Assembly (NCBI GenBank): GCA_041499865.1
Contig: JBGQLA010000001.1
Coordinates: 1 to 45,143 of the forward strand
Reading direction: 5' to 3'
Length of the DNA stretch: 45,143 bases
Source of the DNA: Deltaproteobacteria bacterium
Lineage (GTDB): Bacteria > Myxococcota > Myxococcia > Myxococcales > 40CM-4-68-19
A program made the translations under genes and the position numbers. The notes under the pieces were generated by a model. The model was not told the DNA's origin. It searched no databases and saw only the letters and a list, made by a program, of their open reading frames with translations. Each line of letters starts with the position of its first letter. Positions within the stretch are counted from its first letter, which is position 1. Positions 1 to 45,143 of the stretch are shown here, in pieces.

Positions 1-1962
1 GACGTGCACGCATTGCTCGAAGTGCCGCGCGAGCGGGAAGCTGAGGAACGGCCGCCGCGTGGCCACGAGCTCCATGCAGGTGCTCAGGCCTCCTTGCACG
101 AGCGCGAGATCGCAGCAGGCCAGGTGCTCGAAGAGGTTGTGCACGTAGGGACGCACTTCGAGCCCTTCGAAGCGAGGGAGCTCGTCCGGCGCGAGCCGGG
201 GCCCCGCTACGAGAATCAGGCGCAGCTCGGGCACCTGCCGCTTCATGTGCGGGAAGGCCCGCGCGATCTTCGCCAGCAGATGTCTGCCCACGCCGGTTCC
301 GCCGACCGCGGCGATGGCGACACGTTCGCGGAGGCCGTAGCCGAGGCGCGCGCGCACCTTTTCGGTGTCCGCAAAAGCCGCGGGATCGAACGGCAACGCA
401 TAGCCCGCGTAAGAGAAGTTGCGGTCCGTCCAGGCGCGAATTCGCGGCATCCCGGGTCCGAAGGGATCCTCGGTGACGTCCTCCGGATTGCCGACGAAGA
501 TCGCGGCGTCACGCACGTACGGGAACCGGGCGACGTGTTCGATGTCGTCCGCGTTGCGGTCGGCGCAGAGGAACTTCTCGCGTTCGTCGCCGTCCATCGG
601 CAGGCAGCCGACGAAGTCGGTGAGGAACACGAACGGCTGCCGCTTGAGGTCCGGGTTTTCGTGGAGGTAGTAATCGACGTCCCATGATTCGTCGCCGATG
701 ACGAGGTCATAGTGCTCCTGCTCCAGCAGATCGCTGAATGTCAGGAAATTGTGGACCATGATCTCGTCCATCGTCCGCAGCGCGAAGAACGCGGAGAGAT
801 CGTGCTCCCCGGCGACGTGCTCGAAGTGCCGACTCTCGTTCGCCAGGCGCCTCGCGATCGGGTGCACGCGCTCGCCCTCTTCCGCGAGATAGCCCGCCGC
901 CGGATCGACGGTGAACCAGTCGATCTCGAGATCGGGATGGAGCTTGCGCAGCTCGCGGGCGATCGCCAGGTCGCGCTGCACGTGGCCGAGGCCGATCGGG
1001 CTGGAGATGAAGAGCGCCTTGCGCCGGCGACTCATCGCCCGCACCCAGGTGGAGGTCCGCGGAGCACCGGCGACGAAGTCGCGGACGGATCGATTGAAGA
1101 TCACCGGGTCCCGCACCGAGGTGAGATGGCCGCCGCCGCCGATGGTGAGCAGCTGGGAGCCAGGCACCAGCTTGTGAATCTCCTTGCCGTAGCGATAGGC
1201 CGCGCGCTTGTCGCCGTCGCCATGGATCACCAGGGTCGGGCAGCGGATGCTCCGCGCGAGCTCGCGGACGTCATTGTCGAGCCAGCCCTGGCGGGCCTGC
1301 TCCAGCACCGGGCCGGTCGTCGCCCAGCCGTAGCGCACGCCGTCCTCGAAAGGCTTCGTCGAGTGCGGTTCGGTGAAGACCGATGAAAAGAACCGGTGCA
1401 GGTGTTCCGGCCAGTTGCCGCGCAGACACGCAAGGTCCGCGCGAACCCGCTCGGCCACCTTCGGGTCGTCGACCAGCGACTCGGCGAAGCCCGCCGCGAC
1501 CACGAGGTGCGTGACGCGCTCGGGCTGCTCGGCGGCAATCCGTAAAGCCGTCATCGCGGTGGCAGAGATGCCGATGACCGCCACTTTCTCCACGCCCAGG
1601 GCGTCGAGGACGGCGACGAAGTCTTCGTAGTACGCGTCGAGGCTGTAAGCCGCCTGGTCCCCGGGTCGATCCGAGCGTCCGTTCCCGCGGCAATCCATGG
1701 TGACGACGCGGAAATGGTGCGACAGGTACGGCACGGTCGTCTTCAGCATCTGCGAGTGCACGATCTGGAAGATCGGCGCGAATGCGATCCAGGGGCCGCT
1801 CTCGCCCCAGGCGGCGTACCAGACCTTCACGCCGTCGCGTTCGACATACCCGGTGCGCGCGGGACGCGCGGTTTCGTATGGATACGACTCGCCCGGCAGC
1901 CGTCCGGCCTCGGGCAGCTCGCCGACGATTCGCTGGAAGCTCTGGGGAAACTTCGCATCCAT
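1..1962 (-). CDS. alpha/beta-fold hydrolase fused in frame to a GT-B (MGT/MurG-like, GT1/GT28-type) glycosyltransferase; 3' end runs off the window
   Basis: Absent from the ORF track because the minus-strand frame is open from ATG 1962 to the window edge. Own translation: MDAKFPQSFQ...HFRVVTMDCRGNGRSD...VIGISATAM...GGGGHLTSVRDP (abhydrolase, about 309 aa). This runs without a stop into MSRRRKALFISSPIGLGHVQRD...AAVGGTGVGRHLL...LVQGGLSTCMELV (GT-B). GGAGGA lies 7 nt upstream of the ATG, and the start is 2 nt after the TetR stop. Confidence 0.7.
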   Translation of the reverse strand, partial: MDAKFPQSFQRIVGELPEAGRLPGESYPYETARPARTGYVERDGVKVWYAAWGESGPWIAFAPIFQIVHSQMLKTTVPYLSHHFRVVTMDCRGNGRSDRPGDQAAYSLDAYYEDFVAVLDALGVEKVAVIGISATAMTALRIAAEQPERVTHLVVAAGFAESLVDDPKVAERVRADLACLRGNWPEHLHRFFSSVFTEPHSTKPFEDGVRYGWATTGPVLEQARQGWLDNDVRELARSIRCPTLVIHGDGDKRAAYRYGKEIHKLVPGSQLLTIGGGGHLTSVRDPVIFNRSVRDFVAGAPRTSTWVRAMSRRRKALFISSPIGLGHVQRDLAIARELRKLHPDLEIDWFTVDPAAGYLAEEGERVHPIARRLANESRHFEHVAGEHDLSAFFALRTMDEIMVHNFLTFSDLLEQEHYDLVIGDESWDVDYYLHENPDLKRQPFVFLTDFVGCLPMDGDEREKFLCADRNADDIEHVARFPYVRDAAIFVGNPEDVTEDPFGPGMPRIRAWTDRNFSYAGYALPFDPAAFADTEKVRARLGYGLRERVAIAAVGGTGVGRHLLAKIARAFPHMKRQVPELRLILVAGPRLAPDELPRFEGLEVRPYVHNLFEHLACCDLALVQGGLSTCMELVATRRPFLSFPLARHFEQCVHV

Positions 1963-1964
1963 GC

Positions 1965-2696
1965 TCAGGTCCTCCGCCGCTTTGGAGAGCGTCTGCCGGC
2001 CGCCGCCGTTGGTGCACTTCGCTTGCGCGCCTGCGCGTCGAGCCCTTCGAGCAACTGCTCCATCGCGTCGAGCGCGGCGCGATGGGTGGCCTGTTCCTCG
2101 CGTGCCCCGATCAGGTCGGAGAACTCCATGCCGAGCCAGAATTCCGAGATCCAGGTGGCAATGGCCTCGGCAGTGAACGGCGCGGGCAGCTTGATCCCGC
2201 ACGCTTCTGCGGTGGCCAGCGCGTCGCGGACGCCCCCGAGCACGACCTGTTTCCAGGCACGGATCCGCGGCCGGAACTTCTCGCGCAGCTCCGGGTTCGA
2301 CATGCCCGCCGCCCAGAGCTCGGCCTGCACGCGCACGAAGCCCGAGGCGAGGTCGCTCTCGTAGAAGCGGCGGGCCTGCGCCCACTTCTCCGCAAACCCG
2401 CCGGGGCCGCGGTACATCTGCTGCTGGCGCTCGAGCAGCTGCCGGTTCGCTTCGTCGAGCACGGCGATGACCAGCTGGTCCTTCGTGCGGAAGTGGTAGT
2501 TGATCAGCGCGTGGTTCACGCCCGCGTCCTTGGCGATCTCCCTCGTGCTGAGCGCGGCATAGCCCTGCCGGGCGAGCCGGCGGTAGGCCGCGTCGAGGAT
2601 CTTCGCCTTGGTGGTGCCGAGGTCCGCAGGCGGGAAGAGCTGGGGGCGCTCGGCATCCTCAGGTGTCGCGGCGGTGGTGGGCACGGTGGCGGACAT
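1965..2696 (-). CDS. TetR/AcrR family transcriptional regulator
   Basis: 243-aa ORF with ATG start. The N-terminal HTH AKILDAAYRRLARQGYAALSTREIAKDAGVNHALINYHFRTKDQL is the TetR signature. It is first in an operon with the hydrolase-GT gene and divergent from the dehalogenase. Confidence 0.9.
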   Translation of the reverse strand: MSATVPTTAATPEDAERPQLFPPADLGTTKAKILDAAYRRLARQGYAALSTREIAKDAGVNHALINYHFRTKDQLVIAVLDEANRQLLERQQQMYRGPGGFAEKWAQARRFYESDLASGFVRVQAELWAAGMSNPELREKFRPRIRAWKQVVLGGVRDALATAEACGIKLPAPFTAEAIATWISEFWLGMEFSDLIGAREEQATHRAALDAMEQLLEGLDAQARKRSAPTAAAGRRSPKRRRT

Positions 2697-2713
2697 CTCC
2701 CTGGTCAGTTTCC

Positions 2714-2742
2714 TTGAGCGACTGGTTTAACCGACTGTTCAA
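2714..2742. promoter_or_regulatory. candidate TetR operator (imperfect 29-bp palindrome)
   Basis: TTGAGCGACTGGTTTAACCGACTGTTCAA: central GGTT-T-AACC is perfect and the outer TTGA/TCAA arms match. It sits in the AT-richer spacer between the divergent TetR and dehalogenase genes. Purely sequence-based. Confidence 0.35.
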
Positions 2743-2828
2743 CTCTAAGCCGGTCGAAGGGCCGCGTCAAGTGCGAAGCGCAACGGCACGTGGCAAGCTC
2801 CCTGCGGCGCGCGTCCCCGAGGTGTGAG

Positions 2829-3695
2829 GTGTTCGAAGGCTTCGAGAAGACCACTGTCCAGACCACAGGGGCCGTGATCAACCTGGTGCGCGCCGGCGAG
2901 GGCCCGCCGCTTCTGCTCCTGCACGGGTACCCGCAGACGCTCGCGATGTGGCACCGGGTGGCGCCCCGGCTCACCCGGCACTTCACGGTCATCGCCGCCG
3001 ACTTGCGGGGATACGGCTCGAGCAGCAAGCCCGAGGGCGGCGCGGACCATGCCGGCTACTCGAAGCGCGCCATGGCGCAGGACCAGGTCGAGATGATGCG
3101 GCGGCTGGGATTCGAGGAGTTCTTCCTCGCGGGCCACGACCGCGGGGGACGCGTCGGCCATCGCATGGCGCTCGATCATCCGGGGCGCGTGAAGAAGCTG
3201 GCGGTCCTCGATATCGTGCCCACGAGGACCATGTTCGCGCAGGTCGACCAGTATCTCGCTACCGTCTACTACCACTGGTTCTTCCTCATCCAGCCCTTCG
3301 ACCTGCCCGAGCGGATGATCGGAGCGGATCCGGAGTTCTTCCTGCGCAACTTCTTCTCGCGCCTCGCCGCGGGTGCGCTCGCGCCCGAGGCAGTCGCCGA
3401 GTACCTGCGGGCGTTCCGCGATCCCGCGGTAATCCACGCGACCTGCGAGGACTACCGCGCGGCGGCGAGCATCGATCTCGAGCAGGATGCCGCCGACCTG
3501 GCGACGAAAGTGGCCTGCCCGCTGCTCGCGCTCTGGGGCGCGAAGGGCCGCATCGCGCAAGGCTTCGACGTGCTGGCCACATGGCGCGAGCGCGCGACCG
3601 ACGTCCGCGGGCGCGCCCTGCCCTGCGGGCACTACCTGCCGGAAGAGGCTCCGGAGGAGACGCTGCAGGAGCTGCTCGCCTTTTTCCGCAGTTGA
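2829..3695 (+). CDS. haloacetate (fluoroacetate) dehalogenase-like alpha/beta hydrolase
   Basis: ORF track gives 2790..3695 (GTG). I prefer GTG 2829 (GAGG 6 nt upstream) because homologues recalled from memory start at FEGFE. Motifs: LLLLHGYPQT, GHDRGGRVGHRM (nucleophile Asp plus two Arg), LAVLDIVP, YYHWFF, CEDYRAAA, CGHYLPEE. Confidence 0.85.
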   Translation: MFEGFEKTTVQTTGAVINLVRAGEGPPLLLLHGYPQTLAMWHRVAPRLTRHFTVIAADLRGYGSSSKPEGGADHAGYSKRAMAQDQVEMMRRLGFEEFFLAGHDRGGRVGHRMALDHPGRVKKLAVLDIVPTRTMFAQVDQYLATVYYHWFFLIQPFDLPERMIGADPEFFLRNFFSRLAAGALAPEAVAEYLRAFRDPAVIHATCEDYRAAASIDLEQDAADLATKVACPLLALWGAKGRIAQGFDVLATWRERATDVRGRALPCGHYLPEEAPEETLQELLAFFRS

Positions 3696-3726
3696 AGGAT
3701 CGCGCCGGACGACTGGCGGCGTTGTC

Positions 3727-4580
3727 CTAAAAGAGGTTCGATCCTTGCACCACGAAAAACGCATCCGAGAACACTGCGGCATGAGTGCCCGGCGCATTCT
3801 GTACGCCGGAGATCGCGACTCGATTGTGGTCGCCGACGCTCACGGAAATAGCCTCGTTCCCTCGGTCGGCGGGCCCTGCAGGAAGCACGATGCGCTTCTC
3901 GACATCGCCGTGTGAGTCGAGCACCAGCGCCAGCGGATCCCTCGCGTCGCTGACGCTCAGCCCAGCCGGGTTTTGCGTGTAGTTGGTGAACCCACCGCCA
4001 ACAGCCTTCCATCGCCCAAGGCCGCAACGTCCCAGAACATGTCGCCGCTCTGGACGTCGACGTTGCGTTCATGGTTGACCTGACCGGTGTCTGCCTGCGC
4101 CGACAGGATCCAGCCATCCCAGCTTCCGGGCTGAGCGCCGGTCTTGATGCGCCCGACGAGAGTGATCGAGTCGTCCGCGATCCGCATGTTGAGCAGGCGC
4201 TTGTTCCTGCCTGTAGTTCCCATCAACCTGGCGGCGGTCGGGAAGCCCTGCGGGGCGATCTTCGTCACGATCGCGGTACCGAAATCGAAGTTCGCCGGAT
4301 CAGCCTGCGACATCAGGTCGTCGCCGAAGAAGGCGTCATGGCTGGGGAGCACGTCCGCCGTGCTGGCCACGCTCACATACAGGTTTTCCTCTCCGTCCAC
4401 GTCGGCATACACAAAGGAAGCGCTGTCTCCCTGGTGAAAGTTGTCGAAGCCTCCCCCGATGATCCCGAGAAACAGCAGAGGCGCTGCCGCTTCCACCCAG
4501 GTGGCCCACTTCTGCTCCCAACTCCCTCCGGAGAGTGCGAGCCGGTAAGCCTGCACGGAGTTGTTCGCCCAGCGGACCAC
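3727..4580 (-). pseudogene. beta-propeller/delta-60-repeat-like protein, apparently frameshifted
   Basis: ORFs 3957..4580 and 3727..3924 (both minus) read as one protein after a 1-nt shift near 3985-4000: ...AALGDGRLLAVG|GFTNYTQNPAGLSVSDARDPLALVLDSHGDVEKRIVL... The unit DGRLLAVGGFTN resembles delta-60-type repeats. No signal peptide and no convincing N-terminus (GTG 4580). Confidence 0.4.
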
Positions 4581-4613
4581 CGCAAAGAGGTCAACTCCGG
4601 CCTGGGGGACTGT

Positions 4614-6992
4614 TTACCCAGGAAGGCCGACCTGATGCTGCAAGTGCTGAAATCGCGGATCAGAGCGAAGAGGGTCGAGTCTGGGCTCCCACTTCAAATA
4701 AATGAGGAAACAGGAACGCTCTTCATACGCCCTCTGAAGCCACTCGAAGGCCTTTTCTTTATCGCCCAGGGCTGTGTGGATCAGTGCGATATCGAAAGGC
4801 GAAACGTATACGTGCTGTGAGGGCTTCTCCAAGCTGGCGAGGATTCCCAACGCTTCTTCCCGTTGACCGGCCGCGGCGAAAGCGTGGCCCAGGGCCGCGC
4901 GCGAGAAGGAGTTCCCACCCGAGAGAGTGACCGCCTTCTGGAACTCCGAGATGGCCTCCTGGAACTTTCCCAGCTGCTCGTAGTCCCATCCCAGGATGAT
5001 GTGGGTCCAGTCAAGATTCGGATCTGTCTGCACGCTTTTCAGGGCTTGCTCCATCGACACATGGTATTCGCGCGCGGAGTAGCGATGCCAACAAACGCAA
5101 GCCGTCAGGATCGTATCCATTGGGTCGAGCTGGATGGCGCGTTTGCTCTCACTGACTGATTCTTCCATCCGACCCATTGTCATCAGGAAGTGAGAATACT
5201 CATGGCGGATATCCGCCTGGTTCGGATTGAGTTGAAGAGCGCGTTTGAACTCCCTTTCGGCCTCAGCCCAATCCCAGTCGTAGTGAAGGTGCACGAGTGC
5301 CAGCACGCCGTGAGCCTCGGGAAACGCCTCGTCTATCTGCAAAGCCTTGGTGGCGGCATCCCTCATCTTCGGAAACGCCACATTGGGAGGAAGCAGGTTG
5401 AAAAAAGCCTGGAAATAATACGAAGTCGCCAGCTTCACGTAGGGCGGAGCATAGCCCGGATCCAGTTTGATCGCCTGGGTGAAATAGTCATTGGCCTTCT
5501 GTAGATCGCCGCTGTCCAGATGTGAGCTTCCTCTCAAATACGCCTCGTAGGCGTCAGGACTGACGACTCGAGTTGCCGATGCCGACACGTGCATCTGCTG
5601 CTGCGAGCTCAACTTGCTGCCCACTTCCTTTGAAATCGCCTGCGCAACCTCATTCTCCAGGGACAGCACCTCGCGCAGCTCGCGTTCGTAACTTCTGGTC
5701 CACAGACGCCGATCCGTGGGCGCATGAATGAGCTGCGCGGTAATGCGCACCCGGTCACCGGAGCGCTGCACGGAGCCTTCCACCACTGCGTCGACATTCA
5801 ACTCTCGAGCAATCTGTGGAAGCGGCTTTTTCGTTCCCTTATATTGCATCACTGACGTTCGTGAAATCACCCGCAGTGGGCTGATTTGGGCCAGCTCGGT
5901 GGTCAATTCCTCGGTCATGCCGTCGGCGAGGTATTCCTGCGCCGGATCGCCGGAGAGGTTTTGTAGAGGCAGCACCGCGAGCGATTCGATGGGCAGCTCG
6001 GTCCTGGTGGGAAGCATTCGCTTCATGAACAGCGTCGCGCCCGCCAGAAGCGCGACCGCCAGCGCGATGAACAAGCTGGAGTTGCGGGGCAGGCGCCGGC
6101 GTGGACGCCCATCGTGCTCGCGCAACTCGCGCAGCAGGGCACGCGCATTTTCGTATCGCTCGGCGGGATCCTTGCGCAGGCAGCATGCGACCAGATGCGC
6201 AAGCCCGGCCGGCGTGCCCGCGGGAAGCGGTGGAGGCGCCTCGTTCACGATGGCCCACGCGGTCGCCACGTCGGTGTCGCGCCGGAAGGGCGGGGACCCG
6301 GCGAGCATCTCGTGCAGGACGGCGCCAAAGGAAAAAATGTCGGAGCGCTGATCGGCCGGCAGTCCGCGCACCTGCTCGGGCGACATGTACGAAATCGTCC
6401 CCAGGATTGCCCCCGTCTCGGTGCGGAAGCCGCCGGCAGCATCCGCCGCGCTGCGGGTCAGCTTGGCCAACCCGAAATCGAGGATCTTGAGGCGCCCCTC
6501 GTTGGTGAGAAAAAGGTTCTCGGGCTTCAGGTCACGATGGACCACGCCGTGATCGTGGGCGGTTGCCAGGCCCTCGGCGAGTTGCAGCCCCAGGTCCAGC
6601 GCTTCGGCAGGCGCGAGCGGCCCTTCCGCCAGCACTGCCCGTACCGTCTCCCCATCCAGCAACTCGGAGACGATGTAGGGCTCGCCGGCCTGTTCGCCGA
6701 CGTCATAGACGGCGAGGATGTTGGGATGGTTCAATGCGCTGGCCGCGCGCGCCTCCTGCTCGAACCGGCGGAGCTGGGCTTCGCTGTGCGCGCCGGGGGT
6801 CAGGATTTTGAGCGCAACACGCCGTCCGAGCTTCGTGTCCCGTGCGCGCAGTACCCGGCCCATGCCACCGCGGCCCAACTCGGCCTCCACCTCGTAGCGA
6901 CCGCCGTAGAGCTGCGTTCCCGGCGCCGCAGCGGACCGTTCGTCCTCTGCGAGCGTGGGCCTGCCCGGCGCCGGAGGATCGCGCTTCGGCAT
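4614..6992 (-). CDS. Ser/Thr protein kinase with transmembrane segment, TolB-like periplasmic module and C-terminal TPR repeats
   Basis: Hanks motifs [40 protein letters not shown] segment [16 protein letters not shown], then [14 protein letters not shown]...[12 protein letters not shown], then TPR repeats. ATG 6992 (GGAG 5 nt upstream) is preferred over TTG 7037 from the ORF track. Confidence 0.9.
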
Positions 6993-7176
6993 GCACTCTC
7001 CGGGACCACCGTGCGCCAAGCGAACGAGGAGCGTCAAGATGCTCAGGATGCTCCCGCGTCACGCGCCTTCCTTAAGCTGTGTCCTGAGACGGAACGGATC
7101 GCTGGACGCTTCTTCGCGTGCAGACCCCAGGTGTGACGCCGTGCCTCCGCGAGGTACTCGCCTGCGCGCGTCGTCT

Positions 7177-7524
7177 TGGGACCTGGGCTGGAGCAACCAG
7201 TGGGTCTTCAAGTTCGGCGCCCAGATTGTGCCGATCGAGAAGCTGAAGATCCGCGCGGGCTACAACTACGGCAAGATGCCCCTCGACGCGCATTGCGCAT
7301 TCGAGAGCCTCGCCTTCCCGGCCGTTTCAGAGCACCACTTCAGCCTCGGCGCAGGCTACGACTTCGGGCGGCTGACCCTGAACGCGGGCGTCACGTATTC
7401 ACCGAAAGCGACCCTCTCCGGCTCGAATGCCGACTACCCCGCCAACGGCGGACAGGCAATCCAGTCGTACACCACCTCGATGTCGCAGGTCGCGCTCGAC
7501 GCCGGTTTGAGTTGGCGCTTGTAG
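7177..7524 (+). pseudogene. C-terminal remnant of an OMPP1/FadL/TodX-family outer-membrane transporter
   Basis: Only the last ~115 codons of ORF 6955..7524 look real: WDLGWSNQWVFKFGAQ...LKIRAGYNYGKMPL...HFSLGAGYDF...LDAGLSWRL, a typical FadL C-terminal beta-strand region. The ~300 upstream residues are missing, because the kinase gene start occupies that space. Confidence 0.55.
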
Positions 7525-7550
7525 TGTCAGCGCACGTACGGGTGTCAGAC

Positions 7551-7584
7551 GGTCGAGATCGGGCGCATGCGCCGGGTCTCGACC
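7551..7584. repeat. 34-nt near-perfect palindrome / hairpin downstream of the FadL remnant
   Basis: GGTCGAGATCGGGCGCATGCGCCGGGTCTCGACC: outer arms of 8 bp are perfect and the inner GGCGCATGCGCC is a perfect palindrome. It starts 27 nt after the stop at 7524. No U-tract. Confidence 0.5.
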
Positions 7585-7699
7585 GCCTTCAGACGTCGGG
7601 CCCAGTCCTCGCAATGGCCAGGGCAGACGGCCGATCGCAGGCAGCCATCCAGATGAGCGCAACTCGCCGAGGGGGCTGGCCTCGGCTAGGCTACGGAGC

Positions 7700-8353
7700 G
7701 TGCTTGCCCAACCACCTCGCGCTCTGGCCCGAGCGGCGATCTCCTGCGCAATCGCCATCGCGACTGGCGTCGCGCTCCTCGTCGGACCGCGGTTGTCCTG
7801 GAAATTTGCCGCACTCACCGCCTGGGAAGCCGGGGGGTTCTCACTGCTCCTGCTCGCCTGGTTTACGATCGTGATCTGCTCTGCCGAATCTACCCAGACG
7901 AGGGCCGCGGCCGAAGACCCGGGCAGGACCGCTGTTTACGCACTCGTGCTCCTCACCTCAGGTTCGAGCCTCCTCGCCACCACGGCGTTGGTACACCGCG
8001 CCAGATTGCTCCCCGGGAGGATGGGAGACGCGCTCGTCGGTCTCAGCCTCGCAAACGTTGCCCTTTGCTGGGCGTTGACCCACACCGCGTTCACGCTGCG
8101 TTACGCCCATCTCTACTACCGGCGTGACGAGGAGGGTGTGGGAGGAGTGGAGTTTGCCGGCGGAGCGCAGCCAAGCTACTTCGACTTTGCCTATCTCGCC
8201 TTTACGATCGGGATGTGCTTTCAGGTCTCGGACACGACTGTGTCCAGTCCGCGGATTCGCCGAACCGTGCTGCTGCATGCCATCTTGTCCTTCGTCTACA
8301 ACACCGCGATCCTCGCGTTCGTGCTCAACCTGGTGTTCGGATTCGCCGGCTAG
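7700..8353 (+). CDS. DUF1345 family membrane protein
   Basis: 217-aa ORF (GTG start) with multiple TM helices. The conserved core HTAFTLRYAHLYY...GGVEF....PSYFDFAYLAFTIGMCFQVSD is characteristic of DUF1345. Confidence 0.8.
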   Translation: MLAQPPRALARAAISCAIAIATGVALLVGPRLSWKFAALTAWEAGGFSLLLLAWFTIVICSAESTQTRAAAEDPGRTAVYALVLLTSGSSLLATTALVHRARLLPGRMGDALVGLSLANVALCWALTHTAFTLRYAHLYYRRDEEGVGGVEFAGGAQPSYFDFAYLAFTIGMCFQVSDTTVSSPRIRRTVLLHAILSFVYNTAILAFVLNLVFGFAG

Positions 8354-8381
8354 GACTTGGGCCGCCGGGGCATCACGGGCG

Positions 8382-8406
8382 GGAGCTGGCGGGCCAGGCC
8401 AGCTCC
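8382..8406. terminator. hairpin between convergent genes (possible bidirectional terminator)
   Basis: Perfect 9-bp stem GGAGCTGGC / GCCAGCTCC with a 7-nt loop, between the DUF1345 stop (8353) and the esterase remnant stop (8422). No U-tract. Confidence 0.35.
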
Positions 8407-8421
8407 TCGCCGTGCAGGCCC

Positions 8422-8658
8422 CTAGCGGTCGTCCCGATCGCCATCTCCATCCGACCTTGGCGCGACCGAATCCCAGAATGCACAGTTGTGCGCCAGGGCG
8501 ATCCGGGCCAGCAGCGTTGCCTGACTGTCGCCGCCGGCATTCAGCGACAGGACCTGGCCGGTGGTGCCAGACATCTCGAACTTGAATTGCGGCCAGATCG
8601 GCGTCCCGTCGCCGGTCGGATTCCCGGTGCGCGCGAACGTCGTCACGAAGGCCAGTTC
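8422..8658 (-). pseudogene. C-terminal remnant of a type-B carboxylesterase
   Basis: ELAFVTTFARTGNPTGDGTPIWPQF... matches the conserved C-terminal 'FA.tGnP....WP.y' region of carboxylesterases. An in-frame TAG at 8659-8661 cuts it off, and nothing esterase-like lies upstream in any frame. Confidence 0.5.
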
Positions 8659-8768
8659 CTAGCCCCCGCACGCCCTTCCTGGTGGTTGATGAAGCGAGTA
8701 AGAAGCACGGGTGACAGAACTGCGCTTGTCCGTTTCTTCCGCGTGGCGACACGACGAGGGCCCAACGC

Positions 8769-9671
8769 ATGGTCGACGCACTACGCACGCCGGATTCGCG
8801 CTTCACCGGCCTGCCCGGCTACGGCTTCGAGCCGCACTACCTGGAAGACCTCGCGGAGCTCGACCGGCTTCGGCTGCATTATCTGGATGAAGGCCCGCGC
8901 GAGGCCGCGCAGACGTTCCTGTGCCTGCACGGGCAACCCACCTGGAGCTACCTGTACCGGAAGATGCTCCCGGTGTTCACGGCCGCGGGGCATCGCGTAG
9001 TCGCGCCGGACCTGTTCGGCTTCGGCCGCTCCGACAAGCCGATCGACGACCTGGTTTACACGTTCTCCTTCCACCGCCAGACGCTGGTGCGTTTCATCGA
9101 GCGGCTCGATCTCTCGAATCTCACGCTCGTCTGCCAGGACTGGGGCGGGCTGCTCGGCCTCTCGCTGCCGATGGACATGCCGGGGCGGTTCACCCGGCTT
9201 TTGGTGATGAACACCGCCCTCGCCACCGGCGACCTACCGCTCGGCAAGGGCTTTCTGGACTGGCGCGCGTGGAGCAATGCGCACCCCGACATGGACGTCG
9301 CCACGCTCCTCGGTCGTGCATGCCCCCAACTCACGCAGGAAGAACGCAATGCCTACGCGGCGCCTTACCCGGACGCCCGCTACAAGGGAGGCGTGCGGCG
9401 GTTTCCGAACCTCGTGCCCGACAATCCGGATGCGGAAGGCGCGGCGCCCTCACGGCGCGCGCGCGATTTCCTGCGCACGCAATGGAACGGCCAGACGTTC
9501 ATGGCGGTTGGTATGAAGGACCCGGTGCTCGGCCCTCCGGCGATGGCGGTTCTGCGCAAGATCGTCCGCAACTGCCCTCCGCCGTACGAGGTCGCGGAGG
9601 GCGGCCACTTCCTGCAGGAATGGGGCGAGGAAGTGGCCCGGCGGGCGCTGGCGCACTTCGCTTCTTCTTGA
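8769..9671 (+). CDS. haloalkane dehalogenase (DhlA-type, HLD-I-like)
   Basis: 300-aa ORF, colinear with my recollection of Xanthobacter DhlA: RTPDSRF, HYLDEG, FLCLHGQPTWSYLYRKM, DLFGFGRSDKP, VCQDWGG (nucleophile Asp-Trp), YAAPYPD, WNGQTFMAVGMKD (acid Asp), GGHFLQE (His). Confidence 0.9.
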   Translation: MVDALRTPDSRFTGLPGYGFEPHYLEDLAELDRLRLHYLDEGPREAAQTFLCLHGQPTWSYLYRKMLPVFTAAGHRVVAPDLFGFGRSDKPIDDLVYTFSFHRQTLVRFIERLDLSNLTLVCQDWGGLLGLSLPMDMPGRFTRLLVMNTALATGDLPLGKGFLDWRAWSNAHPDMDVATLLGRACPQLTQEERNAYAAPYPDARYKGGVRRFPNLVPDNPDAEGAAPSRRARDFLRTQWNGQTFMAVGMKDPVLGPPAMAVLRKIVRNCPPPYEVAEGGHFLQEWGEEVARRALAHFASS

Positions 9672-9697
9672 GGCGGGATTTTGCGATCAGTAGCGTC

Positions 9698-11185
9698 TTA
9701 GCTCTCCGGCAGGGCGGTGGCGTGAGCCTCAGCCGCGCCAGCTTCCGGCAGCCGCTTCATCAACGGGATCAGCGCCGCCGCGATGACGGTGCCGATCACC
9801 GCCACCAACCCGAGCTTCATGAACAGGTTCGTGTACAGCGGCAAGCTCTGAACGGGGCTGGTCACGCCCTCGGGCACGCTCGCGTATGTGGCGACGAAGC
9901 TGCCGAGGTATTGCGAGAGACCGGTGGAGAGGAAATAGACGCCCATGAGAAACCCGCGCAACGACGGAGCGACGTAGCGCGCCACCACCGCGAGTCCGAG
10001 GCCGCTGATCAGGAGCTCCCCCAGCGATTGAAACGCGTACCCCGCCACCATCCAGAAGAACGACACCTTGCCGCCGTCCGCGAAGCGCCCGCTGATTCCG
10101 TACAGGAAGAATCCGAGGCTGAGGATGGCGAAGCCCATCGCGAACTTCGTCGAGATGTGGAAGTCGTCGCCCTTCTTTCCCAGGCGGTTGTAGAGCCACG
10201 CCAGCGGCGGGCTGAGGATGAAGATCCAGATCGGGTTGAGCGCCTGCACCTGCCCGGCGGGCACCTGATAGCCGAAGAGGTCCAGGTCCACGTTGCGCAG
10301 CGAGAAGAGCGTCAGGGACGTGGACATCTGCTGGTAGAAGATGAAGAAGAGCATCGCCTCGCTGGTGAGGATGATCACCGCCCAGAGGCCCTTGCGCTCG
10401 CGCTCGCTGCCGCGCTTCATCATCAGGCCGAAGATCACCACCATGCCGACGAACGCCAGCGCCACGACCCCGCGCGCGACGTCGCGGTTCTGGATGATGA
10501 AGGTGACGCAGACGGTGGCGACGGCGATGCCGACCAGGACCAGCACGAGGCGGCCGACGCCGAGCGGCTCGAAGTCGGGCTTCGAACCGGCGTGCGCGAG
10601 GAAGCGGCGCATGAAGAAGTAGTTGAGCAGCCCGAGCAGGAGGCCGGCCGCGCACACCGCGAAGGCGACGTGCCAGCCGAAGGCGATGGCGATGAGCGGC
10701 GTGGCGATCTGGGAGGCGGTCGCGCCGACGTTGACCGCCATGTAATACATCGTAAACGCGCTGTCGATCTGCGCCGGGTCGCCCTCGTAGAGCCGCGAGA
10801 TCAGGTTCGCCGGATTGGCCTTGAACATGCCGCCGCCCACCGCCACCAGCCCGAGCGCAGGAAAGAGCAACGCCGGCCGATCGGGCACTGCGAGCAGCAA
10901 GTATCCACAGACGAGCACCAGCGCGCCCAGCACCATCGTGCGCTTGCTGCCGAGCACCTTGTCCCCGATGTATCCCCCCGCCGCAGGCACCGCATAAGCG
11001 AGCGCGGTAAACGCGCCGAAGGTCAGGTTTGCGCGGTCGTCGCCGTACGAGAGCTGCTGGACCATGAACAGCACGACCACCGCGGTCATGCCGTAGTAGC
11101 CGAACCGCTCCCACATCTCGATGAGGAAGAGGGTGACGAAACCGAGGGTCTTCGATCGGTCGGCTGTTCTCGGGTCCGGGCTCAT
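9698..11185 (-). CDS. POT/PTR2 family proton-dependent di/tripeptide transporter
   Basis: N-terminus MSPDPRTADRSKTLGFVTLFLIEMWERFGYYGM (ExxERFxYYG signature) with about 14 TM segments. ATG 11185 is preferred; the ORF track extends to 11344 through a non-protein-like R/A-rich leader. Confidence 0.9.
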   Translation of the reverse strand: MSPDPRTADRSKTLGFVTLFLIEMWERFGYYGMTAVVVLFMVQQLSYGDDRANLTFGAFTALAYAVPAAGGYIGDKVLGSKRTMVLGALVLVCGYLLLAVPDRPALLFPALGLVAVGGGMFKANPANLISRLYEGDPAQIDSAFTMYYMAVNVGATASQIATPLIAIAFGWHVAFAVCAAGLLLGLLNYFFMRRFLAHAGSKPDFEPLGVGRLVLVLVGIAVATVCVTFIIQNRDVARGVVALAFVGMVVIFGLMMKRGSERERKGLWAVIILTSEAMLFFIFYQQMSTSLTLFSLRNVDLDLFGYQVPAGQVQALNPIWIFILSPPLAWLYNRLGKKGDDFHISTKFAMGFAILSLGFFLYGISGRFADGGKVSFFWMVAGYAFQSLGELLISGLGLAVVARYVAPSLRGFLMGVYFLSTGLSQYLGSFVATYASVPEGVTSPVQSLPLYTNLFMKLGLVAVIGTVIAAALIPLMKRLPEAGAAEAHATALPES

Positions 11186-11301
11186 CGTCTCTCTACGGTA
11201 ACAGACTGCGGCCTGGCGGGCAGATCGGCCGCGAGCGTGTGTCGTCGAGACGACCGCGGTCGCGGAATTGCCTGTTGACGCAGCAAGCCTAAGCTCGTGC
11301 C

Positions 11302-12792
11302 ATGTGGCCGCGGCTTCTGCTGCTCCTCGCGATCTCGCTCGCACCCGCGCCGCGCGCGGCTGCGGCCGATGATCCGACCCGCCGGCAGTTCGATCCGGAT
11401 CCGGCGAGGCTGGCTCTCTCGCTCGACGGCGGTTTCACCACCGAGACCGCCGCCGCCGCGCCCCGGGGCGCATTCCGATTCGGCTCGGTCTTCGACGTCG
11501 CGGGCGGCCTGCTCGTGCTCGAGCAGGGCAGTCAACGTTCGGACCTGCTCGTATCCCGCGGCCTGCTCCATCTTCTCGGCGGCTGGTCGCTGGGCCGGGT
11601 GGAGTTTGCGGCCCACCTCCCCATCGCCCTCTGGCAGAACAGCGACTTCTCGCTCCTGACCTCGCAGGGCGTTACGGGACCGCTGGTCGATCCGATCGCA
11701 TCGACGACGCCCGGCGACCTGCGCCTCGGCGCCAAGGTTCCCATCCTCGACGCGGTCAGCTGGCCGGTCGGTCTCGCCGCGCTCGTCGACTTGCGCCTGC
11801 CCACCGGAAATGCCCAGGCGTTCATGAGCGACGGGCTCGCTCTGGTCCCCTCGCTGGTAGTGACGAGAACGTTCGGGCGCGTCCGCGTCGACGGCCAGAT
11901 TGGCTACCAGGTCCGGAGACAAGGCCAGTACGCGCAGCTGGTGGTTCACGACGGCCTCGTCTATGCGCTGGGCGGTTCGCTCGACCTCCCCAAGGTCGCG
12001 GCATTCAAGCGCTGGAAGGCCATCGCCGAGATCAACGGCGGCTGGCCGCGTGGCGAAGACCTCTCGACCGACCGGTATCGCGCGCCGCTGTCGGCGCGTG
12101 CGGGAGTGCGGGCGTTCCTTTCTTCGCGGCTCTCGGTGGAGGCGGGCGCCGGCACGGGCATCGGGCCGGCCGGCTACGGCCATGAGCGCTGGCGCGCCTT
12201 TTTCGGCGTCCGGTGGGGCAGCGCTCCGGCAGCCGCGCAGGTCGGACCGCTCATGGATCGCGACGGCGACGGCGTGCCGGACAACGAGGACCTCTGCCCG
12301 GACGAGCCGGGACCAGCCGAGCTGGACGGCTGCCCCGACACTGACGGCGACGGCATTCCCGACCGCGAGGACAAGTGCCCGAAACAACCGGGCCCGCCCG
12401 AGAACGACGGCTGCCCGCTGACGGGGGATGCCATCGAGGTTGGCTCGAGGCGCATCCTGCTCAAGGACTCGATCAACTTCGACACCGGCAAGGACACGAT
12501 CCAGAGCCGGTCCTTCCCGCTCCTGGACCAGGTGGCGAAGCTGCTCGAAGAGCATCCCGAGATGAAGCGCGTGCGCGTCGAGGGACATACCGACAACGTA
12601 GGGAATGCGGCCTACAACAAGGAACTCTCGGCGCGCCGGGCCGCCTCGGTCGTCCGCTACCTGGTCGGAAAGGGGGTGGCGCAGTCGCGACTGGTCCCAG
12701 CGGGGTACGGCTTCGAGCAACCCATCGCCTCCAACGCCACTGCGCTCGGCCGCGCCAAGAACCGACGCGTCGTATTCACCGTCCTCGAATAG
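11302..12792 (+). CDS. OmpA-family outer-membrane protein with thrombospondin type-3 repeats
   Basis: Signal peptide MWPRLLLLLAISLAPAPRAAAA. TSP3 repeats DRDGDGVPDNEDLCPDEPG...DTDGDGIPDREDKCP. OmpA_C domain FDTGKDTI...VEGHTDNVGNAAYNKELSARRAASV...NRRVVF. Confidence 0.9.
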   Translation: MWPRLLLLLAISLAPAPRAAAADDPTRRQFDPDPARLALSLDGGFTTETAAAAPRGAFRFGSVFDVAGGLLVLEQGSQRSDLLVSRGLLHLLGGWSLGRVEFAAHLPIALWQNSDFSLLTSQGVTGPLVDPIASTTPGDLRLGAKVPILDAVSWPVGLAALVDLRLPTGNAQAFMSDGLALVPSLVVTRTFGRVRVDGQIGYQVRRQGQYAQLVVHDGLVYALGGSLDLPKVAAFKRWKAIAEINGGWPRGEDLSTDRYRAPLSARAGVRAFLSSRLSVEAGAGTGIGPAGYGHERWRAFFGVRWGSAPAAAQVGPLMDRDGDGVPDNEDLCPDEPGPAELDGCPDTDGDGIPDREDKCPKQPGPPENDGCPLTGDAIEVGSRRILLKDSINFDTGKDTIQSRSFPLLDQVAKLLEEHPEMKRVRVEGHTDNVGNAAYNKELSARRAASVVRYLVGKGVAQSRLVPAGYGFEQPIASNATALGRAKNRRVVFTVLE

Positions 12793-12896
12793 GCAGCGGT
12801 CCTCCTCCTCAGGGGTTGCCAGAATCTCGCGATGGGCCCGGGACGGAGGTAAGACAGCAGCATGGCGCCCGTAGCCGCCAGTGGACCGATCGACTC

Positions 12897-14159
12897 ATGA
12901 TCCGGCGCCCCGAGCTTGCGCTCTCCCTGGTGCTGGCGGCCGCCTTGCCGGCCTGCTCCTGCGACACGGCGCCCGCGAATGCGCTGACGAGCTGCCAGGC
13001 GACGGAGGTCCTCCCCGCCTCGGTATCCACCGACATCCTCTTCGTCATCGACGACTCCGGCTCGATGAGCGAGGAACAGGCGAACCTCGCCGCCAACCTG
13101 GATGCCTTCATCGACACGCTGGTGGCGTCGCCGGTGAAGAACGACTTTCGCATCGGCGTCACCAACTCCTCGGTGGAGGAGTTCGCCGTGACCGCGACCA
13201 CAGGCAAGAGTTACCCGGCTGGCCCGTCTGCCGGCGTTCCCTATCCGGCTGGCGCGCTGGTAGCGATCAAGACGGACGGCAACGGCAACCCCATCCCCGG
13301 CGCGCTGGTCTACGACGCGTCCCTGTTCGCCCAGACCAGCGGCTGGGGCGGCAACCGCATCCTCGACAAGGGGTCGCTCACGCTGGCCGCCGACTTCAAG
13401 GTCAACGTGCGCATGGGGCTCAACGGAAGCGGGAAGGAGCAGCCGTTCCGCGCCGCCCGGCTGGCGCTCTCCGATCGCCTGCTCGACGCCAACGCCGGCT
13501 TTCTCCGCGACGGCGCCCGGCTGGCGATCGTCTTCCTCACCGACGAGGACGACTGCTCCGACTCGTCGGATCCGCGCGCCACCTCGAACAACCAGTGTCA
13601 CGACAAGGCGACCAAGAGCGCCAATCCGCCCATCCTCGACACGGTGGACGATTTCGCGAGCTTTCTCCTCGGCCCGGTGGGCGGCGAGCTGCGCGATGTC
13701 GCGGTCGGCGCGATCGGCGGCTTCGATCCCCTCACGCTGGCTCCCTCGTGCGGTGATGCCGCGATCTGCCAGGACACCGCGTGCGCCACCGCTTTCGACG
13801 AAGCCGATCGCTTTGCCGCACTCGCGACTGCGCTCGGGGGAACACGGATGCAGCTCGGCTCGATCTGCGACGCGAGCTTCCGCGACACCCTTGTCCGGTT
13901 CGCCGCGTCGCTGACACCTTCCACCATGCCTCTCGCCGGCGTGCCGGCCGACTGGCGGATGCTGGTGGTCACCGTCACCAAAGCGGGCGGCGGCGCAGTG
14001 CCGTGCAAGGTCGGGCTGGAGGGGGCGCCCGGGCAATCCACCGTCGATGCAGTCTATTCAGGCCCCAAGCTGGGCCGTCAGGCGCAGATCACGTTTCAGA
14101 ACGCGTGCAAGCTGGACCTGGGCGACAAGATCGACGTCCGCGTCGTCTGCGCCGGGTGA
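12897..14159 (+). CDS. VWA-domain lipoprotein
   Basis: ATG 12897 gives MIRRPELALSLVLAAALPAC (lipobox-like LPAC). MIDAS-type start ILFVIDDSGSMSEEQ, later IVFLTDEDDCSD. The ORF track start at 12375 lies inside the OmpA gene and is not credible. Confidence 0.8.
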   Translation: MIRRPELALSLVLAAALPACSCDTAPANALTSCQATEVLPASVSTDILFVIDDSGSMSEEQANLAANLDAFIDTLVASPVKNDFRIGVTNSSVEEFAVTATTGKSYPAGPSAGVPYPAGALVAIKTDGNGNPIPGALVYDASLFAQTSGWGGNRILDKGSLTLAADFKVNVRMGLNGSGKEQPFRAARLALSDRLLDANAGFLRDGARLAIVFLTDEDDCSDSSDPRATSNNQCHDKATKSANPPILDTVDDFASFLLGPVGGELRDVAVGAIGGFDPLTLAPSCGDAAICQDTACATAFDEADRFAALATALGGTRMQLGSICDASFRDTLVRFAASLTPSTMPLAGVPADWRMLVVTVTKAGGGAVPCKVGLEGAPGQSTVDAVYSGPKLGRQAQITFQNACKLDLGDKIDVRVVCAG

Positions 14160-14266
14160 GTGCAGGGGTTGGCTGGCTGCTTCTGCTGCGCCGCACGGAA
14201 CCGTCCTCTCGCGCTAGACCCGCCGGCGTGACAAAATCGCGGGCTTCCCAACAAAAGGAGAAAGTC

Positions 14267-15889
14267 ATGCGGTCCTTCCGTGGCAGGCACGTCCTGGCGG
14301 CCGCTCTCGCACTCGTGCCCGGTTGGGCGCTCGCACAGCACGATCATGCACACGAGGCGCCGGAGAAGTTCGGGCAGGTCCATTTCTCCACCTCGTGCAA
14401 TCCCCAGGTCCAGGCGACGTTCGAGGGCGCGCTGGCGATGTTGCATTCGTTCGCCTACGCCAAGGCGGCGAAGGCGTTCCAGGAGGTTTCAGCAAAGGAT
14501 CCTGGTTGCGGCCTCGCGCAATGGGGCCTCGCCATGACGTACCTGCACATCATCTGGGCGCCGCCCGCGGAAGAGGAATTCACCGCCGGGCGAACGGCGG
14601 CGCAGAAAGCGGCGGAGTTGGGAGCGCCGACCCCCCGTGAGCGCGACTACATCGCCGCAATCGGCGCGTACTACCAAGGCGACGGGGTGGCGCACCCGGT
14701 GCGCGTCGTCGCTTACGAAAAGGCCATGGCCGGCGTGGCGGAGCGCAACGCCACAGACGACGAGGCCGCAATCTTCCACGCCCTCGCAGTTCTCGGCGTG
14801 GCCTACAATTCGCCGCCCGACAAGACCTACGCGCGACAGAAGGAGGCGGCGAAGATCCTGAATCGCCTGCTGGCCGTCGAGCCCGACCATCCCGGGATCG
14901 CCCATTACATGATCCACTCCTTCGACTACCCGGAGCTGGCCCAGCTGGCGTTGCCCGCGGCGCGCGCCTACGCGAAGATTGCTCCTGCGGCGCCGCACGC
15001 GCTGCACATGCCCTCCCACATCTTCACCCGGCTGGGAATGTGGACGGAGTCGATCGAATCGAATCTCGCCTCGGCGCGCACGGCCCAGGCGGGACTCGCC
15101 AAGACCCACCCCGGAGCGACGGCATTCGACGCGCTGCACGCGATGGACTACCTGGAGTACGCGTATCTGCAGAGTGGACAGGATGCCAAGGCGCAAGCCG
15201 TGGCCGACGACGCCGCCAAGGTCACCAGCCTGGACATTCCGCAGTTCGCCGCGGCGTATGCGCTGGCCGCCATCCCGGCCCGCCACGCACTCGAGCTCCG
15301 CGCCTGGAAAGACGCGGCGGCGGTGAAGCTTGCGGCGACGATTCCCTGGGCGAAGTATCCCTACGCCGAGGCGATCGTTCATTTCGCCCGGTCCGTCGGC
15401 AGCGCTCGCGCCGGCGATTTGGAAACGGCGCGCCAGGAGCTGGCGACGCTGGCCGGGATCCAGGCCTCGCTGAAAGGCCAGAAGGGGTTCGACTGGGCGA
15501 CACAGGTCGAAGTCCAGCGCCGCGCAGCGGCGGGATGGCTGGCGCGCGCCGAGAAGAAGGACGCCGAAGCGGTGGCGCTGATGCGCTCGGCGGCAGACCT
15601 CGAGGACGCGACGGACAAGCATCCGGTCACGCCCGGATCGATCCTTCCGGCACGCGAGCAGCTGGCTGATCTGCTCGCCGAGCTGGGGCAGCCGGCGGCG
15701 GCGCTCGCCGAATACCAGGCCTCGCTGCACTCGACTCCGGCACGTCTCAACAGCTACGGCGGCGCCGCGCAGGCGGCGGAGCGCGCCGGGAAGAAGCAGG
15801 AGGCGAAGGCCTTCCGCGCGCAGCTGGTCGCGCTGTGCGGCGGCTCGGTGCCCACCCGCGCCGGGGCAGCAATGGCTGTTGCGGAGTAA
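14267..15889 (+). CDS. secreted helical-repeat (TPR-like) protein of unknown function
   Basis: AAGGAG 7 nt upstream of ATG 14267. Signal peptide MRSFRGRHVLAAALALVPGWALA. Conserved blocks HFSTSC, LHSFAY, DPGCGLAQWGLAM, HYMIHSFDYPELA, APHALHMPSHIFTRLGMW. I recall this as a widespread uncharacterised family. Confidence 0.7.
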   Translation: MRSFRGRHVLAAALALVPGWALAQHDHAHEAPEKFGQVHFSTSCNPQVQATFEGALAMLHSFAYAKAAKAFQEVSAKDPGCGLAQWGLAMTYLHIIWAPPAEEEFTAGRTAAQKAAELGAPTPRERDYIAAIGAYYQGDGVAHPVRVVAYEKAMAGVAERNATDDEAAIFHALAVLGVAYNSPPDKTYARQKEAAKILNRLLAVEPDHPGIAHYMIHSFDYPELAQLALPAARAYAKIAPAAPHALHMPSHIFTRLGMWTESIESNLASARTAQAGLAKTHPGATAFDALHAMDYLEYAYLQSGQDAKAQAVADDAAKVTSLDIPQFAAAYALAAIPARHALELRAWKDAAAVKLAATIPWAKYPYAEAIVHFARSVGSARAGDLETARQELATLAGIQASLKGQKGFDWATQVEVQRRAAAGWLARAEKKDAEAVALMRSAADLEDATDKHPVTPGSILPAREQLADLLAELGQPAAALAEYQASLHSTPARLNSYGGAAQAAERAGKKQEAKAFRAQLVALCGGSVPTRAGAAMAVAE

Positions 15890-15907
15890 GACGAGATCCA
15901 GTGGTTC

Positions 15908-16900
15908 TCAATCGGGGAGCACGTTCCGGCTCATGCTCATGAGCCGCTGGTTGATGAGGCCGTCGGCCTGCCGCATGATCCGGTCGATCAGCTCCTTGAC
16001 AGTCGGGATGTCGTGGATGAGCCCCACGACCATCCCGCAGCTCCACGCGCCGGCATCCACATCGCCTTCGAGCATCACCTTCGGATAGATGCCGGCGACC
16101 TGGCCGTGGATGTCCGAGATGGTCAGTGAGTCGCCCTTCTCGCGTTCGATCTCGAGCAAGCGCTGCACTCCGCCGTTGTTCAGCACGCGCTCGGTGTTGC
16201 GCAGCTTCCGCATGATCAGCCGCGTATCCAGCTCGGATGCGGCGACGAGGGCCTTCTTCACGTTGTCGTGAACCGGCGCCTCCTTGGTCGCGATGAAGCG
16301 CGTTCCCATGTTCATGCCGTCCGCGCCCAGCGCCAGCGCGGCCACGAGGCTGCGCCCATCGGCCATTCCGCCCGACGCCACGAAGGGAATCTTCAATTCC
16401 TCTGCTGCCCTCGGCAGCAGGATGAAATTGGGCACGTCGTCCTCGCCCGGGTGCCCGCCGCATTCGAAGCCGTCCACGCTGACGGCATCGCAGCCGATGG
16501 CCTGGGCCTTGAGCGAATGCCGGACCGACGTGCACTTGTGGATGACCTTGATCCCGGCCGCCTTCAGCGCCGGCAAGTACGCTTCGGGATTGCGGCCCGC
16601 GGTCTCGACGATCTTGACCCCGCCCTCGATGGTCGCACGGATGTACTCGGGATACGGCGGCGCCGTGAACGCCGGGAGGAAGGTCAGGTTCACGCCGAAC
16701 GGCTGGTCGGTCATGTCGCGGCAGCGGGCGATCTCCCTCGCGAGCAGCTCCGGCGTTTTCTGCGTGAGCCCGGTGATGATCCCGAGGCCCCCGGCATTGG
16801 AGACAGCGGACGCCAGCTCGGCGAAGCCGACGAAGTGCATGCCGCCCTGGATGATCGGATGCTCGATGCCCAGCAGCTCGGTGATGCGGGTCTTCATCAT
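15908..16900 (-). CDS. nitronate monooxygenase (NMO / 2-nitropropane dioxygenase family)
   Basis: 330 aa: TELLGIEHPIIQGGMHFVGFAELASAVSNAGGLGIITG and FVASGGMADGRSLVAALALGADGMNMGTRF are typical of the FMN-dependent NMO/FabK-like family. Confidence 0.9.
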   Translation of the reverse strand: MMKTRITELLGIEHPIIQGGMHFVGFAELASAVSNAGGLGIITGLTQKTPELLAREIARCRDMTDQPFGVNLTFLPAFTAPPYPEYIRATIEGGVKIVETAGRNPEAYLPALKAAGIKVIHKCTSVRHSLKAQAIGCDAVSVDGFECGGHPGEDDVPNFILLPRAAEELKIPFVASGGMADGRSLVAALALGADGMNMGTRFIATKEAPVHDNVKKALVAASELDTRLIMRKLRNTERVLNNGGVQRLLEIEREKGDSLTISDIHGQVAGIYPKVMLEGDVDAGAWSCGMVVGLIHDIPTVKELIDRIMRQADGLINQRLMSMSRNVLPD

Positions 16901-16930
16901 CTCCCTTTCGATGTTGCGAACGACGCCCTG

Positions 16931-17419
16931 CTACCGCTCCAGGGGGCGCAGTTCGTCGCCGATGCGGATCTCCCCGTCCTCGAGCACGTCCGCCCGCAGC
17001 CCGCCGCGGTGCAAGAGCGGATCGAGCAGCGGCTTGGCAATGACACCTTCCAGATACGTGCAGGGCTCGCACAGTCGCTTTCCCTCGCAGAGCACGCTGC
17101 CGATGCGGAAGCGACGTCCCACCAGCGGGTTCAACGCGATTCCGCGGGTGGTCAGATTGCGGCGGGCCTCGCCGGGCTGCAGCGGAATTCCGAGGCTGTC
17201 GCGCAGGAAGTCGAGCACCTCGGCTTCGATGAGAGTGAGGGCACGGCCAGTGCCAGGCGTGCTGGAGAAGTGGCCCCGCCCGGTTGCGTACCGGTCGCCT
17301 TCCAGGCCGATTCCTGCAAGCACCCGGATCCGATCGGCCGCCCGCATCGGCTCGCGTTCGCTGGTCGCGACGTGGATGCACTCGACGCGGCCCGCCTCTG
17401 CGCCCTTCGCCATGGCCAC
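16931..17419 (-). CDS. MOSC domain-containing protein
   Basis: 162 aa: GIGLEGDRY...LTLIEAEVL...RRNLTTRGIALNPLVGRRFRIGSVLCEGKRLCEPCTYLE matches the MOSC beta-barrel with its conserved Cys. Confidence 0.8.
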   Translation of the reverse strand: MAMAKGAEAGRVECIHVATSEREPMRAADRIRVLAGIGLEGDRYATGRGHFSSTPGTGRALTLIEAEVLDFLRDSLGIPLQPGEARRNLTTRGIALNPLVGRRFRIGSVLCEGKRLCEPCTYLEGVIAKPLLDPLLHRGGLRADVLEDGEIRIGDELRPLER

Positions 17420-17500
17420 GTCATACCAGCTTGCCCGGAAGATGGCGCCGCCCGCCGCGATGCTTTCCGCGGGCGGCGCGAACTCCGCTACAGCACCCGC

Positions 17501-20500
17501 TTAGTCGTCGTGGCGCTGGCAGCCGTCGACCATCTCGCGCAGGTCGTGCCACCACGGCATGGGCCCGGGGTGCACGAGCGGCGCCTCGATCCGGCTTTGT
17601 GGGGCGACGGCCGCCGCGGAGGTGGGTGCAATGAACGGCTGCATCAGCTCGGCCGTGCTGTAGTAGCGGCCGCCTTTCATCACCGCCGCCACGTTGGCCA
17701 GCTGCTTGATATCGGTGAGCGGGTCGCCGTTGATGAACGCCAGATCCGCCAGCTTCCCGGGCTCCACGGTGCCAAGGTCCTTGGCCACGTTGTACATCCG
17801 CGCCGGCTTCAGAGTGGCGGACTGCAGCGCCTGCCAGGGCGCGAGGCCGTACCTCACCTGGGCGCGCAGGTTGAGGTGAAGCGCCGTCGCCACGTTGTCC
17901 AGCGGCGAGTCGGTGCCGGCCAGCAGGGTTCCTCCCCCGAGCTGGATGCGCTTCACCGTGTCCTCTTCCTTCTGCAGGCTGTCCAGGCTAAGCGTCTGCG
18001 GCGTGGACACCGCGGCGTCGCGCTTCGCGACCAGGCTCGCCTGGTCCCAGGCAGGATTGAGGACCTGCAGGCGAGCGTCGTCCACCATCGTGGGGTCTTC
18101 GGCGTAGAGCGAGGAGTTGAAGGTGGTCGAGATGTCGAACGCTCCGGCCGACATGCGGAACAGGTCCGTCATGTCGTGATAGCTGATGCCGGCCGACGAG
18201 CGCGTGTACGCCCATCCAGTGCGCGTGGTGGCGGAAACGTGCGTCATCCCGTCGCCCCCCTCGGCGAGCTGCGGCATCATGTAGTGACCGCCGGTGAAGA
18301 CGCCGAGCGCCGAGTGGGCGTTCTCGATCGCCAGCTTCTGCCAGGCGTGCGGCAGGCGCACGTAGGTCTTCACCATGTCGTAATCGAGCGCCTTGGCGCG
18401 GCTGAACTCGAGCTGCAGCTGCTGCTCCGTCGTGACCGGCCGCATGAAGTTGTAGAAGACCCGCTCGCCGTCCAGGGCTTCACCGGTGGAGAAGTAGCGC
18501 GGGCCCACGCGCGCGCCGGCGGCGAACGCTTCGCGGGTTTCCGGAGCCCTGTAGGCGGGATCGCCGACCGATTGGAGAGAGGTCACGCCGTAGGCCATCC
18601 ACAGCCGGCCCAGCCGGTCGCCGTAGAACTTGCCCTCGATGTACTGGTGCGTGTGCGACTCCCAGATACCAGGCACGACCGTCTGGTTCGAGGCGTCGAT
18701 GAAGCGGCCATCGTCGTCGTCGGAATCATCGTGATGGCGGCCGTCGCCCTCGCCATGCCTGCGTTCGCGGTGGGGCCCGATGCTCTGGATGCGCTGATCC
18801 CTCACCACGATGTCGACGTTCGTGAGCACGTCGGGGCCCTTGCCGTCCCAGAGCCTTCCAGCGTGGATGGTGACGCGGCCCTCGTGCTGCTGGGGCCGCC
18901 AGCTCAGATCGAGCGACACGGTGTGGGGCTGGCCGCCGGAACGCGAGATGAGCCGCAGCTTGCCGTTGGAGAGATAGAGCAGCGAGCGCGAATCGCCGCT
19001 CCAGGACGGCGCGTCGGTCACCTCGTGGTTGATCTTCTGCGCGTCACCGTTGGGAACGCCGTTCGCGTCCACCGGAATGACGTAGAGCTGGCTGTGCATC
19101 ACGGCCGCGAGCGCAGTGCCGTCCGGCGAGTAGACCGGGCCGTCTTCTCCGCGCGTCGAGAACGATTCCCACTTCGCCGGCTCGGTATAAGTCAGAACGC
19201 CGGTGGCGAGTTCGACGGTGAGAATCTGGCTGGTGCCCTCGCGAAAGCGCCGCGTGTACGGCTTGAGCGCCGAGACGGCGATGGTCTTGCCGCTGGCGTG
19301 CCACGTCGGCTTGCCCGGCGCGAAGAGCGGGAGGATGACCTGCTTCACCACGCCGGTGTCGATCTCTACCGTGAACGTCGCGCCACTCTGGTCCTGGTAG
19401 GCGAGAAACCGTCCGTCGGGCGACCACGCCGGCGAGACCTCGGCGCTGGCGTCCAGGGCCGTAACGCGGCGCTCGACGCCGGTGCGCCAGTCGATCACGT
19501 AGAGGTCCATGGTCTTGCCGCTCTTGTCCGAGGCGTAGGCGATCTTCGTCCCGTCGGGCGACCATGCCGGGTCGGTCTTGTAGTAAAGGCCGCCGGTGAT
19601 CGGTCGGGGCCGCCGGCCGATCTCCATCACCCAGATCTGGTTGAGCGCCCCGAACGCCACCCGCCTGCCGTCGGGCGACAGCGCAGGGCCGACGATGCCC
19701 AGCGCCTGCTTGGCGTCATCGGAGTCGAAGTCGAAGCGCTTGTGCCGGTAGGGCGGCCGGTTGAGCGTGAGCCTCACTTCGAAGGGGATCTCGGCGGTGG
19801 CGCCGGTCGACACCACGGTGGTGCGGATCTTTCCGTCGGCCGTGTAGAGCAGTTGATCGTTCGACAGCCACTGGGGGAAGAAGGGGAACGCGTCGTCGGT
19901 GGTGGTGACCTTCACCTGGTTGACCATCAAGTTGCTCTTGTTGCTGCCGAACTGGAGGTACGCGACCCGCGCGCCGTCCGGGGAATACGACGGCGCGTTC
20001 ACGCGCGTGCCCGGCGCGGCCGTGGCGAGCACCGTCTGCGTCCCGGCTGCGTCGCGCGCCTGGATGGTGGTCCCGGTGGCGCCCGAGCCGACCACGAACG
20101 CGATCTTCTGTCCGTCGGGCGACCAGGTCGGCTCGTACTCGTCGACCGAAGCCGGCGTCGGCGGTGTCGTCACTCCGCCGGTGTTCGTCCACTGCGTGAG
20201 CGCGCCGCTGGCGAGGTCGACGACCCAGATGTCGTAGCTCCCGTTGAAAGCGCGGTCGGAGGAGAACGCGATCTTGCTGCCGTTTGGCGAGAAGCGCGGT
20301 TCGCGATCGTCGCCATGACCGGTGGTGATCTGACGCAAGCCGGCGCCATCGGGCCTCATGACCCAGATGTGGAAGGTGCCGCCCGCATACGCCTGGAAGG
20401 CCACCAGGTCACCGCGCGGAGAGAAGTCGGGCCGCGCCGCCTCGAGCAGCGCGTCGGTCACTTGCGTTCCCCTGCCACCTGAGGAGCTCAACGACCAGAG

Positions 20501-20698
20501 CACGCCCTGGACGTCCATGATGATGGTGCGCCGATCGGGCGAGATGGTCACGGCCGAGTTCGTCGCTTCCGTGACGACCACGGTGGTCTGTGTGGATGTG
20601 GAGTGGGCGAAGCCGTCGTGTGCGGCCAGCGCGCCGAGGGCGGCGACGAAGGCACCTGCCCAGAGCGTTGTTCGAGGAATTCGGGGGGACTCTTTCAT
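17501..20698 (-). CDS. secreted TolB-like (PD40 beta-propeller) - amidohydrolase fusion protein
   Basis: 1065 aa with signal peptide. Many PD40 units (SPDGxxIAF/AY). C-terminal amidohydrolase with PGIWESHTH (HxH metal site) and LLAGTDSP, ADLAFINGDPL. A His/Asp-rich insert lies just before the HxH motif. Confidence 0.85.
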   Translation of the reverse strand: MKESPRIPRTTLWAGAFVAALGALAAHDGFAHSTSTQTTVVVTEATNSAVTISPDRRTIIMDVQGVLWSLSSSGGRGTQVTDALLEAARPDFSPRGDLVAFQAYAGGTFHIWVMRPDGAGLRQITTGHGDDREPRFSPNGSKIAFSSDRAFNGSYDIWVVDLASGALTQWTNTGGVTTPPTPASVDEYEPTWSPDGQKIAFVVGSGATGTTIQARDAAGTQTVLATAAPGTRVNAPSYSPDGARVAYLQFGSNKSNLMVNQVKVTTTDDAFPFFPQWLSNDQLLYTADGKIRTTVVSTGATAEIPFEVRLTLNRPPYRHKRFDFDSDDAKQALGIVGPALSPDGRRVAFGALNQIWVMEIGRRPRPITGGLYYKTDPAWSPDGTKIAYASDKSGKTMDLYVIDWRTGVERRVTALDASAEVSPAWSPDGRFLAYQDQSGATFTVEIDTGVVKQVILPLFAPGKPTWHASGKTIAVSALKPYTRRFREGTSQILTVELATGVLTYTEPAKWESFSTRGEDGPVYSPDGTALAAVMHSQLYVIPVDANGVPNGDAQKINHEVTDAPSWSGDSRSLLYLSNGKLRLISRSGGQPHTVSLDLSWRPQQHEGRVTIHAGRLWDGKGPDVLTNVDIVVRDQRIQSIGPHRERRHGEGDGRHHDDSDDDDGRFIDASNQTVVPGIWESHTHQYIEGKFYGDRLGRLWMAYGVTSLQSVGDPAYRAPETREAFAAGARVGPRYFSTGEALDGERVFYNFMRPVTTEQQLQLEFSRAKALDYDMVKTYVRLPHAWQKLAIENAHSALGVFTGGHYMMPQLAEGGDGMTHVSATTRTGWAYTRSSAGISYHDMTDLFRMSAGAFDISTTFNSSLYAEDPTMVDDARLQVLNPAWDQASLVAKRDAAVSTPQTLSLDSLQKEEDTVKRIQLGGGTLLAGTDSPLDNVATALHLNLRAQVRYGLAPWQALQSATLKPARMYNVAKDLGTVEPGKLADLAFINGDPLTDIKQLANVAAVMKGGRYYSTAELMQPFIAPTSAAAVAPQSRIEAPLVHPGPMPWWHDLREMVDGCQRHDD

Positions 20699-20862
20699 CG
20701 CGGCGCCTCCTCGGTGGGGACTCGTTTGCGAAGCGAGCGAGCGCTCCTACGACGTGATCAGTCGCGATTACAAGTCGCTCCGCGGCGCAGATGTGCCGAC
20801 CTTTTGTTCAACGGAGAACGCCGCGGCTCATCACATTGACCTGACCAGTGGCCGGAACGAAA

Positions 20863-20892
20863 GGGCCGCCTGCGGCAGACGACGGGCGGCCC
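20863..20892 (-). terminator. candidate intrinsic terminator of the thioesterase gene
   Basis: Stem GGGCCGCC / GGCGGCCC (8 bp) with a 14-nt loop. On the minus-strand transcript it is followed by UUUCGUU. It lies about 85 nt downstream of the PaaI stop (20976). Confidence 0.4.
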
Positions 20893-20975
20893 GCGCCTGG
20901 TCGCGACATGGATGCAGCGTGTTGGTTCCCCCGGAGCGGAAGTGACCGAGGGTCATCCCCGGCGGGACTGCCAGC

Positions 20976-21488
20976 TCAGCGCAAAGACGCGCGGGGGACG
21001 TCGGTGAGGAGGCAGGTCGTGGTCCCGTGCGCGTACAGCTTGCCGGCCGCGTCGACCAGAGAACCCTCCGCGGTGGCCACCTTGCCGCCCACGTGGATGA
21101 CCTTGGCGATCGCTCGCACGCGTCCAGTGTCGTGCTTCAGCGCGCGCACGTAGTTCACCTTGATCTCCAGCGTACTGTAGGCGCGGCCTTCCGGCAGGAC
21201 GGAGTGGACGGCGCATCCCATCGCTGAATCGAGCAGCGTCGCGGCGAGCCCGCCATGGACCATGCCGATGGGGTTGTAGTGGTACTCCTGCGGCTCGACG
21301 GCGAAGACCACGCGCCCTTCGTCGACCTCAACGATGTCGAAGCCCATCAGCTGCGCGATCGGCGGCGGAGGGACCCGGCCCTCCACGATCGCCCGCAGGA
21401 ACGCGGCACCCGCGAGCGAGAGCGCCGCCTTGGCGGCGATCGAGGGATCCTGCCAGGTCACCGTGCGAGTGCGCTCGATTTCACTCAC
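20976..21488 (-). CDS. PaaI-family (hotdog-fold) thioesterase
   Basis: GTG 21488 with GAGGAGG upstream. PPPIAQLMGFDIVEVDEGRVVF...NPIGMVHGGLAATLLDSAMG...ATAEGSLVD is a typical PaaI/4HBT layout. The longer track ORF (to 21677) adds a non-protein-like leader. Confidence 0.85.
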   Translation of the reverse strand: MSEIERTRTVTWQDPSIAAKAALSLAGAAFLRAIVEGRVPPPPIAQLMGFDIVEVDEGRVVFAVEPQEYHYNPIGMVHGGLAATLLDSAMGCAVHSVLPEGRAYSTLEIKVNYVRALKHDTGRVRAIAKVIHVGGKVATAEGSLVDAAGKLYAHGTTTCLLTDVPRASLR

Positions 21489-21682
21489 GCCGAAGCCTCC
21501 TCGTTGCCGAGGGCCGTTTTCAGCGCGGCGAACGGCAATGGTGATGTGCTCTCCATAGCGATGCGCGCATCGATCGCAGGATTCGCCGAGCGGCGCGCTT
21601 CGGGTGACCGAGCGGGCTGGCGCCCAGGCGCCCTTGCTGAATCGCGAATCCCGCTGGCGCGTCCTACTCGACGGCACCAGTC

Positions 21683-22381
21683 ATGACGCCCATCCCCACA
21701 CTCGCGGCCATGCTCCTGCTCGCGGGTGTTTCGCAACCGCCTCCCGCAGGCCATGTTCTCACCGTGCCGCTGGACGTGCACGACTTCAGGGTCCTTGGCG
21801 AGGAGTACGACCCCGAGAATCCGCGCCCGCCAGAGACCACCTATTACCGGACCATCGACGGTCCGAAGCAGAGCTTCATCCGCAGCGTCTACCTGCCGCC
21901 ACGCCCGACGGTGACGCTCTTCCAAAGAGTCCCCGACGAGCTGCACCACGGCGTGCGCCGCATCCAGTGGCGCTGGCGTGCGCAGGTTCTGCCCTCCAGG
22001 GGGAACGAATGTGCGAACGGCCGCGGGGACTCGGCCGCGGCCGTCTACGTCACCTGGAAGCGGGGCCTGCGCTGGTATTCGCTGAAGTTCATCTGGAGCA
22101 GCGAGGCGCCGCTCGGCGCGACGTGCAACCGGGTGCGCAACCCGCTGGTCGTCTCCGACAGCATCGTCCTGCGCACGGGCGCAACCAGCTCCGCCTGGGT
22201 GGAGGAGACGATCGATCCGGAGGAGCTCTTCCGGCAGCACTTCGCCAACGGCGACGCCGCCGCCGAGTTGCCCGAGCTGCAGGGCATCGGGGTCATGAGT
22301 GACGGCGATCAGACCGGCAGCATCAGCGCCGCCGATTACGAGGGGTTCGTTCTGCAGAAGGGTCAGGGCCCGACGCGCTGA
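21683..22381 (+). CDS. DUF3047 domain-containing secreted protein
   Basis: 232 aa with N-terminal signal-like MTPIPTLAAMLLLAGV. Blocks RIQWRWRAQVLP, GDSAAAVYVTW, YSLKFIWSS, IGVMSDGDQTGS fit my recollection of DUF3047. Confidence 0.65.
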   Translation: MTPIPTLAAMLLLAGVSQPPPAGHVLTVPLDVHDFRVLGEEYDPENPRPPETTYYRTIDGPKQSFIRSVYLPPRPTVTLFQRVPDELHHGVRRIQWRWRAQVLPSRGNECANGRGDSAAAVYVTWKRGLRWYSLKFIWSSEAPLGATCNRVRNPLVVSDSIVLRTGATSSAWVEETIDPEELFRQHFANGDAAAELPELQGIGVMSDGDQTGSISAADYEGFVLQKGQGPTR

Positions 22382-22428
22382 CGACCCGGTTGGCCCGACT
22401 CGCTTCCGACCGGCAGCCGCCCGGCAGC

Positions 22429-22863
22429 CTATTTCTTCTGCGCCTTCATCCGGCGCTCCATCTCGTCGGGAGGCACGTCCTCGACGTGGGTGCCGATCGA
22501 CCAGGTGTTGCCCCAGCGGTCCGTCACGGTGGCGACGCGGTCGCCGTAGAACTGGTTCGCGGGCTCGCGGTTCGACTGACCGCCCGCCGCAACAGCCTTC
22601 TTGTAGGTCGCATCCACGTCCGGGACGTAGAGATAGGAAACCATCCTCGACGGCGGATACTCAGGGCTTGTGTCGGCGAGCATCACCACCGAGTCGCCCA
22701 CGCGCACCTCCGCATGGCCGACCTTTCCGCCCGGCGCCGGGAAGCGATAGACCTCCTGGCCACCGAAGGCCTTCTTGACGAATTCGATGAAGTCGGACGC
22801 GCCCTCGACGACGAAATAGGGGGTGAACGTGTGGTAGCCCTCGGGAATCGGCTTGACGGCCAT
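22429..22863 (-). CDS. VOC (glyoxalase/bleomycin-resistance, PhnB-like) family protein
   Basis: 144 aa: PEGYHTFTPYFVV...GKVGHAEVRVGDSVVMLADT...FYGDRVATVTDRWGNTWSIGTH is the usual PhnB-like pattern. Confidence 0.85.
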   Translation of the reverse strand: MAVKPIPEGYHTFTPYFVVEGASDFIEFVKKAFGGQEVYRFPAPGGKVGHAEVRVGDSVVMLADTSPEYPPSRMVSYLYVPDVDATYKKAVAAGGQSNREPANQFYGDRVATVTDRWGNTWSIGTHVEDVPPDEMERRMKAQKK

Positions 22864-23018
22864 GACGTCCTCCTGGGTCGACTGAACCGCGCCCTCCTAT
22901 CACAACCAGCGCGCGGCGGCGTGGGCGGTTCAGTGACACTCGCGGGCAGCCTTCGCCGAGCTCGCGCTGACGGGAAGCTGGGACCTCACAACTCGGGTAC
23001 CGTCTGCGTTGTCCACGC

Positions 23019-23780
23019 ATGACACCGAACTCTCCATCGTCACGCGGCAGGATGGGCCGCAGCCGCCTGGGCGGCGTCGCCACCGCGCTAGCGCCGGCGC
23101 AAGGGTCCGCGCCGCGGCAGCTCGCCCTCGGCATCCCCTCCCCGGCCCGTGTCCACGAAGTCCTTCTGCCGGGCGCCGTGAAGATCCCCGGCTGGCTCAG
23201 CCATGATGCGCAGCGATCGCTCGCCGCCGGGTTCCGCCAGTGGGCTTTGCCGCCGGCCGGGCTCCGGCACCCGCGGGTCCCGAGCGGACATCTGATGAGC
23301 GTCCAGTCGGTGTGCCTGGGGTGGCACTGGGAGCCGTACACGTATTCGAGGACGGCCGACGACACCGACGGCGCGCCGGTCAAGCCGTTGCCTGTCGAGC
23401 TCGCCGATCTGGCCCGGGCTGCCGTCGCGGAAGCTTACGGACCGAACTGCGCAGCCTCCTACGCACCGGACGCGGCGATCGTGAACCTCTACGCTTCGGG
23501 AGCGCACCTCGGGCTGCATCTCGACGGCGAGGAGCCCAGCGACGCTCCGGTCGTCACCCTCAGCCTCGGCGACAGCTGCGTGTTCCGGTTTGCGGGCGTC
23601 GGCCGGCGCAATGGCCCCTTCACCGACGTCGAGCTCCGCTCCGGCGATCTGCTGGTCTTCGGCGGGCCGAGCCGGCGCATCTATCACGGCGTCCCCGAGG
23701 TGCTCGAGGGGACGGCGCCGGAAGACCTCGGCCTTCCCCCGGGCAGGGTGAGCATCACTCTGCGGGAGACCGGACTGTGA
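23019..23780 (+). CDS. alkB: alpha-ketoglutarate/Fe(II)-dependent dioxygenase AlkB (alkylated DNA repair)
   Basis: 253 aa: LPGAVKIPGWLS, AAIVNLYASGAHLGLHLDGEE (HxD), LLVFGGPSRRIYHGV (distal His), RVSITLRE (Arg pair). The start is uncertain between ATG 23019 and ATG 23052. Confidence 0.85.
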   Translation: MTPNSPSSRGRMGRSRLGGVATALAPAQGSAPRQLALGIPSPARVHEVLLPGAVKIPGWLSHDAQRSLAAGFRQWALPPAGLRHPRVPSGHLMSVQSVCLGWHWEPYTYSRTADDTDGAPVKPLPVELADLARAAVAEAYGPNCAASYAPDAAIVNLYASGAHLGLHLDGEEPSDAPVVTLSLGDSCVFRFAGVGRRNGPFTDVELRSGDLLVFGGPSRRIYHGVPEVLEGTAPEDLGLPPGRVSITLRETGL

Positions 23781-24538
23781 AGGGCGCCGTTTGCGCGCTG
23801 CCGCATTCCGGGCGCCAAGGAGCCGCGGCGTTGCCAGTTGCAGCGCGCGTGGCGGGACTGGACTGGACCGCGATCTCCCGAGGCCTCGACGACCTTGGTT
23901 CGTCACTCACGGGTCCCGTCCTGGGGCCGCCGGAGTGCAAGGGGATCGCGGAGCTCTACGGCGACGATCTCCATTTTCGCTCGACCATCGACATGGCCCG
24001 CTACCGGTTCGGACAGGGCCAGTACCGCTACTTCGACCGACCGCTGCCGAGGCTGGTCGCGGAGCTGCGGGCCGCGTTCTGGCCGCATCTCTTGCCGATC
24101 GCCAGGGCGTGGGCGGGACGCCTGGGGCAGCCTGCGCCATGGCCGGACAGCCTCGACGACTGGCTCGAGCAGTGCCACGAAGCAGGTCAGACCCGGCCTA
24201 CGCCGCTCTTGCTTCGCTACGGGCCGGGCGACTGGAACGCCTTGCACCGCGACCTCTACGGCGAGCTCGTGTTCCCGCTGCAGGTCGTCATCGGCCTCGA
24301 CCGGCCGGGTGTGGACTACACGGGCGGAGAGTTCATCACGCTCGAGCAGCGGCCCCGCGCCCAGTCTCGCGGGACCACGAGCGCCATCGCCCAAGGTCAG
24401 GGCCTTGTCTTCACCACGCGGGACCGGCCGGTGCCGTCGCGCCGGGGCTGGTCCGCAGCGCCGATGCGCCACGGAGTCAGCGTGCTGCGCTCCGGCCGCC
24501 GTCACACTCTCGGCCTCGTCTTCCACGACGCCCGATGA
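23777..24538 (+). CDS. 2OG-Fe(II) oxygenase family protein (second oxygenase of the repair operon)
   Basis: GTG 23777 overlaps the alkB stop (GTGA), with GGGAGA 7 nt upstream. FGQGQYRYFDRPLP, TPLLLRYGPGDWNALHRDLYG (HxD), GGEFITLEQRPRAQSRG, MRHGVSVLRSGRRHTLGLVFHDA. Alternative in-frame start GTG 23849. Confidence 0.7.
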   Translation: MKGAVCALPHSGRQGAAALPVAARVAGLDWTAISRGLDDLGSSLTGPVLGPPECKGIAELYGDDLHFRSTIDMARYRFGQGQYRYFDRPLPRLVAELRAAFWPHLLPIARAWAGRLGQPAPWPDSLDDWLEQCHEAGQTRPTPLLLRYGPGDWNALHRDLYGELVFPLQVVIGLDRPGVDYTGGEFITLEQRPRAQSRGTTSAIAQGQGLVFTTRDRPVPSRRGWSAAPMRHGVSVLRSGRRHTLGLVFHDAR

Positions 24539-25020
24539 CCGCACCGCGGCAGCGGGGGGCGCGACCGTTCGAGGAGATCGTCGCCGAGCACGGCGCCCTG
24601 GTGATGCGCGTGTGCCGGGCGCTGGTGGGGCCCGCGGACGCCGCCGACGCCTGGTCGGAGACGTTCCTGTCCGCCCTGCAGGCGTATCCAAGGCTGCCAG
24701 CGGGCAGCAACATCCGGGGGTGGCTCGTCACCATCGCCCATCGGAAGGCGATCGATCAGCTCCGGGGCGCCGCGCGAAGGGCGCGCGAGGTGCCCGAGCT
24801 GGCCGTCCCCGAGCCGGCCTCGGCGGATGACGGCGAGCTCCGCGCCGCTCTGGACGCCCTGCCGCCCAAGCAGCGCGGCGCAGTGATCTACCGGTATCTC
24901 GCCGAGCTCTCGTACGCCGAGGTCGGCGAGATCCTGGGTTCCAACGCCACCGCTGCCCGGCGAAGCGCGGCGGATGGCATCGCGAGCCTTCGCAAGCGTC
25001 TTTCGAAAGGAACGTCATGA
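24535..25020 (+). CDS. ECF-type (sigma2+sigma4) sigma-70 family RNA polymerase sigma factor
   Basis: ATG 24535 overlaps the upstream stop (ATGA). 161 aa: region 2 VMRVCRALVG...AWSETFL...RGWLVTIAHRKAIDQLR, region 4 LPPKQRGAVIYRYLAELSYAEVGEILGSNATAARRSAADGIASLRKRL. Confidence 0.85.
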   Translation: MTAPRQRGARPFEEIVAEHGALVMRVCRALVGPADAADAWSETFLSALQAYPRLPAGSNIRGWLVTIAHRKAIDQLRGAARRAREVPELAVPEPASADDGELRAALDALPPKQRGAVIYRYLAELSYAEVGEILGSNATAARRSAADGIASLRKRLSKGTS

Positions 25021-25640
25021 CCACCGACAAGCAGATCATCGATCGCCTCGAGCAGGGATTTTCCGGCTCCTCCGCCGCATTCGATACCGACGGCAGGCTG
25101 CGCGGCCGGCTCGCCGCGCTGGCGGAGCGGCAAGGACTCCTCGACGTGTCGTACCGCACCATCGACAGCCCGCTCGGGCCGCTGCTCCTGGCAGCGACCG
25201 GGAAGGGCCTGGTGCGGGTGGCGTTCAGCCGGGAAGATCATCAGTCGGTCCTTTCCCGCCTCGCGAGCGACATCAGCCCGCGGATCCTCCGCACGCCCCG
25301 GCGGCTCGACAAGGCGGCGCGCCAACTCGAGGAGTACTTCACCGGCAAGCGACGCGCGTTCACCGTGCCGGTCGATCTGCGGCTCGCCCAGGGGTTCCGT
25401 CGCTCGGTGCTCCTGCACCTGCGCGACATTCCTTACGGCGAGACGCAGAGCTACACCGCCCTGGCGAAGGCCGCGGGCAATCCGTCCGCAGTCCGGGCGG
25501 CCGCCAGCGCGTGCTCGCACAATCCGCTGCCACTGGTCGTGCCCTGCCATCGCGTCGTGCGCAGCGATGGCAGCTTTGGCGAGTACCTCGGCGGCCCCAA
25601 GGCCAAGCACGCCTTGCTCGCGATGGAGGCGGCGGGGTGA
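25017..25640 (+). CDS. ogt: methylated-DNA--protein-cysteine methyltransferase (Ogt/MGMT) with ~45-aa N-terminal extension
   Basis: ATG 25017 overlaps the sigma stop (ATGA). 207 aa: IPYGETQSYTALA...NPLPLVVPCHRVVRSDGSFGEYLGG contains the PCHR active site. The usual N-terminal domain (SPLGPLLLAATGKGLVRVAF) is preceded by extra residues MTTDKQIIDRLEQGFSGSSAAFDTDGRLRGRLAALAERQGL. Confidence 0.9.
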   Translation: MTTDKQIIDRLEQGFSGSSAAFDTDGRLRGRLAALAERQGLLDVSYRTIDSPLGPLLLAATGKGLVRVAFSREDHQSVLSRLASDISPRILRTPRRLDKAARQLEEYFTGKRRAFTVPVDLRLAQGFRRSVLLHLRDIPYGETQSYTALAKAAGNPSAVRAAASACSHNPLPLVVPCHRVVRSDGSFGEYLGGPKAKHALLAMEAAG

Positions 25641-25842
25641 GATGGCGGCTCGCGAGGGAGAGGGACTCGACGCGGCCCGCCTCTGCGGCCCACCTCGACG
25701 CTGACGCCCGGAGCGCCGTCGCGCAGCCGCTCCAGGGCGGAGGCGCGACATCGACGGCTGTCTACCCTCCAGATGGGGGATGCCGGCCCCGATCGCGTGT
25801 GTTACTTGATCGAATCATGCCGCACCGAACTGGACCGATGCA

Positions 25843-28635
25843 GTGCGCTTCCTGACGTGTCAGGGCCTCGCCCCCGGCGACCTCGCCGACAAGGTGGAGA
25901 AAGTCCGCGCCGCGATCGAGCGCGACGATTTCCGCTCCGCGGATGTGAAGAAGCTGGCCGTCCGGGGCTTCTATCGGGCGAAGCTCGACGATGCCTGCCG
26001 GCTCCTGCTCGTCTTCGCCGATTACCGGGGCGGGAAAGCATGCCTCGCGCTGGAGATCATCCGGGGCCACGCCTATGACCGCTCGCGCTTTCTGCGCGGC
26101 GCACCGGTCGACGAATCGAAGCTGGGCGATCCCGGTCCACCGGAGCCGCCGGACGCGCAGCCCCTGCGCTACCTGCACCCGGAACGGCCGGTGTTTCACT
26201 ATCTCGACAAGCCCCTGTCCTTCGACGACCTGCAGGACGCGGCGCTGCGCCAGCGGCTTCCTCTCGTGCTGGTGGGCTCGGCCGGGAGCGGGAAGACCGC
26301 CCTGCTCTTGCAGCGGCTGCGGGGCATCGCCGGCCGGGTGGCCTACGTCACGGAATCGAGATGGCTCGCCGAGACCTCGCGCGCTCTCTACGTGGCCTGC
26401 GAGGGCGCGCCCGAGGATCAAGAGGCCGACTTCCTCAGCTACCGGCAGCTGCTGGAAACCGTCGGAGTCCCCGCCGGCCGGCCCGTGTCCTTCCGCGACT
26501 TCACCGGCTTCTTCGCCCGCCACCGGCAGGCCATCCGATTCGCGGACGCCCACCAGGTCTACGAGGAGCTGCGCGGCGTTCTCACCGCCGAGCCCGAGGG
26601 GCCGCTCCCGCGCGAAGCGTATCTCGGCCTGGGCGTGCGCCAGTCGATGTTCGACTCCGGGCAGCGCGCGATGATCTTCGCGCTCTTCGAGCGCTACCGC
26701 GCCTGGCTCGGGGCAGAGAACCTGTACGATCCAAACCTGGTCGCCCACGCCTGGCTGCCGAGGATGGAACCGACGTACGACTTCGTCGCGGTGGACGAGG
26801 TGCAGGATCTGTCGAACGTCCAGCTCGCGTTGATCCTGAAATCCCTGAAGGCCCCTGGCCAGTTCATCATCGCCGGGGACGCCAACCAGATCGTGCACCC
26901 CAATTTCTTCTCCTGGTCGAGGGTGAAGAGCCTCTTCTGGCGCGGGCTGGGGGAAGCGCAAAAGACGGACGTCCACCTGCTCGACGTCAGCTACCGCAAC
27001 AGCGACGAGGTCACGCGCGCGGCAAACGGCGTCCTCCGCCTCAAGCACGCGAAGTTCGGATCGATCGACCGGGAGTCGAATCTTCTGATGCGGCCGCTGG
27101 CGGGCATCGCGGGCTCGGTCACCGCCATCGGCGCCGGGAGCGCGGCCGTCCGCGAGCTGGACGAGAAGACGCGGCAGTCCACGAAGGCCGCGGTGATCGT
27201 CCTGCGCGACGAGCACAAGGCCGAGGCGCGGCAGCGCTTCCGCACGCCGCTGGTGTTCAGCATCCACGAGGCCAAGGGGCTCGAGTACGAGACGGTGATC
27301 GTGCACCGCCTGATCTCCGCCGAGCGCCGCATGTTCGCGGAGCTGTGCGAAGGCGTGACGGCCGGCGATCTCGCGCGGGACGAGCTCGAGTACCGGCGGG
27401 CAAAGGACAAGAGCGACCGATCGCTGGAGCTGTACAAGTTCTTCGTCAACGCGCTCTACGTGGCGCTCACGCGCGCGGTGCGGCAGGTGGTGCTGGTGGA
27501 GGACGATCCCGGCCATCCACTCCTGGAATTGCTCGGCATCGGGCGCGCCGACAACGGCTCGGTGCAAATGGAGAAGTCCTCGGCCGAGGAATGGCAGCGG
27601 GAGGCGCACCGGCTGGAGGCGCAGGGAAAGACCGAGCAGGCCGAGGCGATCCGCGCGGAAGTGCTGCGGCTGCGGCCCGTTCCCTGGCAGGTGTTCGACC
27701 GCGCGAATCTGCAGGCGCTGGCGGCGAAGGCGCTCGCGCCCGGCAGCGTATCTGCCAAGGCGAAGCAGCAGCTCTTCGAGCTGGCGTGCTTCCATGAGGA
27801 GAGACTGGTGGCGGAGCGCCTGGCGGAGGAAGCGCGCTTCGAGCCGGCGGCGCAGTATGACGCGCAGCGCGAGCGGATCGCCCGGCGCGCGCTCGACGGA
27901 TTCGAGGGCAAGAACTTCAAGGAGGTGCTCGCCCGGACGGAGCACCATGGCGTCGATTACCGGAGTCCGCAGAACCTCACTCCGCTGATGCTCGCGGCGT
28001 TCGCCGGCAACGTGGCGCTCGTCGAAGCGCTGCTGGCGCGCGGAGCGAGCCTGGAAGCGCGCGACCATGCGGGGCGCACGGCGCTTCACTGGGCGATCCG
28101 CCACGCCTATCGCGACCCTGCGTTCGCCGCGAACGCGTTCGGCACCGTCTTCGATCTGGTCGCTCCTCCATCGTTCGACGTGGAGGCCTCGGGACGGCTG
28201 CTGCAGATCGGGCGGGAGATGGGCGAGTATTTCTTCTTCTCCACCCTGATCGCCCGGTTCGACGAGCTCTACCGCTGGCGCAGGGGCCGGTTCAGCGCGG
28301 TGACGAGCCAGTTCTTCCTTCGCCAGCCTTTCGAGCATTTCCCGGAGGTGGTGATCAAGGCGGCCCGGAAGCGGCGCACCTACGTCAACGGGCTCCTTGC
28401 CCGCAACGAGCCGGGCAGCGCTTACGTGCCAAATCGCCAACTCTGGGTGCGCGAGTCGTTCGGCCACTACGTGCCAAACCCCGCGCTCAGCCTGCGGGTG
28501 GCCGGTGCGGACGGCGCGGATGCGTGGGTGCCGCTGCACGAGGTGATGGACCTCGCCTGGCTCGAATCGCACTTCGAGGTCGGAGCGAGAGGGCGGCTCA
28601 CCGGCGGGAGAGTGGATGTGGCGGCCACGGGATAA
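25843..28635 (+). CDS. multidomain SF1 (UvrD-like) helicase: RelE/ParE-like N-terminal domain + helicase core + helical/TPR-like linker + ankyrin repeats + unknown C-terminal domain
   Basis: 930-aa ORF (GTG 25843; alternative GTG 25894). Walker A GSAGSGKT (26275-26298), VDEVQD (26791-26808), IAGDANQIVHP, SYRNSDEV, IHEAKGLEYETVIV, LYVALTRA. Ankyrin TPLMLAAFAGNVALVEALLARGASLEARDHAGRTALHWAIRHA (~27979-28110). N-terminus DVKKLAVRGFYRAKLDDACRLLLVF...LALEIIRGHAYD. Confidence 0.8.
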   Translation: MRFLTCQGLAPGDLADKVEKVRAAIERDDFRSADVKKLAVRGFYRAKLDDACRLLLVFADYRGGKACLALEIIRGHAYDRSRFLRGAPVDESKLGDPGPPEPPDAQPLRYLHPERPVFHYLDKPLSFDDLQDAALRQRLPLVLVGSAGSGKTALLLQRLRGIAGRVAYVTESRWLAETSRALYVACEGAPEDQEADFLSYRQLLETVGVPAGRPVSFRDFTGFFARHRQAIRFADAHQVYEELRGVLTAEPEGPLPREAYLGLGVRQSMFDSGQRAMIFALFERYRAWLGAENLYDPNLVAHAWLPRMEPTYDFVAVDEVQDLSNVQLALILKSLKAPGQFIIAGDANQIVHPNFFSWSRVKSLFWRGLGEAQKTDVHLLDVSYRNSDEVTRAANGVLRLKHAKFGSIDRESNLLMRPLAGIAGSVTAIGAGSAAVRELDEKTRQSTKAAVIVLRDEHKAEARQRFRTPLVFSIHEAKGLEYETVIVHRLISAERRMFAELCEGVTAGDLARDELEYRRAKDKSDRSLELYKFFVNALYVALTRAVRQVVLVEDDPGHPLLELLGIGRADNGSVQMEKSSAEEWQREAHRLEAQGKTEQAEAIRAEVLRLRPVPWQVFDRANLQALAAKALAPGSVSAKAKQQLFELACFHEERLVAERLAEEARFEPAAQYDAQRERIARRALDGFEGKNFKEVLARTEHHGVDYRSPQNLTPLMLAAFAGNVALVEALLARGASLEARDHAGRTALHWAIRHAYRDPAFAANAFGTVFDLVAPPSFDVEASGRLLQIGREMGEYFFFSTLIARFDELYRWRRGRFSAVTSQFFLRQPFEHFPEVVIKAARKRRTYVNGLLARNEPGSAYVPNRQLWVRESFGHYVPNPALSLRVAGADGADAWVPLHEVMDLAWLESHFEVGARGRLTGGRVDVAATG

Positions 28636-28653
28636 TCGGCGCTTCTTGATCCG

Positions 28654-28860
28654 GTGTACGATGGGGAAGTGGATCCCCTGCGGCGGGACGACATCGAGCA
28701 GGCCCGTCGAGCGACCCCGGAGGAGAAGGCACGCCAGGCGCTGGAGATGATGCGCGCTGCCGTCCGTTTGAAGCGTGCGGGACTTCGCGCGCGCCATCCG
28801 GACGAGTCGGAGGCCGAGATCGATCGCCGCGTGCGCGACTGGCTGCTCGCCGATGACTGA
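28654..28860 (+). CDS. small helical protein of unknown function (possible antitoxin-like partner of the downstream nucleotidyltransferase)
   Basis: 68-aa ORF (GTG), 18 nt after the helicase stop. It overlaps the next gene by 8 nt (ATGACTGA). Sequence ...TPEEKARQALEMMRAAVRLKRAGLRARHPDESEAEIDRRVRDWLLADD. No SD seen and no family recognised. Confidence 0.45.
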   Translation: MYDGEVDPLRRDDIEQARRATPEEKARQALEMMRAAVRLKRAGLRARHPDESEAEIDRRVRDWLLADD

Positions 28861-29448
28861 TCCGCGTCCGGAAGACGCGCTGGCACATGCCGCGGCCGAA
28901 CTGCGCAGTCGCGGCAAGCGCTTCGCGCTCGTGGGCGGCCTCGCCATTTCGGTGCGTGGCGAGGTCCGGGCGACGCGTGACGTCGACCTGGCCGTGGCGG
29001 TCGGCGACGATTTGGAGCTCGAGACGCTCGTCGCCGATCTGGCGCAAGCGGGATATCGGCCGGTCGCGACTGTCGAGCAGGAAGCGCGCAGGCGGTTTGC
29101 CGTCGTGCGCCCGAATCGCCCATCGGATACCGCGTCGATTTGCTCGCCGCGACCTGTGGGATCGAGGCGGAGATCGTCGCCGCGGCGACGCCGGTTCAGT
29201 TCGAGGGCGCCGGCGCCATGCCGGTCGCGATTGCGGAGGATCTGCTCGCGATGAAGCTCCCTGCCGCGCGAGAAGGGCGGGCGCGCGATTGGGATGACGC
29301 GGTCGGCCTGCTGCAGGTCAATCCGGACCTCGACCTTGCGCTCGTCAGGGAGCGCCTGGCGCTGATCACGGGCCGCGGTTTCGCCCGGAACGAAGACTTG
29401 CCCTCGAAGCTCGACGCGCTCCTCGCACGGCGGGACGCCTCGACCTGA
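28853..29448 (+). pseudogene. nucleotidyltransferase-fold protein (AbiEii/DUF2204-like), interrupted by an apparent 1-nt frameshift
   Basis: Frame 1 from ATG 28853: RFALVGGLAISVRGEVRATRDVDLAV... (GG..R.T.D.D NTase signature) up to ...RRRFAVVR. The sense continues in another frame from ~29110: ESPIGYRVDLLAATCGIEAEIV...AIAEDLLAMKL...DWDDAVGLL, to the stop at 29448. The shift falls in the C-run 29108-29113. Confidence 0.6.
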
Positions 29449-29575
29449 CACGCGCCTCGCCACTGCCGGCCAGAGCGCCTGGCCGAGACCTCGCGCGCGC
29501 GAGCAGCTCTTCCAGCGTCCGCGTCGCCACCGCCTCCCGCGACGCGAACTGCGCCGCGAGGTTCAGGCGAAGGGC

Positions 29576-30483
29576 TCAAGCGAGATCAACTGGCGCGTAC
29601 GAAAAGGGATACCTGGGCATCGATGACCGGGAATTCTCACCGACCGCGGCGGCGAGGTCCGCGAGCTTCACCTCGACGCCGAGGCGCGAGCGCTTCTTGC
29701 ACCAGTCAGGAACGCGGACGACGATGCCCGCTGCCTCGAACGCGGGCACCTCGCGCAGGAAGCGGAGCGCCTCGGCGGGTGTCCAGGCCAGCGTGCGGAA
29801 CAACTTCCCGTCATCGACCAGTTCCTTCACCAGCGCGCTCGCCTCCGCAGCGCGCTGCACGGGCAGCAGAAGGGAGAGGAGAGCGCCCTTGTCGGAGGCG
29901 AAGTCGCGCAGGGCCTGGCCGAGCGGCCGGTGCTGCGGCTGGGCCTTGCTCGACAGGCGCGTCGTGTAGGTGGCGAGAAACGCGAAGGGCCGTTCCTCGT
30001 CGGCCTTGTTCTCGGCGAGATGGAAGCAGACGCGACCGACTACGTTCCAGGCGGCGTGACGGTCCTTGAACCACTGCTCCAGGGAGGTATCCCGCAGCTC
30101 GCTGCGCAGGGCGGCGTGCAGGTCGCTCCAGAGCGCCTCGAGCGTCGCCGGGAGCAGGTATTCGCCGCCGCACATCGGCGGCGCCTGCGAGACGAGCCGA
30201 GCGAACTCGTGAAGTGGCGCCTGATCGCCGGCGGCCTCTGGAGCCGCGCAGGCGCGGGCGAGAAAGAGCGCGCCCACATCGCGGAAGAAGGCCACGCTCG
30301 GCGGCAACGTCTCGCCGGGGTGGCGCGCCGCGAGCTGAAGGACGGCGAAGCCAGGGCGAGGTCGGAGGTGAGCTCGCCCGCCAGCGCGGCCGGCACGCTG
30401 CCTTCGAGTGAAGGCCTCGCGTCGAGGTGCACTGCGCCCGAGGGCGAGATCGCGAGCGCGAGCGGGATCAGATCTTCGGCCAC
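29576..30483 (-). pseudogene. N-terminal stub of a bacterial SNF2-family helicase (SNF2-associated region only), frameshifted and 3'-truncated
   Basis: GTG 30483 MAEDLIPLALAISPSGAVHLDA...SDLALA, then a shift near 30348-30360 into GFAVLQLAARHPGETLPPSVAFFRDVG...PPMCGGEYLLPATLEALW...AWNVVGRVCFHLAENKADEERPFAFLATYTTRLS...PLGQALRDFA...LLLPVQRAAE...WTPAEALRFLREVPAFEAAGIVVRVPDW. Homology ends around 29660, with a stop at 29576. No ATPase domain follows. Confidence 0.6.
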
Positions 30484-30510
30484 CGGACTCGCTTATCATC
30501 GGCCCCCGAC

Positions 30511-31164
30511 ATGAAGGAACTGGTCGTCATCTCTCCGCTGAGCGATTGGACCTGCCGCGAGTGCCAGGGGAGCGGAGATCTGTTGGTGATGGAGGGGCCA
30601 GGACCGCTCTGCCTCGCCTGCGCGGACCTGGACCACCTCGTCTTCCTTCGCCGTGGCGACGCCGCGCTCACGCGCCGGGCCAAGGCGGCGAGCAAGCTTC
30701 GCGCGGTGGTGATCCGCTTCAGCCGATCGCGCAAGCGATACGAGCGGCAGGGTCTTCTGGTCGAGGAGCATGCGCTGAGGAAAGCGGAGTCGGAATGCCT
30801 GGCGGACGCCGAGGTGCGGGCGCGGCGCAAGGCGCGCGATGCTGAACGCCGGGCCAACCAGGACGAGGCGCTGGCGCGGTTGATGGCGGACGGGATCCGG
30901 AAGCTCTTTCCGCGCTGCCCGGCGAAAGAGGCGGAGGCCATCGCGCGGCATGCGACGCTGCGGAGAAGCGGCCGCATCGGAAGGAGTGCGGCGGCGAAGG
31001 AGATGGAAGAGCGCCCCTTGGTCCTCGCGGTCATTGCCGCCGTCCGTCACGGGTACACGCGATATGACGATCTGTTGATGAGCGGATTGGAGCGGAGCGA
31101 AGCGCGCGCGGCGGTGCGCGGCGAGGTAGATCGAATCCTTGCCGACTGGCGCGGCGCAGGCTGA
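30511..31164 (+). CDS. DUF2293 domain-containing protein with N-terminal CxxC...CxxC zinc ribbon
   Basis: ATG 30511, 217 aa: WTCRECQG...LCLACADLDH, then ...VIAAVRHGYTRYDDLLMSGLERSEARAAVRGEVDRILADW, the conserved DUF2293 C-terminal block as I recall it. Confidence 0.7.
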   Translation: MKELVVISPLSDWTCRECQGSGDLLVMEGPGPLCLACADLDHLVFLRRGDAALTRRAKAASKLRAVVIRFSRSRKRYERQGLLVEEHALRKAESECLADAEVRARRKARDAERRANQDEALARLMADGIRKLFPRCPAKEAEAIARHATLRRSGRIGRSAAAKEMEERPLVLAVIAAVRHGYTRYDDLLMSGLERSEARAAVRGEVDRILADWRGAG

Positions 31165-31476
31165 AGCGCGCGGGCGAGGCGGCGCGGCATCGGTCCACCT
31201 GGCCCCGCCGAGCGTCGAGCAATGGACCCGCGGTGGAAAAGCCACTGGCGTTTCACGCAAGCGCGTCTAGGGTCGCGCCAAGTGCGCTGGCGGTTTTCTA
31301 CGCGGAAGAGAAGCATGGACACGATCCGGATCGGAACATCGGCCGCGGCGTTGCTGCCGACGGCCCCGGTGCGTGCGGCGGTGTGCGCCGATCGCCAGAG
31401 CCGTGCTGCAGTGGCGCTCGATCAATCGCAGTCCCTGCGTTGAGACTGCGGGTGCACGAGGGCGGGAGATCAGGTG

Positions 31477-32907
31477 ATGCAGAGTCCGGAACCCAAGAAG
31501 CCCCAGGAAGCGAAACGACCAATCACTGAAACCAGCCTGGCGCGGTTTGGCCTGGCCCTGGCAACCTGGAGTGAGCGCTGGTTCCCGGAACCGCTGGTCT
31601 TTGCCCTGGCGGGAGTCGTCATCGTATTCATCTTCGGACTCTTGCTTCGCCAGTCGCCCAGCACACTCGCCATCCAGGGCGGCAAGAACTTCTGGACGCT
31701 GGTCCCATTCACCATGCAGATGGTGATGATCATCATTGGCGGCTACGTGGTGGCAAGCACGCCGGTCTTGCGCCGCTTGATTCAGCGCCTGGCGATGATC
31801 CCGAAGAACGGGCGAACCGCTGTCGCGGTGATCGCCCTCTTCTCCGTGTTGACGTCATTGATCTCCTGGGGCCTGAGCCTGATCTTCAGCGGATTGCTAG
31901 CCCGGGAGATGGCTCGCCGCGTGAAGGGCATGGACTACCGCGCCGCCGGCGGGGCCGCTTATCTCGGCCTCGGTGCGGTCTGGGCCCTGGGTCTTTCTTC
32001 GTCCGCGGCCATGATGATGGCCACGAAGGGCGCCATCCCTCCCTCGTTGTTTGCCATCAGCGGAGTGATCCCCCTCAAGCAAACCCTCTTCCTCTGGCAG
32101 AGCCTGGTCACTGCCTTGGTGCTGGTCGTGGTCTCGGTGGTCCTCGCCTATGCCTCGGCTCCTACTGCAGAGAATGCAAAGACCGCCGAAGACTACGGCA
32201 TCGAGTTCGAATCCACCGAGCGCAAGCTCGAACCGAGAACCCGGCCCGGAGAATGGCTGGAGTACAGCCCGCTGCTGACCGTGTTGGTGGCAGCTCTCCT
32301 GCTTTGGTATTTGTTTGATTTCTTCCGCACCTCCCCTCAAGGTGCGCTGGCGGCACTGGATCTGAACACGTACAACTTGCTGTTCATCGCCGTCGGCCTG
32401 CTCTTGCACTGGCGGCCCAGGAGTTTCGTAAAAGCGGTTGCGGAGTGCATTCCGGCAACGGGGGGCGTGCTCATCCAGTTCCCGTTCTATGCCGTCATCT
32501 TCGGCATGATCGTGGGAACGGGCATGTCCGACTGGCTGGCCAACGTGTTCGCAAAGGTGACCACGCAGGGGACGTATCCGCTGCTGGTGGCGGTGTATTC
32601 GGCGCTCATCGGAGTCTTTGTGCCCTCGGGCGGAAGCAAATGGGTCATCGAGGCTCCGTATATCCTCCAGGCGGCCAACCTGCACCACGTGCACCTGGGC
32701 TGGGTGGTGCAGATCTACAACGCCTCCGAGGCACTGCCGAACTTTGTGAATCCCTTCTGGATGCTGCCGCTCCTGGGAATCCTGGGGCTCAGAGCAAAAG
32801 ATATCGTCGGCTACGGTGTGCTGCAGATGATCGTGCATCTACCCATCGTGCTTTTCCTCTGCTGGTTCTTCGCAAGGTACATTCCTTACGTGCCTCCAAT
32901 GAAGTAG
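31477..32907 (+). CDS. atoE: short-chain fatty acid transporter (AtoE family)
   Basis: About 476 aa, polytopic. LARFGLALATWSERWFPEPLVFAL, FWTLVPFTMQMVMIIIGGY, GGSKWVIEAPYI are typical AtoE blocks. ATG 31477 (GGGAG 8 nt upstream); GTG 31474 is also possible. Noticeably lower GC than its neighbours. Confidence 0.85.
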   Translation: MQSPEPKKPQEAKRPITETSLARFGLALATWSERWFPEPLVFALAGVVIVFIFGLLLRQSPSTLAIQGGKNFWTLVPFTMQMVMIIIGGYVVASTPVLRRLIQRLAMIPKNGRTAVAVIALFSVLTSLISWGLSLIFSGLLAREMARRVKGMDYRAAGGAAYLGLGAVWALGLSSSAAMMMATKGAIPPSLFAISGVIPLKQTLFLWQSLVTALVLVVVSVVLAYASAPTAENAKTAEDYGIEFESTERKLEPRTRPGEWLEYSPLLTVLVAALLLWYLFDFFRTSPQGALAALDLNTYNLLFIAVGLLLHWRPRSFVKAVAECIPATGGVLIQFPFYAVIFGMIVGTGMSDWLANVFAKVTTQGTYPLLVAVYSALIGVFVPSGGSKWVIEAPYILQAANLHHVHLGWVVQIYNASEALPNFVNPFWMLPLLGILGLRAKDIVGYGVLQMIVHLPIVLFLCWFFARYIPYVPPMK

Positions 32908-33123
32908 TCGGGACGTTGGATGCAAGCTGGCGAGCGGCCTCCCCGCTTCTGCTCGAGCGGGCGCCCACATTACTTGAGCTACTGCCCAGCCAGATTCGCC
33001 TGATGTGCAGGAGATCGACCGCCTGCGCCCTCGGACTCGGCCCACGCAATCAACGTGCCGCGGCGCGCATTGACTTGGGAGCGCGACAAGGAGCCGTTTG
33101 CCGACCCGAAAGGGGGATTACGC

Positions 33124-35307
33124 ATGGCAACACTTGCTGGAAAGAGACGCGTAGCTGCGGTCGTTGCGGCGGTGGGAGCCTTGTTCGTCGGCAGCACGGC
33201 GTCCGAGGCGCGTGTCACCCGGATCACGATCGGCAAGGTGACGTCGCCTCAGTTCAGCGGCCAGACCTTCGGCCCGAACGGCAGCGTGGGAACGTACGAC
33301 GAGCTCCGGGGCACCTTCTCCGGTGAGATCGATCCCTTCGATCGCCGCAACGCTGTCATTACCGACATTCTCCTGGCGCCGCGCAACGCGCGCGGCAACG
33401 TGGAGTACACGGCGACGTTCACGCTGCTCAAGCCGCACGACATGGGCCGCGCCAGCGGCGTGCTGATCTATGGCGTCAGCAACCGCGGCGGTCGCGCGCT
33501 GGGCACCGGCATGATCAACGTCACGACCGCCCAGCCTGCGGGCGACGGGTTCCCGTACAACCCGGGACACGTCTACGTCGCGAGCGGCTGGCAGGGCGAT
33601 CTGTTGTTCGATCCGAACGTCGCCGCCGAAACGATCAGCGTGCCGGTGGCGAGGAACGACGGCTCGTCCGTCACCTCGCCGACCTTCGCCCGCTTCGTCA
33701 CGGTCGCGGGCAACGTCAATACGCAGTCGCTGCCCGGCCGCGGGCGCACGCCGGCCAGCCTCGACACCACGAAGGCGACGCTGATCTCCATCGCGCGCGA
33801 GACCAACCTCGGCGTGCGCACGGGTGTCGTGAACATCCCGAGCACCGACTGGGCGTTCGCCGATTGCGGCACGGTGGCCTTCCCCGGAACGCCGGACGCC
33901 ACGCGCATCTGCCTCAAGAACGGCTTCAATCCGAGCCTCGCTTACGAGCTGGTCTACACGGCCAAGGACCCGCTGGTCCTGGGCGTCGGCATGGCGGCGA
34001 CGCGCGACCTCTTCTCCTTCCTCCGCCACGCCACCCTCGACGATGCGGGCACGCTCAACCCGATCGCGGGCAAGATCCGTTGGGGGATCGGATACGGGAT
34101 CTCCCAGTCCGGCCGCTATCTGAAGACCTTCATCCTCGACGGCTTCAACGAGGACGAGGACGGCAGGATCGTGTTCGACGGCGCGCAGCCGATCATCGCC
34201 GGCTCCATGGGCCAGTTCAACGTCCGCTTCGCCCAGCCCGGCAACATCGCCAACATCTTCGAGGCCGGGGCCGAAGGGCCCATCTGGTGGGGCGACTACG
34301 ACGATCGCGTCCGCGGGCGTGGCGTCACGGGACTCCTCCACCGTTGCGCCAAGACCGATACCTGCCCCAAGGTCGTCGACGAGTTCGGCGGACCGGAGAT
34401 GTGGTACACGCGCGGCGGCGTCGGCATCGCGGGCACCGCGGGGACCCGGGGACACAAGGACATCAAGCTGCCCAGGAACGTCCGCCGGTACTACCACGCC
34501 GGCACGGCGCACGGCGGCGGTGGCGGCGGCTTCGACCGGGTGCAGCCCGCGGGCACGACCTTGATGCTGGCCAGCAACCCCAATCCGGAAACCGAGACGC
34601 GCCGCGCGTTGATCGTCGCCCGCGACGAGTGGGTGACGAAAGGCACGAAGCCGCCGAAGAGCAGGTACCCGAGCCTGAACGACCGGACGCTCGTGGACTC
34701 GAACGCGGAGGCGATGGGCTGGCCGGACATCCCCGGCGCTCCGACGCCCGACAACGTGATGAACGTCATCATGGATTACGACTGGGGTCCGCAGTTCAGG
34801 TACAACGATCAGGCGGGTGTGGAGAGCAACGTCGTTCCCCGCATCAAGCAGATCATTCCGACGCCGGCGTCGAAGGTCGATCGGGACGGGAACGAAATCG
34901 GGGGCGTGCAATCGGTGCTCTTGCAGGCGCCGCTTGGGACCTACACGCCCTGGAACCCCGTCGCGAGCGGACCTCTCAAGGGGAACGAAGGCAACCTGGC
35001 CGCCGGGTACATTGCCTTTGCGCAGACCAAGGCCGACCGGTTGACGGCCGGCGATCCGCGCCTCTCCGTCGAGGAGCGGTACGGGAGCCAGGAGGGATAC
35101 AACTGCGTGGTGCGGAATGCGGCCGCGCGACTTGTGCGGGCGCGGTTGCTGCTCCCCGAGGACGCAGATCGGTTGATCGCGCAGGCTGCCGGAAGCAACG
35201 TCCTGCCGAGCGATCCCCACAACCATGTCGCCGAGCGCCTCTGCTCAGAGCACGATCGGGATGACGGAGACGACGACGATCGCGGCCACCGCGACGACGA
35301 CGACTGA
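33124..35307 (+). CDS. large secreted protein, uncharacterised alpha/beta-hydrolase-like family (paralog 1)
   Basis: ATG 33124 (AGGGGGA upstream), signal-like VAAVVAAVGALFVGSTASEA. Conserved N-terminal block GTYDELRGTFSGEIDPFDRRNAVITDILLAPRNARGNVEY...VSNRGG is shared with ORF 38006..40135. Acidic tail HDRDDGDDDDRGHRDDDD. Confidence 0.6.
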   Translation: MATLAGKRRVAAVVAAVGALFVGSTASEARVTRITIGKVTSPQFSGQTFGPNGSVGTYDELRGTFSGEIDPFDRRNAVITDILLAPRNARGNVEYTATFTLLKPHDMGRASGVLIYGVSNRGGRALGTGMINVTTAQPAGDGFPYNPGHVYVASGWQGDLLFDPNVAAETISVPVARNDGSSVTSPTFARFVTVAGNVNTQSLPGRGRTPASLDTTKATLISIARETNLGVRTGVVNIPSTDWAFADCGTVAFPGTPDATRICLKNGFNPSLAYELVYTAKDPLVLGVGMAATRDLFSFLRHATLDDAGTLNPIAGKIRWGIGYGISQSGRYLKTFILDGFNEDEDGRIVFDGAQPIIAGSMGQFNVRFAQPGNIANIFEAGAEGPIWWGDYDDRVRGRGVTGLLHRCAKTDTCPKVVDEFGGPEMWYTRGGVGIAGTAGTRGHKDIKLPRNVRRYYHAGTAHGGGGGGFDRVQPAGTTLMLASNPNPETETRRALIVARDEWVTKGTKPPKSRYPSLNDRTLVDSNAEAMGWPDIPGAPTPDNVMNVIMDYDWGPQFRYNDQAGVESNVVPRIKQIIPTPASKVDRDGNEIGGVQSVLLQAPLGTYTPWNPVASGPLKGNEGNLAAGYIAFAQTKADRLTAGDPRLSVEERYGSQEGYNCVVRNAAARLVRARLLLPEDADRLIAQAAGSNVLPSDPHNHVAERLCSEHDRDDGDDDDRGHRDDDD

Positions 35308-35312
35308 CAGGT

Positions 35313-35371
35313 GAGGTCCGCCCGCCACTTGCCGACGGGCGGACCCTCCCCCACGTCTTCAACTGCAACTG
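35313..35371 (+). repeat. direct repeat copy R1 (hairpin + CTCCCC.ACGTCTTCAACTGCAACTG)
   Basis: GAGGTCCGCCCGCCACTTGCCGACGGGCGGACCCTCCCCCACGTCTTCAACTGCAACTG. The 19-nt core ACGTCTTCAACTGCAACTG (35353-35371) is identical to 36904-36922. Confidence 0.75.
35315..35345 (+). terminator. strong hairpin immediately downstream of paralog 1 (also the 5' half of repeat R1)
   Basis: Perfect 10-bp stem GGTCCGCCCG / CGGGCGGACC with an 11-nt loop, starting 8 nt after stop 35305-35307. It is followed by CTCCCCC rather than a U-tract. Confidence 0.45.
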
Positions 35372-35463
35372 CGGCAGCACCCGAGCACGATTCACCTGCC
35401 CGACCTTCCGCATCGGGTGCGCAGGGCGGAACTACATCGCACGCTGACCACGATGGGCAGCGG

Positions 35464-36081
35464 TCAGCGCGCCAGAGGGTTCGGGGTGGGACCTGCCACC
35501 CGCACGAGTGTGTTGCGGTCCCGATGGTGGAACGGCTCCGCGCGTCCGCGAACTTGCAGCACCGTGTCCTCCTCGTACGACCAGGTGTCGCCCGGGCCGA
35601 CCGTCACGCGGATGCGGAACTCCACCGTGCGGAACGCTTGCTCGAGGAACGGTCCGGAGCAGATTCCGCGCTCGCCCGCGACCAGTTCGAACTGGTGCGC
35701 GTCGGGCTCGGCGAATCCCGTCGCCAGCGCGACCTGAGCGCGCGGAATGGCGAGCATCTGGATGACCGTCTTGGTCGCCGGCTCCCAAAGCCAGTACCCC
35801 ACCTGATCATGGAAGGTCTCGATCTCGCCCGGCCGGACGATGTGCACGTGGTAGCGGAGGCCGTAGAAGAGCTGCGGGCCGTTGAGCTGCGGGTCGATGG
35901 GCTGAAGCTCGACGCGTTCGACGAAATCGTCCTCCTTGCTTCCCTCGGCGACGGGATGCTCGTCCTTGCCGGTGCGGCCTTCCCAGATTCCTGCCATCGG
36001 CCGTAGCGGGCCGAGGTTCCGGAGGGTATCGGGATCGACGTCGGAGGGTTCGGTGAAAACGTCGGCGGCCGGCGTGTCCAT
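35464..36081 (-). CDS. heme-binding beta-barrel (nitrobindin/THAP4-like, DUF1794) domain protein
   Basis: ATG 36081, 205 aa: LGPLRPMAGIWEGRTGKD...GPQLFYGLRYHVHIV...FHDQVGYWLWEP...EFRIRVTV...WSYEEDTVLQVRG...FHHRDRNTLVRV fits the lipocalin-like nitrobindin pattern. The track ORF (to 36762) extends through the neighbouring gene. Confidence 0.6.
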   Translation of the reverse strand: MDTPAADVFTEPSDVDPDTLRNLGPLRPMAGIWEGRTGKDEHPVAEGSKEDDFVERVELQPIDPQLNGPQLFYGLRYHVHIVRPGEIETFHDQVGYWLWEPATKTVIQMLAIPRAQVALATGFAEPDAHQFELVAGERGICSGPFLEQAFRTVEFRIRVTVGPGDTWSYEEDTVLQVRGRAEPFHHRDRNTLVRVAGPTPNPLAR

Positions 36082-36137
36082 GGGGACATCGTAAGCGGTA
36101 GGATGGTCTACACTCCAGTCGAGGCGGCCCGAGGCAG

Positions 36138-36650
36138 CTACGCTATCTGCGACGTCACGCCAGTGGCGCCGGCCTCGGCGCGGAACCCCTTGACCGCGGC
36201 CCACCCCAGCCAGACGAACAGCACCAGCACGAGGATCTGCGTCGCCGCGAATGGCAACTCCTTCTGGGTAGGCGCGGCGGCCATGAGGGCCGGAAGTCTC
36301 AGGAACAGCTGCGCGAGCAGGACGAAGACGTTCAGGTAGAGCGCGAGAATGGTGCCGACCACGTAGATCGCGCGCCAAGCCCCGGTGAGGTGCTTGACGT
36401 AACGGGCGACGATCACGACGGGCAATACGACGAGCGAAAGGATCGCGACGGCGTGAGAGGGCAGAAAAGTCACGAAGGGAAAGCCAAACCCCGTAACGCT
36501 TGTCGCGACGGTCGTCACCAGAAAGACGCCGGTCCAGCCATCCAGCCGCTTCCCGGCGACCAGGCCTCCGGCGACGACGAGCCCTGCGAATATCCCAAGG
36601 AGGCTCAAGACGACGTGAACCAGCGTGAAGGTCGTGATTCCGGAGGTCAT
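36138..36650 (-). CDS. small integral membrane protein (4 predicted TM helices), unknown function
   Basis: ATG 36650 (AAGGA 7 nt upstream), 170 aa: MTSGITTFTLVHVVLSLLGIFAGLVVAGGLV...VFLVTTVATSVTGFGFPF...AILSLVVLPVVIVA...VVGTILALYLNVFVLLAQLF...ILVLVLFVWLGW. Confidence 0.65.
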   Translation of the reverse strand: MTSGITTFTLVHVVLSLLGIFAGLVVAGGLVAGKRLDGWTGVFLVTTVATSVTGFGFPFVTFLPSHAVAILSLVVLPVVIVARYVKHLTGAWRAIYVVGTILALYLNVFVLLAQLFLRLPALMAAAPTQKELPFAATQILVLVLFVWLGWAAVKGFRAEAGATGVTSQIA

Positions 36651-36718
36651 GGAAGCGTCCTTTTTCAGAAGAGGTGTCCTGCCCGCGCAACGATGCATCC
36701 ACTTCGGAGTGCTCGACG

Positions 36719-36734
36719 CCGGTGCGTGCACCGG
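36719..36734. promoter_or_regulatory. 16-bp palindrome upstream of the membrane-protein gene (possible operator)
   Basis: CCGGTGCGTGCACCGG (7-bp arms CCGGTGC/GCACCGG), about 70-85 nt upstream of ATG 36650 on the minus strand. No cognate regulator is evident nearby. Confidence 0.2.
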
Positions 36735-36858
36735 TCCGTGCCCATCGACACCGACCGCTCATATCGTAGATCGTGGCCCGTCAGGTTCTCCGAAAGGCAT
36801 GCCAGCTCAAGCACTCCGCCGCAAAGCAGATCTAAAGGCTTGCTCCGCGACGACCGAA

Positions 36859-36922
36859 GAGGGTCCGCCGCCGCTTCCTGCCGGCAGGTGGACCCCCTCC
36901 CCTACGTCTTCAACTGCAACTG
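36859..36922 (+). repeat. direct repeat copy R2 (imperfect hairpin + CTCCCC.ACGTCTTCAACTGCAACTG)
   Basis: GAGGGTCCGCCGCCGCTTCCTGCCGGCAGGTGGACCCCCTCCCCTACGTCTTCAACTGCAACTG. Same orientation as R1, with a related hairpin (GGGTCCGCCGCCG...CGGCAGGTGGACCC) and an identical 19-nt core. Confidence 0.75.
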
Positions 36923-36951
36923 GCGCTGTGCCGGTCTTCCAGCGCGGCGCT

Positions 36952-37977
36952 TCAGTGGTCGGCCAGGATCCTCTTCCCGGACTTCACGTTGAAGCAGGCC
37001 GCGCCGCGATACAGCAGGGAGATGGGCTCGACGTGCGCCTCATCGCGGAGCGTGAGGAAGAGCGGCTCGGTACCCAGGTCCAGGAAGATGTCGCGGATCT
37101 CGTCGTGGTGGCCGGGCAGGTAGAAGCGCGGGTTGAACAGCTCGACCAGCGCCATCGTCACCGGGATCTGCGTTTCCTGCACGTAGTGGCCGACGTACGC
37201 CACGATGGCGACATCGGTGTAGCCAATGCGCTTCATGAGGTCGATCTCCGCCTGCGTGATCGGACCCGCGCTGTCGAGCCAGATCAGGCGAAAGCCGCTG
37301 TCGAACCTCAGCAGATACGCGATGGTGCCGATGGTGATGACGCGCGGGTCGAAGGTGCCGCGCGCCCGCACGACGTCTTCGGCGGCGACCTCGGCAGGCG
37401 AGGGAGTTCCCAGCTCCGTCTGGACGGCGGTGGTGAACGCGGCAATCGTAGCTCCCGGCAGCACGCTGTGGTGCGCCAGCACCGGCTCGACGGTGAATCC
37501 ACGGAAGCGGAACAGCTCGCCGCCCGTGCCGGTCACGCGTACCGCCTGGCCGTCGGTCATTCCCTGCGTGAGCAGCTTCTCCCAGGTCGGCGGGCCGCCG
37601 ATGGCGCGAATGCCGAGGCGTAACGCGATCGACGATGCGTCGCTCATGTGATCGAAATGACCGTGGCCAAGGAAGATGGCGTCCGCGCGAGTCACCTGCT
37701 CCGGAAGTAGCCCGATGGGGCGGTTGCGCGGACCGCGGTCGTAGTAGGTGTCGAAGAGAAGCACCTGGCCCCGGTACGAGATCTCGTAATTCGTGGTGCC
37801 AAGCCACCGGACCACCAACTTGTCGTCGTCGTGTGGAACCGGGCCGCCGGCCGCGGCAGGCTTTACGCTTTCGCAGGGATCCCTTTCCTCGCGCTTCCCG
37901 TCGCCCGCCCGGGCCATGGAAGCCGAAATGCACAAGACCGCGAGCAATGTGGTGAGGCGGATGAATGAGTTCGCCAT
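36952..37977 (-). CDS. secreted MBL-fold metallo-hydrolase
   Basis: ATG 37977 (AAGGAGAG upstream), signal MANSFIRLTTLLAVLCISASMARA. Metal motif AIFLGHGHFDHMSD (HxHxDH). It starts 28 nt downstream of paralog 2, so it is probably co-transcribed. Confidence 0.85.
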   Translation of the reverse strand: MANSFIRLTTLLAVLCISASMARAGDGKREERDPCESVKPAAAGGPVPHDDDKLVVRWLGTTNYEISYRGQVLLFDTYYDRGPRNRPIGLLPEQVTRADAIFLGHGHFDHMSDASSIALRLGIRAIGGPPTWEKLLTQGMTDGQAVRVTGTGGELFRFRGFTVEPVLAHHSVLPGATIAAFTTAVQTELGTPSPAEVAAEDVVRARGTFDPRVITIGTIAYLLRFDSGFRLIWLDSAGPITQAEIDLMKRIGYTDVAIVAYVGHYVQETQIPVTMALVELFNPRFYLPGHHDEIRDIFLDLGTEPLFLTLRDEAHVEPISLLYRGAACFNVKSGKRILADH

Positions 37978-38005
37978 GGGTCTCTCCTTTCTTGATCCTG
38001 GTACA

Positions 38006-40135
38006 TCAGTGGCCGACGCCGACGAGCACGTCGCTCGCCTCGGCGTCGCGCACGGCCGCGTCGGCATCGTCGGCAAGGAGGAAACGTTCCTTCACGCTCC
38101 GCCGGACGAATTTCTCGACGGCCTTCACGTAGCCGCGGTGGCTCCGATACAGCTCCTGGAGCGAGGGACGCGGATCACCCGCTGCCTTGGCCTGCGCCTT
38201 CGTCACCGGCAAGGGCAGGAACATGCCGTTCAACTCGCAGAGCTCGCCGTCGGCATATGGAGCACGCCGGAGGTTCCATCCGGTCAGCGTCGCGGTGGGA
38301 ACGCCCACGACGGGAACCTCGACACCTCCGAGATCGATTCCCACCTCGCTCACCCGCGGCACGAGCACGCGGTAGGCCGCGAGGACCGGAGGATGGCCCC
38401 AGTTGGTAATGATGCCGCGGTTCTGGGAAACGGAGTGCCCGAAGTCCAACTCGCCGAGCGCATTGAAGAGCCCGTTGTAGGTCACGCCTGGGATGGCAGG
38501 AAAGCCCACTTCCTCGCGGTCCGCGGGGGGCACCAGCAGGCCCTCGTCCACCGTCGCGCGGCGGCTCGGCGGCGCCTCGATGCCCTTCGTCACCCACTCG
38601 TCGAGGTCGGTGAAGATCGCCCGCAGCGCGGGCCCGGGGTACACTGGGTTGTTGAGCTGCTGGCACAGGCCCTTGTCCGGGACCGAGCCGAACCCACTGA
38701 AATGCTGAAGGCCGGCGATCACGTAATGCCGCGCGTTCCTGGGCAGCTTCACCTCGTGGCCGAAGCCGTCGGTGTCGACCAGCGAGGATTGCGCCCACCA
38801 GTACTCGTTCGAGGTGTCGGTCTGCACGAACAGCGGATCGGTCGCCGGCCGCTTGAGGATCCCGTCGAACAGCGGCCCTCTGTCGATTCCCAGCGCGACC
38901 AGCGGATTCACGCGGACGCCGAAGTTGAAGGGGAACGTGACCTGGGGAATGAAGCGGTCGCGGTGCTCGGTGGACCAGGGATGGACCTGCCCGAATCGGT
39001 AATTGAGCCCCAGCTTCACCGCCCCGGAGATGTGAGCGTGGACCGCTTCGAACACGCTGCGGCCCGCCTGGTCCTCGTTGAAGCCCTGGTAGACGTAGTC
39101 CCGGATGTAGACGCCGGACTGGGACGCTCCGTAGAGGATCGAGGTCGTGACCCCTGCGGTCGCGAGCGGATTGGGCAGGCCGGCGTCGTCCGACGTCCGG
39201 TGTCGCAGAAACGAGGCGAACTCGCGCTGCGCCGCGTAGCCCAGCCCCATGATGCGGGTGTCCTCGGCAACGTAGTTGAGCTGGTACACCATCCCGGTCT
39301 GGAAGCCACCGGCGACGCAGAGGGTGTTGCGGTCGGGAAAGGACCACTGGGCGTTCGGCACCAGGGTGCCCGAAGGAATCGCGGGCGCCGAAGGCCTCGG
39401 CGAGTCGCTCGGGCGGACGAACAGCTCGTCGCCCGCTTTCTCCGAGAGGACCGCGGGATAGCCCTTGATCACCGGCGAGCCGCTCAGTGGCACGCAGCTA
39501 GTGCCGCCTCCCTCGGGGAAGCTGAACTCGTCGGCCAGCTCGATGGTGATCCGCTGGGTGACCGGCTTGCCGCCGGGGAGCACTGGAGCCGGAACCCGGA
39601 GCGCGAGGCGCCCGCCACCGGGCTCCACGTCCGCACCCCAGCCCACCCAGGCCAGCGCGTACCCCTGGTTGAGGAGGAAGCCGTTGCCGAAGTCGGCCTG
39701 CGAGGTGGGATCGTTGTTGAACGGACCGTTCGCGAAGGAGAGGAAGAGAAGGAGATTGCCGCGATTGTTGATCTCCGAAACGAGCTGGTGGTTCCACTTC
39801 GAAAGATTGGCTGGGCGCATCAGCATGTAGTCTGCGTCGAAGGACACCAGACCGTCAGCGTTGCGCGGGGCTAGATCCAGATCGGTGATCACGGCGTTGC
39901 GGGGATCGGTCGGGTCGATCTGGAACTCGACCGTGCCTCGCACCTTTTCGTACGCTCCCGCCGATCCGAAGGCCTGGCCGCCGGCGAGGATCACGTCGCT
40001 CGTCGGATGCAGGAAGATCTTCGCCGGCCTCGCGAAAGCAGCGCTTGCGCTCCAGCAGAGTACTGCGACCGGCAGCGCCAGCAAGCGAGGCATCCGAAGT
40101 GCGCTGGATCGGTACGTTCCGATACTCCCATCCAT
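38006..40135 (-). CDS. large secreted protein, uncharacterised alpha/beta-hydrolase-like family (paralog 2)
   Basis: ATG 40135 (AGGAGA 5 nt upstream; alternative ATG 40093), signal LLALPVAVLCWSASAAFA. GAYEKVRGTVEFQIDPTDPRNAVITDLDLAPRNADGLVSF...INNRGN aligns with paralog 1. Colinear similarity continues (e.g. FLRH..DDAG, GxSQSG). Confidence 0.6.
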   Translation of the reverse strand: MDGSIGTYRSSALRMPRLLALPVAVLCWSASAAFARPAKIFLHPTSDVILAGGQAFGSAGAYEKVRGTVEFQIDPTDPRNAVITDLDLAPRNADGLVSFDADYMLMRPANLSKWNHQLVSEINNRGNLLLFLSFANGPFNNDPTSQADFGNGFLLNQGYALAWVGWGADVEPGGGRLALRVPAPVLPGGKPVTQRITIELADEFSFPEGGGTSCVPLSGSPVIKGYPAVLSEKAGDELFVRPSDSPRPSAPAIPSGTLVPNAQWSFPDRNTLCVAGGFQTGMVYQLNYVAEDTRIMGLGYAAQREFASFLRHRTSDDAGLPNPLATAGVTTSILYGASQSGVYIRDYVYQGFNEDQAGRSVFEAVHAHISGAVKLGLNYRFGQVHPWSTEHRDRFIPQVTFPFNFGVRVNPLVALGIDRGPLFDGILKRPATDPLFVQTDTSNEYWWAQSSLVDTDGFGHEVKLPRNARHYVIAGLQHFSGFGSVPDKGLCQQLNNPVYPGPALRAIFTDLDEWVTKGIEAPPSRRATVDEGLLVPPADREEVGFPAIPGVTYNGLFNALGELDFGHSVSQNRGIITNWGHPPVLAAYRVLVPRVSEVGIDLGGVEVPVVGVPTATLTGWNLRRAPYADGELCELNGMFLPLPVTKAQAKAAGDPRPSLQELYRSHRGYVKAVEKFVRRSVKERFLLADDADAAVRDAEASDVLVGVGH

Positions 40136-40504
40136 GATCTTCTCCTGGGTGTGGCTCGAGGTGGACGGCGTCGTTCATACTCGCCAGGCGCGCGAGACCG
40201 TTGTTCCGACCTGCCTTCCCGAGCGTGGCTTAGGAGCAGGTCCAAACGGAGAGTCAAGTCGACACGCGTTGTGCAGATTTCCGCGCGGGCCGTGTCTTCC
40301 CGCAGCTACCTGACGCCGCATCCCTTGACTTTTCGAACAGCCCGGCGCTAGGCGGATTCTTGGGGCGGGGCCGCGCTCGCTGAGAGCGGAAGGCCGCTCG
40401 TTCAAATCGACCGATGCGGAATGCCGCTCTGCGACGGGCCTGGGCTCCAGGAAAAGGAGCATCCATGCGGAACCTGAAGACAGCCTGGCTATGTTGGCAC
40501 TCGG

Positions 40505-40969
40505 GTGCCTGATCTCGGCACGGACCGAGGCGCGCCTGACACGAATCGTGATCGCCTCCCGAGAGGTGGCGTCGCCACCCACGCGCTTTTCGTGCTCAAC
40601 CGCGGCGAGACCGTCTACTACCGCGCGCATGCCGACGATGGCGGCGGGGACCTGAACGCCGGCTGCGACTACCAGATCCGCGGCCGCCCGCTCGACGCGC
40701 GCTGGTGGTCGATCACCGCGTACGGCGGCGACGATTTCCTCATCCCGAACGCACAGCACCGCTACTCCTTCAACATGGCGAACCTCGCCAAGGAGCCCGA
40801 CGGGAGCTTCCTCATCCGGGCGAGTTCCAGACCACAGCCGGGCAATTGGCTGCCGCTCGGCGGGACCGGTCACGTGTCGTTGACGATCAGGCTCTACGTC
40901 CCCTCCGCGGAGATCTCCTCGCACCCCGAGCGCGCCACGCTGCCGAGCATCACCGGACGGTGCCCTTGA
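40505..40969 (+). CDS. DUF1214 domain-containing protein (5' end disturbed)
   Basis: RGETVYYRAHADDGGGDLNAGCDYQIRGRPLDARWWSITAYG...RYSFNMANL...DGSFLIRASS...PGNWLPLGG...LTIRLYVP is the small DUF1214 type. The best RBS/ATG (AAGGAG + ATG 40465) is in another frame and stops after 15 codons, so the N-terminus appears frameshifted or deleted. Confidence 0.6.
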   Translation: MPDLGTDRGAPDTNRDRLPRGGVATHALFVLNRGETVYYRAHADDGGGDLNAGCDYQIRGRPLDARWWSITAYGGDDFLIPNAQHRYSFNMANLAKEPDGSFLIRASSRPQPGNWLPLGGTGHVSLTIRLYVPSAEISSHPERATLPSITGRCP

Positions 40970-41481
40970 CGTGGCGATGGCGAATCGTGTCGGTGCTTGC
41001 CGGCGCGGCGTTGACTCACGTCGCCGCGATTCAGGCAACTCCGCGCCTCATCGTGCGCGTGGTGCGCCATCGTCTCGAGGGAGAGGTGGGAATGAATCAC
41101 ATCCACCACGCGCCGCTCCCCGATTCCCGGTGGCGCACCATCGTGATGCCCAGCCCCGATCTCCTCTACAGCGCGTGCGCATACGACGTGAGCGATCGAC
41201 CTCTGCTCGTCACCGCCGAGGTCCCGGAGGGCTACTGGTCCGTCTCGGCGTTCGCGGACAACACCGACAACTTCTTCGTCGCCAACGATCGCACGGCCAC
41301 CCATCATCGGGTGCGCGTGGTCTTCTCGTCGCAGCCAGGCTTCCAGGATCCCGGCGGAGGCACCGTCGTGGAGGTGCCGTCGACGACCGGCGTCATCCTG
41401 TTTCGGCAGCTCGTGCTCGACCGCAACGAGTTGCCGAAGGCCCAGGAGATCCAGCGCGCAGCCACCTGTGCGCCGCTCTGA
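40966..41481 (+). CDS. DUF1254 domain-containing protein
   Basis: TTG 40966 overlaps the DUF1214 stop (TTGA); alternative GTG 40987. TM-like N-terminus WRIVSVLAGAALTHVAAI, then MPSPDLLYSACAYDVSDRPLLVTAEVPEGYWSVSAFADNTDNFFV, typical of DUF1254. DUF1214/DUF1254 pairs are a known arrangement. Confidence 0.6.
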   Translation: MTWRWRIVSVLAGAALTHVAAIQATPRLIVRVVRHRLEGEVGMNHIHHAPLPDSRWRTIVMPSPDLLYSACAYDVSDRPLLVTAEVPEGYWSVSAFADNTDNFFVANDRTATHHRVRVVFSSQPGFQDPGGGTVVEVPSTTGVILFRQLVLDRNELPKAQEIQRAATCAPL

Positions 41482-41520
41482 GCTAGAATCGGCCGGGCAG
41501 GATTCGAGGAGGAGCGAGCC

Positions 41521-43161
41521 ATGCAAGGCCTGATGATGAACGCCCCGCTGCTGATCTCGTCGCTGATCCGGCACGCAGACCGATTCCACGGCGACACCGA
41601 GATCGTCTCGCGCACGATCGAAGGCCCGATGCATCGCTATACGTATCGCGATCTGCATCGCCGCGCCCGCCAGCTCGCCAACGCGCTCGGGGCTCTTGGC
41701 GTCAAGACCGGCGAGCGCGTGGCGACGTTGGCCTGGAACGGTTACCGGCATCTGGAGGCGTTCTACGGCATCTCCGGCAGCGGCGCCGTGATGCACACCG
41801 TCAATCCACGACTGTTCCCGGAACAGATCGCGTACATCGCGAACCACGCCGAAGATGCCTATCTGTTCTTCGATCTGACCTTCATGCCGCTGATCGAGAA
41901 ACTCGCACCTGCCCTCAAGACGATGAAGGGCTATGTGCTGATGACCGACAAGGCGCACATGCCGAAGAGCGCGGTTCCCAATCTTGTCTGCTACGAAGAC
42001 CTGATCAACGCGCATTCCGACGACTACCAGTGGCCCGAATTCGACGAGCGCACCGCTTCCTCGCTGTGCTACACCTCGGGCACCACTGGCAATCCCAAGG
42101 GCGTGCTGTATTCGCATCGTTCGACGGTGATCCACGCCTACGCCGCAGCGCTCCCCGACTCGCTGAACATATCGGCGCGCGATGTCATGCTGCCGGTGGT
42201 TCCGATGTTCCACGCCAACGCCTGGGCCTTGCCCTATACCTGCGCGCTGGTGGGAGCGAAGATGGTGCTGCCCGGCGCGCAGCTCGACGGCAAGAGCCTC
42301 TGCGAGCTGTTCGAGTCGGAGCGCGTGACCGTGTCGGCCGGCGTGCCTACCGTGTGGCTCGCACTGCTGCAGTACATGGATCAGAACAAGCTCAAGTTCA
42401 GCACGATGAACCGCACCGTGATCGGCGGCTCGGCGTGTCCGCCTGCCATGATCCGTGCCTTCCAGGAAAAGCACGGCGTCCAGGTGCTGCACGCGTGGGG
42501 CATGACTGAAATGAGCCCGCTCGGCACGGTGTCGACCTTCAAGGCCAAGCATCTGCCGCTTCCCCCGGAAAGTCGCTACGCGCTGCAGAAGAAGCAGGGC
42601 CGCCCGGTCTACGGCGTGGACATGAAGATCGTCGACGGGGAAGGCAAGGACCTGCCGTGGGATGGCAAGGCATTCGGCGATCTGCTGGTGCGCGGCCCCT
42701 GGATCTCCAACGGATATCTCAAGGGCGAAGGCGGCAATCCGCTGCGCAACGATGCCGAAGGCCTCGAATGGTTCCCGACTGGCGATGTCGCCACCATCGA
42801 TCCGGACGGGTTCATGCAGATCACAGACCGGTCGAAGGACGTCATCAAGTCCGGCGGCGAATGGATCAGCTCGATCGATCTGGAAAACACCGCGGTGGCC
42901 CACCCGGCGGTGGCCGAGGCGGCCGTCGTCTCCGTCCGGCATCCCAAGTGGGACGAAAGACCTCTGCTCGTGGTGGTAAGAAAGCAGGGCGCAGACCTCA
43001 CCAAGGAAGAGCTGCTCAAGTTCTTCGAAGGCAAGGTCGCGACCTGGTGGATTCCGGACGACGTGGTGTTCGTCGAGCAGCTCCCGCATACCGCGACCGG
43101 CAAGCTGCTCAAGACCAAGTTGCGCGAGGAGTTCAGCAACTACAAGTTGCCGACGGCCTGA
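41521..43161 (+). CDS. AMP-dependent acyl-CoA synthetase (FadD/DmdB-like medium/long-chain fatty-acid--CoA ligase)
   Basis: GAGGAGGAG upstream of ATG 41521. 546 aa: [45 protein letters not shown] (AMP motif), [48 protein letters not shown]. Confidence 0.9.
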
Positions 43162-43179
43162 CACTCGCTCGGGCAACGG

Positions 43180-44202
43180 CTACTCGTACACCTTCTCATC
43201 GGCGGCCCCGGCTGCGTCTGCCTCGAAGTCGCGCTGTTGCGCAATGTCCCGGGTCGCGCGGCGCTCCTGGTACCACTCGGAGGCGGTGATGAGGGACATG
43301 ATCTCGTTGGTGCCCGTCCAGATGGACGCGAGCCGCAGGTCGCGGACGATGCGCTCCACGGGAAAGACGTCGGTATAGCCGATGCCGCCCATCACCTGCA
43401 TGGAGCGGTTGGCCACCCCCTGGCACGACTCGGTGACGAACTTCTTCGTCTCCGAGACGAGCCGCCGCAGCCTTCCGGGCTCGATGCCCGCCGCCGCGGC
43501 CCGGGCGGTCGCGTAGACCATCGCCCGCGACGCGTCGAGCAGCGTGGCCGCCTCCGCGACCTGGAAGCTGACCCCCTGGAACTGGTTGATCACCTGGCCA
43601 AAGGCCTTGCGCCGCGCCGTGTAGTCGGTGGCGATCTCCAGCGCCGGCCGGGCCGCGCCGATGGTCATGGCGGCGGTGCCGAGTCGCTCGGGCACCATCA
43701 TCGTGTCGAAGACCGCGGCGCCACCGTTGACCCGGCCGAGCACGTTCTCCTTCGGCACCTTCACGTCGCGGAAGGCGATGCGGCCCGCGCCTCCGCCGCG
43801 GCAACCCATCAGGCCGTAGAGATATTTCGTCTCCACTCCCGGCCCGCGGTCGACGATGAAGCAGGTGATCGCCTGGTGCGGCTTCGCGGCCGGATCGGTG
43901 CGGGCGTAGACGAGAAAATAGTCGGCCGCCTCGGCTCCGACGATGAACCGCTTGTGCCCGCTGAGGAGGAAGTGATCGCCGCGATCTTCCGCGACGGTGG
44001 TGGTGCCGAAGAAATCGGAGCCGCCCCGCGGTTCGGTCAGGCACTCGGCGGCGAAGATCTCGCCACGCAGCAGCGGCTTGACGTACCGCTCGCGCTGCGC
44101 GTCCGTCCCGTGCCGGACGATGGCGTCGCAGACCAACTCGGCGCCGACGCCGAAGACGCAGGCGAAGATGTAGCCGAGCGCGCCCACCTCCTCCATCACC
44201 AT
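43180..44202 (-). CDS. acyl-CoA dehydrogenase (N-terminus unresolved)
   Basis: 340 aa from ATG 44202: AECLTEPRGGSDF, FIVGAEAADYFLVYART, GGAAVFDTMMVPERL, QFQGVSFQVAE, GGIGYTDVFPVERIVRDLRLASIWTGTNEI. The in-frame upstream codons (to the stop at 44431-44433) still encode ...RYPKQWGGRGLDWVATC but contain no ATG/GTG/TTG. Confidence 0.8.
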   Translation of the reverse strand: MVMEEVGALGYIFACVFGVGAELVCDAIVRHGTDAQRERYVKPLLRGEIFAAECLTEPRGGSDFFGTTTVAEDRGDHFLLSGHKRFIVGAEAADYFLVYARTDPAAKPHQAITCFIVDRGPGVETKYLYGLMGCRGGGAGRIAFRDVKVPKENVLGRVNGGAAVFDTMMVPERLGTAAMTIGAARPALEIATDYTARRKAFGQVINQFQGVSFQVAEAATLLDASRAMVYATARAAAAGIEPGRLRRLVSETKKFVTESCQGVANRSMQVMGGIGYTDVFPVERIVRDLRLASIWTGTNEIMSLITASEWYQERRATRDIAQQRDFEADAAGAADEKVYE

Positions 44203-44253
44203 GCAGGTCGCGACCCAATCGAGCCCGCGGCCGCCCCATTGCTTCGGGTAGCG

Positions 44254-44283
44254 GACGCCGACGCCGCCGACGCCGCCGACGCC
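44254..44283. repeat. short GC-rich tandem repeat (GACGCC / GACGCCGCC units)
   Basis: GACGCC GACGCCGCC GACGCCGCC GACGCC. On the minus strand it encodes GVGGVGGVGV in the ACAD reading frame, upstream of the first usable start codon. Confidence 0.7.
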
Positions 44284-44462
44284 TTCGGCGTCCTCCGGAC
44301 GTCCGTCTGCGGAGTTCGTGGACGTGTAGGCGAATTCCGCAGAGGCGTTTCGCCCCAGCAGGAGGAGAGACGAGACAAAAGCGCCGGGTCTACGGGCACG
44401 AGACGGGCGGCATGCCGCTTGCTCAATTCCCTAGTCGAACATCCCAACCCGAGGAGAACGAG

Positions 44463-44873
44463 ATGAAGAGCAACTGGATCCTGAGTGGGGCGATCGCCGC
44501 CGCTCTGCTGACCCCCGCCGTGGCGCGCGCAGCGGAGGGCGAGCACATGGAGAAGCGTGGGCAGGCTCTGGAGAGCCGCGGCGCGGCGCTCAAGCAGAAG
44601 GCTGCCGCCGACGACGCGAAGGCCACCGAGTTGCGCAGCGAGGGCAAGAACAGGGCTGCTCGCGCCGAGGAGCGCGAGGCCGACCGCGAGGCCGCGCATG
44701 GCCAGCGGCTCGAGAAGCGCGGCGAAGCCCTCGAGCACAGGGGCGAGCGTGTTGAGAAGCGCGGCGAGCGGCGTGAGCGCCACGGCGAGCGGCTGGAGAA
44801 GCGCGCAGAGGCCCGCGAGGGCGCGAGCGCGGCACCGGCCAGTCCCGCCGTCCCGGCCTCGGCCTCGAAGTAG
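44463..44873 (+). CDS. secreted low-complexity protein with charged EKRG/ERRG repeats
   Basis: GAGGAG 6 nt upstream of ATG 44463. Signal MKSNWILSGAIAAALLTPAVARA, then MEKRGQALESRGAAL...LEKRGEALEHRGERVEKRGERRERHGERLEKRAEAREG and an A/P/S tail. Confidence 0.65.
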   Translation: MKSNWILSGAIAAALLTPAVARAAEGEHMEKRGQALESRGAALKQKAAADDAKATELRSEGKNRAARAEEREADREAAHGQRLEKRGEALEHRGERVEKRGERRERHGERLEKRAEAREGASAAPASPAVPASASK

Positions 44874-44898
44874 CCGGAAGCCATAGCCGCAATGCCAG

Positions 44899-44937
44899 GT
44901 GGCCGCCGGGAGGGCTCGGCGGCCACTCTCGCTTTTT
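44899..44937 (+). terminator. rho-independent terminator
   Basis: Perfect 10-bp stem GTGGCCGCCG / CGGCGGCCAC with an 8-nt loop, followed by TCTCGCTTTTT. It starts 26 nt after the stop at 44873. Confidence 0.8.
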
Positions 44938-45143
44938 GACCAGCATGGGCAGGAGCGATGCGAAGCGGACCGGCTGTCAGGGTGCAGCAGGTCCGTTTGA
45001 CGATCCTTCTGCAGCGAGCCTACAAGCCGCCATGACCCTGTGTCTGCAAGCTCAGCGGGAAAGCGCTTGGACGCGGCCGAGTCTTGACAGCGCGTGCACG
45101 CAGCGTCTTTTCTTCGCCGCCCCGAATCACCGGGGAGAGGATC

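Follow-up and report, generated by a model that had tools for sequence, protein, structure and literature searches.

How is a sigma factor controlled that is encoded amid genes of alkylation repair, with no recognizable anti-sigma gene beside it? This question is raised by an operon at positions 23019 to 25640 (plus strand) of the window, by which we mean the whole 45,143-nt stretch of DNA, from a Myxococcales MAG, that was analyzed. The original prediction was that the last gene of this operon, encoding an N-terminally extended O6-alkylguanine-DNA alkyltransferase (Ogt), could supply a suicide-sensing anti-sigma partner. Nearly all that is understood of how bacteria adapt to alkylation concerns Ada.

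Gene content of the operon

The operon consists of four genes on the same strand, alkB, a PF09859 oxygenase gene, a minimal ECF sigma factor gene, and the N-extended ogt, joined by three 4-nt stop/start overlaps (GTGA at 23777 to 23780, ATGA at 24535 to 24538, and ATGA at 25017 to 25020), all at the positions originally given. The first gene (23019 to 23780) encodes an AlkB-like 2OG/Fe(II) oxidative DNA demethylase of 253 amino acids (2OG-FeII_Oxy_2, PF13532; E = 2.9e-42) with HLD...H...RxxxxxR motifs. Its scores were below the NCBIfam equivalog cut-offs (104 versus 267 bits for NF011930 and 91 versus 231 bits for TIGR00568), and, judged by sequence, the protein belongs in the broader PF13532 family rather than with the E. 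coli-type AlkB equivalogs. The second gene (23777 to 24538), whose GTG start overlaps the alkB stop, encodes a 2OG/Fe(II) oxygenase, also of 253 amino acids, that matched the Pfam "Oxygenase-NA" profile PF09859 over its full length (266.9 bits; E = 7.6e-80; profile positions 1 to 172 of 172).

The sigma factor gene (24535 to 25020) encodes 161 amino acids comprising region 2 (residues 16 to 82) and region 4 (residues 101 to 154; Pfam r4_2 and r4) and no further sigma regions; its TIGR02937 score of 68.8 bits exceeded the cut-off of 42.9. Directly behind it, ogt (25017 to 25640) encodes 207 amino acids with a Methyltransf_1N domain (PF02870, residues 45 to 121), a DNA_binding_1 domain (PF01035, residues 127 to 205), and the motif PCHRVV (residues 176 to 181), in which the codon of the active-site Cys177 is at 25545 to 25547. 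PCHRV was invariant among 73 extended Ogt sequences, which points to a genuine single-turnover alkyl acceptor. The description of a minimal sigma2/sigma4 protein followed by an Ogt with an intact active site and extra N-terminal residues was therefore borne out, with approximately 44 residues ahead of the Ogt fold. On its flanks the operon has a glyoxalase-family gene in divergent orientation and an unrelated gene for a helicase. As had been noted, no anti-sigma gene could be recognized, and none of the neighboring genes matched an anti-sigma family in Pfam. A scan of positions 22400 to 25900 found no sigma-70 promoters or terminators.

The sigma factor is probably of the ECF122 type

Homologues of the sigma factor with 54 to 95% identity were found in at least six phyla and share the motifs PFE.IV.EHG..VLRVCRA and WLVTIAH.KAID. 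In the ECF classification of Casas-Pastor et al. 2021, as summarized in PMC8999054, the group ECF122 comprises minimal, mainly actinobacterial ECF sigma factors without a recognizable anti-sigma factor, with a 6-O-methylguanine DNA methyltransferase conserved nearby and a mechanism listed as unknown; its model protein is from Cellulomonas sp. Root930 (WP_057211282.1). The window sigma factor likewise has regions 2 and 4 only, a neighboring methyltransferase, and no anti-sigma factor of a known family, and, on gene context and the actinobacterial center of gravity of its family, it is probably an ECF122-type sigma factor. It differs in its Myxococcales carrier and in the alkB and PF09859 genes upstream of it. 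The association of sigma factor and Ogt is thus already catalogued (PMC8999054), and the window holds a further member of this uncharacterized kind. PMC8999054 does not mention a promoter motif, leaderless layout, overlap statistics, conserved extension, or regulon composition. Searches of the literature turned up no experiments on ECF122 or on an anti-sigma factor of the Ogt type.

Sigma factor and extended Ogt form a conserved pair

Of 80 independent loci spanning at least six phyla, 78 had the extended ogt immediately downstream (+1) of the sigma factor gene, with representatives in Myxococcota, Actinomycetota, Methylomirabilota, Binatia, Chloroflexota, and Acidobacteriota and in one Burkholderiales MAG. 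In 71 of these 78 loci the genes overlap by ATGA, with the Shine-Dalgarno sequence inside the 3' end of the sigma factor gene; the remaining overlaps were GTGA or TGATG (four loci), 7 nt (two loci), and 22 nt (one locus). Other partners varied among the 80 loci and shifted in position (alkB in 24, PF09859 in 45, Ada-Zn in 17, and a second Ogt in 13), and nothing in the locus is invariant except the sigma-Ogt pair.

Co-inheritance was apparent within a single actinobacterial order: among 121 genomes, the sigma factor was present in 40 and the extended Ogt in 42; all 40 sigma-positive genomes had the extended Ogt, and 41 of the 42 Ogt-positive genomes had the sigma factor. Where the genes were unlinked (genomes G158 and G165), their copy numbers were still 1:1 and the orphan ogt retained the promoter motif described below. 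The adjacency on which the original prediction had staked the pairing is accordingly conserved and co-inherited well beyond this genome.

A predicted, conserved ECF-type promoter precedes the operon

The original prediction had also pointed to the region upstream of alkB as a place to look for a shared promoter motif, and one was found at positions 22982 to 23012 (plus strand). This predicted promoter has a −35-like element GACCTCAC at 22982 to 22989 and a −10-like element CGTTGT at 23007 to 23012, with a spacer of 17 nt between CTCAC and CGT. The ATG of alkB follows the −10-like element by 6 nt, which implies a leaderless transcript. Across loci the same leaderless layout was found ahead of the sigma operon, with the ECF-type consensus GACCTCAC-N17-CGTyTAC, and among the dyads of 76 upstream regions CTCAC-N17-CGTy ranked first, lying at most 80 nt from the sigma factor gene in 55 of the 76 loci (expected, 0.003 per locus). 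Its distance to the first start codon is fixed, whether this belongs to the sigma factor gene, as in actinobacteria, or to alkB, as in the window. In seven Myxococcales loci the motif was the sole conserved block 5' of alkB. Apart from this motif, with the fixed spacer and start-codon distance of a promoter, no extra operator was present.

The window site was the top match to the position weight matrix (PWM) in the whole 4.9-Mb genome, with a score of 18.0 that, taken alone, does not exceed what chance can yield genome-wide (two sites in shuffled genomes scored at least 16.7). In the genome-wide regulon search, only the cassette's own promoter stood out; the PWM found no second good site in the genome, and lower-scoring sites were at the level of the shuffled controls. 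Nucleotide similarity of the cassette to its relatives begins exactly at the motif. Since the pair is conserved, coupled, and co-inherited and a shared promoter motif is present, the sigma-factor-based alkylation response put forward at the outset is well supported.

The N-terminal extension of Ogt

The AF2 model of Ogt (pLDDT, 92) had its best Foldseek matches in Mycobacterium tuberculosis OGT (TM, 0.86 normalized to the target) and E. coli Ada-C. The extension (residues 1 to 44, encoded at 25017 to 25148, plus strand), which on the basis of this model and of its conservation is a candidate sigma-binding element, has two predicted helices at residues 4 to 16 and 20 to 38. In the monomer model, helix 2 had a fair pLDDT of 72 to 86, and it may simply pack on the enzyme. 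Residues L28, L32, A36, L42, and D43 were conserved at levels from at least 90% up to 100%, and R27, H/R29, and R31 were also conserved. Canonical Ogt paralogues have no extension, even those within the same regulon, and four actinobacterial genomes had a single extended Ogt each, accompanied by shorter paralogues. That 13 regulons add a canonical, unextended Ogt suggests a division of labor. Foldseek returned no solved OGT structure spanning the extension, for which no match was found in Pfam or PDB.

None of the 73 members had a match to an anti-sigma family in the extension by Pfam, nor did PDB provide one. By the features of class I (ZAS) anti-sigma domains (the zf-HC2 profile and HxxxCxxC), the extension showed no match to this class. 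The hhalign probability was 0.15% against the ZAS domains of this genome, and comparison with the anti-sigma domain found in the ZAS-Ogt family, described below, gave a P of 0.02 (0.05 for a reversed-sequence control). A full-length global hhalign alignment set residues 1 to 46 on positions 48 to 92 of the ZAS-Ogt profile with low column confidence; positions 29, 33, and 36 (H/R, A/V, and A) keep the HxxxCxxC spacing and have no cysteines. A maximum likelihood (ML) tree of Ogt cores did not place the ZAS-Ogt clade adjacent to the extended-Ogt clade. A reading of the extension as the remnant of an anti-sigma domain was hence unsupported by Pfam, by both hhalign comparisons, and by the tree.

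The ZAS-Ogt family (at least 183 clusters) consists of fusions of a ZAS (zf-HC2) anti-sigma domain to Ogt and Ada-Zn. As in the window, the gene lies directly after an ECF sigma factor gene and, with its Ogt intact, overlaps it by the same 4 nt (loci L158 and L177 to L180), and a sigma inhibitor is joined to a single-use alkyl acceptor, as proposed for the window. Unlike the window Ogt, these fusions have a zinc anti-sigma domain (C...HxxxCxxC, approximately 87 amino acids) and a C-terminal Ada-Zn; identity to the window proteins is 31% for the sigma factor and 38% for Ogt. We cite the family as a design precedent for a sigma inhibitor tied to Ogt, and because the Ogt-core tree does not place the two clades side by side, this precedent is one of analogy, with no ancestry implied.

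Among the best 150 sigma representatives, apparent natural sigma-Ogt fusions (P0156, P0230, P0237, and P0265) were rejected as frameshift artifacts with out-of-frame Arg/Pro-rich stretches. At loci L044 and L055, ogt is in the +1 frame, and GATG is also in frame elsewhere, so that no clean artificial read-through fusion can be built from them.

A consumable anti-sigma factor and its alternatives

The model that we favor draws on gene content, coupling, co-inheritance, the promoter motif, regulon composition, the conserved extension, and the intact active site. The segment from promoter to ogt stop (22982 to 25640) would be a self-contained, horizontally mobile alkylation repair cassette, expressed as a single leaderless operon whose promoter, we infer, is read by the cassette's own ECF sigma factor, with positive autoregulation as the outcome. 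The ATGA overlap would set a fixed proportion of sigma factor to N-extended Ogt, and unalkylated Ogt would hold the sigma factor inactive via the two-helix extension. Irreversible transfer of the alkyl group from O6-alkylguanine to Cys177 would lead to destabilization or removal of Ogt and free the sigma factor, which would then raise transcription of alkB, the PF09859 oxygenase gene, its own gene, and new ogt until, with the damage cleared, newly made unalkylated Ogt sequesters it again. Each alkyl group removed would thus cost one inhibitor and free one sigma factor, and transcription would track spent repair capacity. We consider such a damage-sensing, suicidal sigma inhibitor plausible, at only just under an even chance. 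The wider proposal, that consumable anti-sigma Ogt gives an Ada-independent adaptive alkylation response carried as a mobile promoter-to-stop cassette over at least six phyla, is put forward more tentatively.

The foremost alternative is that the extended Ogt is the main product of the cassette and the sigma factor is controlled by an unlinked regulator, by proteolysis, or through transcription; the extension would then have a role within the enzyme, such as cooperative DNA binding, oligomerization, or stability. The N-terminal domain of M. tuberculosis OGT participates in cooperative DNA binding, which we counted in favor of this alternative, and tight coupling is equally explained if Ogt is the main effector. 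The absence of detectable similarity of the extension to anti-sigma domains (Pfam, PDB, and hhalign) and the fair confidence of helix 2 in the AF2 monomer point the same way. This explanation, which we regard as rather unlikely but deserving of serious weight, nevertheless does not account for the pair being the sole invariant part of the locus, for the 4-nt overlap in 71 of 78 loci, for 1:1 numbers even when the genes are unlinked, or for the second, unextended Ogt in 13 regulons, and it would leave a positively autoregulated sigma factor without a conserved brake. Because an autoregulated sigma factor needs a brake and the loci hold no other conserved candidate, the extended Ogt is favored in this role.

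Alkylated Ogt might instead be a positive switch, boosting transcription once it has bound the sigma factor, RNA polymerase, or the promoter. In E. coli it is the methylated Ada protein that is the activator and contacts region 4 of sigma-70, which we counted for this reading; the window Ogt has a DNA-binding helix-turn-helix domain (Pfam), and its residues 11 to 205 align to residues 155 to 349 of the NCBIfam Ada model. However, the activating methyl group of Ada is on its N-terminal Zn domain and not on the Ogt-type cysteine, and this domain is absent from the window Ogt; as a small stand-alone gene it is present in only 17 of the 80 loci, and not in this genome. Moreover, the conserved motif has the geometry of a promoter with no extra operator, and the module fused to Ogt in the ZAS-Ogt family is an inhibitory anti-sigma domain, and we judge such a switch improbable. 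That the clustering is incidental, with the sigma factor acting on targets elsewhere and a different sigma factor reading the upstream motif, is very improbable, for although the window PWM score alone is within genome-wide chance, the motif accompanies the sigma factor gene through different phyla and gene arrangements at a constant distance from the first start codon, no second good site is present in the genome, and similarity of the cassette starts exactly at the motif.

Relation to known systems

As proposed for the consumable anti-sigma Ogt, E. coli Ada is a suicide methyl acceptor that serves as the sensor inducing alkB- and ogt-type genes, with autoregulation of the regulator. Ada, however, is a one-component AraC-type activator that is switched on when its N-terminal Zn(Cys)4 site is methylated and that relies on sigma-70 or sigma-S, whereas the window has a dedicated ECF sigma factor as transcriptional output and no Zn domain, and the Ogt-type cysteine would sense damage by relief of inhibition. 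A soluble anti-sigma factor inactivated by covalent cysteine modification is known in the class I ZAS protein RsrA, partner of SigR; its oxidation is reversible, whereas alkylation of Ogt is irreversible. Very short helical sigma-binding elements are found in NepR and CnrY and are comparable in size to the Ogt extension, which showed no sequence or profile similarity to known anti-sigma families (Pfam; hhalign against the ZAS domains of this genome).

New here are the pairing statistics, the co-occurrence, the promoter motif, the conserved extension, and the related ZAS-Ogt family. If the model is true, a second and mechanistically different adaptive response would exist, based on titration of a sigma factor by a suicide enzyme; irreversible enzymatic self-alkylation would be a new class of anti-sigma signal; and ECF122 would gain a mechanism. 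With its 2.7 kb and one promoter the cassette is compact, and its predicted promoter, proposed sensing cysteine, and candidate binding helix are now defined, so the model is directly testable with a reporter in a heterologous host; a module of this kind could double as an orthogonal alkylation biosensor. The same genome also carries a classical Ada-AlkA/Ogt operon (contig C134), which we counted against the suicide anti-sigma model.

Organization of the operon

Four same-strand open reading frames (23019 to 25640, plus strand) were linked by stop/start overlaps, GTGA at 23777 to 23780 and ATGA at 24535 to 24538 and 25017 to 25020, exactly as originally described. They encode an AlkB-like protein (23019 to 23780; 2OG-FeII_Oxy_2, Pfam E = 3e-42) that scored under the NCBIfam cutoffs for the E. 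coli AlkB equivalog, a full-length match to PF09859, "Oxygenase-NA" (23777 to 24538; Pfam E = 8e-80), a 161-aa sigma factor (24535 to 25020), and a 207-aa Ogt (25017 to 25640). The description of a minimal sigma2/sigma4 factor directly preceding an Ogt with an intact PCHRVV site and about 45 extra N-terminal residues was borne out: Pfam recognized regions 2 and 4 only in the sigma factor, which belongs to the ECF superfamily according to NCBIfam (TIGR02937 score above the cutoff), and in the Ogt Methyltransf_1N began only at residue 45, with PCHRVV (residues 176 to 181) in DNA_binding_1. A recognizable anti-sigma gene had been said to be missing, and neither flanking gene qualified as one by Pfam, one being a divergent glyoxalase-family gene and the other a helicase/ankyrin gene. 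The latter, an unrelated helicase gene, lies 200 nt past ogt. The sole cysteine of the sigma factor, Cys27 (24613 to 24615; motif RVCRA, region 2.1), was retained in at least 90% of 79 family members and may be just a buried helix residue.

Conservation of the sigma-Ogt pair

A scan with one genome per species yielded 188 relatives of the sigma factor, and the best 80 of the 188 were analyzed. These 80 loci span Myxococcota, many Actinomycetota (Nocardia, Tsukamurella, Geodermatophilus, Streptosporangium, Nocardiopsis, Pseudonocardia, and Acidimicrobiia), Methylomirabilota, Binatia, Chloroflexota, Acidobacteriota, and one Burkholderiales MAG. Adjacency of the two genes, on which the original prediction hinged, was conserved outside the window's genome: in 78 of the 80 loci, the gene after sigma encoded an Ogt sharing over 50% identity with that of the window. 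The Ogt ATG overlapped the sigma stop as ATGA in 71 of these 78 loci, with a Shine-Dalgarno sequence within the sigma 3' end; of the remaining seven, four had GTGA or TGATG overlaps, two had 7 nt, and one had 22 nt. Other repair genes differed in presence and order across the 80 loci: 45 encode PF09859, 24 encode AlkB, 17 have a stand-alone Ada_Zn_binding protein, and 13 have a second Ogt of the canonical type. The order is sigma-ogt-oxygenase-(alkB) in actinobacteria and alkB-oxygenase-sigma-ogt in Myxococcales. The Ada_Zn_binding protein (PF02805) of these cassettes is about 85 aa long (e.g., L010, ~2519 to 2776; L034, ~1393 to 1659; L076, ~5800 to 6063), and its carriers include a same-genus relative; the window has no Ada_Zn_binding gene. 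In an Acidimicrobiia MAG (L024, 4450 to 5841), the extended Ogt frame runs about 260 residues further with no Pfam match, possibly through an assembly error, since the neighboring alkB is split.

Among 121 genomes from the order of Tsukamurella (sigma threshold, E < 1e-30), sigma was present in 40 and the extended Ogt in 42; counted over related and thus non-independent genomes, all 40 sigma-positive genomes had the extended Ogt, and the genes were adjacent in 39. Three genomes were exceptions to adjacency: G057 carried a frameshifted sigma beside Ogt, G152 had an extended Ogt with no sigma found, and G158 had the two on separate contigs, the orphan Ogt retaining the family promoter motif. In the genome of the "orphan" sigma locus L025, sigma and the extended Ogt were each present twice, as one linked and one unlinked pair. 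Four actinobacterial genomes each held a single extended Ogt (229 bits or more, covered from residue 19 to 26) alongside two to four shorter Ogt paralogues, none of which scored above 126 bits or started before residue 30. Despite the non-independence of the genomes, the 1:1 relation of sigma and extended Ogt after unlinking exceeds operon hitchhiking.

Predicted promoter

Among dyads in 76 upstream regions, CTCAC-N17-CGTT/C was by far the most frequent (CGTT form in 35 regions and CGTC in 21; best dyad in shuffled sequences, 7), and it was refined to GACCTCAC(G/A)-N16-CGTyTAC with a fixed spacer in 52 of 54. Of 76 loci, 55 had the motif no more than 80 nt upstream of sigma (0.003 expected per locus) and 74 had it no more than 2 kb upstream; at these loci, additional copies stood ahead of alkB, the second Ogt, and other units. 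An ATG or GTG start codon followed 10 to 12 nt past the C of CGT, implying that the mRNAs are leaderless. The shared motif sought upstream of alkB was present in the window at 22982 to 23012 (plus strand), with GACCTCAC at 22982 to 22989, a 17-nt spacer, CGTTGT at 23007 to 23012, and 6 nt before the alkB ATG, and it was the sole conserved block upstream of alkB across seven Myxococcales loci. It was the best PWM match in the whole genome with a score that alone lies within genome-wide chance; it is its position, not its PWM score, that counts. A scan of 22400 to 25900 revealed neither a sigma-70-type promoter nor an intrinsic terminator. We infer from these sequences that the putative promoter is read by the cassette's own sigma factor, in which case the operon would be positively autoregulated; the operon is the only clear sigma target in this genome.

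The Ogt extension and the ZAS-Ogt family

In an alignment of 73 Ogt sequences, PCHRV was invariant; within the extension (residues 1 to 44), A36 and D43 were invariant, L28, L32, and L42 were at least 90% conserved, and R27, H/R29, and R31 were strongly conserved, and residues 11 to 15 form a hydrophobic patch, L-(F/L)-x-x-(L/F). The AF2 model of Ogt (pLDDT 92, pTM 0.83) has two helices, 4 to 16 (pLDDT 58 to 78) and 20 to 38 (pLDDT 72 to 86), followed by the standard Ogt fold. Foldseek alignments with M. tuberculosis OGT, Ada-C, and human MGMT spanned just ~163 columns, so that the extension is in no solved structure, and it had no match in Pfam or PDB. The extension is equally long in a Chloroflexota sister clade (L104 to L118; sigma 40 to 47% and Ogt 45 to 51% identical), but with a different helix-1 motif (LERRL).

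At locus L158 (G415:C39), an ECF sigma factor 31% identical to that of the window is followed by a 324-aa protein with a zf-HC2 zinc anti-sigma (ZAS) domain (residues 8 to 42, C...HxxxCxxC), both Ogt domains, and Ada_Zn_binding. This ZAS-Ogt-Ada_Zn family comprises at least 183 clusters of ~320 aa, for which the sources name Methylomirabilota and Acidobacteriota; no paper on such fusions with ECF sigma factors was found in the literature. At L177 to L180 the sigma and ZAS-Ogt genes form a two-gene operon with a 4-nt overlap like that in the window, whereas the ZAS-Ogt protein differs in having recognizable zf-HC2 and Ada_Zn_binding domains. Comparison of the pre-Ogt segments by hhalign gave a colinear match of extension residues 4 to 38 to ZAS-Ogt residues 51 to 85 (P = 0.02, versus P = 0.05 for the reversed control) and no likeness to ZAS domains of the window's own genome. 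In an ML tree of Ogt cores, the extended clade grouped with its Chloroflexota sister (support, 99 to 100), and the ZAS-Ogt clade lay elsewhere, among canonical Ogts. These results do not support an anti-sigma-domain remnant, and ZAS-Ogt is therefore a precedent for a design principle and no evidence of ancestry. Ogt residues 29, 33, and 36 (25101 to 25124; H/R, A/V, and invariant A) have the ZAS HxxxCxxC spacing without cysteines, perhaps by coincidence, as the profile comparisons gave no support for homology.

Proposed regulation

The sigma factor of the window was assigned to ECF122 by context and not by the group HMM. ECF122 is among the ECF groups without an anti-sigma factor and is classed under "unknown mechanism"; 6-O-methylguanine DNA methyltransferases are its conserved neighbors and could take part in regulation (PMC8999054). 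The group is undiscussed in the main text of the ECF classification paper. The sigma-Ogt association is thus already known, and the window contributes a Myxococcota cassette variant; no experimental study of the pairing was found in the literature.

Best supported, and in our judgment very probable, is a sigma-driven, autoregulated alkylation-repair cassette, in which sigma would drive the repair genes including its own. The brake on sigma would be the extended Ogt acting as an anti-sigma factor, and irreversible self-alkylation would inactivate that brake. Destabilization of the alkylated Ogt is assumed here; alkylated human MGMT is structurally destabilized. For this whole chain, with the extended Ogt as candidate brake, our confidence is tentative and falls somewhat short of even. 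The extended Ogt is the likeliest brake because its pairing and coupling with sigma are invariant and there is no other conserved regulator. It may instead be an effector only, a product of the sigma regulon without a brake role, which we consider doubtful; a braking Ogt is further suggested by the extra "working" Ogts in some regulons, by an extension that is clade specific and conserved with exposed conserved Arg/His residues, and by the ZAS-Ogt precedent. An Ada-like positive switch, with alkylated Ogt as the activating species, is improbable. Incidental clustering of the sigma gene with a repair operon is the least credible.

Probable cassette mobility and the host genome

At the nucleotide level, the resemblance of the window to related Myxococcales loci (L002 to L019) begins at ~22978 to 22983 (−35 element) and ends at ~25630 to 25652 (ogt stop), and the flanks are unrelated and never syntenic, even inside the genus, which defines a discrete promoter-to-stop cassette. 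The sigma factor is patchy among relatives (5 of 18 genus genomes searched) and 71% identical to an Acidimicrobiia MAG homologue. The operon behaves like a mobile cassette and was probably transferred horizontally; no recognizable mobility gene accompanies it. In one close relative (G011, L002), the PF09859 gene was cleanly lost.

The MAG containing the window is 4.9 Mb and 92% complete, and close homologues are labeled "Myxococcales bacterium" by the sources. Two alkylation-response systems coexist in this genome, since its contig C134 (L089, ~1483 to 3206, minus strand) also encodes a classical 420-aa Ada(Zn)-AraC-AlkA fusion and then an unextended Ogt, which starts MLQIDTVDTPIGPL. Its contig C75 encodes a 106-aa ATL-like protein with PWWRV in place of PCHRV.

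Follow-up and report, generated by a model that had tools for sequence, protein, structure and literature searches.

A mobile helicase-ankyrin gene with a predicted RelE-type fold lies beside a frameshifted MenAT1-type toxin-antitoxin module

We analyzed three consecutive plus-strand genes in the window, the 45,143-nt stretch at the start of contig JBGQLA010000001.1. The first is a 930-aa ORF (25843-28635, + strand). Its upstream leader (25787..25842, + strand) begins at the left limit of DNA homology with the sister locus L001 (25787, by blastn) and is locally AT-richer (55% GC at 25790-25840 vs 69% across the gene); a scan of it revealed no sigma-70 consensus, no Rfam family and no unusual RNA structure. 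The helicase stop codon is followed, after exactly 18 nt, by a 68-aa ORF (28654-28860, + strand), which overlaps a nucleotidyltransferase (NTase) gene (28853..29448, + strand) by the 8 nt ATGACTGA (28853-28860). No terminator-like site was found between the three genes. An AlkB-like 2OG oxygenase, an ECF sigma factor and Ogt are encoded in the 5′ flank, and the 3′ flank holds, on the minus strand, a 307-aa ORF with the SNF2-associated DUF3670 as its sole domain. A preliminary description of this DNA had listed the ORF, its motifs, the spacings and overlap, the flanks and the AT-richer spacer; all were confirmed on recheck, with both gene junctions exact.

The earlier domain reading of the 930-aa protein, namely a RelE-like fold, a complete SF1 motif set, ankyrin repeats and an unrecognized C-terminus, proved correct. 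Above-cut-off Pfam matches were UvrD-helicase, UvrD_C_2 and Ank/Ank_2 (697-756), with nothing for residues 1-135 or 757-930. Pfam and motifs placed a divergent UvrD-like SF1 ATPase/helicase core at residues 120-570 (26200..27552, + strand), where AAA_19 and Viral_helicase1 matched as well. The core contained a Q motif and motifs I-VI, every motif residue of which was invariant across the family, and all six UvrD-type motifs quoted earlier were present: GSAGSGKT (145-152), VDEVQD (317-322), IAGDANQIVHP (343-353), SYRNSDEV (383-390), IHEAKGLEYETVIV (474-487) and LYVALTRA (538-545). With only ~90 aa inserted between motifs IV and V, the 2B domain is reduced. The closest PDB sequences to the core were UvrD/UvrD1, at E~5e-4 only, and similarity to UvrD-type helicases was limited to the motif regions. 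Conserved columns defined a helical linker at residues 571-690 (27553..27912, + strand), with invariant residues including W584, E592, G595, Q599, R604, P614 and W615 and no significant Pfam match. Two to three ankyrin repeats follow (residues 691-760; 27913..28122, + strand); this region exceeded the Pfam cut-offs for Ank, Ank_2, Ank_4 and Ank_3 and gave strong PDB matches to ankyrin and DARPin proteins. The protein also matched the Pfam family SLFN-g3_helicase weakly (E 0.005).

The two ends of the protein were studied through AF2 models. Residues 761-915 (28123..28587, + strand) form a family-specific alpha/beta C-domain with no recognized relative. As had been suggested, we searched its model with Foldseek: the domain was modeled confidently (pLDDT 89, pTM 0.83), yet neither PDB nor BFVD contained a fold match (best probability ≤0.28, mostly <0.15), and Pfam and PDB held no sequence match to it. 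At the other end, residues 1-95 (25843..26127, + strand) are predicted to form a RelE/YoeB/ParE-fold domain. The pLDDT was ~90 across residues 1-90, and the top ~35 Foldseek matches in PDB were nearly all RelE/ParE/YoeB/YafQ/HigB-type toxins, among them 6n90, 3oei_K, 7v6w and 2a6r with probability ~1 and TM up to 0.66. No significant match came from Pfam, from searching PDB by sequence, or from hhalign alignments with YoeB and RelE of E. coli. The N-terminus had earlier been called toxin-like, and this was borne out at the level of the predicted fold, with catalysis only putative. Residues K37, Y44, R45, R53, E71, H76, Y78, S81 and R82 of the domain were invariant, its basic, acidic, His and Tyr residues staying so down to 40% identity, and its dN/dS was 0.11-0.19.

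The 930-aa protein is a member of a large uncharacterized family. Full-length homologues with 40-91% identity occurred in at least 595 species, with a fixed order of RelE/YoeB-fold N-domain, SF1 ATPase, helical linker, ankyrin repeats and C-domain. A C-domain profile run against 1.84e9 proteins yielded 655 clusters at 50% identity, and all ten of the matches inspected showed the same helicase-ANK-C-domain architecture or were fragments. A search of the literature found no paper on the family. The dN/dS of the gene was 0.15-0.20 against four relatives, and every domain was under purifying selection. Such selection, the UvrD-type motif set and the position on the same strand 202 nt 3′ of ogt could all be expected of a housekeeping DNA-repair or RNA-metabolism helicase tied to the AlkB/Ogt alkylation-repair genes upstream. 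However, the AlkB/Ogt context was seen at none of 80 genome loci, nor at the 91%-identical L001, and the gene is patchily distributed (2% of E. coli genomes, plasmids, islands). Profile searches, as the preliminary description would have it, do not place the protein in a characterized repair helicase family: the NCBIfam equivalogs for UvrD, Rep, PcrA, RecB, HelD and helicase IV scored 14-30 bits vs cut-offs of 419-1144. We regard a housekeeping role as very improbable, and largely refuted by distribution.

We found the family gene on 133 plasmids, including Shigella/EIEC pINV and plasmids of Methylosinus, Thermus and Deinococcus. In most pINV records listed the copy was intact, but in S. dysenteriae at least one seems to be disrupted (two pieces, H6). 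Among E. coli genomes, 115 of 5426 (2%) carried the gene, within CP4-like islands where the same region also has antirestriction, RadC, AlpA and CbtA/YeeU genes. At locus L083, the family gene and an integrase remnant lie between a tRNA-Phe gene and a 47-nt sequence that perfectly repeats the 3′ half of that tRNA gene. Some copies lie in chromosomes at sites without visible mobile-element features, and none was found in 50,697 phage records. Neighbors in other relatives included HigBA-like, HipBA-like, DUF6036 NTase, AAA_15 ATPase or HNH genes, and some were clearly housekeeping (purL/purQ, citrate synthase, pyruvate kinase). No neighbor family recurred at more than 7/80 loci; the 139 nearest neighbors gave 156 Pfam families, none seen more than three times, and no conserved small ORF was found ≤500 nt from either end of the gene. 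We concluded that the 930-aa gene is accessory, moves horizontally and stands alone, with no conserved partner. Its earlier framing as conflict-type was sound in that it behaves genomically as accessory, conflict-type cargo. Several kinds of toxin-antitoxin module accumulate beside the family gene in other relatives, as they do generally in mobile islands.

We tentatively suggest, with appreciably less than even confidence, that the 930-aa protein acts in conflict or defense as a single polypeptide, in which the motor and the ankyrin/C-domain part gate a RelE-type RNase. The ankyrin repeats and family-specific C-domain would recognize a protein or complex, and the UvrD-like motor would engage nucleic acid, its ATP hydrolysis being coupled to activation. 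The N-terminal RelE/YoeB-fold domain would then act as the effector: its invariant R45/R53/E71/H76/Y78 cluster would cleave RNA, possibly ribosome-bound mRNA, and translation would stop as a result. In favor of such an effector are the RelE-superfamily fold match, the invariant residues and low dN/dS of the N-domain, and the defense precedent of UvrD-like helicases that are paired with RNase-toxin folds in type II Gabija and DarHTG (PMC13069673). PADLOC did not support a defense role, giving only partial, generic GajB-type helicase matches. Alternatively, the protein may serve the mobile element and not the host, in plasmid or island establishment, stabilization or anti-defense; in that case the RelE fold would bind RNA, the ribosome or a protein without catalysis, and the target of the ankyrin/C-domain part would be a host factor. 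Carriage on plasmids, mostly as intact copies among the listed pINV records, is consistent with this idea, as are the antirestriction and other genes sharing the E. coli island region and the fact that RelE catalysis is without sequence-level evidence. In contrast, invariant R/R/E/H/Y residues clustered on a RelE fold look like an active site, and both the chromosomal sites lacking visible mobile features and the failure to find the gene in phage records speak against this idea; we regard service to the element as rather unlikely.

The other two genes proved to be of a known type. The 68-aa ORF matched Pfam PF18993 at 3e-11, identifying it as a MenA1-type (Rv0078B-related) antitoxin; phmmer on PDB gave no match to MenA1, and the Pfam profile alone detects the relation. 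Its dN/dS vs L001 was 0.10. Orthologues and a frameshift marked the downstream gene as a MenT1-type (DUF1814/AbiEii) NTase toxin pseudogene, broken into two frames (28853-29254 and 29140-29448). The broken frame, noted previously, was confirmed as a 1-nt deletion between 29111 and 29112 with L001 and L089 as reference; the window and L088 have the frameshift in common, and it is not in L089 (a 99.6%-identical population variant) or L001. Because this deletion inactivates the toxin gene, only the antitoxin frame is intact in the window genome. Intact 198-aa orthologues in L001 and L089 matched Pfam AbiEii (7e-11), and the L001 protein matched PDB 8an4, which we take to be M. tuberculosis MenT1/Rv0078A, at 1.6e-31 across 184 residues, with residues equivalent to MenT1 T39/D41/K137/D152 retained. 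In M. tuberculosis, the 68-aa MenA1 is encoded upstream of menT1, and MenT1 adds nucleotides to tRNA 3′ ends, halting translation (PMC10435456). As judged from sequence, the 68-aa ORF and NTase are a MenA1/MenT1 (Rv0078B/Rv0078A) module of this stand-alone type, in which the small protein would block the NTase, with tRNA activity assumed from the homologue. The block had earlier been described as not AbiE by composition, although its NTase falls in just that toxin superfamily (Pfam AbiEii), paired with a MenA1-type antitoxin.

Co-occurrence was scored in the 80 genome loci and in seven further metagenome lineages (68-81% identity). MenA1/MenT1 lay beside the helicase in 1/80 genome loci and 0/7 further lineages, the pair adjoining it only in the window population and its 91%-identical sister. 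The proposal that the three genes constitute a new multi-gene system did not hold, as homologues stood without the small ORF and NTase in 79/80 loci and 7/7 lineages. The block common to the window and L001 measures 3.67 kb and comprises exactly the three genes between unrelated flanks, with similar dS values (0.29, 0.34 and 0.35). In the window lineage only, the three genes were thus probably inherited together and perhaps moved together. The claim of a shared operon is supported there by the block and dS values, and fails elsewhere; given the tight spacing, missing terminator and shared block, local co-transcription or co-function may occur in the window lineage.

In principle, the three genes could form one conflict system analogous to DarHTG, in which the helicase has joined a MenAT-type pair as its sensor or regulator. 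Besides the compact junctions and the L001 block, precedent exists for toxin-antitoxin systems gaining helicases (PMC13069673), and other near relatives have, at a distance of 0.3-3.5 kb, a different NTase pair made up of DUF6036 and a 163-aa protein. However, those DUF6036 modules are convergent or 3 kb off, and L083 and L086 are of one ancestry, so that only two independent NTase adjacencies remain. The helicase, moreover, is strongly conserved as a lone gene on plasmids and islands, and it is intact in the window and L088 where the toxin is frameshifted; in M. tuberculosis, the two genes of MenAT1 already make up a complete toxin-antitoxin system (PMC10435456). With the pair missing from nearly all loci sampled, we consider a three-gene system improbable. 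The helicase-MenAT adjacency is confined to the window lineage, and our favored reading, to which we give a probability of roughly 55%, is that two independent elements sit side by side there by lineage-specific accident: a solitary helicase-family gene and a MenAT1-type module with a broken toxin.

Among known systems, the module most resembles MenAT1. It shares a 68-aa PF18993 antitoxin whose gene immediately precedes, and is translationally coupled with, that of a ~198-aa DUF1814/AbiEii NTase; the intact L001 form of the NTase matches 8an4 and has the catalytic T-x-D, K and D positions preserved. The module differs in its frameshifted toxin, its profile-level antitoxin relationship, the assumed tRNA-modifying activity and its host, a soil Myxococcota-like bacterium. 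The AbiE system (AbiEi/AbiEii; type IV toxin-antitoxin, abortive infection) has a toxin of the same NTase family, but the window module has a short MenA1-type protein in place of the winged-helix AbiEi (COG5340) antitoxin.

The 930-aa protein shares the full SF1 motif set with UvrD/Rep/PcrA SF1A helicases and GajB, whose PADLOC profiles match parts of the core. It differs from SF1A enzymes in that similarity is restricted to the motif regions and the N- and C-terminal appendages are distinct, and from Gabija in having no GajA partner (PADLOC; neighbor families). As the preliminary description had it, the protein is neither Gabija nor Hachiman. In group III Schlafens (SLFN11/13/14), an RNA-cleaving effector and an SF1 helicase share one polypeptide, and in RNase L such an effector is linked to ankyrin-repeat sensors, both giving antiviral translation shut-off; their nuclease folds are unrelated and no homology is detectable past generic SF1 motifs, so the analogy is one of design only. 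UvrD-like helicases with a reduced or absent 2B domain also work with toxin-fold effectors in type II Gabija (GajB-like helicase, MazF-like GajC) and DarHTG (PMC13069673). The 930-aa protein departs from these in that its toxin fold is RelE/YoeB, not MazF or DarT, and shares one polypeptide with ankyrin repeats and an unrecognized C-domain; its gene has no conserved partner, and its defense role is only proposed. By predicted fold, residues 1-90 match YoeB, RelK, YafQ, HigB and ParE; the N-domain differs from RelE toxins and from Cami1 in having neither sequence similarity nor a cognate antitoxin gene and in lying N-terminal to an ATPase. The same predicted fold matches Cami1 (CARF-RelE; PDB 8phj), a protein in which a RelE domain works within a larger sensor protein.

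The 930-aa gene occupied positions 25843–28635 on the forward strand, and was followed on the same strand by a 68-aa ORF (28654–28860) and by an NTase-like frame in two pieces (28775/28853–29254 and 29140–29448). The helicase stop and the 68-aa ORF were 18 nt apart, and the 68-aa ORF overlapped the NTase by 8 nt, running onto the toxin start (ATGACTGA at 28853–28860). Helicase motifs of the 930-aa protein lay at residues 145–152, 317–322, 343–353, 383–390, 474–487 and 538–545, and GC content was 55% in the 50 nt 5' of its start codon versus 69% in the gene. Directly upstream on the same strand was an alkylation-repair-like string (23019–25640) of an AlkB-like 2OG oxygenase, a PF09859 oxygenase, an ECF sigma factor and Ogt/MGMT. 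Downstream was a 307-aa ORF on the reverse strand (29576–30499), in which Pfam found the SNF2-associated DUF3670 domain only, without a helicase core; it overlapped by ~70 nt the start of a divergent DUF2293 gene on the forward strand (30427–31164). What the preliminary description had reported here (the quoted motifs, the 18-nt spacing, the overlap, the flanks and the AT-richer spacer) was confirmed in every particular. The leader and gene junctions yielded no promoter, terminator, Rfam family or unusual RNA fold. As a separate observation, window positions 4001–6000 and 32001–33000 had a GC content of 0.57–0.61 versus 0.64–0.73 across the remainder, and the second of these coincided with an SCFA-transporter-like membrane protein gene (31474–32907).

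We identified the two small genes by homology. The 68-aa ORF matched Pfam PF18993, 'Rv0078B-related antitoxin' (3e-11). The N-terminal part of the window NTase gave a weak Pfam match to AbiEii (4e-4), and the intact orthologues in L001, a sister locus with a 91%-identical helicase, and in L089, a near-identical contig, matched AbiEii at 7e-11. Locus L001 carried both small genes, with the NTase in a single 198-aa frame that matched PDB entries 8an4/8an5 (1.6e-31 over residues 7–190); the depositors named this molecule 'Bacterial toxin / AbiEii/AbiGii toxin family protein', and we take it to be M. tuberculosis MenT1. When L001 was aligned with 8an4, its T-R-D, K and D positions coincided with MenT1 residues T39, D41, K137 and D152, and the catalytic motifs survived on either side of the frame break in the window. 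Xu et al. 2023 (PMC10435456) showed that the 68-aa antitoxin MenA1 is the product of rv0078B, that the DUF1814 NTase MenT1, encoded by rv0078A, attaches CMP to the 3' ends of tRNAs, and that a single MenA1 inhibits two protomers of MenT1. We concluded from these sequence matches that the 68-aa ORF and NTase are a MenAT1-type module, and thus of a known kind, whose window copy is decaying with its toxin frameshifted. The module has an AbiEii-family toxin in common with AbiE, but its upstream gene is Rv0078B-type and not AbiEi; neither PADLOC nor Pfam detected an AbiEi (COG5340 DNA-binding antitoxin) beside the NTase.

The toxin frame was not intact in the window, where the gene was split by a 1-nt deletion: DNA alignment showed one base missing between 29111 and 29112 (CGCC-CGAA versus CGCCTCGAA). 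Contig L088, a JGI record that is 99.96% identical to the window, shared the deletion (site 8266), whereas L089, which is 99.6% identical and from another sample, had an intact 198-aa NTase (site 3707). The simplest reading is therefore that the frameshift is a real allele, found in two records, although the window and L088 could derive from the same data. The population is polymorphic for the menT1 frameshift, and the window NTase copy is a pseudogene of a MenAT1-type member. Comparison of L089 or the window with L001 showed purifying selection on both genes, with dN/dS values of 0.10 for MenA1 and 0.22 for MenT1.

The preliminary description had proposed that the helicase, 68-aa ORF and NTase together formed one uncharacterised conflict operon, and had suggested co-occurrence of the small genes with helicase homologues as a check. 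This proposal did not hold. When the window neighbours were compared by tblastn with 80 genome loci, the 68-aa ORF and NTase adjoined the helicase only in L001; the pair was also absent from seven more lineages (68–81% identity) on metagenome contigs. When flanking ORFs of ≥70 aa were clustered all-vs-all, each family reached at most 7 of the 80 loci, and no conserved small ORF appeared among ORFs of ≥25 aa within 500 nt of the helicase gene. The 139 nearest neighbours fell into 156 Pfam families, each seen at most three times, and PADLOC matches among them were scattered (PDC-S24, PDC-S01, SoFic, Tmn, Csx16, TnpB). Neighbours in the seven lineages included a DUF6036 NTase with a 163-aa partner and an integrase remnant, two HigBA-like cassettes, HipA/HTH, HNH, AAA_15-type ATPases and purL/purQ. 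We considered whether the DUF6036 NTase modules were homologous partners of MenT1, and rejected them as support for a conserved NTase partnership because they share only the NTase GG...T/S-x-D-x-D motif and together stand for a single further ancestry. An integrated three-gene system, whose only points in favour are the tight spacing and the block common to L001, is improbable. The data support two independent elements, a MenAT1-type module and a solitary 930-aa accessory gene. Separately, AAA_15/SMC_N-type (OLD/GajA/PtuA-like) ATPase genes, which are possible defence-island neighbours, were observed within ~3 kb of the helicase in two relatives of 68–74% identity (L093, 1–515; L094, 9684–10790).

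The window and L001 were homologous only over 25787–29453 (89.6% identity), which is exactly the three genes, and their flanks were unrelated. A search of the window for transposon- or att-like repeats around 25787 and 29453 returned chance-level matches only, and the window contained no tRNA. The alkylation-repair-like string was kept in L088 and missing at all other helicase loci, with Ogt and AlkB beside the helicase in 0 of the 80 genome loci (tblastn). A second relative, L002, had in common with the window only the helicase and the DUF3670/DUF2293 (SNF2) block, which lay in the opposite orientation with respect to the helicase; sequence downstream of the helicase gene has therefore undergone rearrangement. 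At L083 (80% identity), a tRNA-Phe gene (2840–2915) and a perfect 47-nt direct repeat of its 3' half (10320–10366) enclosed a ~7.45-kb island carrying an XPB-like helicase with DUF790 (Bax1-like), the family gene, a DUF6036 NTase with a 163-aa partner, and an integrase remnant. At the L087 locus, the helicase gene lay between two 90%-identical Gp49/HTH (HigBA-like) cassettes (3693–4580 and 9153–10015), each followed by a 90-nt repeat akin to the tRNA-Phe att fragment; these duplicated cassettes with att-like repeats suggest tandem island insertions.

Full-length relatives (40–49% identity) were found by tblastn on 133 plasmids, including 101 from Shigella and 13 from E. coli, with Piscirickettsia, Methylosinus OB3b, Deinococcus, Thermus aquaticus and cyanobacteria among the other hosts. 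The Shigella and E. coli plasmid copies (pINV where examined) adjoined shf-capU-virK-lpxM. On Shigella flexneri pINV the full-length orthologue (L081, 7938–10850) was 40% identical, and its protein cluster comprised 1800 members named only 'hypothetical', 'ankyrin repeat' or 'UvrD-helicase domain-containing'. Of 5426 complete E. coli genomes, 115 carried the family gene, and in 106 of these the copy was chromosomal. The two chromosomal copies that we examined (L090 and L091, both 12049–14898) lay in CP4-like islands with AlpA, inovirus-Gp2-family, antirestriction, CbtA/YeeU, IS, and adhesin or CDI genes as neighbours, and one E. coli copy had an internal stop. No homologue of the 930-aa protein was present in 50,697 phage records. 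We concluded that the 930-aa gene is accessory and solitary and travels on mobile elements. This patchy, island- and plasmid-borne distribution contradicts a housekeeping repair helicase, which we regard as highly improbable.

Assignment of the protein to a named helicase was unsuccessful. Pfam found UvrD-helicase, UvrD_C_2, AAA_19, Viral_helicase1 and ankyrin repeats (697–756) in the 930-aa protein, and nothing in residues 1–135 or 757–930. The core is that of an SF1 helicase: the Q motif and motifs I, II, III, IV, V and VI were all present, and were invariant in family members down to 40% identity. Matches to DARPins and ankyrins dominated the PDB profile search when the full-length alignment was used, so we repeated it with the core only; the UvrD match reached E = 5e-4 over ~95 residues only, and by sequence the core is only distantly UvrD-like. 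Profile searches did not place the protein in a characterised repair helicase family: NCBIfam equivalogs for UvrD, Rep, PcrA, RecB, HelD and helicase IV scored 14–30 bits, far below cut-offs of 419–1144. Its exclusion of Gabija was upheld, since GajB profile matches were partial (best 2e-9 over 80 residues, PADLOC), and no GajA (ATPase-TOPRIM) was found in the window flanks and no conserved partner in the 80 loci. For the whole protein, PADLOC, NCBIfam and Pfam returned generic SF1 and ankyrin matches and no named system, and literature searches found no papers on the family. It fits no curated model and has no publication that we found.

We modeled the N-terminal segment, which had been described as toxin-like. 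The AF2 model of residues 1–135 had a pLDDT of ~90 over residues 1–90 and a beta-alpha-beta-beta-beta order (E2–6, H12–26, E43–47, E52–61, E64–74). Among the ~35 best Foldseek PDB matches, almost all were RelE-superfamily toxins or RelE-domain fusions, reaching a probability of 1.0 and a TM of 0.66; they included YoeB/ParE 6n90, RelK 3oei, YoeB 2a6r/7v6w, YafQ, HigB, ParE2 and a Cami1 fusion. Residues 1–90 are thus predicted to have a RelE/ParE/YoeB fold, in agreement with the earlier description at the level of predicted structure. Sequence methods were negative: no Pfam RelE-type match at E ≤ 10 was obtained for any of 28 N-domains or for the single sequence, hhalign against E. coli YoeB and RelE gave a probability of ~0.1 (the RelE query sequence was checked against PDB 4fxe), and a profile search of PDB sequences gave zero relevant matches. 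Residues K37, Y44, R45, R53, E71, H76, Y78, S81 and R82 were invariant down to 40% identity, the Shigella protein included. Six of these (K37, R45, R53, E71, H76, Y78) were on or just past the beta-sheet in the predicted model; the catalytic residues of YoeB and RelE are likewise on or just after the beta-sheet. By eye, and without statistical support, the N-domain 'YRAKL...RLLL...H-x-Y' resembled 'YKIKL...YRLVY' of RelE and '...RLVY...HY' of YoeB. An adjacent cognate antitoxin was not seen, as the 80 loci contained no conserved neighbour or small ORF. An element-serving role in maintenance or anti-defence, with a non-catalytic RelE fold, must be weighed with carriage by mobile elements and the negative sequence searches on one side and the invariant residues on the other; we consider it unlikely.

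The C-terminal part of the protein combined familiar repeats with a private domain. The ankyrin repeats (residues 697–756) scored 33.8 bits for Ank (cut-off 21.1) and 36 bits for Ank_2 (cut-off 27.3). The preliminary description had recognized no motif in the last ~170 residues, and this was borne out: the model of the C-domain (757–930) had a pLDDT of 89 and a pTM of 0.83, and no relatives were found by Pfam, PDB sequences, Foldseek PDB or Foldseek BFVD. A C-domain profile searched against 1.84e9 protein representatives retrieved 655 proteins, and all ten that we examined had the helicase-ANK-C-domain architecture or were fragments thereof. Proteins P0168, P0177 and P0259 had C-terminal extras, either a second ankyrin block or DUF1186 with a SEC-C zinc motif; such additions suggest that the C-terminus is a variable, possibly target-recognising end.

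Homology searches with the 930-aa protein gave >4500 matches, of which the best 120 were nearly all full-length (900–1040 aa, 50–91% identity). A scan using one genome per species placed the family in at least 595 species, with hosts among Myxococcota, Acidobacteriota, Alphaproteobacteria, Chlorobi-type MAGs and many Beta- and Gammaproteobacteria, including Azotobacter, Cupriavidus, Janthinobacterium, Paraburkholderia and Accumulibacter. Alignments showed conservation over the full length, and dN/dS against four relatives was 0.09–0.29 in each of five segments of the gene. The supposed new three-gene system dissolves, its toxin-antitoxin part being already explained, and what is left over is a large, tightly conserved, unstudied family on mobile elements that joins a toxin fold, a motor and a C-domain for which searches of the PDB and of a viral structure library returned no structural relative.

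The intact ATPase motifs, the RelE fold with its invariant basic, acidic, His and Tyr cluster, the protein-binding repeats and the private C-domain suggest a self-contained sensor-motor-effector. Our main reading, to which we give a probability of roughly one in three, is that the predicted RelE-type domain acts as an RNase effector to halt translation, under the control of the helicase and the ankyrin/C-domain. In such a mechanism the UvrD-like motor and ankyrin/C-domain would sense and gate, and the fused RelE-type domain, as an RNase, would stop translation. This RNase-effector hypothesis is directly testable because family members occur in Shigella and E. coli, and these settings, the Shigella/EIEC virulence plasmid and uropathogenic E. 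coli islands, are tractable and medically relevant. Were the protein to serve in defence or addiction, a RelE-based single-polypeptide design would be added to the catalogue, and a pINV gene annotated only 'hypothetical' or 'ankyrin repeat' would gain a function.

The toxin-antitoxin part of the locus is already known, and the 930-aa family would be a variety of toxin-plus-helicase conflict protein with one unrecognised domain. Precedents for helicase-plus-toxin designs are type II Gabija with a MazF-like partner and DarHTG (PMC13069673). In Cami1 (8phj), which was among the Foldseek matches, a RelE domain works inside a larger sensor. A more far-reaching and rather doubtful extension of the RNase-effector reading, resting on the predicted fold, is that the family may be an unrecognised, widespread single-protein immune or abortive-infection system, in which the motor and an ankyrin/new-fold sensor would license a fused RelE/YoeB-type ribonuclease to cleave mRNA, perhaps while it is bound to the ribosome. 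If that were true, prokaryotes would have in the 930-aa family a counterpart of the Schlafen and RNase L design.
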